A stretch of 64,000 bases of DNA from assembly GCA_963836205.1 (NCBI GenBank), contig CAWIIV010000006.1, positions 352,001-416,000 on the forward strand, written 5' to 3'. Source of the stretch: an uncultured Acidimicrobiia bacterium (GTDB lineage Bacteria; Actinomycetota; Acidimicrobiia; Acidimicrobiales; AC-14). Shown piece after piece: positions 1-64,000 of the stretch. Made by a program: the position numbers and the translations under genes. Within the stretch, counting starts at the first letter, position 1. The number at the start of each line of letters is the position of its first letter. The notes beneath the pieces were generated by a model, which was not told the DNA's origin, did no database searches, and saw only the letters and a list, made by a program, of their open reading frames with translations.

Positions 1-2
1 AG

Positions 3-815
3 GGACTCCGGTCGTTCCAGGAAGCCTTCGACTCGCTCCGGTTGGAGGTGGAACATCTCCGTTCGTTCCAGGACGATTCCGACGCGCTCCGCGTGGCGGT
101 GGACGGTCTCCGCCGCGCCTCCACGCACGAAGCGAGCCTCGTTGCATCCCTGGTCGAGAACAGCGCCGAGAGTCGCCTCGACGAGGCGGCTCTCGGCAAG
201 CTCGTCACCAGCGCGGTCCAAGTAGCAGCGCGGAGGGAGGCGGCCGACCTTGAGACCGCTCTGGCCGCAAGTGTCGACGCCATGCGCGATGACATGGAGG
301 CTATGAGGCAGGCCCACGAAGACGGCCTGGCCAGCCTACGGGTGTCGATAGAGGCTACGTCAGCGGCGTTGCCGGCGGATCTGAGCCGGCGGGACTCCGG
401 CAACCGCAAGGCGTTGCGGACGACGCTTCATGAGGAGTTCCAGCCGCTCGTGGAGGTGGTCGCCGAGTCGGTCGCCCAGTCCGAGTATCAGCTCCAGGCC
501 CTCGACCGGAGGTTGGACAAGCTCGAGGAGCTGGGGCGATCGTTGGCGGCCGGCCTCGCAACGGTGTCGGCGTCGTTGGAGGTACTCCTCGGGGAGGAAT
601 TGCAACCGGACGACGACCTCACACCGGTTCGGCCCCGACCTCCCAGGCAGGCGGCGGGGGCCCGGGCAGCGTCTGGGTTCGTGTCTCGGGCCACTGGCTC
701 CAGCACAACTCCCGCGCTCTCCAGGCGTCAGCGCAACGACACCCCTGCGGGCCCCGGGGAACGGGTCGCCGGCGGCAGGCGAGTCTCGATGCGCGGTCCG
801 ACTGACGACGGGTAG
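3..815 (+). CDS. Hypothetical coiled-coil protein, 5'-truncated by the window edge; apparent paralogue of the 36757-38631 protein
   Basis: The frame is open from position 3 (GLRSFQEAFDSLRLEVEHL...). Heptad-like helical region followed by a Pro/Arg/Ala-rich tail; several colinear blocks match 36757-38631. Confidence 0.75.
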   Translation, partial: GLRSFQEAFDSLRLEVEHLRSFQDDSDALRVAVDGLRRASTHEASLVASLVENSAESRLDEAALGKLVTSAVQVAARREAADLETALAASVDAMRDDMEAMRQAHEDGLASLRVSIEATSAALPADLSRRDSGNRKALRTTLHEEFQPLVEVVAESVAQSEYQLQALDRRLDKLEELGRSLAAGLATVSASLEVLLGEELQPDDDLTPVRPRPPRQAAGARAASGFVSRATGSSTTPALSRRQRNDTPAGPGERVAGGRRVSMRGPTDDG

Positions 816-821
816 ATGCCT

Positions 822-1544
822 CTATCGGCCGTCCCGCGGTTTGCGCGCCTCCATGTAGAGCGAGCCCGGCTTGTAGGGCGAACCATCGGGAAGAAGGTCC
901 AATCCTGTCTCGTCCCATCGGGGGATCGCGCTCGTGTGAGCCTGGTGTTGTGTCATGTCCACGAAGCCACTCGCGCCGAGGGCCTGGGCGAGGTTGAGCC
1001 GGTCGTACATCCATTGATGCGTCTGGCCGCGCTTACGGGCGTCCCCGAGGATCAGGTTTTCGATCCGCCGTCGGACGGGACCTTGAAGACTGGTGCCGAA
1101 CGCCTCTCGCTGGACCGACTGGGCCAGCAATGGCACGAGCGCCTCGTCGTGCGCTGAATCCCCACGCTCCAAGGACGCGAGATAGTCGCGAACTCCAAGT
1201 TCGAAGTCTGGCACCACGATCCGGTGGATGCCGCCGGGAACAAGAACGCGAAGGATCTCGGCAAAGAAGGCGGGTACGGCCTCGCGATCTATGTGCTCAA
1301 GGGCGTGCGAATGGTAAACGGCATCGACGCTCCCAGTCTCCGCCGGAATGCCCTTGCGGAGGTCATGCACGACCAGCTCCCCGCAAAGACTGTCGAACGC
1401 TTCACGTCGGTACCCACGCACGAGCACGCGTGCGGCGATCCTGCCGACAGGTGACGATCGAAGTCGCAATGCCGGCGAGAAATCAATGTTCACCGTCATC
1501 GCACTGGTCCTGGAGCCACAGCCAAGATTGAGGATCCTCGTCAC
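822..1544 (-). CDS. Class I SAM-dependent methyltransferase (polysaccharide-locus type)
   Basis: Motifs ILNLGCG, HDLRKGIP, VDAVYHSHALEHI and RVLVPGG. Confidence 0.85.
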   Translation of the reverse strand: MTRILNLGCGSRTSAMTVNIDFSPALRLRSSPVGRIAARVLVRGYRREAFDSLCGELVVHDLRKGIPAETGSVDAVYHSHALEHIDREAVPAFFAEILRVLVPGGIHRIVVPDFELGVRDYLASLERGDSAHDEALVPLLAQSVQREAFGTSLQGPVRRRIENLILGDARKRGQTHQWMYDRLNLAQALGASGFVDMTQHQAHTSAIPRWDETGLDLLPDGSPYKPGSLYMEARKPRDGR

Positions 1545-1716
1545 AATACGCCACTGTACTCTGGTGCCGTACTATAGAAAGGACGAGCCTCTAGTGAGAT
1601 GCATCGATCCTTGGCGCTCATTCGGAGATGCTACCCCAATAGGTGGAGCTGCTGCCGCTCGAGAGCGAGTTATAGCGTCGGCACCATCCCAATCGAACGT
1701 GCGGTAATGTGGCCGC

Positions 1717-2457
1717 GTGCGGTATCCGGAACGGAAAGCCGGCGGGTACACGCGGGTCGACGGCACAGTAGCGTTCTATGTTCGAGTTCACGCCTTGCTG
1801 GACGAGCTCCCCGGGGATCTCGTTGTTGTGAACTTCGGGGCGGGTCGTGGTGCCCAAGTTGACCATGGCGCACAAATATACCGGCGCCTGAAGGACCTTC
1901 GCCGCCCGGGTCGACAGATCATCGGCGTCGACGTCGACCCAATCGTGAGGACAAATCCCTTCATCGACTCAGCCGTGGTCATTCCGCCCTCGGGCAGGGT
2001 GCCGATCCCCGACGCGAGTGTCGATCTGGTGGTCTCCGAATGGACGTTCGAGCACATCGATCACGCTGAGGTAGTGGCGGCCGAACTCGGAAGAATCCTC
2101 AAGTCGGGAGGATGGATTTGCGCCTGCACTCCCAACAAATGGGGCTACATTGCTGTCGGCGCCCGACTTGTACCCAACCGCTTGCACGTGGGTGTGCTCC
2201 GACACCTCCAGCCAACGAAGCTGGCACGAGACACGTTCCCTACGCGCTATAGAATGAACACCCGGCGAGCGCTGGGGGCTCTCTTTCCGAGCGACCGTTA
2301 TGAAGTAGTCGCCTACACCCATGATTCTGAACCCTACCAGTACGCCGGTTCTTCTCGGATTGGCTCTTGGGCACTAACGCTTGCCCACCGTCTCCCCTCG
2401 CAGTTCAAGAGCATCTGGTTCATTTACATCCGCAAGCGATGCGAAGATCATTCGTGA
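1717..2457 (+). CDS. Class I SAM-dependent methyltransferase
   Basis: Motifs VVNFGAGRG, IGVDVD, DLVVSEWTFEHI and RILKSGGWI; start uncertain. Confidence 0.85.
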   Translation: MRYPERKAGGYTRVDGTVAFYVRVHALLDELPGDLVVVNFGAGRGAQVDHGAQIYRRLKDLRRPGRQIIGVDVDPIVRTNPFIDSAVVIPPSGRVPIPDASVDLVVSEWTFEHIDHAEVVAAELGRILKSGGWICACTPNKWGYIAVGARLVPNRLHVGVLRHLQPTKLARDTFPTRYRMNTRRALGALFPSDRYEVVAYTHDSEPYQYAGSSRIGSWALTLAHRLPSQFKSIWFIYIRKRCEDHS

Positions 2458-2601
2458 TCCTCGAGCCGGGCGGCCGGACGCCCCCGACCAGCCCGTGCCG
2501 GTCCGTCGGCGACGCCAGGCGGAGGACCCCGGCCGGGTCCGCTCGGAGGACTCCGGGCGCCAGACAGTACGCTGGCTGTTCGCGCGGATGAAGGGGAACC
2601 C

Positions 2602-4065
2602 ATGGTGACTGGAACGGCGGCCGGACCCAGACGTGCGCGGGGCCGTCTTGGCGCAAGGACGGCGCCCATCGCGGGTCTCGTGGTGGCTGCCACGCTTGTG
2701 CTCGCCGCCCCCGCGTCGGCGTTCCTCTTTGCCAACGCAGGACCCGAGTTTCCAGGATCCGTCACAGTCGGCCAGATCTTCAGCGCCACGGTGGGCCTGC
2801 ACAACTTTTCGACGCCGCCACAGAGCATCACCATCCCCGTCATCACGGCGTCCGACATCGATCTCGTGCCGGCCTGCACCAACACCACCCAGGACTGCCC
2901 CGGCGGGATCGACGCGGGCGTGTTCCAGACCACGACGGGCATCGGCGCCGGATCGGGCCCCGCCAGCTGCACCGGCACGTGGACGGTCATCGAGACCACA
3001 CCCGGCACGTTCCGATTGAACCCGCCCGGTGGCAACGGGTCGCTCGCGCTCGCCACCGGCGAGATCTGCACCGTCAGCTTCCCGCTCATGGCGATCCGTA
3101 TGCCATCAGTCGACGCCAGCGCCGCGGCCGGGGTACAGACCAATCAGGCAACAGGTGTCACCTTCCACGCGCCAGCGCCGATGTCCCGTCAAGGACTTGC
3201 GACCGCCACCACGGTCAATCCCGCCCCGATCGTCCCGCCCGCCGACTTCAACGGTGACGGCTCGACCGGCCTGTCCGTCTACCGACCGTCGACCAGCCTC
3301 TGGTATTCGACCGGCTCGTCGGTCGCGTGGGGCACCGGCGGCGACATCCCCGTCCCCCGCGATTACGACTTCGACGGGACGACCGACCGTGCCGTCTACC
3401 GACCCTCGTCGGGCGTCTGGTACGTCCAAGGCAGCTCGGGTGGTACCACGTCGGTCGCGTGGGGCGCGACCGGCGATATCCCGGTGCCGGCTGACTTCGA
3501 CGGTGACGGCAAGACCGACCGCGCCGTGTTCCGACCCTCCTCCGGGTTCTGGTTCGTCCAGCGCAGCGCGGGCGGTACCACGTCGGTTGCGTGGGGAGCG
3601 ACCGGCGACATCCCCGTTCCCGGCGACTACGACGGCGACGGCAGGGCCGACCACGCCGTGTTCCGGCCATCGACGGGTGTCTGGCAAATGCAGCGGAGCA
3701 CAGGCGGAGCGACCTCCGTCGGGTGGGGTGCGGCGGGCGATATCCCCGTCCCCGGTGACTACGACGGCGACCTCAAGACCGACCTCGCCGTCTTCCGGCC
3801 GTCGGCCGGGGCCTGGTTCGTCCAGCCCAGCACGGGCGGCGGCACGTTCGGCGCGTGGGGTGTCAGCGGCGACATTCCCGTCCCCGGTGACTACGACGCC
3901 GACGACAGGACCGATCAGGCCGTGTTCCGGCCCTCGTCGGGCATCTGGTACGTGCAGCTCACCTCGGGTGGCTCAATTGCCAGCGCCTGGGGCGTCAACG
4001 GCGACGTTCCCCTCCCCCTGCCGGCGGCCATCGGGCGGTTCTTCTTCTCGCCGCCGTTCCCGTGA
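2602..4065 (+). CDS. Secreted protein with a 4-Cys beta-rich N-terminal domain and six C-terminal FG-GAP/VCBS-like repeats
   Basis: Signal peptide ending APASA; repeats GD(Y/F)DGDGxTDxAVFRPSxGxWY...WGxxGDIPVP. Confidence 0.85.
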   Translation: MVTGTAAGPRRARGRLGARTAPIAGLVVAATLVLAAPASAFLFANAGPEFPGSVTVGQIFSATVGLHNFSTPPQSITIPVITASDIDLVPACTNTTQDCPGGIDAGVFQTTTGIGAGSGPASCTGTWTVIETTPGTFRLNPPGGNGSLALATGEICTVSFPLMAIRMPSVDASAAAGVQTNQATGVTFHAPAPMSRQGLATATTVNPAPIVPPADFNGDGSTGLSVYRPSTSLWYSTGSSVAWGTGGDIPVPRDYDFDGTTDRAVYRPSSGVWYVQGSSGGTTSVAWGATGDIPVPADFDGDGKTDRAVFRPSSGFWFVQRSAGGTTSVAWGATGDIPVPGDYDGDGRADHAVFRPSTGVWQMQRSTGGATSVGWGAAGDIPVPGDYDGDLKTDLAVFRPSAGAWFVQPSTGGGTFGAWGVSGDIPVPGDYDADDRTDQAVFRPSSGIWYVQLTSGGSIASAWGVNGDVPLPLPAAIGRFFFSPPFP

Positions 4066-4084
4066 GGACGCCGGCCGCGCTCGG

Positions 4085-4786
4085 ATGCTCGTGAGCTCGC
4101 GGGGCGCAGATCGTTCGGTGGTTCCCGTGCGCATCGGGACGGCTGTCACCGCGCTGGTGGTGTTCGTGCTTGCTGTGATCGCCGGCGGCGGGTGGGCGTG
4201 GGCCGGGTCGCCCGCGTCGGCGACCGGCGCGGCTCTGCGAGTCGCCGAGGAGGGACCGTGCGGGGCCAATCCCTGTGGTTCGGTGCCGCCGGACGAAGGA
4301 CCGTGCGGGGCCGTCGCCTGCCCGCCGAGCGTGTCCGACGAAGGCCCCTGCGGGGCGAACCCGTGCGAGGAGCCACCGGCGGCCGAGGACCCGTGCGGCG
4401 GTGTCGCTTGTCAGTCGCAGGCGGTTGCCGACGGGCCGTGTGGCGCCAATCCGTGTCCCGAGGTGGCCGCCGACCAGACTCCCTGCGCCGACGCTTCCTG
4501 CGGGACGCCCGCCAGCGCGCCGGAGGCAGTCTCATCCGGGCCGACGACGTCGGCCCCGACCGGGGCGGCTGCCGGTCAGGGAGAGACCGGGGCCGGTTCG
4601 TCTGCCGCCGGATCGGCCCAACCCGCGTCCCCGAGACAGGTCGCCGAGGGGCCGCGGCCGTCCGATGACGGCACCGGCATCGGACGCGCCGTCGGGTTCC
4701 TCCTGCTGGCGGTGGCGGTACCTCTGGCGGGGGTTCTCGGGTACCGCTCCGTCCGCCGGCGGGGACGACTCGGCGTCGGAGGCTGA
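4085..4786 (+). CDS. Secreted, C-terminally membrane-anchored Cys-repeat protein (6 x PCxxxxC)
   Basis: C-terminal part of ORF 3029-4786 (start ATG 4085 or GTG 4127). Signal peptide ending AWA, 15-aa repeats, Ser/Ala/Gly linker, TM helix and basic tail RSVRRRGR. Confidence 0.7.
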   Translation: MLVSSRGADRSVVPVRIGTAVTALVVFVLAVIAGGGWAWAGSPASATGAALRVAEEGPCGANPCGSVPPDEGPCGAVACPPSVSDEGPCGANPCEEPPAAEDPCGGVACQSQAVADGPCGANPCPEVAADQTPCADASCGTPASAPEAVSSGPTTSAPTGAAAGQGETGAGSSAAGSAQPASPRQVAEGPRPSDDGTGIGRAVGFLLLAVAVPLAGVLGYRSVRRRGRLGVGG

Positions 4787-4932
4787 CGCAACTCGGGTCA
4801 GGCGAACCGGCGTAGGTCCGGTTAGATCGAGACGTCCGCCCGACGTTCCCGATCCCGGCACTCAGTCCCCGCCCGGGCGTCAGAGCATCTGCGACGACGT
4901 GATCGCGTAGCAAGGTTGGCCCATCGCGCCGG

Positions 4933-7320
4933 CTAGGGCATCGACCGACGGATGGCGAAGGGCAGGGGCAGGGCGGTGTCACCTGAGGTGCCCCACACTG
5001 TCGTCGTCCCGGCCCGGAGGTACCAGAGACCGGTGGAAGGCCGGAACACGGCGATGACGGTGGAGCCATTTCCGTCGTAATCGCCCGGGACGGGGATGTC
5101 GCCGCTGGTGCCCCAGGACGTCGTCGTCCCGGCCCGGACGTACCACACGCCACTGGACGGCCGGAACACGGCGATATCGATGTCGGCGTCGCCGTCGTAG
5201 TAGCCGGGAACCGGAACGTCGCCGTTGGCGCCCCAGGCGGTGGTGGCACCGCCGTGGACGTACCAGGCCCCGGTTGACGGCCGGAACACTGCGATATCGG
5301 TCTTGCCGTCACCGCTGTAGTCGCCGGGCACGGGAACGTCGCCATTGGCGCCCCAGGCGGTGGTGGCACCGCCCTGGACGTACCAGGCCCCGGTTGACGG
5401 CCGGAAGACTGCGATCTCGGTCTTGCCGTCACCGTTGTAGTCGCCGGGCACGGGAACGTCGCCATTGGCGCCCCAGGCGGTGGTGGCACCGCCCTGGACG
5501 TACCAGGCCCCGGTTGACGGCCGGAACACTGCGATCTCGGTCCTGCCGTCACCGTTGTAGTCGCCGGGAACGGGAACGTCGCCGTTGGCACCCCAGGCGG
5601 TGGCGGCCCCGCCCTGGACGTACCAGGCCCCGGTCGATGGCCGGAACACGGCGATCTCGGTTTTACCGTCACCGTTGAAATCGGTCGCCGGTGGGACGCC
5701 GGCCTGGGCGGTGAGCGTGTACGAACGGGTGCCGCTGGCAGCAGGGTTGCCGGTGCTCTGGGTCTCGTTCGTCACAACTGCCACCGCGCGCAGGCAGCCC
5801 GTGGTCCTTACGGGCGTGAGCGTGCTTACGACGCCTGCTCCCACAACGGGAAAGGGCGATCTCACCAACGCCGTGCCCGTGTCGCATACGGCACTGGCAC
5901 GCAGCTGTCCGCCGCCCGACGTGTTGGTGAGCTTCAGGGTGTACCCACTGAAACCGGCCCCGGTCGGAAGAGTAATCCAGCTCGTGGCGAAATCGTCCTC
6001 GACGGCGCCGGTAAAGGTGGACCCGAGAGCGCTGATCGAGCCTTGAACCGGAGGCAAAACGCCATTCTTCTTCGCCTTATAGCCGCTTGCCTCCTCGAAG
6101 CAATGAGGCAAGACGTAGGAGCCACCGCAGGCGCGCATGAACGCCGCTGCGATCGCGAAATCGTGGAAGGCGGTGGCGAGCGGCACGCCCCGGCGGGAGA
6201 GGGCGGTCGCCAAGGCAGAGAGGTTGTTGCCGGTGTTCTTGCTTGTCTCCTCCCAGAAGTCCTGGACGACCTGTTCGCCTCCGGAGGCTGCGCCCGTCCC
6301 GAACCGTTCGGTGAGTCCCCGAATCATGAGCCAGAAGCGGTAGGGACTGCCGTCGTAGTCGCCGAGACCCTGGGTGAAGTCAGGCCAGAGGTAGTTGTAG
6401 TTGTCGTTCGCGGTGTCGAAAGTCTCGTCTTCCATCCAGGTGGCACCACCTTCGATGAAGGACGCGTCCGGGACGTTCGTTCCGGCGAGGGCGCCGTAGC
6501 CGAACTGGATGGCGTGGTTGTATTCGTGAGCAGCAGTCGCGTCGAGGGCTTTTTGTGCGTCGCCGAATTGGTTGAAGTCGTCGCTCAGGGCGAGGCAGGT
6601 TGCGGATGCGTCACTGTCGTTCCAAGCGGTGTTGGGGTTGTTTCCCACGCTTCCTGAATACGTGCCCGAGACGGCGCTGTAGCCGTACAGCCCGCCGCCG
6701 AGTTCAAGTATCGCGACCGGATAGCGCCCGCCGGGGGGCGGGGCGGACGACCGGAACGGCGGTGCGGGCCAGCCAAACGAATCCACCTGGGTCGATCGTG
6801 CGCCGTCGAGGGCGCTGCCGTAGTCGGCAGCAGTAAGCGGCCCGCTGGACGTGGACCCGAGGATGTGAAAGTACGACGAGTCGACGACGGCGGCTGTCGT
6901 GATCGTGTTCGTTCCACAGGTCATGCTTTCGGTGCTCGCGGCGGCGTCGGCCGGTGCCGGCGGCGGGGAGAGAGCTTCTTCGATCGCCACGCGGCTCGGG
7001 CCGTCTGGCATGCCTTCGACGCGGCGACGGAGGTTGAGGAGCGGCAAGGTGCCGTCCCACGGGGTGTCGGATTGGAACTCTCCTGGGATCGTCAGATACC
7101 GCGCCCGGTCGCCGAGGGCGAGGGCGAGGAGGACGTCACCCAGCGTCGGCGTGATCGCGCCCCTGTCAACTGCATGCTCGAGGAGCTCTGGAGTAGGCAG
7201 ATTTGGCAGACCGGCTGCCTCGGGAGCCTGGGCCGCGACGCCCGGAGCGAGGCCGCCAAGCAGAACGGCAGTCAGCAACAATGACGAAGTCGTCCAGCGT
7301 TTCAGCTCACACCTGGCCAT
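4933..7320 (-). CDS. Secreted HExxH zinc metalloprotease-like protein (MXAN_6640-like) with six C-terminal FG-GAP repeats
   Basis: Signal peptide; AAHEYNHAIQFGY and downstream EGGATWME zincin motifs; GDYNGDGKTEIAVFRPSTGAWY repeats. Confidence 0.8.
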   Translation of the reverse strand: MARCELKRWTTSSLLLTAVLLGGLAPGVAAQAPEAAGLPNLPTPELLEHAVDRGAITPTLGDVLLALALGDRARYLTIPGEFQSDTPWDGTLPLLNLRRRVEGMPDGPSRVAIEEALSPPPAPADAAASTESMTCGTNTITTAAVVDSSYFHILGSTSSGPLTAADYGSALDGARSTQVDSFGWPAPPFRSSAPPPGGRYPVAILELGGGLYGYSAVSGTYSGSVGNNPNTAWNDSDASATCLALSDDFNQFGDAQKALDATAAHEYNHAIQFGYGALAGTNVPDASFIEGGATWMEDETFDTANDNYNYLWPDFTQGLGDYDGSPYRFWLMIRGLTERFGTGAASGGEQVVQDFWEETSKNTGNNLSALATALSRRGVPLATAFHDFAIAAAFMRACGGSYVLPHCFEEASGYKAKKNGVLPPVQGSISALGSTFTGAVEDDFATSWITLPTGAGFSGYTLKLTNTSGGGQLRASAVCDTGTALVRSPFPVVGAGVVSTLTPVRTTGCLRAVAVVTNETQSTGNPAASGTRSYTLTAQAGVPPATDFNGDGKTEIAVFRPSTGAWYVQGGAATAWGANGDVPVPGDYNGDGRTEIAVFRPSTGAWYVQGGATTAWGANGDVPVPGDYNGDGKTEIAVFRPSTGAWYVQGGATTAWGANGDVPVPGDYSGDGKTDIAVFRPSTGAWYVHGGATTAWGANGDVPVPGYYDGDADIDIAVFRPSSGVWYVRAGTTTSWGTSGDIPVPGDYDGNGSTVIAVFRPSTGLWYLRAGTTTVWGTSGDTALPLPFAIRRSMP
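4960..5690. repeat. Six tandem 120-bp coding repeats (FG-GAP units), four of them nearly identical
   Basis: Sequences starting at 5221, 5341, 5461 and 5581 are almost identical; those at 4981 and 5101 form a second subtype. Confidence 0.9.
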
Positions 7321-7791
7321 TTAGGGTGTCCGAAGGCGGCTCGGGCGCGGCCAGCCGAAGCCGCCTGGGCGGTTGTCGGGGATGGCCGGGAAGAGCACCG
7401 CGCCCCGCCGGCCGCGCCGGAGCCGAGTCGGCGTTCAGCCCGGCGAGTGCGGTCAGAAAGGGGGTCAGCGGTCCGGTCTCGGCTTGTTGCTGGGCGGTTG
7501 GGCGGCCGTCTGTGCCCGCGCCATTGGGACCGGGCGCAGGAAAGGAATCGACAGGAGGGCCACAGCGACGGCCGAACGGCCTCTCGGCAACGGGCAGACC
7601 ACGCGCAGCGCGGTTTCGGTGTCCGCCGATACCCACTCCCGACCCCCAGCGCCGAAGCTATGTTGTCGTTCGGAGAATACACCGAACGGTCCGAAACTGG
7701 ACACCGTCCCGCCCGCACCGGACAGCAGCGCCCGACGACGAACCACACGCCGTCGGGACCGGCAACGGCATGTCCGACACGCGGTGAGGCC

Positions 7792-9078
7792 TCACCCTAC
7801 AAACGGAGGCTCACGTTCCATCTCCTTGTGCACCTTTCGAAGCACCAAATGCGAACCCAGAAGCAGGACGGGCTCTCTCGCCACAGCGCCCCACGCCGCG
7901 CCGGCGAGACCGTAACGGTGGCTCAGGACGATCTGGGCCGACGCAGCCACCGCAAAGGCGCACGCGTAGATCTTCGTCGTCGCCGGCCCCCGGTCGATCG
8001 CGACGAGGATCGCCAGGCGCGGCCCGGTAACGGCGATCATGGGGAGCGACAGCGCCAGGATACGAACGGCGAGAGCGGTGTCCTGATACCGAGGACCGAG
8101 CACCACGTCGACCAACACGTCGGAACCGGCGAAGATGGCAACGGCACTCGGAAGGGCAATAAGGAGACCGAGCTTCGTCAGCTTGCGGTCGAGACGTCTC
8201 AAAGCCGCCGGGTCTCTGGCGTACGCGGCTGCAACTGGGACGGTCGCGGTGACCAGGACAAGTGGCAAGAGCCCGAAGACATCCTGGATACGGCTTGCCG
8301 GACCGTAGAGGCCCGCAATGAAAGACCCCGCTCCGAACCGAACGAGGTTCACATCGAACTTGTTGTACATGAGAATGAAGATGGTGTTCGCGGCAAAGGG
8401 CAGCGAAGCAATGAGCAGTGCCCTGCTTCGCGTCCATCGTCGATGCCGGAGAACCTGTCGCAGGGGCGCACTCCCGACCGCGACTCCCAGCGCGACGGTC
8501 GTGGCGACCTCACACGCGGCAAGCCCAATCCAGATCGTGGCCAGGCTGTCGATCGAGGTGACCGCGGTGTAGACGATCCAGGCGATCGACAACACACGGC
8601 CCAGGACCTCCGGGAGCGATGCCGCGAGATACCTGTGTTGACCTTGCAGGACACTGATGAGCAGCAGGCCGACGCCGAAGGCCAACGTGACCACGAGGGT
8701 CGTCAGGGTCAGCACCGTCGAGTCGGTGCGATCCCTGAGGATGGTGACCAACATGATGGCCATCAGCGCGACCGGCACTCCCAGGAGAGAGATGCGCGCC
8801 CAAAATGCGTCTGCCAGGGCAAGGGTGGGCGATCCACCGGCGGCGATGTCGCGTGTCACTCGAAGTCCTACGCCTGCGTCCCACAGCGCCACGCCCACCA
8901 GGGCGAACGCCTGCATCGACAGCAGCAGGCCGTAGTCGGTCACCGAGAGGGCCCGGACGGCGATCAGCGCGACGAGGACCGCGGAAACCTTGACCGAGAG
9001 GTGCAGCACGAAGGCGCCGACCGTCGACCGCCGCAGGCTTGCGACGCGCACGACGCTCTCGTCAGTCTCTATCTCCAC
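7792..9078 (-). CDS. wzx: Oligosaccharide flippase (Wzx/RfbX, MOP family)
   Basis: Many TM helices; motifs RALSVTDYG, DAGVG and YNKFD...AGLYGPASRI. Probable GTG start at 9078 behind the upstream GT stop. Confidence 0.8.
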   Translation of the reverse strand: MEIETDESVVRVASLRRSTVGAFVLHLSVKVSAVLVALIAVRALSVTDYGLLLSMQAFALVGVALWDAGVGLRVTRDIAAGGSPTLALADAFWARISLLGVPVALMAIMLVTILRDRTDSTVLTLTTLVVTLAFGVGLLLISVLQGQHRYLAASLPEVLGRVLSIAWIVYTAVTSIDSLATIWIGLAACEVATTVALGVAVGSAPLRQVLRHRRWTRSRALLIASLPFAANTIFILMYNKFDVNLVRFGAGSFIAGLYGPASRIQDVFGLLPLVLVTATVPVAAAYARDPAALRRLDRKLTKLGLLIALPSAVAIFAGSDVLVDVVLGPRYQDTALAVRILALSLPMIAVTGPRLAILVAIDRGPATTKIYACAFAVAASAQIVLSHRYGLAGAAWGAVAREPVLLLGSHLVLRKVHKEMEREPPFVG

Positions 9079-9103
9079 GGAGACGGCACCAGGCTGATCG
9101 CGT

Positions 9104-10198
9104 TCACGACCTCGCAGTCGTCGCAACGGCTGCGAGCGGAGCCAGGGTCGTCTGCCACGAGTGCTTCTCGAGCCGATTCGATAGATCACTGGCGGAGGGC
9201 TCGCTCCAACCGGCGAGGGCCAGGCTGCAGATCTCCACCACCTCGACGTGCGACGATTGCGGGTCGAGTTCCAACAAGCCTTCGATGCCATACTCGCGTG
9301 AGAAGCCGTTGGCCGAGGCGACCACATCGCATCCGGCGACATACGCCTCGATGTCCACCAGGGAGGCGACCTCCACCCAGCTGGCCGAGGCGCTCACCTT
9401 TGTTCGCCGCAGCACTGCCTGCATCTCATCGGCGGCCAGTTGACCGACATAGCTGAGGTTGTCAGCGGCATCGATCACATCGAGAAGGCGGTGAGCGTAC
9501 CGCTGGTTCGCCCCCGCGATGTGGCCCGCGAAAACCACGGTCATCGATGTTCCAGCCAGCGCCCGAGCGAGATGGAGTTGGTTCTTCCGTTCCTCGATGC
9601 GACCGACCACTGCGATATCGATGTCCCTCGCTGACCCGGGGCTCCAGGGCCCGTCCGGCACTCCGTTCCTCACGAGCGTGCCATCGGGTGCAACCCCGAA
9701 GTCGCGCTCGATGTGGGTCCTTTCCCCCTCGGCGATGTAGACGACTCCGGCGGCACGTGCGAGCACTTCGGCGGCTTGGTCGACGAGCGGCTTCCGGCTG
9801 GCGAGGTGCCACTGCGCCCGCGAGACCGTCCTCGACCGGCCGACGTCGCGCGCTCGATCACGCATTCCCGGCGTGCGCAGGACCACGTTGGCAGCTCGCC
9901 ATGCCCCACTCCTGCCCTGTTCCTCGAACCGACCCAACCATTGCCACGGGTGATGGATCGGGACCGCGATATACGGGCATCCGTGGGCCGCGAGGTCCTG
10001 CCCATGTCGAATCCACTCGCTCATGAGGTCAAGATTGAAGATGAACGCCAGATCGCAGCTCCGTGTCTCAGGCCCAATGGTGTCGACCACGACAGAGTGA
10101 CCGTGCTGACTCAGCCAGTGAGCATAGGCAGATGCCTGGACGACATCTCCGCCAGGCTTCGTCTTGTGACTGGCCCGGACAATGAGGGCGAGCCTCAT
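9104..10198 (-). CDS. Glycosyltransferase family 4 (GT-B)
   Basis: N-terminal PGGDVVQ, VGRIEERKNQ, and the ExxSLVxxEA motif. Confidence 0.85.
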   Translation of the reverse strand: MRLALIVRASHKTKPGGDVVQASAYAHWLSQHGHSVVVDTIGPETRSCDLAFIFNLDLMSEWIRHGQDLAAHGCPYIAVPIHHPWQWLGRFEEQGRSGAWRAANVVLRTPGMRDRARDVGRSRTVSRAQWHLASRKPLVDQAAEVLARAAGVVYIAEGERTHIERDFGVAPDGTLVRNGVPDGPWSPGSARDIDIAVVGRIEERKNQLHLARALAGTSMTVVFAGHIAGANQRYAHRLLDVIDAADNLSYVGQLAADEMQAVLRRTKVSASASWVEVASLVDIEAYVAGCDVVASANGFSREYGIEGLLELDPQSSHVEVVEICSLALAGWSEPSASDLSNRLEKHSWQTTLAPLAAVATTARS

Positions 10199-11025
10199 TG
10201 CGAACCGAACAACGGCCGTGCATTGAGCCGAAGGGCCGATCGGGGATGTTTACGGACATATCGACCGAACGATTGCCAATGCCACCGGACCGGTTGGCGC
10301 CACAAGGCCCATTTCAGGTTGCTCGCGCGCTGGTAGTGATGGCTCATCACGATGGCAGGTGTGACCATGACGGGGAGCCCAGCCTGCCATGACCGAAGGC
10401 ACAGATCGACATCCTCGAAGTAGAGAAAGAACCGCTCGTCGAAGCCTCGAACAGCATCGAGGGCGTTTCGGCGTATGAGCATGGCCGCACCGATCCCCCA
10501 GTCGACGGGAAGCGGGATCTCCGTCGGGACGGGGGTTGAGCCTGCCGGCGAACGCCGGACGAGGCGCCCAACGAGCTCGACCAAGGACGGGAACGCCCGC
10601 GTGGTGAGCTGGGGCGATCCGTCGGGGTAGACGAGCGTCGGTAGGAGAATTCCGGCGCCAGAGGCATGCGCAGCCGCCTGTAGGTCCTCCACGCCTCCGA
10701 CCCGGAGTTCCACATCGGGATTCATGATGAAGACGTCGCGATCAGGGAAGCGGGCGATGCCGAGGTTGCACGCCTTCCCGAACCCGGTGTTGGTCGAAAG
10801 CTGGATGGTGACGACCGACTCGTAGGCGCGCGCGACCGCCACGGAATCGTCAGCCGACGCGTTGTCGACGACCACGACATCGAGCCCGCGTACCGCATCC
10901 AGCGCGGCGCGCAGTGTTCGTGACGAGTTGTAGGTCACGATGACGACTCCAGGCGGCCGATCCCCGGAAGGGACGGCATCCGCTTCCAAGTCAGTTCGCG
11001 GCTCCACTCCTCCCGTCTGAGGCAT
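10195..11025 (-). CDS. Glycosyltransferase family 2 (WbbL-like)
   Basis: VVIVTYNS, VVDNASAD, NTGFGKACNLG, MNPD and GFDERFFLYFEDVDLC; ATG at 11025. Confidence 0.9.
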   Translation of the reverse strand: MPQTGGVEPRTDLEADAVPSGDRPPGVVIVTYNSSRTLRAALDAVRGLDVVVVDNASADDSVAVARAYESVVTIQLSTNTGFGKACNLGIARFPDRDVFIMNPDVELRVGGVEDLQAAAHASGAGILLPTLVYPDGSPQLTTRAFPSLVELVGRLVRRSPAGSTPVPTEIPLPVDWGIGAAMLIRRNALDAVRGFDERFFLYFEDVDLCLRSWQAGLPVMVTPAIVMSHHYQRASNLKWALWRQPVRWHWQSFGRYVRKHPRSALRLNARPLFGSQ

Positions 11026-11041
11026 CTCCGATGTCGACGAG

Positions 11042-11782
11042 CTACGTCGGGCGCGGGTCAGGCGCGGCAAGTACGAGAAGCGAGAAGCCGCCCAACACCC
11101 GAGCGGTGAGATCCGGGGCGACGACCGAGCACAGCCGTCGCGGCCAGGCAGCAAGGCGTGATCTCCAGAGCCCACGTGGCAGTTCAACCGCACTGGCCGT
11201 GTAGCGAACGTCGCGGATCATGAATCCCGCCTCCTTCAGTGCAGCTAACGCAGTGCCCTTGGAGAAGTGGTGTATATGGCCGAGCTGCGCCCGTGACCGG
11301 AGCAGCGCCCGCTCCCGCAGAATTGCCAGGACCGACATCTCGAGCGGGATGTGGAACAGCTGGTGAGAGGCAACGTCGCGAACCGACCGAAGGAAGCCTG
11401 GATAGTCCTCGACATGCTCGAACACATCGAGGACGAGGGCCAGGTCGTAGCATTTCCGCTCGGCCAGGGCGGTCGCCACGCCGCCTTCCCGGACGTCGAC
11501 TTCAGGGTGCGCTTGGCGCGCCAGTGCGACCGCCTGGGGCGAGAGCTCGAACCCGACAGCCTCGCTCGGCCGAAGTCGAGGAGCGACGATGCTCAGCACA
11601 CCACCTGTTCCGCACCCGATGTCGCAGATCGTGTCGGTCCTGATCCCGACCTCAGAGAGCATGGCGAGGATCTTTTCGGCCTTCCACGCCGCGTCGGAGT
11701 CGTGCCACTCCGGGTTTGACTCCTCGTACTGGCCATCGAGGTACCGCGCCGCAGACTCGTCCGCGGGGATGACGTCGCTCAA
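11042..11782 (-). CDS. Class I SAM-dependent methyltransferase
   Basis: ICDIGCGTG, GFELS and DVFEHVED; TTG at 11782 downstream of GGAGGAG. Confidence 0.85.
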   Translation of the reverse strand: MSDVIPADESAARYLDGQYEESNPEWHDSDAAWKAEKILAMLSEVGIRTDTICDIGCGTGGVLSIVAPRLRPSEAVGFELSPQAVALARQAHPEVDVREGGVATALAERKCYDLALVLDVFEHVEDYPGFLRSVRDVASHQLFHIPLEMSVLAILRERALLRSRAQLGHIHHFSKGTALAALKEAGFMIRDVRYTASAVELPRGLWRSRLAAWPRRLCSVVAPDLTARVLGGFSLLVLAAPDPRPT

Positions 11783-11811
11783 CTCCCGCTCCTCCTGCTG
11801 GGAAGCCGATT

Positions 11812-12696
11812 CTACTGGTCGGCTCCCTGTTGGTTGCGGAACACCCATACCTCCTGCCGGCCTGCAACCGCAGCGGGAGCGTCACTCGTGTGCCGCACTA
11901 CTTCGAGGCCGGGAGCAAGCGTGCCCAGCATGTACTTCGGGCTGTGGAAAGCGACGAAGCCACGTGACCCCTCCTTGACGTTGCCTCGACCTACGTATCC
12001 CCTGTGGTCGTATATGGCCTGCTCGTCGGGGAGAAGCATCGAATCCCGATACCAGTCTCCGTGGACGGTAAGCATGATCAGCCCATCGCGCCGGACGATT
12101 CGACGCAGTTCGCGCATCCAGGCCAAGCATCGCTCCTCCGAGAGGTGCGTCATCACCGAGATGCCGAAAACCAGATCGACATGTCCGTCGGGGATGTCGA
12201 GTGGAGGTTCGAGCTCGTTCAGGATCCAGGTCGTCCCGGGGAACTGTTCGCGACACCATGAAATCGAAGCCGCGTTGTAGTCGGCACCGATGGTGTCCTT
12301 CACGGAGGGTTCCCCCGCAAGGTGGCGAAGCGTTCGGGCGGGGCCGCACCCCCATTCGCACACGACCCAAGGAGTCACGGTAGATGCCGCGATGAGGTCG
12401 ACGAGGTACGCCGCGGTCTGCCGGCCATCGCTCCAATAACGCTCGAAGCTGACGTCACTGAACGCGTCGTACGCGAGCCACCTGGGAGGCATCGGCTCGG
12501 TGGGGTGATCTCGCCCAAAGGTTCGGTTCGCCCGATACGAGGCAACCGACTTAGCCAGAAAACGAATCCGCTCGAGGACGGCGAGGACCCTGACCGCTCG
12601 AACGATTCGGATGGCTCGCTGCTTCGTTCGCACCAGGATGAATCTACCTTGACCGGTCTCGGCGATCTGCCCGTCGGTCCCCTGGGACGTCCGCAC
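11812..12696 (-). CDS. Class I SAM-dependent methyltransferase
   Basis: CEWGCGPAR, GADYN, SVMTHL and LTVHG; start uncertain, and the ORF-track extension overlaps the opposite-strand gene. Confidence 0.8.
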   Translation of the reverse strand: MRTSQGTDGQIAETGQGRFILVRTKQRAIRIVRAVRVLAVLERIRFLAKSVASYRANRTFGRDHPTEPMPPRWLAYDAFSDVSFERYWSDGRQTAAYLVDLIAASTVTPWVVCEWGCGPARTLRHLAGEPSVKDTIGADYNAASISWCREQFPGTTWILNELEPPLDIPDGHVDLVFGISVMTHLSEERCLAWMRELRRIVRRDGLIMLTVHGDWYRDSMLLPDEQAIYDHRGYVGRGNVKEGSRGFVAFHSPKYMLGTLAPGLEVVRHTSDAPAAVAGRQEVWVFRNQQGADQ

Positions 12697-12822
12697 TGGG
12701 TGGCCGTTCGCCGACCCGCCGGGCCGCCCATGTACCCTTGCCCAGTACGATTGCCGGCCGAGGGCCGAAGGGTCCGACGTGTTTTGCGCGGGCACGTTCC
12801 ACGGGCGTTGACGGGAGGTGGC

Positions 12823-14193
12823 GTGAGTTCGAAAACCGGTGCCACCCTTGCGACGCTCTTGGGAGTGCTTTGCGGGGTAATGGTGACCGTGACGGATGCC
12901 GCCTTGTTGGGCTGGGTTATCACAACGACTGCGCTCCTCGCGCTCGGTTTCTTCCTCGTGATCCACCGTTCTTTGTCGATCACAAGCCCACCGATCGTCG
13001 TCGCATTGACCTATGTCATCGTCGCGTTCTCTGCTCCCTTGATTTTGCCACGGGTGAGTGACGCAGGGGGAGTCTCCGCGATACTTCGACTCTCCTCGAT
13101 CCACTCGCAGCGGACCACCCTGCTCTTTCTGCTGGCCGCTCTTAGCGTCCTCTTGGGTGCGACAGCGCACGAGCTCTCGACGACCCTTCAACCGGGTCGT
13201 GTCGTTCATACGAAGATCAGCGCGGCTTTGCGTTTTCCGTCAATTGTGCTGGGTTCGGCGGCGCTGCCGGTAGTGTTTCTCGTCGCCGGCATCGGGCCTG
13301 GTTTCATCATACAAAAAGACTTGTACTTGGGCATCGCGGGGAGTAGACAACTTGTAAGTCTAGGGACGGCATTCTCCCTCCCGGCTGTCGCGCTCGCATC
13401 TTGCATCCTGTTCTCCGGAACGAATCGCAGGGTTCGACACCAAGCCCGCCTGCTGTTGGTGGCGTACGGGATCGTCTTCTTTTCGCTCGCGTCGCGCCAG
13501 CTGGCCCTCCTGCCCCTCTTGATCCTCATCGGTTGGCTCTTATCTGACCGCACTGCAGTGCCGGCTTGGCCTCGGATAACCGCGGCGATGGTTGCCACAG
13601 TGATCCTGTTTTCAGTTCCGCTTACTCTCCGCCAACTCCCGAATCACGGCCTCCGCCCTTATACGACCTATGTCGTGGCAAATCCGGATCTTCTGATCTC
13701 CCCGAAACTCGGAGCCCTGTCCAACAATCTTTTGTTTTCCTATTCACTCGCCGGCCATGTGGCGTATACCGAGCTGCCAATTCGGCCGCGGATCTTCTGG
13801 TTGATGGTGAATCCTCTGCCCGGCCGGTATGCAGGATGGGAGAAGGTCCTGCCAACCCAAGGTGTCAACGCCTATACACCTTTCAACGCGTTAGGGCAGC
13901 TCGGGAACTTTGGCTGGATGTATCTGGTCGCTTATCTATCGGCAATCGGGTGGTACCTTGCTCATATTCGGAACGTGGTCGGTAGGCGTTTTCCGGCCGG
14001 GTGGCAGCCCGTGGCCAATACGGTGTGCACGGGTATTGCCGGGCTCTTCGCGGTGACGTCGCTCCAGTACAGCCTTCGGACTGCCTCCCGACTCATCTAC
14101 TATGTGATAGCTCTGGAGGTCTTCTTGCGGCTCGTAATCCTCCCCCTCCGCTCCGGCAGACGCGCCGCGCAACAGAGCGTCGTTATGCAGTGA
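12823..14193 (+). CDS. Polytopic membrane protein, probable Wzy-like polysaccharide polymerase
   Basis: GTG after GGAGG; about 10-11 TM segments with a late extracytoplasmic loop; lower GC; polysaccharide-locus context. Confidence 0.6.
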   Translation: MSSKTGATLATLLGVLCGVMVTVTDAALLGWVITTTALLALGFFLVIHRSLSITSPPIVVALTYVIVAFSAPLILPRVSDAGGVSAILRLSSIHSQRTTLLFLLAALSVLLGATAHELSTTLQPGRVVHTKISAALRFPSIVLGSAALPVVFLVAGIGPGFIIQKDLYLGIAGSRQLVSLGTAFSLPAVALASCILFSGTNRRVRHQARLLLVAYGIVFFSLASRQLALLPLLILIGWLLSDRTAVPAWPRITAAMVATVILFSVPLTLRQLPNHGLRPYTTYVVANPDLLISPKLGALSNNLLFSYSLAGHVAYTELPIRPRIFWLMVNPLPGRYAGWEKVLPTQGVNAYTPFNALGQLGNFGWMYLVAYLSAIGWYLAHIRNVVGRRFPAGWQPVANTVCTGIAGLFAVTSLQYSLRTASRLIYYVIALEVFLRLVILPLRSGRRAAQQSVVMQ

Positions 14194-14264
14194 AGATGCG
14201 GTGCACGGCTGGTCTCATTGCAAAGAGTTTGGCAACGCCCAGTGCCCGTCACTTCGCGGCTGGG

Positions 14265-15791
14265 CTAGTACGCCCCATGGCGGCGGAGGACGGCCGTGAG
14301 GGTCTTGGCGATGATCGTGGCGTCCATCGACAGAGACCAATTCTCCACGTAATAGAGATCGAGGCGAACCGCTTCATCCCAGGGCAGCCCGGCCCGGCCT
14401 CCCACCTGCCACAGGCCGGTGATCCCGGGCTTGACGAGGAGTCGACGACGGACGTGGTGGTCGTACCGCTCCACCTCGCAGGGCAGGGGCGGACGAGGGC
14501 CGACAATCGACATATCGCCTCGCCCGACGTTCCACAGTTGGGGGAGCTCGTCGAGCGACCAGCGGCGTAGGAAGCGGCCGACACGGGTGACCCTCGGATC
14601 ATCCTGCATTTTGAAGAGAACACCGTCGTGCTCGTTGAGATGCTGGAGCTCGCCGAGCTGATCCTCGGCATCGACCCTCATGGTGCGGAACTTCCAGATC
14701 ATGAAGTGCCGGCCACCGAGCCCGACCCGCACCTGCCGGAACAACGCCGGTCCCCTGCTCGTGAGGCGCACGACCACGCCGATCAGCAGGAGGAACGGGA
14801 GGAGAACGACGATCCCGGCACCCGCGAGGAGGCGATCGAACGCGCCTTTGGCCAGCCGCCTGCGACCCTTGAGCTCCGGCTCCTCGACCAGCAGGAGGGG
14901 GATGTCGGACAGCGCCCGGATGGAAATGTGGGGACCGGTGACGTCGGTGAGGGCGGGCGCCACCATGAGATCGACCCCGGTGCCCTCCAACTGCCAGGCG
15001 AGTCGCCGCAGCGACCCGTTGGTGAAGGAATCGGTGTCGGCGATGGCGACCACGTCGGCCTGGGCCGCGACGACTGCCTCCAGGGTGAACTCCGGATTAC
15101 CCAGGACGGGAACCGGCCGACCCTCGACGTCGAAGGTGACCACCGGATCGGCCATGCAGGCGCCGATCACCGAGAGGCCACTGTCGCCGCCGGCGCGCAG
15201 CTGGATAATGAGATCCCGGCTTGCCTCCATTGACCCGACGACAAGGACTTTCTTGGTGAACCGCCCCGTCCGACGCATCCGGTGCAGCCACCGACGGAGC
15301 GCGTACCGCCCGGCCAGGGTGAGGAGCGTGGCCACGGGAATGGCGATGGCGACGAAGCCCCGCGCCACGTCGATCTTGAAGAGGAAGCCCATGAGGGACA
15401 CCACCAGCAAAAACCGGATCGCGGCGTCGAAGACCCGTCTGTACTCCTCGGTGCCCCATCCGTAGTAGCGGCGGTCGTAGGCGCCGCCGAGCGTCATCGT
15501 GATGACCCACACCGGGGCGGCGGCGAAGGCCACGCCGACGTAGGAGAGCACCACTCGCCCGGTCGACGTCGTACCGAGGTTGCCGAACCGAACCCACTGG
15601 GCGACGAAAGACCCCAGGATCACGGCCGCCGAGTCGAGCACGGCCAGGGCGCAGGCGTACGGGCGCCACCATGTGGAGGCCGACCGGGACCGGACAGCCG
15701 AGACCGGGCCGGCCGCCGTGCCGTGCTCCTGTCGTACTCGGGTGTCGCTGTCGAGCATCACCACGTCCGCCACCTTCGCGATGAGAGGCAC
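14265..15791 (-). CDS. Polyprenyl-phosphate glycosylphosphotransferase (WcaJ/CpsE-like sugar transferase)
   Basis: KFRTM, DDPRVTRVGRFLRRWSLDELPQLWNV, SIVGPRP, VKPGITGLWQV and DLYYVENWS. Confidence 0.93.
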   Translation of the reverse strand: MPLIAKVADVVMLDSDTRVRQEHGTAAGPVSAVRSRSASTWWRPYACALAVLDSAAVILGSFVAQWVRFGNLGTTSTGRVVLSYVGVAFAAAPVWVITMTLGGAYDRRYYGWGTEEYRRVFDAAIRFLLVVSLMGFLFKIDVARGFVAIAIPVATLLTLAGRYALRRWLHRMRRTGRFTKKVLVVGSMEASRDLIIQLRAGGDSGLSVIGACMADPVVTFDVEGRPVPVLGNPEFTLEAVVAAQADVVAIADTDSFTNGSLRRLAWQLEGTGVDLMVAPALTDVTGPHISIRALSDIPLLLVEEPELKGRRRLAKGAFDRLLAGAGIVVLLPFLLLIGVVVRLTSRGPALFRQVRVGLGGRHFMIWKFRTMRVDAEDQLGELQHLNEHDGVLFKMQDDPRVTRVGRFLRRWSLDELPQLWNVGRGDMSIVGPRPPLPCEVERYDHHVRRRLLVKPGITGLWQVGGRAGLPWDEAVRLDLYYVENWSLSMDATIIAKTLTAVLRRHGAY

Positions 15792-16117
15792 CTGCTGGAT
15801 TGCCAGATCCTACCGGCCGATCCGGAAATCGCATTCCATACAGATGAACGGTCGACGGCGGCTGACAGGACGGCCGACGGCGTGGGAGCTACGCCGGTCC
15901 AGGAAGGTACTCCGCCGGGCCCTGCCTTCATGTCGGAATCGCCTTTCCCCAGCACCCTGCGCTACTGGCCAGGGCTCTCCGGTCCACCGAACCGTTGCCA
16001 CTCGACGCCACTGCGGCGCCCTTCCCCGGGCCTACCCCCTTCGCGAGGTCTGACACTCGGGTCTCGGAAAGCTGACTCTAGCCCCGGGCGGGGACGACGT
16101 CCGAGTAGGCGGTCGCG

Positions 16118-18223
16118 TCACTTGTCGGCGATGGCCCACGTTCCGATGAGGTCCTTGTCGAGGGACGCCTCCGCGGGCGGCGCAGCACCGGCCCAGCGCC
16201 ATCCCTCCGGCAGGTCGACGGTGAGCTTGAGGACGTCGCCCGTGTGGTCGGGGTGCCGCATCCACAGCAACGAGTAGGCCCGATCGCCGTCGGCGGTCGT
16301 CTCGACCATGTTGGGGACGTTCCACACGACCGTGACCGTGGTCTGGGACTGGGCCGAGACCGGGCGGAACCAACCTACCCCCGGATGACCACTCACCTCG
16401 ATCTCGGGGATCCCGAGCGGGTCGGAGCCCTTCCCAAGCTCCGCTCCCGCGGGCCCGTACATCGTGACGTACGTCGTGCTCTCGAGGTTCAGGCTCGACG
16501 GCGGTTCGGGATTGACGAGCGTGAGGACCGTCGTCACGTCCGCCGACCCGTCGGCGTTGAGCTCGACATGGTGGTCGTAGGTCCGCCGTAGCTCGCGGCC
16601 GTTCTTGTTTGCGTATTCGAACTCCGCCGGGAGCACGAAGTCGCCGGCTCGCGCGGGCACGGACCCGTCCCATCCCCGCTGGCCCAGGATCTCGGCCACT
16701 TCGGTGTCGGTCGACCAGACCATCGCCTCCCGGCCCGCGAAGGCCTGGCCCAGCACCTTGGCCAGTGCTTCCCACTTCGAGGCCTGGACACCGAAAAGCT
16801 TCGGCATGAGCTCCTTGGCCAGCTCGGCGATGAATTCCTTGCGGTCCTCGCCCGGCTCCGGCGGAAGCAGGTGGGTGTAGTAGTCGAGCCGCTCCACCAG
16901 GTTCTCAGCCGAGACCGTCTCACCGAAGGCTTCGACCCGGACCGGACCCACGACGCTCAAGATCCGACCCAGGAAGGCGGGCGTGAACGACACCACGCCC
17001 TGCACCGGCGCCTCGCCCCCCCGTTCCCACAACCGAGCCGCGAGCTGGGCCGCGAGGGTGAAGTCTGGCCCCGTGTTCACATTGGCGAGCGTCTGCGGCT
17101 TGCGGGTGTCGAACCGCAGCGGGCCGCCCCGCTCTTCCGGGGTGGCCACCGCCTCCGGGCGGGGCCGGAACCAGTTCTCGATGGCGTCGTAGCGCTCGAG
17201 CACCAACTTGCCACTTACTGCGCTGAGGACGCCGTAGGTGCCGATGTACCCGCCGGTGGGCCGCACTTCGTCGGGGTTCTGCGAAAGGACGAGGTAGGTC
17301 CGGGGGCCGTCCCCGCCGGCGAAGGTGATCAGGGAACTCAAGCCGTCGGCCGCATCCAACGCCCGCCGGCGGATTTCGGGCAGGCGGCCGGCCAAGTCGG
17401 ACCGAGCACGGCCCAGGGGGCGGAGGAGGAGCTTGCCGTCGAGCGAGTCGACCTTCGCCGCCGCCTCGTCGATGCTGTTCACGCCCAGTCGCAGCAGGCC
17501 CTGGACCTCGCGCAGCTGGGCCAGTGAGTCGGACAGCTCGAGTTGCTCCTGTTGGGGCTCGAGGATCGACGAGGCGGCGTCGGTGAGGCGCATCCCTGCG
17601 TCCGAGAGCAGGACGCCGGAGTCGGCCAGGGCCGCGACCCCTCGAACCTGCGTTCCGACAACGGGAACCCACCGGCTGAAGGGCAGCACCCGTTCGAGGA
17701 GGCGAACCTCCCGGCGGCTCTTGGCGAAGTCCGCCCTCGCCCGGACGAGGGTGCGGCCGGCCTCGTCGACGTTGCCGGCGTTGATCTGTTTCTCTGCCCG
17801 CTGCAGCGCAGCCTTGCCGGCGAAAGCGGCCCTCGCCGCCTTGGTCGCCTGGAACGCCCCGAAGCCGAGGACGCACACCCCCAGAACGCCGAGCACCATG
17901 TAGAGACGGTGCCGGCTCCTGTTTCCGGGCCCTCGCCGGGATCGGGAGGGATGCCGACGCCGTCTCACGAGGGGGCCAGGCTCGTCCGAATCGCGGTCTA
18001 CGACGGGCAAAGGACGCCTGATGTTGCCTTCTGACCTGCTCGAACGGGTCGAGGGCCGCCTCGAACGAGAATCGGGATCGTCGGGCGCATGCCGCCTAGC
18101 CTGGCCGTCTCCCGGACGGCTGTCCAGAAACTCCGCCGGAAGCGTTGCGCTCGCCGCGAACGCGGGTAGAGTTCCCGTCGACCGCACACCAGGGCCAGCA
18201 ACCGGTTGTTCACGGTTGTTCAC
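16118..18223 (-). CDS. DUF4012 domain-containing membrane protein
   Basis: Single TM followed by a helical region; GPRTYLVLSQNPDEVRPTGGYIG motif; NTGPDF. Confidence 0.85.
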   Translation of the reverse strand: MNNREQPVAGPGVRSTGTLPAFAASATLPAEFLDSRPGDGQARRHAPDDPDSRSRRPSTRSSRSEGNIRRPLPVVDRDSDEPGPLVRRRRHPSRSRRGPGNRSRHRLYMVLGVLGVCVLGFGAFQATKAARAAFAGKAALQRAEKQINAGNVDEAGRTLVRARADFAKSRREVRLLERVLPFSRWVPVVGTQVRGVAALADSGVLLSDAGMRLTDAASSILEPQQEQLELSDSLAQLREVQGLLRLGVNSIDEAAAKVDSLDGKLLLRPLGRARSDLAGRLPEIRRRALDAADGLSSLITFAGGDGPRTYLVLSQNPDEVRPTGGYIGTYGVLSAVSGKLVLERYDAIENWFRPRPEAVATPEERGGPLRFDTRKPQTLANVNTGPDFTLAAQLAARLWERGGEAPVQGVVSFTPAFLGRILSVVGPVRVEAFGETVSAENLVERLDYYTHLLPPEPGEDRKEFIAELAKELMPKLFGVQASKWEALAKVLGQAFAGREAMVWSTDTEVAEILGQRGWDGSVPARAGDFVLPAEFEYANKNGRELRRTYDHHVELNADGSADVTTVLTLVNPEPPSSLNLESTTYVTMYGPAGAELGKGSDPLGIPEIEVSGHPGVGWFRPVSAQSQTTVTVVWNVPNMVETTADGDRAYSLLWMRHPDHTGDVLKLTVDLPEGWRWAGAAPPAEASLDKDLIGTWAIADK

Positions 18224-18301
18224 GGAGAAAGTCGCTTCCGGCCTGGTGGACGGGTTAAGCTTCGACCGACACTTGGCGGCATTCGATAGATGGGAGACCC
18301 T

Positions 18302-18562
18302 ATGGCAAACGTCACCGGCGGCACGAGGAATCGCGGCCTCGTGAGGCGCGTAACCTCGCTGGGTGCAGCAGTGGCTACGGCGGTGACAATGCTGGTCGTC
18401 GTCAGCACTGGTGCAACAGCCAGCTCTGCGCAGATCAACTTCCAGGCGATCGTGTGCCCGATCCTTCTCGCGTTGCGAGCGGCGTTCGGCAACTTCTTCG
18501 GTCTCGGGGCAGTGTTTGACGGGTTGCTCGCTGCCTTCGGCTGCACCGTCCCCTCGGGTTAA
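18302..18562 (+). CDS. Small secreted hydrophobic protein with a Cys pair
   Basis: GGGAGA RBS before ATG 18302; signal peptide ending ASSA; 43-aa mature part QINFQAIVCP...AFGCTVPSG. Confidence 0.7.
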   Translation: MANVTGGTRNRGLVRRVTSLGAAVATAVTMLVVVSTGATASSAQINFQAIVCPILLALRAAFGNFFGLGAVFDGLLAAFGCTVPSG

Positions 18563-18636
18563 GTAGCCCTCGGGCCTTCGCCAGCTCGTCCCGGGTTGGC
18601 GTCAAGCGCAGGGCCGTCCAAGGGCACAGAACGAAC

Positions 18637-18671
18637 CTACGACCGGTTGCGTCAGACGCAACCGGTCGTAG
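18637..18671. repeat. Perfect 35-bp palindrome (17-bp arms, 1-nt centre)
   Basis: CTACGACCGGTTGCGTC-A-GACGCAACCGGTCGTAG, between convergent genes. Confidence 0.9.
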
Positions 18672-18943
18672 CGCGTCTGCGAGCCGGATGGGGGGTAGGG
18701 GTCCCATCCGGGCGAGCTCGGGGAGCGCCTCAACCTTGGCGCGAGGGCAGGCCACTCCCACGTCGCCGCACCCGAAAGCCTGAATCCTACGGTTTCACTC
18801 GTCCACGACCACGAGCCCCCCGCACACTGCTGCACGGACCCAGCCTCCGCGCCCTGCCGGTGGCCAGTCGTCTCAGCTAGGCGTCTCCTGGCGGAGGAAG
18901 CGGGGCCCGGCCCTCCCCGGTCGTGGGGGCCGACCCGGGTGGG

Positions 18944-20656
18944 TCAGGGGTCGCGGCGAGGGGTCTTGGCGGGAGCGGCGGGACGGCCCCGGCCGTTCGT
19001 CGGGGCCGACCGAGCGTCCGTGGCCAGCGGGGTGCTCGCCGCCGCCTCTTTCCCCACTCTCGGGGGAGCCGTCCTGTACTCGTACGCATAGGCCGAGCCG
19101 TAGCCACCCGAGGTCGGGACGCCGTTGAGCAAAACTCCCACGAGGGGGGCGTCGACCTGGGCCGCCATGGCCAAGGCCGTCGCCGCCTGCTTCTGCGAGG
19201 TCTGCCCGACGGCGAAGACCATGATGGTGGCGTCGACATGGCGGAACAGCACCAGGGCGTCGGTGACCGGCAGCACCGGCGGAGAGTCGATGAGGACGAT
19301 GTCGGCGTCGGCCTTGAGGGCGGCGAACACCTCCTTGGTGCGGCCGGAGGAGAGCAACTCGGACGGGTTCGGCGGCAGAGGACCCGAAGCCAGCACCCGC
19401 AGCCGGGGGATGCCGGGCACGTTCTGCACTGCGCGCGTGATGGGAGCCTCGCCCAGAAGCATCGACGTGAACCCGATCTCGTTGGAGAGACCGAAGAACT
19501 CGTGGAGCCGGGGTCGGCGGAGGTCGCAGCAGACCAGGGTGACCCGCTGGCCGGCTTTGGCCAGGGCGACGCCCAGGTTGGCCAGGCTCGTGGTCTTGCC
19601 TTCGCCCGCGTTGGCGCTGGTGACCTGCACGACGCCCATCGGTCGGTCGAGGGCCACGAACTGGATGGCGGTGCGCACGGTGCGGTAGGCCTCGGCCGCC
19701 GGGGAGTTGGGGGCGTCCAGGGTGATGAGCTGGACGTCGGCCCGTTCCTTCCAGCCTCCGACGGCGGGGATGACGCCGATGACGGGGGCGCGGCCCGCGA
19801 TCTTCTCCAGATCTTCCCTGGTCTTGATCGAGTCGTCGAGGTACTCGGCCAGGAAGGCCAGCCCGATCCCGAGCATCAGGCCCATGAGGAGCGCGAGCAC
19901 CGCGTTACGTATCGGCTGCGGCCTCACCGGCGAGGTCGGCAGCTCGGCATCGCCTGCCGGCTGCGCCCCACCGGTGGCCAGCTTGGTCTCCACCGTGAGC
20001 TTGTCGAGCGTGTCCTTGAACGCCGCCTGTTGCTGCACCAGGGTCAGGCGCTGGGCACTCACCGAGTCCCTCGTCGGCCCCGGGGCGGCGGCATCGGCGG
20101 CCGGCTCCGCCCGCAATTGGTCGTCCAGCGCCGTGATCTGCTGCTGGAGGGTGCTGATGCGGTCCTGGATCTGCTCGCCGGCCGCCAGGAGGCCGTCGAC
20201 CACCTGCTGGCGACGGACCTCGACGTAGGCGGCGGCGTAGGTGTCGGCCACCAGCACCGCCCGTTTCGGGTCCGCGCTCTCGGCGGTGACCTCGATGACG
20301 TCGGTCTGGCCCACCGGGCTGGCGGTGATGTCAGGGGCGGAGCCGAGCTTGTCGCGGACGGCGTCCTTGACCAGTTGGCTCTTCAGGATCTCGATCTCCG
20401 TGGCCAGGGCGCGGGCCGGGTCGGTGCGCTGACCGGTGTTGGGGTTGAACGGGGACTCGGACTGGTTGTCACGGATGACCAGCCGGGCGCTGGCGGCATA
20501 GACTGGCTCCTGGACGTACGAGGCCAGCAACGCGGCGCCGACCACAACGGCGACGGTGAGGAGCGCAACTTTCTTGCGGCGCCTGAGCACACGCAGGTAG
20601 TCGCGCAGCTCTAGCTCAGATGTCGAAACCTGCTCTGTCGCCGTGACCACCGCCAT
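18944..20656 (-). CDS. Polysaccharide co-polymerase / tyrosine autokinase (Wzc-like), copy 1
   Basis: ELRDYLRVL Wzz N-terminus, AEAYRTVRT, Walker A TSANAGEGKTT, CDLRRP, IDSPP and a Tyr-rich tail GYGSAYAYEY. Confidence 0.92.
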   Translation of the reverse strand: MAVVTATEQVSTSELELRDYLRVLRRRKKVALLTVAVVVGAALLASYVQEPVYAASARLVIRDNQSESPFNPNTGQRTDPARALATEIEILKSQLVKDAVRDKLGSAPDITASPVGQTDVIEVTAESADPKRAVLVADTYAAAYVEVRRQQVVDGLLAAGEQIQDRISTLQQQITALDDQLRAEPAADAAAPGPTRDSVSAQRLTLVQQQAAFKDTLDKLTVETKLATGGAQPAGDAELPTSPVRPQPIRNAVLALLMGLMLGIGLAFLAEYLDDSIKTREDLEKIAGRAPVIGVIPAVGGWKERADVQLITLDAPNSPAAEAYRTVRTAIQFVALDRPMGVVQVTSANAGEGKTTSLANLGVALAKAGQRVTLVCCDLRRPRLHEFFGLSNEIGFTSMLLGEAPITRAVQNVPGIPRLRVLASGPLPPNPSELLSSGRTKEVFAALKADADIVLIDSPPVLPVTDALVLFRHVDATIMVFAVGQTSQKQAATALAMAAQVDAPLVGVLLNGVPTSGGYGSAYAYEYRTAPPRVGKEAAASTPLATDARSAPTNGRGRPAAPAKTPRRDP

Positions 20657-20773
20657 CCAGCCTAACCGGCCGTCGCCGGGCTCAGTCCGGCTCAGCCACA
20701 ATGTCAGTCAGCCGCGCCCACGAGCTGTTTCGCCGCCAGTAGCCGTTTCGATCGACAAGGGAGAAGGCGTCGC

Positions 20774-21364
20774 GTGGACCACCTGATGGGCGACACCGAT
20801 CCCCCCGGGCAAATGATCTCTGTCCCGTCCTCCGCGGCACCACATCGGCTGGGCGACGGCCTCACCGTCTGGCTCACCGGGCTGCCGTCGGCGGGCAAGA
20901 CCACCATCGCCAACGGTCTGGCCGAGCGCCTCACGCAGGCCGGCTACCCGGTGGAGGTACTCGACGGCGACTGCGTGCGCAAGGTGCTCGGGCCCGAGCT
21001 GGGGTACAGCCGCGAGGATCGCGACCGCAACGTGCGGCGGGTCGGCTACGTGGCCGAGCTCCTCAGCCGCCATGGCGTGGTGGTGGTCTGCGCCCTCGTG
21101 TCGCCCTACCGGTCCACCCGCGACGCAGTGCGGGCCGAGCACGAGGGCCGGTTCTTCGAGGTCCTGGTGGCCACGCCGCCGTCGGTGTGCGCCGAGCGGG
21201 ACGTGAAGGGCCTCTACGCCAGCCAGTCGGCGGGGGACATGAACGGCCTCACCGGCGTTGACGACCCTTACGAGCCGCCCCTCGACCCCGACGTCGTCGT
21301 CCCCACCCACACCCAGACGGTGGCGGAGTCGGTGCAGACAGTCTGGGACGCCCTTCCCCGATGA
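20774..21364 (+). CDS. cysC: Adenylyl-sulfate kinase
   Basis: VWLTGLPSAGKTT, LDGD, DRDRNVRR, RDVKGLY and TGVDDPYEPP; start may be 20813. Confidence 0.95.
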   Translation: MDHLMGDTDPPGQMISVPSSAAPHRLGDGLTVWLTGLPSAGKTTIANGLAERLTQAGYPVEVLDGDCVRKVLGPELGYSREDRDRNVRRVGYVAELLSRHGVVVVCALVSPYRSTRDAVRAEHEGRFFEVLVATPPSVCAERDVKGLYASQSAGDMNGLTGVDDPYEPPLDPDVVVPTHTQTVAESVQTVWDALPR

Positions 21365-22290
21365 GTCCGCTCACCCGCCCCCGCCAGCCGTTCGAGCTCT
21401 CCCACCTCGACGCCCTCGAGTCGGAAGCCATCTACATCATGCGGGAGGTGGCGGCCGAACTTGAGCGCCCAGTGCTGCTGTTCAGCGGGGGCAAGGACTC
21501 GTTGGTGCTCCTGCGCCTGGCGGAGAAGGCGTTCCGGCCGGCGAAGTTTCCGTTCCCGGTGATGCACATCGACACTGGGCACAACTTTCCCGAGGCTCTC
21601 GAGTTCCGCGACCGGCGGGTGGCGGAGCTGGGCGAGCGGCTCATCGTGGCCAGCGTCCAGGACTCGATCGACAAGGGGCGAGCCACCGAGGTGGGGGGGC
21701 CGACGGCGTCCCGCAACCGGCTCCAGACCATCACGTTGCTCGACGCCATCGCCGAGCACGGCTTCGACTCCTGCTTCGGCGGTGCCCGGCGTGACGAGGA
21801 CAAGGCCCGGGCCAAGGAACGGGTGTTCTCGTTCCGTGACGACTTCGGGCAGTGGGACCCCAAGAACCAGCGCCCGGAGCTGTGGTCGCTCTACAACGGC
21901 CGGGTCCACAAGGGCGAGCACATCCGGGCCTTTCCCATCTCCAACTGGACCGAGCTCGACGTGTGGATGTACATCGCCAAGGAGAAGCTGGAGCTGCCGT
22001 CGATCTACTTCGCCCACCGGCGGGTCGTCGTCCCCCGGGACGGGATGCTGCTGGCCGTGGGTCCGGTGGTGACCCCCCTCCCCCACGAGGAGCCGGCCGA
22101 GATGCTCGTGCGGTTCCGCACGGTGGGCGACATGTCGTGCACGGGGGCGGTGCTGTCGTCGGCATCGACGGTGGACGAGGTGATCGTCGAGGTCATGGCC
22201 ACCCGCATCACCGAGCGGGGCGCGACCCGGGCCGACGACAAGTTCTCCGAGGCCGCCATGGAGGACCGCAAGAAAGAAGGGTATTTCTGA
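21361..22290 (+). CDS. cysD: Sulfate adenylyltransferase subunit 2
   Basis: LLFSGGKDS, GGARRDE, WDPKNQRPELW and MEDRKKEGYF. Confidence 0.97.
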   Translation: MSPLTRPRQPFELSHLDALESEAIYIMREVAAELERPVLLFSGGKDSLVLLRLAEKAFRPAKFPFPVMHIDTGHNFPEALEFRDRRVAELGERLIVASVQDSIDKGRATEVGGPTASRNRLQTITLLDAIAEHGFDSCFGGARRDEDKARAKERVFSFRDDFGQWDPKNQRPELWSLYNGRVHKGEHIRAFPISNWTELDVWMYIAKEKLELPSIYFAHRRVVVPRDGMLLAVGPVVTPLPHEEPAEMLVRFRTVGDMSCTGAVLSSASTVDEVIVEVMATRITERGATRADDKFSEAAMEDRKKEGYF

Positions 22291-23543
22291 TGGACTTAGT
22301 GCGGGTCGCCACCGCCGGGTCCGTCGACGACGGCAAGTCCACGCTCATCGGCCGGCTGCTCTACGACTCCAAGCAGATCCTGGAGGACACCCTCGAAGCG
22401 GTGGAGAAGTCGAGCACCCAGCGGGGCTACGACTACATGAACCTGGCGTTGCTCACCGACGGACTCCGGGCGGAGCGGGAGCAGGGCATCACCATCGATG
22501 TCGCCTACCGCTACTTCACCACCGCCCGCCGCAAGTTCATCCTGGCCGACACCCCCGGGCACATCCAGTACACCCGCAACATGGTGACGGGGGCGTCGAC
22601 GGCCGACGTGGCCCTGGTGCTGGTCGATGCCCGCAAGGGGCTGTTGGAGCAGTCCCGCCGGCACGCGTTCCTGGCCACCCTGCTCCGGGTGCCCCACGTG
22701 GCCGTCTGCGTGAACAAGATGGACCTGGTCGACTGGGACCAGGGGGTGTACGAGGCCATCCGGGACGAGTTCCGGGCCTTCGCCACCCGCCTGGAGATCG
22801 CCGACCTGTCGTTCTTCCCGGTGTGCGCCCTGCACGGCGACAACATCGTCGACCGCTCGCAGAACATGCCGTGGTACCGGGGGCTGCCCCTGCTGGTGCA
22901 CCTGGAGGAGCTGCACATCGCCTCCGACCGCAACCTGGTCGACGGCCGCTTCCCGGTGCAGTACGTGGTGCGGCCCTTGACCGAGGAGCACCACGACTAC
23001 CGGGCCTACGCCGGCGTGGTGGCGGGGGGCGTGTTCCGGCCCGGCGACGAGGTGGTCGTGCTGCCGTCGGGGATGACGACGACGATCGCGGGGATCGACA
23101 CGTTCGACGGGCCGGTGGAGGAGGCGTTCCCCCCCATGTCGGTGTCGATGCGGCTGAGCGACGATGTCGACGTGTCCCGGGGCGACATGATCTGCCGGCC
23201 GGGCAACCAGCCCGAGATCTCCCAGGACATCGACGCCATGGTGTGCTGGATGGCCGACAAACCGCTGGTGGAGGGGGGTCGGTACGGCCTGAAGCACACC
23301 ACCCGGTCGGTGCGGGCGGTCGTGCGCGACCTCCGCTACCGGCTCGACGTGACGACATTGCACCGGGACGAGACCGCCGTCGACCTCGGGTTGAACCAGG
23401 TGGGCCGCATCACCATTCGCACCACGGCCCCCCTGATGTACGACGACTACCACCGCAGCCGGAGCACCGGGAGCTTCATCCTCATCGACGAGTCCACCAA
23501 CGCCACCGTCGCCGCGGGCATGATCCTCGACCGCCACTCGTAG
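22290..23543 (+). CDS. cysN: Sulfate adenylyltransferase subunit 1 (GTPase)
   Basis: ATG overlaps the cysD stop; TAGSVDDGKSTLIGRLL, EREQGITIDVAYRYF, DTPGH and NKMD. Confidence 0.97.
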   Translation: MDLVRVATAGSVDDGKSTLIGRLLYDSKQILEDTLEAVEKSSTQRGYDYMNLALLTDGLRAEREQGITIDVAYRYFTTARRKFILADTPGHIQYTRNMVTGASTADVALVLVDARKGLLEQSRRHAFLATLLRVPHVAVCVNKMDLVDWDQGVYEAIRDEFRAFATRLEIADLSFFPVCALHGDNIVDRSQNMPWYRGLPLLVHLEELHIASDRNLVDGRFPVQYVVRPLTEEHHDYRAYAGVVAGGVFRPGDEVVVLPSGMTTTIAGIDTFDGPVEEAFPPMSVSMRLSDDVDVSRGDMICRPGNQPEISQDIDAMVCWMADKPLVEGGRYGLKHTTRSVRAVVRDLRYRLDVTTLHRDETAVDLGLNQVGRITIRTTAPLMYDDYHRSRSTGSFILIDESTNATVAAGMILDRHS

Positions 23544-23551
23544 GCGACGAC

Positions 23552-23680
23552 TCGTGGCGAGCGATCGCCACGAATGCCCCCGGGGGTTGCTCGTGCCAAT
23601 CGTTCGCTTGCGAGTGGCGGTGGTGGTGGAGCCATCGCCACGAACAGCCCCTCCTCGGGGCACTTGCGCCAATCGTTCGT
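23552..23680. repeat. Hairpin plus two imperfect direct copies of ATCGCCACGAA...GCCAATCGTTCG between convergent genes
   Basis: TCGTGGCGA-GCGA-TCGCCACGA at 23552-23573; second unit from about 23634. Confidence 0.6.
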
Positions 23681-23704
23681 CACGAACGACGCCGGGTCAG
23701 CGTG

Positions 23705-24223
23705 TCAGACGGGCCACTCGATCTGGCGGACGAGCTCGGTGACCGCCACGCCGAGGAGGCCGCTCCTGTCGGTCTCCTCGTAGGCGGCTCCGGCGAGGAC
23801 GAACCACCGCAGCTCGCGGCTGAGGGGGTCGGCGACGCAGATCTCGTCGACGAGGTGCCGGGCGTAGAAATCGAACTTGGCCCACGTCTCGTCGTCGGGT
23901 GAGACGACCTCCACCACGATGGCGGCCGTCGGGATCCAGACCGCGGACGGCAACTGGCGGTGGAAGCCCCGGTCGGGAACCCGGAAGTCGTCCGGATCAC
24001 CGAGGTTGAATGGGTCAGTTCCGACAAGCCCGGCCGCCCGGGCATACGGACCGAGCAACTCGGCCAGGAGTGCCCCCACGTAGCCGTGCCAGGCATGGGC
24101 CATCGGCGCCACGTGGTAGACCCCCTCCCACACCTCGTCGTGCCCGTCCTGACCCAGGGCCCGCCGGCGCTCGAGGAACGCCTCGAACTCGGGGGGCCGC
24201 GGACCGAGAACCACCGTCTTCAC
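23705..24223 (-). CDS. Uma2/DUF820 family PD-(D/E)xK endonuclease-like protein
   Basis: EVWEG..VAP...H, FRVPD and IVVEVVSPDD...KFDFYA. Confidence 0.85.
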   Translation of the reverse strand: MKTVVLGPRPPEFEAFLERRRALGQDGHDEVWEGVYHVAPMAHAWHGYVGALLAELLGPYARAAGLVGTDPFNLGDPDDFRVPDRGFHRQLPSAVWIPTAAIVVEVVSPDDETWAKFDFYARHLVDEICVADPLSRELRWFVLAGAAYEETDRSGLLGVAVTELVRQIEWPV

Positions 24224-24263
24224 GTCGTCCAGCGTACCGATTGGACCGGGGCCCAGGGAGGCC

Positions 24264-24755
24264 TCAGATGCAGCCGACGTTGGCCGCTCCAGCCCGGAGC
24301 TCGGCGTCGTCGATCATCTCGAGGAGCTGGCGGAACAGGGCGCAGGCCTCCGAGTCGTAGCCGGGAAGGCCGGGGGGCGTCTCGTCGCCGGGATCCTCGG
24401 TGTCGTCGGGTGCCGACGAACCCCCGGCGGTGGTCGTCATCGGGGACCCACCCGGGGCCGACGACCCCCCGGCGGAGGTGGTGGGCGTCGAGGACCCTAA
24501 GCCGGGCTGGCCAGGGGACGATGGAGACGACGCCGACGGCGAGCCCGTGGACGGCAGCGTCGTGGCCGTGGGCGACGACGGCCGTGTCGTGGTGAGCGCC
24601 GGCAGCCCAGTTGTGGGTCGCGGGCCCGACGACGGCGATTCGGGGTCGGAGTTTCCGAGGAGCGCCACCGCCCCGAACACGGCCAGTCCGAGGACGACAA
24701 CAGCAGCGACGACGATGGCCACCAGAGGACCGCGAGAGCGGGCTTCGCCGACCAT
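24264..24755 (-). CDS. Membrane-anchored Ser/Thr/Pro-rich protein with a C-terminal Cys-bracketed helix
   Basis: N-terminal TM, low-complexity stalk, ends ACALFRQLLEMIDDAELRAGAANVGCI. Confidence 0.65.
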   Translation of the reverse strand: MVGEARSRGPLVAIVVAAVVVLGLAVFGAVALLGNSDPESPSSGPRPTTGLPALTTTRPSSPTATTLPSTGSPSASSPSSPGQPGLGSSTPTTSAGGSSAPGGSPMTTTAGGSSAPDDTEDPGDETPPGLPGYDSEACALFRQLLEMIDDAELRAGAANVGCI

Positions 24756-24852
24756 GTCGCCGACCAGGCTAGTCGTCCCCGGGCGGGGCGTCGGGTGGGG
24801 GCGCCGATCGGGCCTGGGGGCGCCCAGTCGAGCGGGGCAGTAGGTTCGTCAC

Positions 24853-25178
24853 GTGAAGGTCCTGGCCACCGGCGCGGCCGGATTCATCGGTTCCGACGTC
24901 GCCCGGGCGCTGCTCGACCGGGGGGACGAGAGGCCAACGAGCTGATGGCTCACGGCTACAGCCACCTTTACCGGATCCCGCCACCGGCCTGCGCCTGGTC
25001 ACCGTCTACGGGCCCTGGTCGGCCCGACATGGCCGCCTTCCTGTTCACCAGGGCCACCCTCGACGGAAACTCGATCGACGCGTTCAAGCGGGCCGATACA
25101 GCGCGATCGAACGGGCACCGACGGCCGACCGGGATCGAGCGCTTCGTCGCCTGGTGCCGGGAGTACTACGGGGTCTGA
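24853..25178 (+). pseudogene. Internally deleted remnant of an NAD-dependent (UDP-glucuronate 4-) epimerase
   Basis: VKVLATGAAGFIGS...LLDRGDE joined across frameshifts to ANELMAHGYSHLY, TGLR..TVYGPW, RPDMA.FLFT and GIERFVAW.REYY. Confidence 0.85.
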
Positions 25179-25181
25179 GCG

Positions 25182-25574
25182 TTGACCCTTTCCACCGTCG
25201 GCCGGGTGGCGCTCGCGGTCGTCTTCGCCGCGGCCGCGGTGGGAAAGCTGGCCGACCGGAGGGGGGCGGTGGCTGCGGCCGAGGGGTTGGGGGTGCCGGC
25301 GGCGGGGGCGGGCCCGGTGACGGTCGGGCTGGCAACGGCGGAGCTGGCTGTGGCCGCGGCCCTCGTGTGGCCGCCGACGGCAGCCGTGGGCGCGGCGGCG
25401 GGGCTCTTCATCCTCGCCCTGCTCACCTGCCTGGTGGTGCTCAACCTGCGCCGGGGCCGCCGCCCGCCGTGCCATTGCTTCGGCCGGGTGAACGCCGCCC
25501 CCATCGGTGCCGCCACCGTGGTACGGAATGTGGTGTTCATGGCGCTGGCGGTGGGCGTGCTGCTGACCGCCTGA
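25182..25574 (+). CDS. MauE/DoxX family membrane protein
   Basis: VFAAAAVGKL, TM helices, and the PCHCFG...VVRN motif. Confidence 0.8.
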   Translation: MTLSTVGRVALAVVFAAAAVGKLADRRGAVAAAEGLGVPAAGAGPVTVGLATAELAVAAALVWPPTAAVGAAAGLFILALLTCLVVLNLRRGRRPPCHCFGRVNAAPIGAATVVRNVVFMALAVGVLLTA

Positions 25575-25594
25575 CCGCTTAACCGGACGGCCGG

Positions 25595-26101
25595 CTACCC
25601 GGCGGCGCGGCAGACGTTGGTGAGGTAGGCCTGGAGGCGGGTGACGGAGTCGAGGAACTGCTCGTTCTGCAGGGCTCCCAGGTCGGCGGCCGACATGTTG
25701 GTGACGTTGAAGTCGACGGCGGCCGCCGCCGCCTGCACCGTCTTGAACGTGTCGGAGATGCGCATGACGTCGGGCTTGATCTCGGGCGGGGCGACTTCGA
25801 CCGCCTGATCGATGGAGTCGAGGGACTTTGCGAAAGCGGCCTCGAGCGCCTCCGGCGCGGCGGATGCGGAAACGCCCTGCTGGCTGTCGGTGAAGGCGGT
25901 GATGAACTCGCAGAACTCGGCGCTGCCCTCACCGGTGAAACGGGTGTCGACCGTCCGGGTGGAGGTCGTGGCCGCGGGCGCCGTGGTCGAGGTGGCGGCC
26001 GCGTTGTCGTCGCCGTCGTCGGAGTCGCTACAGCCTCCGAGCGTCAGGAGGGCGACGAGGCAGGCGGCGGGCACGACCAGGGCGGAGCGAACGATGCGCA
26101 T
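25595..26101 (-). CDS. Lipoprotein with a disulfide-closed helical domain
   Basis: Lipobox LGGC; FC...APPEIKPDV...NVC. Confidence 0.8.
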   Translation of the reverse strand: MRIVRSALVVPAACLVALLTLGGCSDSDDGDDNAAATSTTAPAATTSTRTVDTRFTGEGSAEFCEFITAFTDSQQGVSASAAPEALEAAFAKSLDSIDQAVEVAPPEIKPDVMRISDTFKTVQAAAAAVDFNVTNMSAADLGALQNEQFLDSVTRLQAYLTNVCRAAG

Positions 26102-26110
26102 CCGCTCTCT

Positions 26111-27043
26111 CTAGCAGACGTCGGCGATGTACTGGTTGAACCGGTCCCGGGCCGTCCTCGCGTCGGCCGTGGCCAGGCCCGCGAATGCGCCGGGGCCGAG
26201 CCGGCTGCGGTCGTAGCCGGCCGCCTCCATGTCGTCGAAGAGCCGGCCGAAGCCCCGGGCCAGGATGTCGACGTCGCCCTGGAGCTCGGAGGGGGCAGTG
26301 GCCTGGGCGGTGGCGAAGGAGTCGCGGGCCCACTCCACCGCGTTCTCGAGCTCGGACGGGCCGGATGCCGCGCCGACCGCCTCGAGTGCGGCACTCAGGT
26401 CGTAGGCGGGACCGCAGAAGTCGGTGGAGGTGGGAATCGGCGGGGTCGTCCCGCCGCCGGTGTTGTTGCCGCCACCGCCGGTGTTGTTGTTGCCGCCGCC
26501 GGTGTTGTTGCCGCCTCCGGTGTTGTTGCCTCCTCCGGTGTTGTTGCCTCCTCCGGTGTTGTTGCCACCGGTAGTGCCACCACCGGTGTTGTCACCCGTG
26601 CCGGTTCCGGTCCCGGTGCCCGTCCCCGTGCCGATGCCCGTCCCTGTCCCAGTCCCGCCCGAGCCGGTGCCGGCAGGGGGGGAAACCAACTCGGGCGGGA
26701 GGGCGACGACGGGTACGCCGAGGATCTGCAGCGCCCCCAGGCCGGGGGAGAGCACCGGGCTGGCGCCCGTCTCGCCGATGTCAGTGCCGGTTTCGGGACT
26801 GGTGTTCGCCCCGGCGAGGATCGACGGGACCTGGCCGGGGGTGGTGACGGTCGTGATCGCGGACCCCGTCCTCCCGGCCGTGTCGGCCGGCTGCGTCCCG
26901 ATGGGAGCGGAAATGGGGGTGGTCGAACCCGATCCCGTCCGTGCCGTCTTCGACGAGTCGCTACTGCAGCCGGCGAAGAGGGCTGCCGCGGCCAGGACAG
27001 CGATGAGGGTGTTCTGCCGCGTGCGCACCCCCCCTTGTACCAC
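26111..27043 (-). CDS. Lipoprotein with a Gly/Thr/Asn repeat linker and the same C-terminal helical domain
   Basis: Lipobox FAGC; (TG)n and (GGNNTG)n repeats; FC...APSELQGDV...DVC. Confidence 0.75.
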   Translation of the reverse strand: MVQGGVRTRQNTLIAVLAAAALFAGCSSDSSKTARTGSGSTTPISAPIGTQPADTAGRTGSAITTVTTPGQVPSILAGANTSPETGTDIGETGASPVLSPGLGALQILGVPVVALPPELVSPPAGTGSGGTGTGTGIGTGTGTGTGTGTGDNTGGGTTGGNNTGGGNNTGGGNNTGGGNNTGGGNNNTGGGGNNTGGGTTPPIPTSTDFCGPAYDLSAALEAVGAASGPSELENAVEWARDSFATAQATAPSELQGDVDILARGFGRLFDDMEAAGYDRSRLGPGAFAGLATADARTARDRFNQYIADVC

Positions 27044-27047
27044 AGCC

Positions 27048-27503
27048 TCAGTGCGGAACCCAGGCGTCTGGGTCGGCAGTGAGGGAGCGAATGGCGGGCG
27101 GGAGGTCGCCCGAGACGACCTGGGCCAGGCTCACGTTCTCCAGAACCGAGCGCAGGCTGGCCCGCACCGCCACCCATACCTCCTGGAGATGCTCGGCCGA
27201 GCCCGTGTAGATCGCGTGCTCCGGACGGTCGCCCCGGACCTCGGCCAGGGGACCCTCGACTGCCCGCATGACGTCGGCCAGGGAGATCGCGGTCGCCGGC
27301 CGGGCCAGCCGGTATCCGCCCTCCGACCCCCGCTGGCTGGCCACCAGTCCCCCCCGGCGCAGCTGGTTGAGGATGTTCTGGAGGAACTGGCGGGGCAGCT
27401 CGGCCGTGGTGGCCAGGGCTTCGGCCGGCACTGGGTCGCCGCCGGCCGCGGCCAGGGCCAACAGCGCCCGCACCGCGTAGTCGACCTTGGCCGAGATGTG
27501 CAC
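27048..27503 (-). CDS. Rrf2 family transcriptional regulator (Cys-free)
   Basis: DYAVRAL, SQRGSEGGYRLARP and RAVEGPL. Confidence 0.92.
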   Translation of the reverse strand: MHISAKVDYAVRALLALAAAGGDPVPAEALATTAELPRQFLQNILNQLRRGGLVASQRGSEGGYRLARPATAISLADVMRAVEGPLAEVRGDRPEHAIYTGSAEHLQEVWVAVRASLRSVLENVSLAQVVSGDLPPAIRSLTADPDAWVPH

Positions 27504-27533
27504 GCCCTCAGTCTGCCGCGCCGGCCGAGCCGG

Positions 27534-28694
27534 TCACGTGCTCCGGGGGCCGATCGGCACCGGCGGCGGCTCCGGTGGGAGGTCGACCTCCTCCTCCAGT
27601 TGGCGGGCGGTCTGGCGAACGCCCGGGTGGAGGAGGGTGTAGAGGACGACGGCGAGGCCGATGACGGCGAAGGGCACCACCGCGTTGCCCTGGTTGGTGT
27701 AGGTCGGCATGAGGACGACGCCCGAGAGGATGGCCGTCCACGCCCAGAGGATGAACACCGAGCGACGGGGACCGTGGCCCTGGTTCATGAGCTTGTGGTG
27801 GAGGTGTTCCTTGTCGGCCTGGGACAGGGCCGTGCGCCGCCGGGCCCGGCGCACGATGGCCAGGGCAGTGTCGAGGAAGGGGATGCCGAGGATCACGAAG
27901 GGGATGATCAGGGGGGCGAAGAAGAAGAAGGTCTGGCCGCTGAACTGGTCGGCCGTGCGCCCGCCCACGGAGATGGTGGTGGCGGCCAGCAGCAGGCCCA
28001 GGAGCAGGGCCCCGCTGTCGCCCATGAACACCTTGGCCGGGTGGAAGTTGTGGGGCAGGAAACCGACGCAGATGCCGCAGGTGATGGCCACCACGAGGGG
28101 GGCGACGTTGTCGGGCGACAGCAGGCCCACGTCGGACAGGCGGTAGGCGTACAGGAAGATGGCCCCGGCGGCAATGGCGACGACGCCGGCGGCCAGCCCG
28201 TCGAGGCCGTCGATGAGGTTGACGGCGTTGGCCATGGCCACCACCCAGATCACGGTCATGAGGAAGCCGAGGTCGGGCGAGAGCACGAAGAAGTCGGCGA
28301 ACGGGACCCGGAAGTAGAACATGGTGACGCCCAGCAGGCCGAGGACCGACCCCGCCAGGACTTGGCCCGCGACCTTGGCCGGCGCCGACACCTCCCGCAG
28401 GTCGTCGAGCAGGCCGACGCCGAAGATGATCACCGCGGCCACGGCCACGCCCAACGGTTCCGACGACGATTCGAACACCGGCCGGAACTGGGGCAGGAAC
28501 CAGGCCACGCCCAGGGCCGCGAACAGGGCCAGGAGCATGGCCGCGCCCCCCAGGGTGGGCGTGGGCCGCAGGTGGATGCGGCGCTCGTCGGGCACCACCA
28601 CCGCCCCGATCTTGACCGAGACCCGCCACACCGCCGGCGTCAGGGCGTACGTGACCAGGGCCGCCACCGCGAAGACGATCCCGTAACCAAGCAT
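27534..28694 (-). CDS. wecA: Undecaprenyl-phosphate GlcNAc-1-phosphate transferase (WecA/TagO, MraY family)
   Basis: GLLDD, NAVNLIDGLDGLA, HNFHPAKVFMGDSG and DKEHLHH. Confidence 0.9.
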   Translation of the reverse strand: MLGYGIVFAVAALVTYALTPAVWRVSVKIGAVVVPDERRIHLRPTPTLGGAAMLLALFAALGVAWFLPQFRPVFESSSEPLGVAVAAVIIFGVGLLDDLREVSAPAKVAGQVLAGSVLGLLGVTMFYFRVPFADFFVLSPDLGFLMTVIWVVAMANAVNLIDGLDGLAAGVVAIAAGAIFLYAYRLSDVGLLSPDNVAPLVVAITCGICVGFLPHNFHPAKVFMGDSGALLLGLLLAATTISVGGRTADQFSGQTFFFFAPLIIPFVILGIPFLDTALAIVRRARRRTALSQADKEHLHHKLMNQGHGPRRSVFILWAWTAILSGVVLMPTYTNQGNAVVPFAVIGLAVVLYTLLHPGVRQTARQLEEEVDLPPEPPPVPIGPRST

Positions 28695-28713
28695 CAGGTC
28701 CGCCCGCGGCGGT

Positions 28714-29985
28714 TCAGTCGTCCGGGTAGGGAGTGAACTTGGAGCAGAGGGTGGCGACCTCGTCGCGGATCTCGGCGACCGCCCCCTCGTCGTCGCGCTG
28801 GCGAAGGGTCCGGCCGATCAGGGCCGCGATCTCGCCCATCTCCGCCTCGCCCATGCCGGCGGTGGTGGTGGCGGCGGTGCCGAGCCGCAGGCCACTGGTG
28901 ACGAAGGGGGACCGGGGGTCGCCCGGGATCTGGTTCTTGTTCAGGGTGATCCCGGCCGCGTCGAGGACGTTCTGGGCCACCTTGCCGGTGAGCTCGGCGT
29001 CGAAGGGGCGCAGGTCGACCAGCATCAGGTGGTTGTCAGTCCCCCCCGAGACGAGGCGGAAACCCTCCCCCGCCAGGGCTTCGGCCAGGGCCCGGGCGTT
29101 GGCCACGACGCGGGCCGCGTAGTCCCGGAACGACGGCTGGGCGGCCTCGAGGAAGGCCACCGCCTTGGCCGCGATCACGTGCATGAGGGGCCCGCCCTGG
29201 AGGCCCGGGAACACGGCCTTGTCGATCGCAGTGGCGTGCTCGGAGGTGGTGAGGATGCAGCCCGCCCGCGGTCCCCGGAGGGTCTTGTGGGTGGTGAAGG
29301 TGACCACGTCGGAGTAGGGGACGGGGCTGGGATGGGCTCCCCCGGCGATGAGCCCGGCGATGTGGGCGGCGTCGAAGATGAGCAGGGCCCCGACCTCGTC
29401 GGCGATGGTGCGCAGAGGCTCGGGTTCGATGACCCGGGGGTAGGCGGTGGCGCCGGCCACGATTGCCTTGGGCCGGTGCTCCCGGGCCAGGTCGCGGATC
29501 TGGTCGTAGTCGAGGCGCTCGTCGCTCTCGCTGACGCCGTAGGAGACGAAGTGGTAGATACGCCCGGAGAAGTTGACCGGCGAGCCGTGGGTGAGGTGGC
29601 CGCCCTGGTCGAGGCGCATGCCGAGGACGGTGTCGCCCGGCTGGAGGAGGGCCAGGTAGGTGGCCATGTTGGCGTTGGCGCCGGAGTGGGGCTGGACGTT
29701 GGCGTGGTCGGCGCCGAAGAGGGCCTTGGCCCGCTCGCGGGCCAGGTCCTCGACCTCGTCGACCACGTAGTTGCCGCCGTAGTACCGGCGGCCGGGGTAG
29801 CCCTCGGCGTATTTGTTGGTGAGGACCGAGCCCTGAGCCGCCATCACCGCCGGCGACGTGAAGTTCTCCGAGGCGATGAGCTGGATGGTGGTGTTCTGTC
29901 GCTCCCGCTCCCGCCGGATGATGTCGAAGACGGCGGGATCGGCGCTGGCTTGGCGGTCGCCGAGAACATCGATCGGGGTCACCGG
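28714..29985 (-). CDS. glyA: Serine hydroxymethyltransferase
   Basis: [31 protein letters not shown] and QGGP; exact start uncertain. Confidence 0.97.
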
Positions 29986-30545
29986 TACGACTGCTCGTAG
30001 TGGGGCGCCCACAGGAGGGCGACGAGGCGGTCGAGTTGCTCGTCGAGCTCGACGACCATGCGCTCGTAGGCGTTGCGGGGCAGGCCGATCGGGTCGGCCA
30101 CGTCGTCGGCGTGGGAGTTGCCCAGCAGGTCGGACGAGGTGCGGCCGGCGTGGGCCCGGGCCAGCCAGTCGGCCACGCTCTCGTCGCCCATCCGGGGACC
30201 GATGGCCTCGCCCCGGCGGACCAGCTCCTTGAGGGTGAAGGTCTTGGGGAACGCAGCGGGAACCATCACCACCGCCTCCCGGACGTGCTCCCGGGCCATG
30301 CCCAACACGAGGTCGGCCGTGCGCACGGCCTCCGCGGTGAGGCGGCGGCTGCGGTGGCTGGTGATGTCGAGACCCCGCCCGGCCAGCGTGTCGATGCTGC
30401 TCGAATGGGCCGGTCGGCCGTCATCGAGCATGCCCGCCGACCGCACCTGGGCCTCCACGCCGAGGGCGTGGAGGCGGTGGCGGAGCATGGCTTCGGCCGC
30501 CGGGGAGCGGCAGATGTTCCCGGTGCACAGCATGAGGACCCTGAT
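29979..30545 (-). CDS. Low-molecular-weight protein tyrosine phosphatase
   Basis: CTGNICRS P-loop, SAG and DVADPIG; start uncertain (ATC 30545 or ATG 30533). Confidence 0.9.
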
Positions 30546-30739
30546 GCAGCCGAGTCTAACGGCGCCCACCCGACCGATCGCGACCTCCTCCGATGGTCTT
30601 GCGCACCACCCCGAGCCGCTCGCCGCCGCCGTCACCCAGCGAGCCGGGCCAGCGGGGGACGACGAGTCGAGGGAATGTCACCTCCCCCGCGGGTGGCTCG
30701 GTAGTCTGGCCGCTGGCCCGACGACGAAAGGAGGCGGAC

Positions 30740-32025
30740 TTGCCGGCGAGCCAATCGAAGATGGGAACCGTGGTGGTGGTGGGGCAGGGCTATGTGGGCC
30801 TGCCGCTGGCCATGCGGGCGATCGAGGTGGGTTGGTCGGTGGTGGGCCTCGACGTCGACGACCACCGGGTCAAGCGCCTTAACGCAGGCGAGTCCTACGT
30901 GGAGGACGTGACTTCCGCCGTCCTGCTGGCGGCCATCGAGTCGGGCCGCTACCAGGCGTCCACCGACCCGGCCGACTGCGCCGGATTCGACGTGGCCGTC
31001 ATCACCGTCCCCACCCCCCTGCGTGACGGTGCCCCCGATCTCTCGTTCATCGAGGAGGGCACGGCCACCGTCGCCCGCTACCTCCGCCCCGGTGCCACCG
31101 TCGTGCTCGAGTCCACCACCTACCCCGGTACGACCGAGGAGCTGGTGGCGCCCATCCTCGAGGCGGGCTCGGGCCTGGCTGCCGGTACCGACTTCCACCT
31201 CGGATACAGCCCCGAACGAATCGACCCCGGCAACCGCACGCACGACCTGGTCACCACGCCCAAGGTGGTCTCCGGCATCGACCCCGCCTCCCTCGCGGGG
31301 GTGCAGGACTTCTAAGCTACGACACGATCGTCGACCACACGGTGCCGGTGTCGAGCCCCAAGGTGGCGGAGATGGTGAAGCTGCTGGAGAACACGTTCCG
31401 GCACGTCAACATCGCCTTGGTCAACGAGCTGGCCATGTTCGCCTCCGACCTGGGGGTCGACGTGTGGGAGGCCATCGACGCCGCGTCCACCAAGCCCTTC
31501 GGGTTCATGCGCTTTACGCCCGGGCCGGGCGTGGGCGGCCACTGCCTCCCCATCGACCCGAGCTACCTCTCCTGGCGGGTGAAGCGGCTGCTGGGCCAGC
31601 AGTTCCGGCTGATCGAGCAGGCCAACGACGTCAACGATCACATGCCCGACTTCGTGGTCCAGCGGTTGGTCCTCGGCCTCAACCGCAAGCAGCAGGCGGT
31701 GAACGGCAGCCGCATCCTGCTCCTCGGGCTGGCTTACAAGGCCAACACCAGCGACGACAGGCAGTCGCCGGCGGTGGTGATCGCCGACCGCCTGCTCACC
31801 CTCGGGGCCGGGGTTCGGGCTGCCGACCCCCACGTGCTCGAGGACCACACCGATCGCCGGGTGGTGCGGGTGACGGCCGACGCCGAGGAGCTGGCCGCGG
31901 CCGACGCCGTCATCCTCCTGGCCGACCACGACTCCTTCGACCTCGACCTGGTGTGGCGCTCCGCCCGCTACGTCCTCGACACCCGCCACTGCCTGCCGTC
32001 CGGACCCCACGTGGAGTACCTGTAG
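30740..32025 (+). pseudogene. Nucleotide-sugar dehydrogenase (WecC/WbpA type) interrupted by a 5-nt insertion
   Basis: GQGYVGLP, ESTTYPGTT, SPERIDPG | KLLENTFR, GGHCLPIDP and GLAYK. Removing TAAGC at 31313-31317 restores ...QDFYDTIVD... Confidence 0.85.
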
Positions 32026-32053
32026 GAGCCCGGCGCCGGCCCTCCGTGGGTCC

Positions 32054-33706
32054 CTACGAACGGCTCGAACGCTTGGCGACGTGGTCGCGGTTGGCGTCGG
32101 CGGGGGGGAGTTGCTTCGCCCGGGGCTGCTTGGGCGCACGGGCCGCCTTGGTGGGCCGGTCGGCATTCGACTGAGACCCCTTGGTGCCGCCCGGTGGGGC
32201 AGGCTCGATGGGGTCGTAGCCGTACTTGCCGCCGTAGGCGGACTCGGGTCCGGCCCCGTTGAGGATGGCACCCACCAGGGGAGCGTTGACCTGGCGCAGC
32301 TGCTCGACGGCGAGGATGACGTCGCGGGTCGACGTGCGGTCGACGGCGCACACGATGAAGGTGACGTCGACCAGGCCGGCGATGATCATGGCGTCGCTCA
32401 CCGGCAGCACGGGCGGGGAGTCGATGAGCACGATCTCGGCCTCGGCCCGCAGCGAGGCCAGCACCTCCCGGGCTCGGCGGGAGGAGAGCAGCTCGGACGG
32501 GTTGGGCGGGAGCGGCCCCGAGGCGAGGACGTAGAGGCGGTCCTGGTCGGGGACCTGCTGGAGGGCGGCGCTGAGGGGCACCTTGCCCAGGAGCACCGAC
32601 GTGAACCCGATGTCGTTCGTCATGCCGAAGAACTCGTGCAGCCGGGGTCGACGCAGGTCGCAGCACACCAGGGCCACCTGCTGGCCGGCCCGGGCCAGGG
32701 CCACGCCCAGGTTGGCGAGGGTGGTGGTCTTGCCGTCGCCGGCCGTCGGGCTGGTGACCTGGATCATGGTCACCCCCTCGTTGGGGAGGAACTGCACCGC
32801 CGTGCGCAGGGTCCGGTAGGCCTCGGTGGCCGGCGAGCGGGGGGTGGTGAGCGACACCACGGTGGGCCGTCCCATCGAGCTGAGGCTGCTCCCCACGGTG
32901 GGGATGGCGCCGAGGACGGGCAGGCCGGACGCCCGTTCGAGCTGGTCCTTGTTGCGCAGGGAGTCGTCGAGCCGCTCCAGCAGGAGGGCGATGGCCACCG
33001 CCAGGCCGAGGCCCACGAGGCCGGCCATCAGCCCCGCCCGTCCCGGGCGGGGCGACACCGGGGAGGTGGGCAGGGCCGCCGGGGTGACCACCTGGGCCGC
33101 CCCGCTCTTGACCGCCCGCAGCACCTGGACCCGGTCGAGCTGCTGGCGCAGGGCCGTCTGCTGGGCGACCAGCGAGTCGCGGGCGTCGCCCTGGGCGGCG
33201 TCGACCTGGCCCTGGAGCTCGGTGATCCGCTTCTGGATCTCGGCCGCGGCCGTGTTGACGGCCTCGTCGGTCTGGCGGTGGCGAACGGTGACATAGCCGT
33301 CGGCGTAGGCGTTGGCGGTGGTGGCCGCCCGTTCGGCGCTGCCGCTGCGGGCCTTGATGGCGATCACGTCGGCGTCGCCGGCCGGGGAGGCCGACACCGA
33401 TGGCGCCTCGCCGATCGACGTCCGCACCGCGTCCTTCACTGTCGGGCTGGTGAGGATGCGGATCTCGGTCTCCACCAGCCGCTGTGGGTCGGTGCGAGGC
33501 CGGGAGTTGGGGTCGAGGGCGAGCTCGACGCCGCTGCTCTGCACCAGGACCTCGGCCGTGGCCTCGTAGACCGTCGGCCGGGAGGACGAGATCACCATCG
33601 AGAACCCGACGATGACCAGGACGGCGAGCACCACCGCCACCCGCCTCCGCCACACGCCCCGGAGGTATTGTCCGGCCTTACCCTCTCCCTTGGCGGCGGC
33701 GGGCAT
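32054..33706 (-). CDS. Polysaccharide co-polymerase / tyrosine autokinase (Wzc-like), copy 2
   Basis: EAYRTLRT, TSPTAGDGKTT, CDLRRPRLH, IDSPP and tail AYGGKYGY. Confidence 0.92.
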   Translation of the reverse strand: MPAAAKGEGKAGQYLRGVWRRRVAVVLAVLVIVGFSMVISSSRPTVYEATAEVLVQSSGVELALDPNSRPRTDPQRLVETEIRILTSPTVKDAVRTSIGEAPSVSASPAGDADVIAIKARSGSAERAATTANAYADGYVTVRHRQTDEAVNTAAAEIQKRITELQGQVDAAQGDARDSLVAQQTALRQQLDRVQVLRAVKSGAAQVVTPAALPTSPVSPRPGRAGLMAGLVGLGLAVAIALLLERLDDSLRNKDQLERASGLPVLGAIPTVGSSLSSMGRPTVVSLTTPRSPATEAYRTLRTAVQFLPNEGVTMIQVTSPTAGDGKTTTLANLGVALARAGQQVALVCCDLRRPRLHEFFGMTNDIGFTSVLLGKVPLSAALQQVPDQDRLYVLASGPLPPNPSELLSSRRAREVLASLRAEAEIVLIDSPPVLPVSDAMIIAGLVDVTFIVCAVDRTSTRDVILAVEQLRQVNAPLVGAILNGAGPESAYGGKYGYDPIEPAPPGGTKGSQSNADRPTKAARAPKQPRAKQLPPADANRDHVAKRSSRS

Positions 33707-33939
33707 CAGAGAGATGGTACCGACCGATGGCGGCAAACTCGTTGCCGCCCTGGCTACGGGCGTGGCGGTGCCGGTCCCGGCCGTACCTCACCGTCCTCGA
33801 ACGGAGCTGACGGCGTCGGTCGCTGACGGAGGCAGGGGCCGGGCCCGCGGCCGACGTCGTCCCTCGACGGCACGCCGAACGCACTTCGGGAGCCTGCCCG
33901 ACGGTGGAGAATCTCCCTCGCGACGGACGGGCCCGACCG

Positions 33940-34485
33940 TCAGCCGGCCACGATCGTCGCCGCCAGGGCCATCCGATGATCCTTGGCCCAGGGCGGTCCC
34001 AGCCTTGCCCGGGGGCCGTGGAGCACCTCGTCGGCCCGGTCACCGAGGATGCTCGTCGCCTGGCTTTCTACGTCCTTGGCGTTGAACAGATGGATGTCCC
34101 AGCCGCGGGCACGTGCCTGCTCGGCCAGCACCTGCCGGTACATGACGGAGTCGGCACGGGCCTCGTGGGGTGGGCGCCGTTGGACGGTGATGTCGTCGGG
34201 GAAGTCGAGCGGCCAAGCCCGCAGCGACATCGACACGATCGGTTCGGGCACTGCGGTTGCCAGCTCGTCGAGCGCAGCTGACGTCGCCCGCACCGCCGAC
34301 GCTCGCACCTTCACGACCAGCGCCGCGGTGGCGGCGTCGTCGAGAGGCTTGCCTTCGTGGTGGATCGGCGCCGTCGCCATGCCGGGTTCGATCAGCTCGA
34401 TCCTCCGGCGGTCCACGACCTTGTAATCGGTCGATGCAGTCACAACCACGGCCCATCCGAGATGATGTGCGATCCCCACGCGCAT
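33940..34485 (-). CDS. Hypothetical protein
   Basis: Globular-looking 181-aa ORF (GIAHHLGWAVVV...RRRIEL) with high-GC codon usage. Confidence 0.65.
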   Translation of the reverse strand: MRVGIAHHLGWAVVVTASTDYKVVDRRRIELIEPGMATAPIHHEGKPLDDAATAALVVKVRASAVRATSAALDELATAVPEPIVSMSLRAWPLDFPDDITVQRRPPHEARADSVMYRQVLAEQARARGWDIHLFNAKDVESQATSILGDRADEVLHGPRARLGPPWAKDHRMALAATIVAG

Positions 34486-34582
34486 GCCATCGAGTATTCC
34501 GCGGCCCAGACCACCGTGCTCAAGCGTGACCGCGGTCGCCCTGACGTGACCTGACCTGCCAGTTCTGTGTCGTGGCGGGTCG

Positions 34583-35449
34583 TCACCCGGTCATGGCGTC
34601 GAGCAGGACTGCGGCCATGCCCTGCATCCCGAGGGCGTTGGGGTGGACCGGCGCGGCCGGCGAGAGGGGGACGACGGGCTCGACCCACCTGATCCCCGGC
34701 AGCTGGCACGCATCGTGTCCCAGGCTGGGCCCGTAGACGTCGACAGAGCTGACGCCCGCCGCAGCCGCCTGGGCGGCAAGCATCGTGTTCAGCTCCTTCT
34801 CCTTGTCCCGGAGGTACGGAGCGTCACCGGGGGTGAACGGCATCACCGGCCAGCAGCCGGGCTGCACCTCCGGGAGGATCGCGGGGTAGCCCACGACGAA
34901 GACCCGTGCCTGAGGCGACCGGCGGGCGATCTCGTTGAGGGCGGCGGCGACCTTCGGGGCCGTCGCCGCGATGCGCCGGCTGATCTCGTCGACTCCACCC
35001 CCGGTGTAGAGGTCGCGGCACGGTGTCCCCAGAGGCAGGAGTGCCACGCACCGTCGGAGGATCTCGGAGAAGCCGATGTCGTTGCCGCCGATCTGCAGGC
35101 TGACAATGCCGACCGCGGCGTCGAGGGCGTCCAACTGCGGGGGGTTGGACCCGCCGTGGACTGGCTGCGCCGAGCTGAGGTCGACGGTGTCGGCGCCGCT
35201 GCAGCTGCGGTCACGCAGCACCGAGGCCCGGACACCCGCGACCAGGTGGGGATAGTTGTGGTCGGACCGCCAGCATCCCGGTGGGTCGGGCAGCTGGTTG
35301 GGAATCAGGGGCCCTGCCGTGTACGAGTCGCCCATGGCCACGTAGGACTCGGGGACAGCGGCCCGAACGGCCGGCACGTCCAGGCCGGCGGCCAGGATCG
35401 CCGCCGAGGCGGTCAACAGCAGGCGGGTGACAGCGGACCTCGAAAGCAT
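34583..35449 (-). CDS. Secreted SGNH/GDSL hydrolase (Streptomyces-type lipase/esterase)
   Basis: YVAMGDSY, CSGA, IGGND, GHDAC and HPN. Confidence 0.92.
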   Translation of the reverse strand: MLSRSAVTRLLLTASAAILAAGLDVPAVRAAVPESYVAMGDSYTAGPLIPNQLPDPPGCWRSDHNYPHLVAGVRASVLRDRSCSGADTVDLSSAQPVHGGSNPPQLDALDAAVGIVSLQIGGNDIGFSEILRRCVALLPLGTPCRDLYTGGGVDEISRRIAATAPKVAAALNEIARRSPQARVFVVGYPAILPEVQPGCWPVMPFTPGDAPYLRDKEKELNTMLAAQAAAAGVSSVDVYGPSLGHDACQLPGIRWVEPVVPLSPAAPVHPNALGMQGMAAVLLDAMTG

Positions 35450-35549
35450 CGTGGGAACCTCCTGAGCGCCAGACCCCTACCCCGGTGACGGGAAATCACC
35501 GCAACTGCGGGAGACGCTGTCCACGCTCCGTTCGATGTCGACCGCGGCG

Positions 35550-35665
35550 CGTGGGGCCGCTCGAAGCCGTCGAGGAGCAGGTCGAGGGTGCATCGAGCCG
35601 TGCCGACGACCGAGTCGTTGTCGTGGGCGGCAGCCCATGGCGATCTCCGTGATGTGCGCGATACC
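35550..35665 (-). pseudogene. Remnant of a TetR/AcrR C-terminal domain
   Basis: IAHITEIAM / AAAHDNDSVVG..C / LDLLLDGFER fragments in shifted frames. Confidence 0.5.
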
Positions 35666-36756
35666 GCCCTGCCCCTCGCCCCCAGCAGCGGCGGTCCGGG
35701 CTCCTTGGTCCCGAAATCCTTGCCCATCGCCGGCGAGAACTGCACTTGTCCGGCCCGAGTGCTGGGACACGTCGCGTTCGGAGTGCTCCACCGCTGATCA
35801 GGTCCTCGCAGCCAATGTTGTGGGGTGGAAAGCGCATTAGGCAACCGATCCCATCCCACTACCCCGAGGGCAAGGCTGCACCCGTGCGCAGAAGTGAGGC
35901 GCAGGGCACGAGGCAAATGGGCTCGTCTACGACAGGTTCCTGGGTGGGGCATGAAGCTGGCGGAACGGATGTTCTCGAATATTGGGACCGGCAGACGAAC
36001 TCGAAGACTCGACGCCCGCTTCCGTCGAGCCAGGCGGCACCGCTGATCGCCTATCACCGAGATCGGGCGCCGGGGTGACCGCCCCACTGCGCCGGGGTGA
36101 CCGCCCTACTGTCCACCAACGCCGCCACTCCTTCCGAGGGATTCGAGCGGGACCGCGGCCAGTCGACTCGCTTGCTCCGCTCGAACCGCCGGGTCAACGG
36201 GGACGAGGCCGAACTCGTCGAGATCATGCACGACGGCCAGTGGCCGACACACACCCACGGTGGCCAGCAGCGTTCCTCCGCCGACGACAATTCCACGGGG
36301 AGCGAGCACCTCCTCGGCGCCCAAACTTGCCGGAGGCGGGTCGACCCTTCTCCTCCTCCAGTGGGCGCATCACGGAGGAGCTACTTCGGCTGAACCTTCT
36401 CCCGCTCGAATCTTCGGCCGGCAGGTGCACCGCCTCCATCATTCGGGCCGGCGACGGCCGTAGGCATCCGGGAAGTTGCAGGCAAACCTGGGCGTCCACA
36501 CCTGCTGGCCGGCGAGCTCCATGTCCAGACGCGGATCGCCTCGTCGTACGTGATCGGACATTCGTCATTGTCTCCGACCCCGTCGCCGTGCCGCCCCGTT
36601 TGAGCCCGGAGATCGGCGAGGACGACGGGGCGTCGCCAGCTCGACTTTGCCTGGCCTCGCTTCGGTGGTTTCCCAGGAGCAGCACCAGGACCCGGGGACG
36701 CGGCAACTGATGTGCCTTGATCACTTGAGGCGAAGGTGGGGCAGTACGATTGCGGC

Positions 36757-38631
36757 ATGGGGCTTTGCCACGAGTTCGGCTCCCAGATCCGCTCGGGTTG
36801 CGACCACCCGATGCGAGCCGGCGCTTCCGCCTGCTCGTGTGCCGAGTGCGGGGTGGTCTGCCGGGGGCTGTTCGACGGATGCCCCGACGTCTGGGCCCGG
36901 GGGCCACGGCCGGTCGCCATCTCCGCCACCCGGGCGGGGGTCACCGCCCCGGCAACACCTCCCGTCACGGCCCCGACCGGCGGCGCAACCGTCACGCCTA
37001 TCCAATCGACCCGCACCGAGGAGGCCAAAGCCGTCCGTAGCGGCGCCGCAGTGGCGGCCATCGGGCCGGCCACGGTCCGAGCCGGCACGGCCAACGGGGC
37101 CGCTGGAGGCGACCGGGCCGGCGGGCGGGCGGGCGAGGGCGCCGGCTCCCGGGGGGGCGAGACGGGCTCGGCCCCAGGCGATCCGCGGCTGGAAGTGTTC
37201 AAGTGGTTCGAGGAGGCGTTCGAGGGCGTCCGTCTCGAGCTCCAGACACTGATCGCGAGCATGACCCATCAGCAGGCGATGCTGGCTGAGCTCCTCGACA
37301 GCCGGCAGGCCGAGCTGCGACTGGCCCTGGTGGCGGAGTCGCTCCCCGACATCGTCGCCGACGCGGTGCGGGCGGCCATGGACGACCACACCACCAGCCT
37401 GACCCAGGCCTACGACCAGTCCCACGACCGCTTCCGCGACGATGTCGAGAGCGTCCGCACCGCCACCGAGGGCACCGTCGACTCGCTGCGGGAGTCGTTC
37501 GGGAAGCTGGCGTCGGTCATCGCGGTGCACGACGAGGAGGCGGAGGCGCGGGAGTCGGTGCGGCTCGGCACCCTCAAGGGCAGCGTGACGAGGCAGATCA
37601 CCCCGATCACCGACGCGTTGGGAAAGCTGTCGAACAAGCTGGACGAGATCGGCTCCCGGCTCGACGCGGCCAGCCGGCCCGCACCGGCGGCCGCGGCGGG
37701 CCCGGTGGCTGCCGCCCGCCCGGCCCTGGCCCCGTCGCGGGCCCCGGGGGCGCGCACCGCCCCGGCCGCCCGGCCTCCCGCTGCCGGGCCCGCCGGTCGG
37801 GCGGCCCCGTCGGCGTGGGCGCCCCAGGTCGCGGCCGGACCGGTCGTCGCCCGCCGGGTCACGTCCAACCGGGCGGCAGCCGTCGCTGAGCCCGACGACA
37901 TCGACGACATCGACGCCGACGACATCGACGACGCCGACACCGACGACGAGCCGGCCCCCGCCGCACGCACGGCCAGGCAACCGGCCCAGGCGGCACGCAC
38001 CGCCAGGCCACCGGCCGCCGCCCCGCGTCCACCGGCCCAGCGTCCACCGGCCGCCGCCCCGCGTCCACCAGCTGCCGCCCGGGCGGGGTCCGGCCCCGCC
38101 AAGCGGGCGACCGCCACCGGCCCCGTGTCCCGCCGACGCCTACCGGTACCGGTACCGGAGCCGGAGGTCGAACCGGAGGTCGAGGAGGTCGAGGCCGTGG
38201 TCGCTCCGCCCCGGCCCCGGCGCATCAGCACCCCTCGAGCCACCATCGGCGCCCGCACCGCCGCTGGCAGCGGTGTCCGCCCGCCGGCCAACGGGTCGAA
38301 CGGGCCGGTGAGCGCCCCATCGCCCGCCCTCGGCCGGCCGTCGACGGCGCGGGTGACGGCCCCTCGGGCGTTCCAGCCGACCCCGCCGGAGCCCACCCCT
38401 GCGCCGACCGCCCGGCCCGGCGCCCGCCGCCGGGCTCAAGTGGCCCCCTTCCGGTCTCTTGCCGACGACGGCGATGACGAGCCGGTGGTCACCTACGAGC
38501 TTGAGGACGACACCGGAGGCCTGTTCGACATCGACGACGACGACGCCGGCTGGGCTCCCCCCGCCTGGGTGTCGGAGGTGGCCGCCAAGCGAACCCCGCC
38601 CGGCGGCGGAAGGTCCCGCCCAACGCGCTGA
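36757..38631 (+). CDS. Hypothetical protein: 7-Cys/2-His N-terminal domain, coiled coil, long Pro/Ala/Arg-rich tail with acidic patches
   Basis: ATG 6 nt after TACGAT; MGLCHEFG...CDHPM...CSCAECGVVC...GCPDVW. Confidence 0.75.
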   Translation: MGLCHEFGSQIRSGCDHPMRAGASACSCAECGVVCRGLFDGCPDVWARGPRPVAISATRAGVTAPATPPVTAPTGGATVTPIQSTRTEEAKAVRSGAAVAAIGPATVRAGTANGAAGGDRAGGRAGEGAGSRGGETGSAPGDPRLEVFKWFEEAFEGVRLELQTLIASMTHQQAMLAELLDSRQAELRLALVAESLPDIVADAVRAAMDDHTTSLTQAYDQSHDRFRDDVESVRTATEGTVDSLRESFGKLASVIAVHDEEAEARESVRLGTLKGSVTRQITPITDALGKLSNKLDEIGSRLDAASRPAPAAAAGPVAAARPALAPSRAPGARTAPAARPPAAGPAGRAAPSAWAPQVAAGPVVARRVTSNRAAAVAEPDDIDDIDADDIDDADTDDEPAPAARTARQPAQAARTARPPAAAPRPPAQRPPAAAPRPPAAARAGSGPAKRATATGPVSRRRLPVPVPEPEVEPEVEEVEAVVAPPRPRRISTPRATIGARTAAGSGVRPPANGSNGPVSAPSPALGRPSTARVTAPRAFQPTPPEPTPAPTARPGARRRAQVAPFRSLADDGDDEPVVTYELEDDTGGLFDIDDDDAGWAPPAWVSEVAAKRTPPGGGRSRPTR

Positions 38632-38760
38632 CCGACGTGACGGCGTAGAGCTCCGAGCATCCAACGCGCCGCCCGGATCATACGATCGACGTGATGGTCG
38701 TGATCCGCCGGGTTTTCGGCGGGGCGGGCACCGACATCGTCGCCGGTCCCGGCGCTCCGA

Positions 38761-38946
38761 TTCAGGACGATTCGGTGATCCGAAGGCTTCGTGTACGAGG
38801 GTCGTCGTGGTATCGGGCTGCCGACTCACGACAATTGGAGTGATACGAATGCTTCGTGCACCGAAATCGTCGTGATCTGGCGCGATTCGGGGCGATTCAC
38901 GACTATTGAGGTGATCCGAATGCCTCGTGCGCCCAAATCGTCGTTG
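38761..38946. repeat. Three tandem copies of a ~50-bp element TCACGAC-n7-GTGATCCGAATGC-TCGTGC-n-ATCGTCGTG
   Basis: Copies at about 38761-38810, 38826-38875 and 38897-38946, with inverted termini. Confidence 0.75.
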
Positions 38947-38981
38947 GGGACCCGTTCCGGTCCGAACGCCGGCGGTCGCCG

Positions 38982-39659
38982 TCAGCGGCGCAGGGCCTGC
39001 ACGACCTCGGACCACGGCACTCGGCCCTCGCGTAGGAGACGGGGCTCGAAGCCGGTGCAGTCGACCACCGTCGACGGGCTGCCGGTGCACGTCCCTCCGT
39101 CGAGCACGAGCGGTAGGGCGTCCCCGAACACCTTGGCCACCTCGGCCGCGGTCGTGAGGGTCGGCTCACGGTGGACGTTGGCACTCGTCGTGGCCAGGGG
39201 CCCCACCGCCCGGCACAGGGCCAGGGCGACGGGGTGGTCGGGGCAGCGCACGCCGATGGTGGCGTCGTCGTCGCCCAGGTCGGCGCCCAGGTCGACCCGG
39301 GCCGGGAGCACGATCGTGAGGGCACCCGGCCAGAAACGGGCCATCAGCGTCAGCGCCGTGCTCGGGACGGCGGTGGCCAGCCCCAGCGCCTGATCGGTCG
39401 ACGCCACCAGCACGGGCAGGTTCTCGTCCCGGGGCCGGCGCTTCAGCTCGAAGACCCTGTCGGAGGCACCGGGGAGGAAGGGGTCGACGGCCAGCCCGTA
39501 GACGGTGTCGGTGGGCAGGCCGATGGGAAGGCCGTGGGCCAGCACCTCCACCGCCCGGGCCAGGGCGACGGACGACAGGCCTTCGCCGGGCAGGTCGCCG
39601 GACGACCCGCCGTCAGGCGAGGGCTCCGACTCGCCGACACCATCGGTGGGCACGATCAC
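38982..39659 (-). CDS. tsaC: L-threonylcarbamoyladenylate synthase (Sua5/TsaC)
   Basis: PTDTVYGL, KRRP, FWPGALT, TTSAN and STVVD. Confidence 0.93.
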   Translation of the reverse strand: MIVPTDGVGESEPSPDGGSSGDLPGEGLSSVALARAVEVLAHGLPIGLPTDTVYGLAVDPFLPGASDRVFELKRRPRDENLPVLVASTDQALGLATAVPSTALTLMARFWPGALTIVLPARVDLGADLGDDDATIGVRCPDHPVALALCRAVGPLATTSANVHREPTLTTAAEVAKVFGDALPLVLDGGTCTGSPSTVVDCTGFEPRLLREGRVPWSEVVQALRR

Positions 39660-40525
39660 CCGCGGTACCTACCCACCAGGACCCGGGGCCTGTCGGCCAG
39701 GTCGGGCCGCACCTCGACGTCGTCGAACCCGGCGCCCGTCGCCAGCGCCGCCGCCGCCTCCGCCTGGTGGGGGGCGAGCTCCACCACCACCGTCCCCGGG
39801 CGCGCCAGCCAACCGGCGGCCCCGGTGACGACGGCGTCGATCCCCTCCAGACCGGTGGGCCCCGCCACCAGCGCCCCTGTCGGCTCCCAGTCGGCCACCT
39901 CGGCCGGCAGTACCTCGTCCACGGCCACGTAGGGCGGGTTCGACACCACCAGGTCGAGCTGGCCCCGCAGCTTCTCCGGCAACGGCTCGAACCACGACCC
40001 CGTCAGCAGCCGGACCCGCGGCCCCACCAGGCTCCCCGCCCCGGCCAGGTTGGCCCGGGCCACCGCCACCGCCTCGGCCGACACGTCGGTGGCCCACACC
40101 CGGGCCCGCGCCACCTCGTCGGCCACGGCCAGGGCGATGGCGCCCGACCCGGTACCGATGTCGGCGACCAGCGGCGGCGTGCGTCGATCCCGGGGCACCA
40201 GCCGCCGAAGCTCGTCGATGGCCACCTCGGCGACCACCTCCGTCTCCGGCCGGGGGATCAGCACCCGCCGGTCGACCAGCAGGTCGAGTCGCCGGAACCC
40301 CCACCGGCCGAGGACGTACTGCAACGGCTCCCCCCGGCGCCGCCGATCGACTATCGCGTCGGCGTAGGCCGCGGCCCGGGCCGGGGCGACCGAGTCGAGC
40401 TCGCCCACGAGCTGGGCTCGATCGAGTCCGGACGCCTCCTCCAGCACCCGCCACGCCTCGCCCGCCGCCGGCAGCGCCGTCCGCACCCGGCCCAGGACGT
40501 CGCGCCAGGTCTCCTCCTCCGTCAC
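39656..40525 (-). CDS. prmC: Release factor glutamine methyltransferase
   Basis: GEPLQY, LIPRPETE, DIGTGSGAIA and SNPPY; follows prfA. Confidence 0.95.
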   Translation of the reverse strand: MTEEETWRDVLGRVRTALPAAGEAWRVLEEASGLDRAQLVGELDSVAPARAAAYADAIVDRRRRGEPLQYVLGRWGFRRLDLLVDRRVLIPRPETEVVAEVAIDELRRLVPRDRRTPPLVADIGTGSGAIALAVADEVARARVWATDVSAEAVAVARANLAGAGSLVGPRVRLLTGSWFEPLPEKLRGQLDLVVSNPPYVAVDEVLPAEVADWEPTGALVAGPTGLEGIDAVVTGAAGWLARPGTVVVELAPHQAEAAAALATGAGFDDVEVRPDLADRPRVLVGRYRG

Positions 40526-40559
40526 CCCCGGGCAGTGGCAGCCCGAGCGGCGGCGGCCG

Positions 40560-41630
40560 TCACGCCCCGCCCTCGAGCTGGCGGGCCCGCTCGTCGGCCA
40601 GCAGCCCGTCGACCAGCGTGTCGAGGTCGCCCTCGAGCACCCGGCCCAGGTTGTGGTCCTTGAGCTCGCCGGCCAACCGGTGGTCGGTGACCCGGTTGTC
40701 GCGGTAGTTGTAGGTCCGGATCTTCTCCGACCGCCCCCCGCCGCCCACCTGGCCCCGGCGGATGTCGGACATCTCCGCCGCCACCTTGTCCTGCTCCGCC
40801 TTCAGCAGCCGGGCCCGCAGCACGATCAGCGCCTTGGCCCGGTTCTGGATCTGGCTCTTCTCGTCCTGCATGGCCACCACGATCCCGGTGGGAAGGTGGG
40901 TGATCCGCACCGCCGAGTCGGTGGTGTTCACCGATTGCCCGCCCGGGCCGGTGGAGCGGTAGACGTCGATCTTGAGGTCGTTGGGGTCGAGGTGGACGTC
41001 GACCTCCTCCGCCTCCGGCAGCACCGTGACGGTGGCCGACGACGTGTGGATCCGGCCTTGGGACTCGGTGACGGGCACCCTTTGCACCCGGTGGGGGCCG
41101 CCCTCGTGCTTCATGCGGCTCCACACGTCGTCGCCCTTGACCAGGAAGGTGACCTCGTTGAACCCACCCCGGTCGGACGGGTCGGCCCCCAGCACCTCCA
41201 GCTTCCACCCGTGGCGCTCGGCGTAGTGGGTGTACATGTCGAAAAGGTCCTTGGCGAAGAGGTTTGCCTCCTCCCCGCCCTCGGCCCCCCGGATCTCGAC
41301 GATCACGTTCTTGCCGTCGTTGGGGTCGCGGGGCTGGAGGAGCACCCGCAGTTCCTCGTCGAGCTCGGCCACCTTGGCCTCGGACTCCTCGATCTGGCTG
41401 CGGACGAAGTCGCGGTCGGCCCCGGACGAGTCGACGAGCATGCCCTTGGCCGCCTCCAGGTCGTCGGCGTGGGTCCGCAGCTCCCGGAAGGCGAGCACCA
41501 CCGGCTCCAGCTCCTTGAACCTCCGGGAGACCTCGGCGTAGGCCTTGTGGTCGCGCAGGACCTCAGGGTCGCCCAGCCGGCCCATGATCGCCTCGTACTC
41601 CGCTTCCAGCAGCTTCAGGCGCTCGAGCAT
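40560..41630 (-). CDS. prfA: Peptide chain release factor 1
   Basis: PVT anticodon motif (QRVPVTE), GPGGQ and RTYNY; ATG 41630. Confidence 0.97.
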   Translation of the reverse strand: MLERLKLLEAEYEAIMGRLGDPEVLRDHKAYAEVSRRFKELEPVVLAFRELRTHADDLEAAKGMLVDSSGADRDFVRSQIEESEAKVAELDEELRVLLQPRDPNDGKNVIVEIRGAEGGEEANLFAKDLFDMYTHYAERHGWKLEVLGADPSDRGGFNEVTFLVKGDDVWSRMKHEGGPHRVQRVPVTESQGRIHTSSATVTVLPEAEEVDVHLDPNDLKIDVYRSTGPGGQSVNTTDSAVRITHLPTGIVVAMQDEKSQIQNRAKALIVLRARLLKAEQDKVAAEMSDIRRGQVGGGGRSEKIRTYNYRDNRVTDHRLAGELKDHNLGRVLEGDLDTLVDGLLADERARQLEGGA

Positions 41631-41698
41631 CCCGATCCAGGCTACCGGCGGCCGGTGCCAGTCCGATCCGGGGCCCCGTGCGCCAAGCGGACGGGGGG

Positions 41699-41947
41699 CT
41701 ACTTCTTCTTGGCCGCGGCCGCGCCCGCGGCGCCGGCCTTGGCGCCGGCCCGGTTGCCGTAGCGGCGCTCGAAGCGCTCCACCCGGCCGCCGGTGTCGAC
41801 CAGCTTCTGCTTGCCGGTGAAGAACGGGTGGCACTCGTTGCAGAGCTCGACCCGCAGTTCGTCGCGGGTGGAGCGGGTGACGAAGGTGTTGCCGCACGAG
41901 CAGCGGACGGAGGCGGCCTCGTACTTGGGGTGGATATCGGTTCTCAC
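41699..41947 (-). CDS. rpmE: 50S ribosomal protein L31 (Zn-binding type)
   Basis: [23 protein letters not shown] and GRVERF. Confidence 0.97.
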
Positions 41948-41985
41948 GGCTGCATTCTCCCTTAGACGGACCTGGTTCCCCAAAA

Positions 41986-43938
41986 TCAGGCAGCGGGGGA
42001 CGGGGCCTTGGCGATCTCGGCCAGGAACTCGTCGTTGCTCTTGGTGGTGCGGATCTTGTCCATCAACAACTCGAGGCCCGCTCCTGATTCCAGGCCGTTG
42101 AGCACCCGCCGCAGCTTCCAGATCTGCTGGAGCTGGCCCCGGTCGAAGAGCAGCTCCTCGTGGCGGGTGGAGGAGGCGTTGACCTCCAGCGCCGGGTAGA
42201 TGCGGCGCTCGGCCAGCTTGCGGTCGAGGCGCAGCTCCATGTTGCCGGTGCCCTTGAACTCCTCGAAGATGACCTCGTCCATCTTGGACCCGGTCTCGAT
42301 GAGGGCGGTGGCCAGGATGGTGAGGGAGCCGCCCTCCTCCAGGTTGCGGGCCGACCCGAAGAACTTCTTGGGCGGGTAGAGCGCGTCGGTGGCCAGGCCG
42401 CCCGACATGATGCGCCCGCTGGCGGGGGCGGCCAGGTTGTAGGCCCGGGCCAGGCGGGTGATCCCGTCGAGGACGATCACCACGTCGCGACCCATCTCCA
42501 CCAGCCGCTTGGCCCGCTCGGAGGCGAGCTCGGCCACCTGGGTGTGCTCGTCGGACGGGCGGTCGAAGGTGGATGCCACCACCTCGCCCTTCACCGACCG
42601 GCGCATGTCGGTGACCTCCTCCGGACGCTCGTCGACCAGCAGCACCATGAGGTGGACGTCGGGGTTGTTGGCCTCGATGGAGTGGGCGATCTGCTTGAGG
42701 ACGGTTGTCTTGCCCGCCTTGGGCGGCGAGACGATCAGGCCTCGCTGGCCCTTGCCGATGGGCGAGATGAGGTCGACGATGCGGGCGACCATGTTGTTGG
42801 AGTCGCCCGGGATCTCCAGCCGGAGCTTCTCGTCGGGGAACAGGGGGGTGAGGTCCTCGAAGCGGGGCCGGTTGCGGGCGTCCTCGACGGTCATGTCGTT
42901 CACCGTGTCGATGCGGAGCAGGGCCGGGTACTTCTCGGTGCTGCCCGCGGGCCGGGCCGCGCCCTTGATGACGTCGCCCTTGCGCAGGCCGAAGCGGCGG
43001 ACCTGGCTGAGCGACACGTAGACGTCACGCGCTCCGGCCAGGTAGCCGTTGGTGCGCAGGAAGCCGTAGCCCTCGTCGCGGAGGTCGAGGAGGCCGTCGG
43101 CGGGGACGGGCTCGCCCGAGTAGGCGACTTCCTGGCCGCCCTGACCCTGGACGCGGTCGGGCTGGAGCTCGCGCTCGCCCCGGTCGCGCCCCCGCCGGCG
43201 CCGGCTGCGACGGTTGCCGGGGTCGCCGGGAGGACCGTCGAACTGCTGCGACTGGTTGTTGCCCCCTCCCCCACGGGGGCTGTTGTTGTCGGTACGAGGG
43301 CCGCGGTCTTCCCGCGGGGCACGGTCCTCACGCGGGCCGCGGTCGCGCTGCTGGCGGTCACCGCCACCACCGCCGCCGCCGCCGCCACTCGAACCGCCGC
43401 CGCCACCCGAAGCGCCGCCGCCGGAGCTCCGGTCGGTGGCCGGGGCGGGGGTGGACGTGTCCGCCGTCTCGCCCTCGGAGGCCTCGGCCGCCGGCGCTTC
43501 GGCCGCGGACGCACTCGCGGCCGGGCGGGCCGCGTCGCCAGTGGCGGGGGCCGCCTCCGCCTCGGCCGTGCCGCCGAAGAGCGTGCCCCCGGCGTCGCCG
43601 TTGGCCGCGTTGTCGCCGGAGGATGGGACCGGGGCCGCGTCGGCCTGGCCCTCGGCCGCCGCCGTGGCGCCGTTGCCGGCGGGTGCGTCCGCCGGCGGAG
43701 CCGGGGGCGCGGCTGCCGCCGCGGCCGCGGACGCCTTGGTGGCGCGGGTGCGCCGGGGGCGTTCGGGTGCCTCGCTGCCGGTCTCGATCCCCGCTTGCCG
43801 GAGGATCGAGTCGATCAGGGTCGCCTTCGACGCCCGCGACGCGGGCTTGACGCCCATGGCCTCGGCGATGACGGCCAGTTCCTCGCGTTCCTTGCCCTCG
43901 AGAACGGATCGCTCGAGCGCCTGGGGCGCAATACTCAT
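41986..43938 (-). CDS. rho: Transcription termination factor Rho with actinobacterial N-terminal insertion
   Basis: [33 protein letters not shown] and FKGTGNME. Confidence 0.97.
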
Positions 43939-45113
43939 GGTGCCTCCCCGCTCGGTGCCATCAGGCACCGTGCGTGTTCGTCTGGTTGAAATGACTGGAT
44001 GAAGCGATGGGGGGGATTTCTTCCCCCTGGGCCCCCGGCAGGCGGGCGATGCCGTCGGTGCCGGAGGACGGGTGCGTAGCGGCTGTTTGCTCGGCACCCG
44101 CTTCGTTGAAACCGGGTTGCCCAGAACCGGGTTGCCCAGAACCGGGTTGCCCAGAACCGGGTTGCCCAGAACCGGGTGCCATGTGGCTCGGAACTGGTTT
44201 GTTCGGGGACGGCTCTGAACGCCTGGCCCACCACCAGGTCGATGACCTGCGACAACGTGGCGTCGAGGTTGTAGGACGGGACGATGGCCACGTTGTGCTG
44301 CAAGGCCAGCGACCGGACGTAGCGGTTGATCTTACGGATGTTCTTGAACGAGTCGAGGTAGCGCTCGGCGGGGCGGTTGCGGAAGTCGTGCGAACGCTGG
44401 AGGAAGTGGCTGCGGTGCAGCTCGGCCTCGTCGACCGTCACCACCATCGGTACCACCACCGCCTTGTCCTCGAAGCGGGCGAGGTCGAGAAACCCGGGGA
44501 CGACGTGGGCGCCCTCGATGATGAGGTCGGTACCCTCCGACACCGCCCGGCTGACCAGGGCCTCGATGCCGACGGCGACGGCCGACACCTGCTCGCGGAA
44601 GCCGATGATCACCGCGTCGGCGCTTCGGGGCAGGGGGTGGCGCACCAGGCGGGCGGCGTCGAACGACGAGGTGTGCAGGCTGGGAAAGAGGTCCTCGGTG
44701 AACATCGCCCGCATGACCTCCCGCACCGCGTCGGTGGGGATGACCCGGGTGATGCCCAGCCGGCTGGCCAGCATGGTGGCGATGGTGGACTTGCCCACGC
44801 CGGTGGCCCCGCCCAGCAGGATCACCAGCGGCAGGTCGAGGCGCTGCACCAGCTGCCACTTGGAGAACGACTCCGCGTAGCGTTCGCCCACCTCCGAGCG
44901 GAGGACCTCGTGGGCCAGTTGGTTGAGCTCGAGCTTGGAGATAGTGGCGACGCCCTGCTCGTCGAGGCGCTCCTCGATGACCTCGGCCACGTGGAAGGCG
45001 CGGCCCGGCGCGAGCCCGGTGGCCATGATGGCGGAGGCCATGAGTCCCTTGGAGTACGGAAACTCGTACTCCCGGTCTCCCACGACCATGTGGCGGGACG
45101 CCACTGCTTTCAC
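43935..45113 (-). CDS. pgk2: 2-phosphoglycerate kinase (ATP-cone plus P-loop), with a long C-terminal extension
   Basis: PYSKGLMA ATP-cone, GGATGVGKST, TDAVREVMR, LHTSSF and IIEGAHVVP. Confidence 0.85.
   Translation of the reverse strand: MKAVASRHMVVGDREYEFPYSKGLMASAIMATGLAPGRAFHVAEVIEERLDEQGVATISKLELNQLAHEVLRSEVGERYAESFSKWQLVQRLDLPLVILLGGATGVGKSTIATMLASRLGITRVIPTDAVREVMRAMFTEDLFPSLHTSSFDAARLVRHPLPRSADAVIIGFREQVSAVAVGIEALVSRAVSEGTDLIIEGAHVVPGFLDLARFEDKAVVVPMVVTVDEAELHRSHFLQRSHDFRNRPAERYLDSFKNIRKINRYVRSLALQHNVAIVPSYNLDATLSQVIDLVVGQAFRAVPEQTSSEPHGTRFWATRFWATRFWATRFWATRFQRSGCRANSRYAPVLRHRRHRPPAGGPGGRNPPHRFIQSFQPDEHARCLMAPSGEAP
44111..44177. repeat. 15-bp tandem repeat ACCGGGTTGCCCAGA, four perfect copies plus a partial copy
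   Basis: Directly visible; reads (RFWAT)n in the kinase frame. Confidence 0.95.
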
Positions 45114-45200
45114 GATTGTCCCTGTGCCTTCGGCAGCCGGACCGACAGGGGTGTCAGTTGGGTGCCAGTTGAGATGCTGGTTGATGTGTCGTGTACTGCA

Positions 45201-45324
45201 CGATTCCCGTCAGGACGATTGCCGTCAGTGCGATTCCCGTCAGGACGATGCGTCAGTGCGATTGCCGTCAGTGCGATTGCGGTCAGGGCGATTGCGGTCA
45301 GGGCGATTGCCGTCAGGGCGATGA
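45201..45324. repeat. About eight imperfect 15-bp tandem repeats CGATTGCCGTCAGKG covering the cpgS stop
   Basis: Directly visible; each unit carries TGA on the minus strand. Confidence 0.9.
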
Positions 45325-46710
45325 CGAGAAGCGCTCGACGGCCAGGTCGGCTATCCCGACAGCCAGGTCGTCGAACGTGCCGTCACCCCCGGTGGATACA
45401 ACTCGGTTGTCGCAAAACGTGATCTCCATTCCTCGCCCCAGCGCTGTTTTCGCTGCGAGGTCCACCGCCGCCGCTTTCAACTCCACCAGCAGGACATCGG
45501 CTGCGGGTGCCGTCGCCAGGTCGGCCGCCAACTCGGGCCGGCGAGCCAGGTGGTGGGAAACCCCGACCACGGTGCATCCGTGTGCTTGTTCGAGGTGGTC
45601 CACCAACACCTTGCTGGCGGACGCCGGCGCGGTGGTGACAAAGAAGACCCGGCGACCAGAAATCGGTTCGAGGGGAAAGGGCCGAAACACGGTGTGGACA
45701 ACCCGGACCCCAGGCACCAACTTCCGGACGCTTTCCTCAAGGAACCCAGAACCCGAGCTCGCGGTGCTGGTTCCCGTCGGAACGCCGGCGCCCCAGACGG
45801 GGAACGATGGCTCCACCATGGTAACCACAATCAGATCGCTCAGCAACAACCGGTAGGCACCGAGATACCCCGTGACCAACTCCGGATCGACGGACGCCGG
45901 CATCACGCAGATGGTGGCGTCGGCGTGGACCGGTGGAACCGAGGCTCCGCTTCCCTCGAACACCAGCAACCGCTCGGATCTTCCCTCGGCCGCGGCCACG
46001 CCTGCGGCGAAGGTGCTGGAGAACGGCGCCCCCGCCAGGCCCCCGCCGCAGCGACGGGTGCCGACAGTGGCCACACCGGCCACCAGGGCGTCCTCCAGGT
46101 GGTCGGACGCGGCGTGGCGGCCGGACGCGGCGAGGGCGACGAGGCCGGCGGCGGACAGGTCGAACGACGCAGGGTCGACCACCTCCGGCTCCGGCGGGCC
46201 GCCCCGGCCCATGGCCACCACCACCGGCGGGGTGCCCCGGGCCGCCAGGAGCCGGGCCAGGGAGGCCGACACCGCCGTCTTGCCGGTGCGCTTGCCGGTG
46301 CCGATGACGGCGATCGACGGCTTGGTCGCGATGCGGGGGCGGGGCGGCGGGTCGAACCGGAAGTCGGCCCCCAGGTAGGGGATGCCGGCCACGAGCGTGC
46401 GGGCGGCGAGTCCCATGCGCTGGCGGGCGTCGACCACAGGCTCGTCCGACAGGTCGACGACGAGGTCGGGGGCGAAGCGGTCGAGGCCGGCCCGGAGGGC
46501 GCCCACCAGGCCGTCGCCCCGCACCACGGGAATGCCCAGGCCCAGGTCGGCGGCCGGGTCGGCGGCCAGCTTCTCCCCCCCGCCCAGCAGGACGGCGCCC
46601 ACCACCTCGGCGCCGGGGATGCGTTCGGGAAGCTGGGCGATGGCGGCCCGCACGACGGGCGGGTAGTGCTCGCCGTCGATCAGGACAAGAGTCCGCAATT
46701 CGCTACTCAT
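45313..46710 (-). CDS. cpgS: Cyclic 2,3-diphosphoglycerate synthetase
   Basis: LIDGEHYPPVV, DLSDEPV, IGTGKRTGKTAVS, MGRGGP, HAASD, RRCGGG, EGSG and ELKAAAVD; about 465 aa, like archaeal cDPGS. Confidence 0.88.
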   Translation of the reverse strand: MSSELRTLVLIDGEHYPPVVRAAIAQLPERIPGAEVVGAVLLGGGEKLAADPAADLGLGIPVVRGDGLVGALRAGLDRFAPDLVVDLSDEPVVDARQRMGLAARTLVAGIPYLGADFRFDPPPRPRIATKPSIAVIGTGKRTGKTAVSASLARLLAARGTPPVVVAMGRGGPPEPEVVDPASFDLSAAGLVALAASGRHAASDHLEDALVAGVATVGTRRCGGGLAGAPFSSTFAAGVAAAEGRSERLLVFEGSGASVPPVHADATICVMPASVDPELVTGYLGAYRLLLSDLIVVTMVEPSFPVWGAGVPTGTSTASSGSGFLEESVRKLVPGVRVVHTVFRPFPLEPISGRRVFFVTTAPASASKVLVDHLEQAHGCTVVGVSHHLARRPELAADLATAPAADVLLVELKAAAVDLAAKTALGRGMEITFCDNRVVSTGGDGTFDDLAVGIADLAVERFSSSP

Positions 46711-46736
46711 CTCGGGCCGAGCCCGGGCTCAGGGGG

Positions 46737-47894
46737 TCAGGCGTTCGGCGCCCGTCCCACCAGCCGGCTCATGAGCCGGTGGCCGGGAACGGGGGTTGCG
46801 GTGGCGGTGCCCGCTTCGCTGTAGGTGCCGCCGGGGCCGTCGACGGCGGAGTCGACGAGCAGGTAGGGGACGGAGTCCGACGTGTGGGTGCGGAGGGCGA
46901 CCGGTGTCGGATGGTCGGGCAGGAGCAGCAGCCGCCACGGGCCGAGGGCGTCGAGGCCCTCGACCAGGGGGCCGATGATGCGCCGGTCCCAGTTCTCCAG
47001 GGCCTCGATCTTGGCCTCGAGGTTGCCGGCGTGGCCGGCTTCGTCGCTGGCCTCCACGTGGATGAGGAACAGGTCGTCGCCGGCGGCCAGGGCTTCCAGG
47101 CAGGCGTCGCGCTTGCCCTCGTAGTTGGTGTCGTACCAGCCGGTGATGCCCTCCACCTCGGCCGCGGGGATGCCGGTGAGGGCGCCCAGGCCCCGGATGA
47201 GGTCGACGGCCGACACCAGCCCGGCCCGCAGGCCGTAGGCGTCCTCGAACGAGGGCAGGACCGGCTGCGGCCCCTGCCCCCACAGCCAGATCTGGGTGGC
47301 CTCGAGGTCGGAGGGGCCCACGATGGCCCGGGATGCGTCCATCAGGGCCTGGAGCTTCGGCGCGGCGGGGCCGGTGGGCCACACCGCGGGCTTGCCGGTG
47401 AGGTCGTGGGGCGGGAAGCAGTCGGCGTCGGCCCACGTATCGGGCGTGACGAGGATGTGGCGGTACTGCACGCCGGGGTGGAACGTGATCTCGTCGGTGC
47501 CGAGCTCGGCCTGGAGGGTGGCGACGACGGCCGCCGCCTCCTCGGTGGACGGGTGGCCGCCGGAGAAGTCGACCATGGTGCCGTCGTCGCTGACGGTGGC
47601 CAGGTTGCACCGGTAGGCGATCTGGTCGGGGCGCAGGCGCAGGCCCATGGCCGCGGCCTCGATGGGCGCCCGCCCGGTGTGGTGGACGGCGGGGTCGTAG
47701 CCGAGGATCGACAGGTTGCCCACGTCGCTGCCCGGCGGCATGCCCGCGGGGATCGTCGCCGCCCGCCCCACCTCGGCCCGGGCCGCCAGCTTGGCCAGGT
47801 GCGGCATGTGGGCCACTTCCAACGGCGTGCGCCCCCCGAGCTCGGGAATCGGGTCGTCGGCCGCCCCGTCGGGAACACACACCACGTACTTCAT
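46737..47894 (-). CDS. apgM: Cofactor-independent phosphoglycerate mutase, ApgM family (proposed homoserine-kinase subfamily)
   Basis: DGAAD, GRTPLE, PGSDVGNLSILGYDP, GRAPIEAA, HVEASDEAGH and PDHPTP...THT. Confidence 0.88.
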   Translation of the reverse strand: MKYVVCVPDGAADDPIPELGGRTPLEVAHMPHLAKLAARAEVGRAATIPAGMPPGSDVGNLSILGYDPAVHHTGRAPIEAAAMGLRLRPDQIAYRCNLATVSDDGTMVDFSGGHPSTEEAAAVVATLQAELGTDEITFHPGVQYRHILVTPDTWADADCFPPHDLTGKPAVWPTGPAAPKLQALMDASRAIVGPSDLEATQIWLWGQGPQPVLPSFEDAYGLRAGLVSAVDLIRGLGALTGIPAAEVEGITGWYDTNYEGKRDACLEALAAGDDLFLIHVEASDEAGHAGNLEAKIEALENWDRRIIGPLVEGLDALGPWRLLLLPDHPTPVALRTHTSDSVPYLLVDSAVDGPGGTYSEAGTATATPVPGHRLMSRLVGRAPNA

Positions 47895-47946
47895 GGCCCG
47901 GATCGTAACCGGGAGGGTCGCCGCAACCTGCGTCTCCCCCTACGGT

Positions 47947-48039
47947 TTCGTGCGCTCGAATCGTGGTGATCCGGGGCCGGATCGGCCATTTCACGACGTT
48001 CTGCGTGATCCGAATGTTCGGCGACGCGAGATCGTCGTG
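47947..48039. repeat. One partial and one full copy of the 38.8-kb palindromic element
   Basis: TTCGTGCGCTCGAATCGTGGTGA, then TCACGAC-GTTCTGC-GTGATCCGAATG...ATCGTCGTG. Confidence 0.7.
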
Positions 48040-48104
48040 GGCCACGGCGGCGGGGCGGCCGGCGACCCCTGGCGGGCGGCCAGCGTCGGTACGCTCGGGC
48101 GGCG

Positions 48105-49348
48105 ATGGCTCTCCGCCGGCTGACCGTCTTCCTCGTCGCCTCCGCGTTGGCCCTCGTGGGCACCGCCTGCGGCGGCGAAGACGACGACGCCCCGCCCTCC
48201 GCCACCACGGCCACCACGACCGCGCCCGTCGGGCCCCGACTCCACCGGCGCCCCGCCCGACGCCGACCACCACCTCCCCGCAGCCGCAGCCGGGCCCCCA
48301 GCCGCTCGACTCGATCTCGTTGCAGCTGACCGAGGTGGCCGACCTTTCCCAGCCCGTCGACATGGCCGTGCGGGCGGGTGACGCCCGGCTCTACGTGGTG
48401 GAGAAGGTCGGGAGGGTCCGGGCCGTGGGCGATGGCGGGGTGGCCGGCACCGTCCTCGACCTCACCGGGCAGGTTTCCACCGGCAGCGAGCAGGGCCTGC
48501 TCGGGCTGGCCTTCTCCCCCGACGGCGGCCACCTCTACGTCAACTACACCGACACCTCGGGCGACACCCGCATCGTGGAGTACGCCTTCTCCGGCGACCG
48601 GGCCGACCCGTCCACCGCCCGGGAGCTGCTCAGGATCGACCAGCCCTACGCCAACCACAACGGTGGCGACATCGTCTTCGGCCCCGACGGAAACCTGTGG
48701 ATCGCGATGGGCGACGGTGGCAGCGGCAACGATCCCGAGAACCGGGCCCAGAACCTCGGCACCCTCCTCGGCAAGCTGCTGCGCATCGACCCCGTCCCCT
48801 CCGGCGGGCAGCCCTACACGATCCCGTCCGGCAACCCCTTCGTGGGCCGGGACGGGCCCCGGCGCGAGATCTGGGCCTACGGGCTGCGCAACCCGTGGCG
48901 GTTCTCCTTCGACCGGGAGACCGGCGACCTGTGGATGGGCGACGTCGGCCAGAACGCGGTGGAGGAGGTCGACTTCGCCCCCGCCTCGTCGACGGGGGGT
49001 GAGAACTACGGCTGGCCCGGGATGGAGGGCACCCGGTCGAACAAGGGCGGTCGCCCCGCGGGCGCGGTCGACCCGATCCTCGACTACCGCCAGTCCGACG
49101 GGGGCTGCTCCGTCGTCGGCGGCTACGTCTACCGCGGGACGGCGATTCCGGCCCTGGCCGGCGCCTACCTCTACGGCGACTACTGCGCGGGCGACGTCCT
49201 CGCCCTCCGCCAGTCGGGCGGCACCGTCACCGAGCAGGCCGACCTCGGCCTCGACGTCGCCAGCCTGTCGTCCTTCGGCCAGGACGGGGCCGGGGAGCTC
49301 TACGCCCTGTCCCTCGACGGCCCGCTGTACCGAATCGACCCCGCCTAG
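48105..49348 (+). CDS. PQQ-dependent sugar (glucose/sorbosone) dehydrogenase family lipoprotein; frameshift near 48230
   Basis: The lipoprotein leader (VGTAC) is in a different frame from the catalytic part (EQGLLGLAF, NHNGG, GLRNPWR, DVGQ). Confidence 0.85.
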
Positions 49349-49365
49349 AGAGCACCCGCTGTTCA

Positions 49366-49406
49366 TGGGCACGAAAAGGGGCGTCTGGCACCCCTTTGCA
49401 TGCCCA
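49366..49406. terminator. Imperfect inverted repeat between convergent genes
   Basis: TGGGCA..AAAGGGG / CCCCTTT..TGCCCA. Confidence 0.55.
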
Positions 49407-49426
49407 CGGACCGTCGTGCGACGCGG

Positions 49427-50476
49427 CTACAGCCCCAGTTCGGCCCGCACCGCGCCGATGTCGGCGTCGACCGGAGAGGGCACCGCGATCTCGGCGATGG
49501 CGCGGTCGGGGTCCTTCAGGCCGTGGCCGGTGAGCGTGCACACCACCGTCCGCACCCCGTCGCCCACGCCCACCTTCAACAGCCCGGCCACCGACGCGGC
49601 CGACGCCGGCTCGCAGAACACCGACTCGGTCGAGGCCAGGAAGCGGTAGGCGTCGAGGATCTCCTCGTCGGTCACGGCGTGGATACCGCCGCCCGACTCC
49701 GACGCGGCCGCCGTGGCCCCATACCACGAGGCCGGGTTGCCGATGCGGATGGCGGTGGCGATGGTGTCGGGGTTGTCGACGACGTGGCCGAGGACGATGG
49801 GCGCCGCCCCCGCGGCCTGGAACCCGAACATGGCCGGCAGCTTGGTGGACTTCCCGGCGTCCTGGTACTCCCGGAAGCCCTTCCAGTAGGCGGAGATGTT
49901 GCCGGCGTTGCCCACCGGCACGCAGTGCATGTCGGGCGCGTCCCCCAACACGTCGACGATCTCGAAGGCGGCCGTCTTCTGGCCGTCGATCCGGTAGGGG
50001 TTGATGGAGTTGACGATGGTGACGGGCGCCGTCTCGCCCAGGGCCCGGACCACGTCGAGGGCCTGGTCGAAGTTGCCCCGCACCTGGAGGACCCGGGCCC
50101 CGTGGATGAGGGCCTGGGCCAGCTTGCCCAGGGCGATGTAGCCCTCCGGGATGAGAACCGCGCAGGTCAGGCCGGCCCGGGTGGAGTAGGCCGCGGCCGA
50201 GGCCGACGTGTTGCCGGTGGACGCGCACACCACCGCCTTGGCCCCGTCCTCCACCGCCTTGGAGATGGCCAGCGTCATGCCCCGGTCCTTGAACGAGCCG
50301 GTGGGGTTGGCCCCCTCCACCTTGAGCCACACCTCCGCACCCACCCGCTCCGACAACCGGGGGGCGGGCACCAGCGGGGTCGCCCCCTCCAGGAGGGTGA
50401 TGACGGGCGTGGCCGTCGTGACCGGCAGGTACTCCCGGTACTCCTCGATCAACCCTCGCCAGCCGGGTCGCGCCAT
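49427..50476 (-). CDS. thrC: Threonine synthase
   Basis: [28 protein letters not shown] and TGHGLKD. Confidence 0.97.
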
Positions 50477-50480
50477 CCCG

Positions 50481-51788
50481 TTATTCGGGCCCGATGACCC
50501 GGAGGAGCGAGCCCACCCGGTCGACGACGTCGAGCTCCCGCAGGTCGGCCACCGTGGCCTGCATCGCCTTCTCCCGGGCGGTGTGGGTGACCAGCATCAG
50601 CCGGGCCTCGTCGCCCATCCCCAGCTGGAGGACCTGGACGATCGACACCTCGTGGCGGGAGAAGGCGTGGGCCACCCGTTCGAGCACGCCCGGCTTGTCG
50701 GCCACGTCGAGGGACAGGTAGTACTGCGATGCCAGCTCGTCCATGGGGCGCAACCGGGCGGTGGCCAGGCCCGCGACTCCGGCGGATGCCGACGTGCCCT
50801 GGCGGCGGTTGGCGGCGGCGTCGACCACGTCGCCCAGGACGGCCGACGCGGTGGGCCGCCCGCCGGCGCCCCGTCCGTAGAACATCAGCTCGCCCGCGGC
50901 CTCGCCCTGCACGAACACCGCGTTGTAGGCCTCCCGCACCGCGGCCAGGGGATGGTCGACCGGGACCATGGCCGGGTGGACCCGTACCGACACCTGGTCG
51001 CCGCCCGAGCCGGGTACCGAGTCGGCCACCGCCAGCAGCTTGACCACGTAGCCCAGGCGGGCGGCCATGGCGATGTCGACGGTGGTGACGCCGGTGATGC
51101 CCTCCCGGTAGACGTCGTCGGCCCGGACGTCGATGCCGAAGGCGACGCTGGCGATGATGGCGGCCTTGGCCGCGGCGTCGAAGCCCTCGACGTCGGCCGT
51201 GGGATCGCGCTCGGCGTAGCCCAGGGCCTGGGCCTCGGCCAGGGCGTCGGCGAAGGAGTCGCCCCCCTCGGTCATGCGGGTGAGGATGAAGTTGGTGGTG
51301 CCGTTGACGATGCCGATGACCCGGTTGATGCGGTCGCCGGCGAGGGACTCCCGCAGCGGCCGCATGAGGGGGATGGCGCCGCAGACGGCGGCCTCGAACA
51401 GCAGGTCGACGCCCGACTTCACCGCCGCGTCGAACAGCTCGGCGCCGTGGGTGGCGAGCAGCTCCTTGTTGGCGGTGACCACCGGCTTGCCGGCCTCGAG
51501 GGCGGTGAGGATGAGGGTGCGGGCCGGCTCGACGCCGCCCATGACCTCCACCACCAGGTCGACGTCGGGGTCGGCGACCACTCCGGCGGCATCGGCGGTG
51601 AGGATCCCGGGCGCGAGGTCGACTCCCCGGGGGCGGGTGACGTCGTTCACCGCCACCCGGGCGATCTCCAGCCGCAGCCCGGTGCGAGCCTCCACCGCGT
51701 CGCCGTTGTCGGCCACCAGCTGCACCAGCGCGGCCCCGACGTTGCCGCAGCCCAGGAGCCCGATGCGGACCGTGGCGTTGCCGTTCAT
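50481..51788 (-). CDS. hom: Homoserine dehydrogenase with ACT domain
   Basis: [26 protein letters not shown] and DKPGVL; ATG 51788. Confidence 0.96.
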
Positions 51789-51799
51789 GGCCCCCAACG

Positions 51800-53074
51800 C
51801 TACTGGTCGAGGCGAAGGAGGTCGGCCGTCGTCTCCCGCCGAACCACCTCCCGGACCACCCCGTCGCGGACGAAGACCACCGCCGGCCGGGGCACCTTGT
51901 TGTAGTTGGACGCCATTGCATGCCCGTAGGCGCCGGTCACAGGGGTGCAGATGATGTCGCCGACAGCCAGGTCGGCCGGGACCTGGGCGTCGCGCACCAC
52001 CACGTCGCCCGACTCGCAGTGCTTGCCCACCACCGTGACGGTGCGGGGACGGGCGGCGTCGGTGGCCCGGGGCAGGAAGGCCTCGTAACCGCTGCCGTAG
52101 AGCACGGGCCGGGGGTTGTCGCTCATGCCCCCGTCGACGGCCACGTAGGTGCGCACGCCGGGGACGTCCTTCACCGTGCCGACCCTGTAGAGGGTGAGGC
52201 CGCCGGCAGCGGCGATGGCCCGTCCCGGCTCGGCCGTGACCCGGGACGCGATCCCCGCGGCCAGGCACGCCTCCTGGAGCACCTTGGCCCACTGGCTGAT
52301 CGTGGGCGCGTCCTCGCCGTCGACGTAGGCCACGCCCAGGCCCCCGCCCAGGCACAGCTCGGGCAGCCCGAGGGGGGCCACGAAGTCGGCCAGCACCTCC
52401 ACCGCCTTCTCGAACGAGTGGAGCAGGAAGATCTGGCTGCCGATGTGGGCGTGCACGCCCACCAGCTCGAACGCGGGCGAGTCGGCGATGCGGTCGACGG
52501 CGAGGGCGGCGTCGCCGCTGGCCAGGCCGAATCCGAACTTGGAGTCGACCTGGCCGGTCATGACGTACTCGTGGGTGTGGGCCTCGACGCCCGGCGTCAC
52601 CCGCACCATCACCCGGGTGGGACGGCCGTCGTCGGCGTGGATCGCCTCCAGCCGGCGGATCTCGTCGAACGAGTCGACCACCACCTTGACGCCGAGGTGG
52701 TGGGCACGGGACAGCTCGTCGTACGACTTGTTGTTGCCGTGGAGGACGATCCGATCGGACGGCACGCCTGCGGTGAGGGCCACGTGCAGCTCGCCGCCGG
52801 TGGCCACGTCGACGTGCATGCCCTCCTCGTGGACGAGCCGGGCCATGGCCAGGCAGAGGAAGGCCTTCGACCCGTAGGCCACGCCGTCGCCGAACGAGGC
52901 CACCGCCTCCCGGCAGCGGGCCCGCAGGTGCTCCTCGTCGTAGACGAACAGGGGCGTGCCGACCTCGTCGGCCAGGGAGACCAGGTCGACGCCACCCACG
53001 CGGAGCCCGCCGCCGGGGCCGACGGTGGCGGTGTCGGGCAGGAGGTGGCGGGGAAGGGGGCCAACCCCGATCAC
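51800..53074 (-). CDS. lysA: Diaminopimelate decarboxylase
   Basis: YGSKAF, HGNNKS, HIGSQI, EPGR, CESGD and GAYG. Confidence 0.96.
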   Translation of the reverse strand: MIGVGPLPRHLLPDTATVGPGGGLRVGGVDLVSLADEVGTPLFVYDEEHLRARCREAVASFGDGVAYGSKAFLCLAMARLVHEEGMHVDVATGGELHVALTAGVPSDRIVLHGNNKSYDELSRAHHLGVKVVVDSFDEIRRLEAIHADDGRPTRVMVRVTPGVEAHTHEYVMTGQVDSKFGFGLASGDAALAVDRIADSPAFELVGVHAHIGSQIFLLHSFEKAVEVLADFVAPLGLPELCLGGGLGVAYVDGEDAPTISQWAKVLQEACLAAGIASRVTAEPGRAIAAAGGLTLYRVGTVKDVPGVRTYVAVDGGMSDNPRPVLYGSGYEAFLPRATDAARPRTVTVVGKHCESGDVVVRDAQVPADLAVGDIICTPVTGAYGHAMASNYNKVPRPAVVFVRDGVVREVVRRETTADLLRLDQ

Positions 53075-53084
53075 GAGAGGCCCG

Positions 53085-54689
53085 TCACATCGACTTGGGG
53101 GCGCTGACCCCCAGCAGGTCGAGGCCGATGGCGAGGCCGATGCGGGTGGCCTCCACCAGCCACAGCCGGGCCTGGGTCAGCTCGGGGCTGACCCCCTCCC
53201 CCATCACGTAGCAGTCGTAGTAGAAGCCGTGGAAGCGGCCGGCCAGCTCTCGGGCCCAGGTGGTGACCTTGTGCGGGGCCCGGGTGCGGCAGCCGTCGAC
53301 CACCGCCGCCGGCAGCTGGCCCAGGCTGCGGAGGACGTCGAGCTCGCGGGGGTGGGTGAGCAGGCCGATGTCGACGGTGTCGAACGGCCGCCGCTCGATC
53401 CCCCGGGACGCGGCCGTGGTCGCGATCGAGTGGATGCGGGCGTGGGCGTACTGGACGTAATAGACGGGGTTCTCCAGCGAGCGCATGACGACCGCGGCCA
53501 GGTCGAAGCTCTGGCGGTTGTCGATGGACTGGAGCAGGAACGTGAGCCGGGCCACGTCGGCGCCGACCTCGTCGAGCACCTCGGCCAGCTCGATGAACTC
53601 CCCGCTGCGCTTGCCCATGCGCACGATCTCACCCGCCCGCAACAGCGTCACCAGCTGGCCGAGGATGATCTCCAGCCGGTCGGGGTCGTAGCCCAGGGCC
53701 TGCATGCCGACCTTGAGCCGGGCCACGTGGCCGTGGTGGTCGGCGCCCCAGATGTCGATGAGACGGTCGAAGCCGCGCTCGAACTTGTCGCGGTGGTAGG
53801 CGATGTCGCCCAGCAGGTAGGTGGGGTCGCCACCGGTCTTGACCAGGACCTCGTCCTTGGCCAGGCCGAAGGCGGTGGCCCGCAGCCACACCGCGCCGTC
53901 GGCCTCGTAGGTGTTCCCCCGGGCGGTGAGGTCGGCCAGGGCGGCCTCGATCGCCCCCGAGGCCACCATCGAGCGCTCGCTGAACCAGGTGTCGAAGCTG
54001 ACGTTGATCCGGGCCAGCGCGCCCCGCAGGTCGGCCAGCACCCGCTCCTCGCCCCATTGGCGGGGGTCGGCGTCGGCCGGCATCTCCGCCGCCCACTCGG
54101 CCACGTACTGGCCCCGGTACCCGTCGTCCGGCACCGGCCGGCCGTCGCGGAGGGCGGCCAGCGACTCGGTGAACAACTCGATCTGCCGGCCCCGGTCGTT
54201 GATGTAGTACTCACGGTGGACCTGGTAGCCGCACCGGTCGAGGATCCGGCAAAGGGAGTCGCCGTAGGCCGCCCACCGCCCGCCCCCGGCGTGGAGAGGC
54301 CCGGTGGGGTTGGCGCTGACGAACTCGACGTTGACCCGCTCCCCGCCGCCGACGTCGGACCGGGCGTAGTCGTCGACGCCGGCCTCCACCACCTGGCGCA
54401 GGACCTCGTGGAGCCAGGCGTCGTCGAGGCGGAAGTTCACGAAGCCGGGGCCGGCCACGCTGACCGCGGCCACGTAGGGGGGCGGGTCGGCCGTGAGGCG
54501 GGCGACGATGCCGTCGGCCAGCTCCCGCGGCCGGCGGTGGGTGGCTCCGGCCAGGGCCAGGGCGACGTTCGACGACCAGTCGCCGTGCTCGGGACGGGCG
54601 GGGCGCTCGATGGAGATGGTGGGCGGTGGCTCGATACCGTCGGCCACCAGGGCGGCGCGCACGGACTCGGCCAGGAGCTCCCTAATCAA
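53085..54689 (-). CDS. argS: Arginine--tRNA ligase
   Basis: GPGFVNF, EFVSANPTGPLH, WGADHHG and YYVQYAHAR. Confidence 0.96.
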   Translation of the reverse strand: MIRELLAESVRAALVADGIEPPPTISIERPARPEHGDWSSNVALALAGATHRRPRELADGIVARLTADPPPYVAAVSVAGPGFVNFRLDDAWLHEVLRQVVEAGVDDYARSDVGGGERVNVEFVSANPTGPLHAGGGRWAAYGDSLCRILDRCGYQVHREYYINDRGRQIELFTESLAALRDGRPVPDDGYRGQYVAEWAAEMPADADPRQWGEERVLADLRGALARINVSFDTWFSERSMVASGAIEAALADLTARGNTYEADGAVWLRATAFGLAKDEVLVKTGGDPTYLLGDIAYHRDKFERGFDRLIDIWGADHHGHVARLKVGMQALGYDPDRLEIILGQLVTLLRAGEIVRMGKRSGEFIELAEVLDEVGADVARLTFLLQSIDNRQSFDLAAVVMRSLENPVYYVQYAHARIHSIATTAASRGIERRPFDTVDIGLLTHPRELDVLRSLGQLPAAVVDGCRTRAPHKVTTWARELAGRFHGFYYDCYVMGEGVSPELTQARLWLVEATRIGLAIGLDLLGVSAPKSM

Positions 54690-54709
54690 TGCGACGGATC
54701 ACGTGGGGC

Positions 54710-55090
54710 CTACCGGCGGGGCTTGCCCATGACCGCGTTGAGGCGGTCGATGAGCTGGATCGGGTCGAACGGCTTGGTGATGTAGTCGTCGGCGCCCATG
54801 TCGAGGCCGTGCTCGACCTCGGACTTCTGGGCCTTGGCCGACAGCAGGATGACGGGTAGGTCCTCGGTGCGGGGGTCGCTCTTGAGGTCGGACAGGAGCT
54901 GGAGGCCGTCGCGCCGGGGCATCATGATGTCGGAGATCACCACGTCGGGCTGGAGCTCCTGGGCCAGGGCGAACCCCTCGTCGCCGTCGTGGGCGCACAC
55001 CACGTCGAAGCCCTCGATCTCGAAGTTCACCCGCAGGAGCTCGAGGATCACCGGGTCGTCGTCGATCACCAGTACGGTCAGCTTGCCCAC
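54710..55090 (-). CDS. Stand-alone response-regulator receiver protein
   Basis: VIDDD, SDIMMP, LSAK and DDYITKPF. Confidence 0.93.
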   Translation of the reverse strand: MGKLTVLVIDDDPVILELLRVNFEIEGFDVVCAHDGDEGFALAQELQPDVVISDIMMPRRDGLQLLSDLKSDPRTEDLPVILLSAKAQKSEVEHGLDMGADDYITKPFDPIQLIDRLNAVMGKPRR

Positions 55091-55169
55091 CCCGACGATG
55101 GTATCGGGGCACCACTCCCGTCCCGGCTGGCGGGGTACGATCGAAAGCTGCCGCCCTCGTAGCGAAGGG

Positions 55170-55241
55170 GCCCTCGTAGCTCAGGGGATAGAGCACCGCC
55201 CTCCGGAGGCGGGTGCGTAGGTTCGAATCCTACCGGGGGCA
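55170..55241 (+). tRNA. tRNA-Arg (anticodon CCG); CCA not encoded
   Basis: Acceptor GCCCTCG/CGGGGGC, D arm GCTC/GAGC, anticodon arm CCGCC-CTCCGGA-GGCGG, T arm GTAGG-TTCGAAT-CCTAC. Confidence 0.96.
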
Positions 55242-55354
55242 CGCTCCGGACCTGCCTGTTCGCGGGTCCGGAAGTGATCCTCCCGCGGCGTTTGCGTCCG
55301 CCCCCCGGGCTGCGCCGGACGGTACGCGCTCGGCGCCCTGGAAGACTCACGCAC

Positions 55355-56185
55355 ATGCGCGTGCGGTTCTGCGGGGTGCGGGGTTCGACGTCGGCGCCGG
55401 GGGCCGAGTTCGTCCGCTACGGGGGCCACACCTCGTGCGTGGCCCTGGCCCACGACGGCGCCCGTCCGAGCCTCGTCCTCGACGGCGGCACCGGCCTCCA
55501 GAACCTGACCCGCCACCTCGACGGGCACCCGTTCCAGGGAACGATCCTCCTCGGCCACCTCCACTGGGACCACACCCACGGGCTGCCGTTCTTCGCCGCC
55601 GGCGTCCAGCCGGGCAGCGAGGTCACGGTCGTCATGCCCGCCCAGGGCGACCCCGAAGAGGTGCTGGCCCGGGCCTTCTCGCCGCCCCACTTCCCGGTCA
55701 CGGCCGCCGAGCTCACCGGGAGCTGGCGGATCACGTCCTGCGACGTGGGCGACCACGTCCTCGAGGGGTTCCGGGTGGTGGCGGCCGAGATCCCCCACAA
55801 GGGCGGCCGCACGTTCGGGTTCCGGATCACCGACGGCGCCGCCACCATCGCCTACCTGTCCGACCACAGCCCGGTCACGATGGGCGAGGGTCCCTACGGC
55901 CTGGGCGCCTACCACCCGGCGGCCATGTACCTGGCCCGGGGCGCCGACGTCCTCATCCACGACGCCCAGCACACGGCGGCCGAGTTCCCCTCGGTGAGCT
56001 TCCTCGGCCACGCCGCCGTCGAGTACGCGGTGGGCCTGGCCGAGGCGGCCGGCGTCCGCACCCTGGTGCTCTTCCACCACGACCCGTGCCGCACCGACGA
56101 CCAGCTCGACGCCGTCGTCGCCGCCCACCAGGGCGGATCGGTCGAAGTCGTCGCCGCCGCCGAGGGGATGGTCCTCGACCTCTGA
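55355..56185 (+). CDS. MBL-fold metallo-hydrolase
   Basis: GVRGS, YGGHTSCV, DGGTG, HLHWDHTHG and LFHHDP. Confidence 0.9.
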   Translation: MRVRFCGVRGSTSAPGAEFVRYGGHTSCVALAHDGARPSLVLDGGTGLQNLTRHLDGHPFQGTILLGHLHWDHTHGLPFFAAGVQPGSEVTVVMPAQGDPEEVLARAFSPPHFPVTAAELTGSWRITSCDVGDHVLEGFRVVAAEIPHKGGRTFGFRITDGAATIAYLSDHSPVTMGEGPYGLGAYHPAAMYLARGADVLIHDAQHTAAEFPSVSFLGHAAVEYAVGLAEAAGVRTLVLFHHDPCRTDDQLDAVVAAHQGGSVEVVAAAEGMVLDL

Positions 56186-56190
56186 CAGGC

Positions 56191-56233
56191 TTCTGGAGGA
56201 AAAACGACACCTGATGTGGCATTTCCTCCAGAA
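56191..56233. terminator. 12-bp perfect inverted repeat between convergent genes
   Basis: TTCTGGAGGAAA ... TTTCCTCCAGAA. Confidence 0.6.
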
Positions 56234-56241
56234 CCCGCCGC

Positions 56242-57672
56242 TCAGCGGAGGTGCTGAAGGGCGGACTGGGCCGCCCACCAGCCGCACATGCCGTGGACGC
56301 CAGCCCCCGGCGGCGTGGACGCCGAGCAGAGGAAGGCGTTCATCCCCTCGATCGGCAGGCGGTAGGGGTCGAGGGCCAGGCGGGGCCGGGCGACCAGCTG
56401 GAGTCCGCCGTGGGAGCCGCCGGCCACGTCGCCGCCGACGTTGTTGGCGTTGTGGCGCTCGAGGTCGGCCGGGAACATGGTGTGGCGGGCGAGGACGAGG
56501 TCGCGGAAGCCGGGGGCGAAGCGCTCGATCTGGGCCTCGATGGCGGCGGTCATGTCGACGGTGGACCCGTGGGGGACGTGGCAGTAGGCCCAGAACGTGT
56601 GCTGGCCGGCGGGGGCCCGGGTCTCGTCGAAGCAGCTGGGCTGGGCGGTGAGGACGAAGGGGCGCTCCGGGTGGCGGCCCTGGGCCACGTCCCGCTCGGC
56701 TGCCGTGACTTCGTCGAGGGTGCCTCCGACGTGCACCGACCCGGCCCGGGCGCACCCTTCCGCGGCCCACGGCACCGGCCCGGACAGCGCGTAGTCGACC
56801 TTGAACGAGCCCGGTCCGTGGCGGTACCGGGTCAGCCGGCGGCGCTGGAGGCGGTGCAGCCGGAGGCCGGCGATGGCCGCCACCTGCCGGGGGTTGAGGT
56901 CGAACAGCACGGTCCGAGCCGGGGGCAGGTCGGCCAGCGACGTCACCCGCTGCCCGGTGACCACCTCGCCCCCCAGGGAGCGCAGGTAGGAGACGAGGGC
57001 GTCGGCGAGTCGCTGGGACCCCCCTCTGGCCGCAGGCCAGCCCACGGCGTGGCCGGAGGCGGTGAACGTCAGCCCGAACGACGAGGTGAGCGGGGCCCCG
57101 AGGTCGAGGATGGCGTGGGCCGCCATGCCCGCGAACAGGCCCCGGGCGGCATCGCCCTCGAACGCCCTCCGGGCGAGCGTCCGGGCCGGCCACAGGGCCT
57201 TCGACCCGAAGCGGGCGAGTGTCACCGGGTGACGGGGAAGGCGGATCATCGGACCGAGCACGGAGGAGGCGACGTCGTCCCACCGGTCGACGAACGGCTC
57301 CACCAGGCGGCGCCAGGCCCGGGCGTCGACACCGAGCCCGTCGGCCGTCGCCGCCAGCGAGCGCTCCAGCACGGCCGCGCGCCCGCCGGGCAGGGGATGG
57401 GCGGCCGGCGCCTCGGGATGGACCCACTCCAGGCCGTGGTCGGCGAGGGGGAGGTCGGCGAAGACGGGCGACGACACCCCGAGGGGGTGGATGGCGGAGC
57501 AGACGTCGTGGACGAAGCCGGGCAGGGTCAGGGCCGCCGACCGGCAGCCGCCACCAGGCCCGTCCTCCGCCTCCAGCACCAGCACCGAGCACCCGGCCCG
57601 GGCGAGGGTCACCGCGGCCGCCAGCCCGTTGGGGCCGGCCCCGACCACGACCGCGTCCGGCCCGTTGCTCAC
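56242..57672 (-). CDS. Phytoene desaturase-like NAD(P)/FAD-dependent oxidoreductase
   Basis: GAGPNGL, HDVCSAIHP and CSASTPPGAGVHGMCG. Confidence 0.9.
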   Translation of the reverse strand: MSNGPDAVVVGAGPNGLAAAVTLARAGCSVLVLEAEDGPGGGCRSAALTLPGFVHDVCSAIHPLGVSSPVFADLPLADHGLEWVHPEAPAAHPLPGGRAAVLERSLAATADGLGVDARAWRRLVEPFVDRWDDVASSVLGPMIRLPRHPVTLARFGSKALWPARTLARRAFEGDAARGLFAGMAAHAILDLGAPLTSSFGLTFTASGHAVGWPAARGGSQRLADALVSYLRSLGGEVVTGQRVTSLADLPPARTVLFDLNPRQVAAIAGLRLHRLQRRRLTRYRHGPGSFKVDYALSGPVPWAAEGCARAGSVHVGGTLDEVTAAERDVAQGRHPERPFVLTAQPSCFDETRAPAGQHTFWAYCHVPHGSTVDMTAAIEAQIERFAPGFRDLVLARHTMFPADLERHNANNVGGDVAGGSHGGLQLVARPRLALDPYRLPIEGMNAFLCSASTPPGAGVHGMCGWWAAQSALQHLR

Positions 57673-57821
57673 GCGGGCGATTTCCGGCTGACCTCAGCGC
57701 CGTCGGACACCCGCAGGTTCTGAACCCCGACGAACGCTACCGGGCTCATCGCGACCAGCCTTTCACCCTCCAGCGCGCCGCCCGTCGGCAGCCGGCCGCC
57801 GATGACGACCGCTGCGGGGCG

Positions 57822-59940
<2,119 letters not shown>

Positions 59941-60119
59941 GGTACCCCCGACCCCACCGACCTCATGCCCGACGGTCGAACTCCTCGCCGGGACGACGCC
60001 AGCCGAGGGGTGTCCGGCCGTCGCCGGTCATGACGTCGGCCCGCGCCGTGGTCCGGCGTGGCCACCTCGCCGACGTGGGCCTTTCGTCGGGACGGGTCCG
60101 TCGGGCATGATGACCGGCC

Positions 60120-64000
<3,881 letters not shown>

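Follow-up and report, generated by a model that had tools for sequence, protein, structure and literature searches.

A two-gene module for cyclic 2,3-diphosphoglycerate (cDPG), formed by homologues of cDPG synthetase (cpgS) and 2-phosphoglycerate kinase (2PGK), occupies the interval between the thr operon and rho in the window (the whole 64,000-nucleotide stretch analysed here, from an uncultured Acidimicrobiia bacterium). A sequence-only reading had proposed a complete cassette in which a third gene, an ApgM mutase, makes the route from 3-phosphoglycerate (3-PG) through 2-phosphoglycerate (2-PG) and 2,3-diphosphoglycerate (2,3-DPG) to cDPG self-contained. With moderate confidence, we favour two separate things side by side: a cpgS–2pgk module and a putative HomK that belongs to the lysA–hom–thrC cluster. 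If the third gene is HomK, and since it and the cDPG genes occur independently of each other, the cDPG module has two genes rather than three. The features of the locus are as follows.

50481–51830, minus strand: hom, homoserine dehydrogenase with an ACT domain (Pfam PF00742, E 1.4e-67, with PF03447 and PF01842)
49427–50476, minus strand: thrC, threonine synthase of the PALP family (Pfam PF00291, E 8.4e-70)
47963–49348, plus strand: glucose/sorbosone dehydrogenase-like gene, between thrC and the HomK-like gene (Pfam PF07995, E 3.3e-42)
46737–47894, minus strand: ApgM-family gene, 385 aa, read as the HomK of the thr operon, an alternative homoserine kinase/phosphotransferase (TIGR02535, NF003242, TIGR00306, Glu281, thrB position)
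45313–46710, minus strand: cDPG synthetase homologue (cpgS), 465 aa (phmmer against PDB 8ORK/8ORU)
45201–45322, no strand: 15-bp tandem repeat, 8.3 copies, 85% match, starting at the synthetase stop codon
43935–45113, minus strand: 2-phosphoglycerate kinase homologue, 392 aa (NF003259, NF008994, P-loop)
44110–44177, no strand: perfect 15-bp tandem repeat, 4.5 copies, in frame in the kinase C-terminal tail, with TRFWA repeated
41986–43938, minus strand: rho, with Rho_RNA_bind and ATP-synt_ab domains

The three ORFs at issue are co-oriented, contain the motifs that the sequence-only reading quoted and have a GC3 bias of 0.85–0.96 in each case, as in real genes. Its description of the surroundings as an actinobacterial housekeeping cluster also holds: argS, lysA, hom and thrC precede the three genes, rho, prfA, prmC and sua5 follow them, and the minus strand encodes them all. 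The HomK-like gene has hom and thrC 1.5–4 kb upstream on its own strand, and the opposite-strand dehydrogenase-like gene occupies the same place in 8 close relatives (L005–L009, L014, L016; the L008 locus starts inside the gene). On its other side, cpgS follows after 26 nt on the same strand. This layout makes co-transcription of the HomK-like gene and the cDPG genes probable, and they may have some functional link. Most of the 199-nt gap between synthetase and kinase is taken up by the longer 15-bp array; in the relative L005 the corresponding place holds 5.2 copies of a different, 17-bp unit, and the two genes overlap in L006, L009 and L010 and overlap or abut in L008. The rho ATG at 43938–43936 overlaps the kinase stop codon (ATGA), and a ribosome-binding site, GGGGAGG, can be read from the sequence.

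The product of 45313–46710 is a full-length homologue of the Methanothermus fervidus cDPG synthetase (PDB 8ORK, apo; 8ORU, with ADP/Mg/2,3-DPG; De Rose et al., 2023, PMC10690619) and would be expected to have the same activity. It aligns over residues 6–463 with residues 6–458 of the 8ORK/8ORU chain (E 1.6e-96), a match that spans the unique N-terminal dimerisation domain. The two proteins are alike in length, two-domain layout and P-loop pattern (GTGKRTGKT here, GTGKRIGKT there); the motifs DGEHYP, GTGKRTGKT, MGRGGP and RRCGGG stand at residues 12, 137, 167 and 219. The ligand and catalytic residues given by De Rose et al. (PMC10690619) for the M. fervidus enzyme (E45, K46, K145, R146, K149, T150, D208, E305, T353, E404 and K406) are all present (11/11). 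We compared 149 bacterial synthetase sequences, consisting of the window protein and 148 of 160 loci; the other 12 were short, split or interrupted and were left out. Nine of the 11 positions are invariant, including the equivalents of E45, K46, K145, R146, K149, T150, D208 and K406 (149/149); the E305 equivalent is Glu in 124/149 and the T353 equivalent is Thr in 145/149. No match to this protein was found in local copies of the Pfam or NCBIfam profiles. Its database homologues have a precomputed PF27272 assignment and are named ‘cyclic 2,3-diphosphoglycerate synthetase’, so bacterial homologues are already catalogued, as had been suspected, and the window adds another carrier of a known gene pair. 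It differs from the M. fervidus system in its host, a bacterium from soil or groundwater metagenomes rather than a hyperthermophilic methanogen.

The product of 43935–45113 is a 2-phosphoglycerate kinase homologue, predicted to have that activity. The closest known system is the 2-phosphoglycerate kinase of methanogens (NF003259/PRK04220), including the M. fervidus enzyme. Like the methanogen enzymes, the window protein matches the NF003259 model end to end (298.7 bits, E 5.1e-89, positions 4–296 of 306) and has a P-loop (GGATGVGKS at residue 101, with AAA-type Pfam matches at residues 90–232); here its gene is linked to the synthetase. The score falls short of the curated equivalog cut-off of 343 bits, though 2PGK is the best-matching family, and in this form the earlier kinase assignment stands. 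NF008994 scores 291.7 and NF008996 (mevalonate-3-phosphate 5-kinase) 94.6 bits. Rubrobacteraceae homologues, unlike the window kinase, pass the cut-off in 5/5 genomes (352–386), with the kinase unlinked to cpgS. The window kinase is the sole match to the 2PGK family in its genome; no 2PGK structure was available on which to map its active-site residues. The catalytic part covers approximately residues 7–304 and is followed by an 88-aa tail that reaches the start of rho. This tail, with its 15-bp array, and the ATGA overlap with rho set it apart from methanogen 2PGK; in the close relatives L006 and L009 the tail is 25 aa and lacks the repeat.

The pair might instead be homologous to the cDPG enzymes while acting on another substrate, or stop at 2,3-DPG, with no bacterial cDPG pool; the product might then be a low-level regulator or phosphoryl donor. 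This fits the kinase's score below its family cut-off and a 2PGK superfamily that includes enzymes for other substrates, such as the NF008996 kinase. The carriers are also non-thermophiles, and we found no report of cDPG production by any bacterium in the open-access literature. However, the residues binding 2,3-DPG and Mg in the M. fervidus structure are the eight listed above as invariant in 149/149 sequences, and the kinase and synthetase genes stay linked across Actinomycetota and in further phyla of both domains. We regard this alternative as unlikely.

The gene at 46737–47894 is most likely, from its sequence and position, the HomK of the thr operon and not the supplier of 2-PG. Pfam assigns its protein to PhosphMutase/Metalloenzyme and NCBIfam to apgM-type models. 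Like the solved archaeal-type ApgM mutases (PDB 3IDD, 3KD8 and 2ZKT; E about 1e-41), it belongs to the superfamily and keeps the catalytic Ser and metal ligands (D9, S56, D284, H288, D327, H328, H337). TIGR02535 (HomK) gives 428.7, under its trusted cut-off of 446.3 and above the 413.2 of TIGR00306 (apgM), which passes its own cut-off of 320. NF003242 (‘cofactor-independent phosphoglycerate mutase’) gives 439.2 against a cut-off of 426. The NCBI pipeline would therefore name this protein a mutase. Known members of the HomK/ThrB2/TIGR02535 group in the GapMind 2026 preprint (10.1101/2024.10.14.618325) are BT2402 of Bacteroides thetaiotaomicron and DET_RS08350 of Dehalococcoides mccartyi. The latter is described there as experimentally confirmed and not classified under TIGR02535, and so resembles the window protein in its standing with this model.

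At the substrate-charge position ahead of the metal-binding Asp, where an ApgM mutase is expected to have Lys, the window protein has Glu281. This column is Glu in 10/10 HomK-like genes and Lys in 5/5 mutase paralogues; 11 columns separate the two sets, and this is the only Glu/Lys switch. The motif reads HVEASD in the window, HHKSPD, HIKGPD or HLKGPD in the five mutase paralogues and NIKATD in PDB 3IDD. The preprint's account of HomK gives E299 of BT2402 as a specificity rule, with lysine in mutases. Equating Glu281 with E299 relies on a numbering offset of +19 at D346/H347, taken without the BT2402 sequence, and the preprint's D274, H278 and H325 do not fit this offset. As described there, BT2402 shares with the window protein the ApgM-family fold signature, identically numbered D9 and S56 residues and, if Glu281 corresponds to E299, a Glu at the proposed specificity position.

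The genome's complement points the same way. No thrB match was found in the window's own genome, which is 88.6% complete, so absence is unproven; none over the cut-off was found in 5/5 close relatives. A separate ApgM-type mutase on contig C7 scores 523 with NF003160 (equivalog cut-off 468), which makes this paralogue the real candidate for the genome's mutase. Between thrC and the cDPG genes, the slot holds a GHMP-type ThrB in 8 related loci (by tblastn, six of them checked with Pfam) and an ApgM-like gene in 8 others. Genomes of the ThrB type give only mutase-level TIGR02535 scores (193–241 bits in 4/5, none in 1/5). The argument parallels that made for DET_RS08350 in the preprint, which drew on proximity to hom and thrC in the same orientation, a genome without thrB and a second, more distant mutase. 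The window's HomK-like gene differs from known HomK in having an opposite-strand gene between it and thrC and in abutting cpgS. Taken as a mutase, the identity first given to 46737–47894, it is countered by Glu281 in place of Lys, the thrB slot, the separate C7 mutase and the missing thrB match.

Co-occurrence was assessed in 41 genomes of the same order as the window. ThrB is missing in 9 of the 11 genomes with a HomK-like gene and present in 25 of the 30 without one; a ThrB match accompanies the HomK-like gene in 2/11 genomes, and 5/41 genomes have neither. The cDPG synthetase is absent from 9/11 HomK-like genomes, and two of the four synthetase carriers have classic ThrB instead of the HomK-like gene. 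Family f2 has the HomK-like gene in 5/5 genomes and cpgS in 0/5; Rubrobacteraceae have cpgS in 31/31 and the HomK-like gene in 0/31.

These data bear on the proposed three-gene pathway, in which the ApgM-like enzyme turns 3-PG into 2-PG for the kinase and synthetase. It draws on the passes with TIGR00306 and NF003242, the 26-nt spacing on the same strand, and an adjacency to cpgS that persists in 8 close relatives and in G438 of the same family. We consider it very unlikely. Glu281 stands where all five mutase paralogues and, as aligned, the solved T. acidophilum mutase have Lys; a further mutase that exceeds its equivalog cut-off is encoded in the genome, in which no thrB match was found; 8 other loci have classic ThrB in this slot; most HomK-like genomes of the order lack cpgS; and related loci usually have a different gene in front of cpgS (62/77, a phosphoesterase).

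A coupling of the two systems, in which HomK takes its phosphate from the 2,3-DPG (or cDPG) of the neighbouring kinase so that kinase and HomK together act as an ATP-dependent homoserine kinase, is in our view extremely improbable. The preprint (10.1101/2024.10.14.618325) does name phosphoglycerates as obvious HomK donor candidates, the HomK-like gene is close to cpgS and cut off from thrC by the opposite-strand gene, and many other Actinomycetota have a HomK-like gene in the same orientation as cpgS and 1–5 kb ahead of it. Against this, HomK-like genes occur without cpgS, in family f2 and in most of the order sample, and no 2PGK-family match was found in B. thetaiotaomicron, the source of a tested HomK. 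The ATP-dependent ThrB in the same slot of 8 loci indicates that the neighbourhood is older than HomK. Glu299, in the argument of the same preprint, would suit a donor with positive charge.

The cDPG gene pair is old and common in Actinomycetota, where it was found in 229/401 sampled genomes. Synteny upheld one half of the proposed arrangement: among the 78 related loci with enough flank to judge the kinase position, the kinase is directly downstream of the synthetase in 76. It did not uphold the ApgM-like neighbour, because a phosphoesterase precedes cpgS in most of the 77 related loci noted above. The linkage of synthetase and kinase also occurs in 19/19 Thermoplasmatota loci and in several bacterial phyla; in Methanobacteriota, the synthetase stands alone in 24/25 loci. 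The term ‘archaeal-type’ is misleading for these genes, since one branch of a FastTree phylogeny groups 43 Actinomycetota rows and the window by themselves and leaves every archaeal row on the other side. The window synthetase thus differs from those of Methanobacteriota both in its place in the tree and in its linkage to the kinase gene. The phosphoesterase accompanies the cpgS–2pgk pair in both domains.

In the arrangement we favour, of a cpgS–2pgk module beside a separate HomK, the kinase would convert 2-PG and ATP to 2,3-DPG, and the synthetase would spend another ATP on ring closure through an intramolecular phosphoanhydride, turning 2,3-DPG into cDPG, as in the M. fervidus route. The 2-PG would come from ordinary glycolysis by way of the other ApgM-type mutase, on contig C7. 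HomK, as a phosphoglycerate-mutase-like replacement for ThrB, would make O-phosphohomoserine for ThrC through a phospho-Ser56 intermediate. The module would occupy an old and conserved site, with the thr genes on one side and rho on the other. Its usual neighbour, the metallophosphoesterase, appears in this clade to have been lost from the module to another contig, so that HomK touches cpgS and the locus looks like a three-gene cassette.

Carriers of the cDPG pair come from soil and groundwater metagenomes, with no hyperthermophiles among them. De Rose et al. (2023, PMC10690619) describe cDPG as exclusive to hyperthermophilic methanogens. Given the habitats of the carriers, cDPG here likely has a role other than heat protection, as a phosphate or energy reserve or in protection against desiccation or oxidative stress. 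Tentatively, cDPG could be a common metabolite of mesophilic, deep-branching Actinomycetota, made by cpgS–2pgk and broken down by the co-travelling phosphoesterase. If so, its carriers would be Acidimicrobiia, Gaiellaceae, Rubrobacteraceae and Coriobacteriia, and cDPG would be no oddity of hyperthermophilic methanogens. In the clade of the window the cycle would be scattered: the phosphoesterase is next to fbiD on a different contig, and the genes for synthesis would be tied to homK and rho. The synthesis pair and the phosphoesterase would together serve to buffer phosphate and energy, or to protect against desiccation and oxidative stress.

Three consecutive open reading frames (ORFs) lie on the minus strand of the window:

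46737–47894, minus strand, HomK-like ('ApgM') ORF, 385 aa
45313–46710, minus strand, cpgS ORF, homologue of the synthetase for cyclic 2,3-diphosphoglycerate (cDPG), 465 aa
43935–45113, minus strand, 2pgk ORF, 2-phosphoglycerate kinase (2PGK) homologue, 392 aa

Their third-position GC of 0.85–0.96 is what genes usually show in this genome of 72% GC. A sequence-only reading had proposed that they form a three-gene cDPG cassette within a housekeeping cluster. The classic actinobacterial order argS, lysA, hom, thrC ... rho, prfA, prmC, sua5 does surround them, and the motifs quoted for the synthetase are all present in the middle protein (residues 12, 137, 167 and 219). The gap between the HomK-like gene and cpgS is 26 nt. 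That between cpgS and 2pgk is 199 nt and filled by a repeat array, and the TGA of 2pgk overlaps the ATG of rho (ATGA), preceded by GGGGAGG. A scan of 43500–50600 found no promoter-like sites and four terminator-like sites (2.3 ± 1.6 expected), every one within coding sequence. Among sequencing runs, no RNA run was listed as matching the sampled words, and the best DNA run shared 0.20 of them. The genes homK-cpgS-2pgk-rho may form a single transcript. Contig C6, which contains the window, belongs to a genome of 4.05 Mb in 25 contigs, with 88.6% completeness. Its closest publicly available relatives are MAGs labelled Acidimicrobiia or Acidimicrobiales. Elsewhere in the window, a strongly coding 1151-aa ORF (60114–63569, plus strand, GC3 0.94) has no Pfam match at E ≤ 1e-5.

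The synthetase has no match in the copies of Pfam-A or NCBIfam searched, and its family was recognised through PDB sequences. With phmmer, it matches the M. fervidus cDPG synthetase (8ORK, 8ORU) over residues 6–463 with E 1.6e-96, and a third synthetase entry, 9SXB, with E 7.3e-87. The active-site description in De Rose et al. (2023; PMC10690619) has 2,3-DPG held by K145, R146 and the partner-subunit residues E45 and K46, charge shielding by K149 and K406, Mg coordinated by T150 and D208, and ADP held by E305, P335, T353 and E404. Aligned to 8ORK/8ORU, the window protein has all of the equivalents E46, K47, K140, R141, K144, T145, D203, E300, T360, E410 and K412. Counting by chain numbering places no proline at the equivalent of P335; the FRPxP around it is conserved. 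We surveyed the ligand residues in 160 related bacterial loci, keeping 148 with a single uninterrupted near-full-length match and dropping 12 that were short, split or stop-containing. The final set of 149 sequences shows no variation at 9 of the 11 positions; Glu stands at the E305 equivalent in 124 sequences and Thr at the T353 equivalent in 145. The near-full-length match and the retained ligand residues uphold the assignment as a cDPG synthetase.

For the kinase, the best NCBIfam families are both 2-phosphoglycerate kinase models, NF003259 (298.7 bits) and NF008994 (291.7 bits), with scores under the model cut-offs of 343 and 603. The alignment runs end to end on NF003259 (positions 4–296 of 306) and covers the kinase part of NF008994 (positions 180–476 of 492), and there is a P-loop at residue 101. 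The mevalonate-3-phosphate 5-kinase model gives only 94.6. No solved relative was found in a search of PDB sequences. The protein is the sole 2PGK-family match in its genome, and the family ranking and P-loop agree with its earlier assignment as 2PGK, at a score below the family cut-offs. Its catalytic part ends at about residue 304, leaving 88 further residues to the stop codon; two close relatives (L006, L009) end in the same way but with a tail of only 25 residues. In another related locus (L007:7473–8249), the kinase match ends at residue 160 and the frame runs into ribosomal protein S15-like sequence, probably an assembly join or rearrangement in that MAG. Judged by sequence, cpgS and 2pgk form a genuine pair for cDPG synthesis, and probably a functional one.

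The remaining gene had been read as the pathway's mutase. Its product belongs to the ApgM family and scores higher with TIGR02535 ('proposed homoserine kinase'; 428.7, cut-off 446.3) than with the apgM model TIGR00306 (413.2). Contig C7 carries another ApgM-family gene, which matches the mutase equivalog NF003160 at 523 (cut-off 468) and reaches only 161 with TIGR02535. No match to thrB, which encodes the classic GHMP homoserine kinase, was found in this 88.6% complete genome, nor was gpmA or gpmI found above its cut-off. The HomK sections of the GapMind preprint (2026; 10.1101/2024.10.14.618325) report that an E. coli thrB mutant is rescued by BT2402 and by DET_RS08350, both of the HomK family, and that HomK is marked by a glutamate (E299 in BT2402) at a position that is lysine in mutases. 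We aligned 10 HomK-like proteins (the window's and nine from related loci) with five mutase paralogues. The two sets differ by fixed residues in eleven columns, among which Glu281 is the only Glu/Lys switch (HVEASD in HomK-like proteins, H-x-K-x-P-D in mutases); in the solved mutase of T. acidophilum this position reads NIKATD. D9 and S56 are numbered identically in the window protein and BT2402, and D327/H328 are offset by 19 from D346/H347 of BT2402, which puts E299 at about residue 280–281. The other ligand numbers in these sections of the preprint (D274, H278, H325) are incompatible with the 19-residue offset. From the numbering, we infer that Glu281 is the E299 column of BT2402. The model scores, the Glu for Lys, the genome without a thrB match and the separate C7 mutase all speak against the gene being the pathway's mutase, and the window's 'ApgM' is probably the HomK of the threonine pathway, misread as a third cassette gene. 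An 'ApgM' adjoining glycerate-phosphate enzymes need not belong to their pathway, and standard pipelines still label the HomK family phosphoglycerate mutase.

To determine gene order, we searched the best 80 cpgS loci by tblastn, using the proteins of the window as queries. In 49 loci, mostly titled Gaiellaceae, the order is phosphoesterase-cpgS-2pgk, and the search detected neither thr genes nor rho there. Eight have thrC-thrB-(phosphoesterase)-cpgS-2pgk-rho and eight, all close relatives of the window, have (thrC)-HomK-like-cpgS-2pgk-(rho). One (L022) has the HomK-like gene, two glycoside-related genes and then phosphoesterase-cpgS-2pgk-rho; the remaining 14 are smaller variants. Pfam searches confirmed GHMP-kinase domains in six ThrB genes and the calcineurin-like phosphoesterase domain PF00149 in four genes upstream of cpgS. 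Architectures and domains together indicate that one slot takes either ThrB or the ApgM-like gene, and that the cDPG genes follow whichever is there. When the count is limited to loci flanked by 1 kb or more on the side in question, 2pgk is the gene immediately after cpgS in 76 of 78, and the phosphoesterase is the gene immediately before it in 62 of 77. Synteny therefore bears out the cpgS-2pgk linkage of the proposed cassette but not the ApgM-like gene as a constant member, since ThrB occupies its slot in eight loci. The insert of L022, a locus from a hot-spring Actinomycetota MAG (1739–5998), encodes a GT4 glycosyltransferase and a GDE/mannosylglycerate-hydrolase-like protein, a possible sign of a compatible-solute neighbourhood.

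In the window's genome, the metallophosphoesterase usually found ahead of cpgS is not linked to it:

Contig C15, 425090–425854 (L091:6073–6945), metallophosphoesterase orthologue, 44–61% identical to the protein of related locus L034

It is the gene immediately upstream of one encoding a CofC/FbiD-like guanylyltransferase (F420 synthesis), with a gpsA-containing ORF and a protein kinase on the other side. All five close relatives examined also have a copy elsewhere in the genome. Rubrobacteraceae loci (L095–L174) have the order phosphoesterase-cpgS-rho; 2pgk is absent from the cpgS locus (0 of 74) and found elsewhere above cut-off in 5 of 5 genomes, for example at 54 kb in G011, with cpgS at 957 kb.

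The kinase and its spacer also carry tandem repeats. A perfect 15-bp repeat of 4.5 copies (44110–44177) lies in frame in the kinase C-terminal tail (TRFWA repeated) and is part of the added length. A minisatellite with a 15-bp unit and 8.3 copies (45201–45322) sits exactly at the cpgS stop codon, with TGA repeated in each early copy. A 91%-identical relative has an unrelated 17-bp unit (5.2 copies; L005:7395–7482) at the same stop. The two genes overlap in L006, L009 and L010 and overlap or abut in L008. The minisatellite has the appearance of a hypervariable spacer interrupting an ancestral coupling of translation. What is peculiar to the window is HomK abutting the cpgS-2pgk pair, the phosphoesterase moved away and the kinase flanked by repeat arrays. 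The N-terminal third of rho (43000–43800) is of low complexity, with several short tandem DNA repeats (9–24 bp units). Such a stretch also occurs in other high-GC Actinomycetota.

No thrB above cut-off was found in five genomes with the HomK-like arrangement. Of five with the ThrB arrangement, four score 193–241 bits with TIGR02535 (mutase level) and one has no match. We then counted both kinases in 41 genomes of the window's order (ThrB at E ≤ 1e-20, HomK-like at E ≤ 1e-95), finding ThrB in 27 and HomK-like in 11. Nine of the 11 lack ThrB. The other two have both: in one, a genome of 80% completeness, HomK is a fragment at the end of a contig, and in the second the ThrB match is weak and partial. 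Among the 30 genomes without HomK-like, 25 have ThrB and five have neither. Because related genomes are non-independent, we make no statistical claim of complementarity. Four of the 41 carry cpgS, two with HomK-like (G000, the window's genome, and G438) and two with ThrB (G412, G419).

A different sample covered 401 genomes of the phylum (cpgS at E ≤ 1e-20), 14 of them unpublished and all 14 cpgS-positive. In it, cpgS occurs in 229 genomes (215 of 387 without the unpublished ones) and HomK-like in 89. Family counts for HomK-like and cpgS are 5/5 and 0/5 in f2, 0/26 and 26/26 in f15, 0/31 and 31/31 in f25, and 25/28 and 28/28 in f27. We take f25 to be Rubrobacteraceae because the synthetase of its member G011 retrieved 80 loci with mostly Rubrobacter, Rubrobacteraceae or Rubrobacterales titles; none was assigned to another family. 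Cultured carriers include Rubrobacter, for example Rubrobacter taiwanensis (locus L115), and Gaiella. Within the window's class cpgS is patchy: it is absent from all 22 other genomes of the order (families f2–f8) in this sample, and G238 is the one cpgS-positive genome of the class among the matches listed. An obligate coupling of HomK to cDPG was rejected, given the independent distributions of HomK-like and cpgS and the control genome of Bacteroides thetaiotaomicron, source of a tested HomK, which has no 2PGK-family match.

With L018, which is nearer to the archaeal enzyme (464 bits to 8ORK), as query, 75 loci were retrieved, spread over several bacterial phyla and, among archaea, Thermoplasmatota, Methanobacteriota, Hadarchaeota, Asgard and Thermoproteota. 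Our FastTree phylogeny has 114 rows, made up of the window, 39 rows from the first set (including 10 Gaiellaceae-like rows picked at random), six random Rubrobacteraceae and 68 full-length sequences of 74 new loci. A branch with an SH-like support of 95 separates the window and 43 Actinomycetota rows from the other rows, in a tree that long branches, uneven composition and a model without mixtures make indicative only. Eubacteriales and Aminicenantes rows are nested among Thermoplasmatota. A recent archaeal transfer of cpgS was rejected on the Actinomycetota branch, and the indicative tree is consistent with cpgS having long been present in the phylum. Loci from outside the phylum have the order cpgS-2pgk-phosphoesterase, for example 16 of 19 from Thermoplasmatota, and it also occurs in Asgard archaea, Eubacteriales, Brocadiia and others (L176–L249). 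Unlike in the window, cpgS stands without 2pgk in Methanobacteriota (alone in 24 of 25 loci), to our knowledge the only group with biochemical data. Two Thermoproteota loci of the same set have an opposite-strand ApgM-family gene upstream of cpgS.

Homology, ligand residues, linkage and distribution point to a route in which the kinase would convert 2-PG and ATP to 2,3-DPG and the synthetase would cyclise this to cDPG, through a phosphoryl transfer in two steps, as has been proposed for the enzyme of M. fervidus. 2-PG would come from glycolysis via the C7 mutase, and HomK would phosphorylate homoserine via phospho-Ser56. Heat protection is unlikely, since the record titles of the carriers suggest soil and groundwater, as do DNA sequencing runs listed as sharing small parts of this DNA, on which we base no habitat claim; our guess at the role is storage of phosphate or energy, or protection from stress in general. 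The introduction of a 2025 preprint cites cDPG as shielding DNA from hydroxyl radicals and scavenging superoxide.

As the sequence-only reading had allowed, bacterial homologues are already catalogued: JGI and NCBI name them 'cyclic 2,3-diphosphoglycerate synthetase', and 7996 of 8000 scored candidates in our homologue search had E ≤ 1e-10. The window pair belongs to this known, annotated bacterial group, with its activity predicted. A full-text search of open-access PMC and bioRxiv found no paper on cDPG in a bacterium or on the bacterial genes. The passages on occurrence in PMC10690619 treat cDPG as exclusive to hyperthermophilic methanogens, and two papers on ammonia-oxidising archaea, where they mention the gene, cite it solely as a thermophily marker. 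An intact active site and both genes in 229 of 401 genomes of one phylum, cultured Rubrobacter included, leave this methanogen-only view open to being overturned. It would be overturned if the carriers make cDPG, which would also raise the question of the compound's role at ordinary temperatures.
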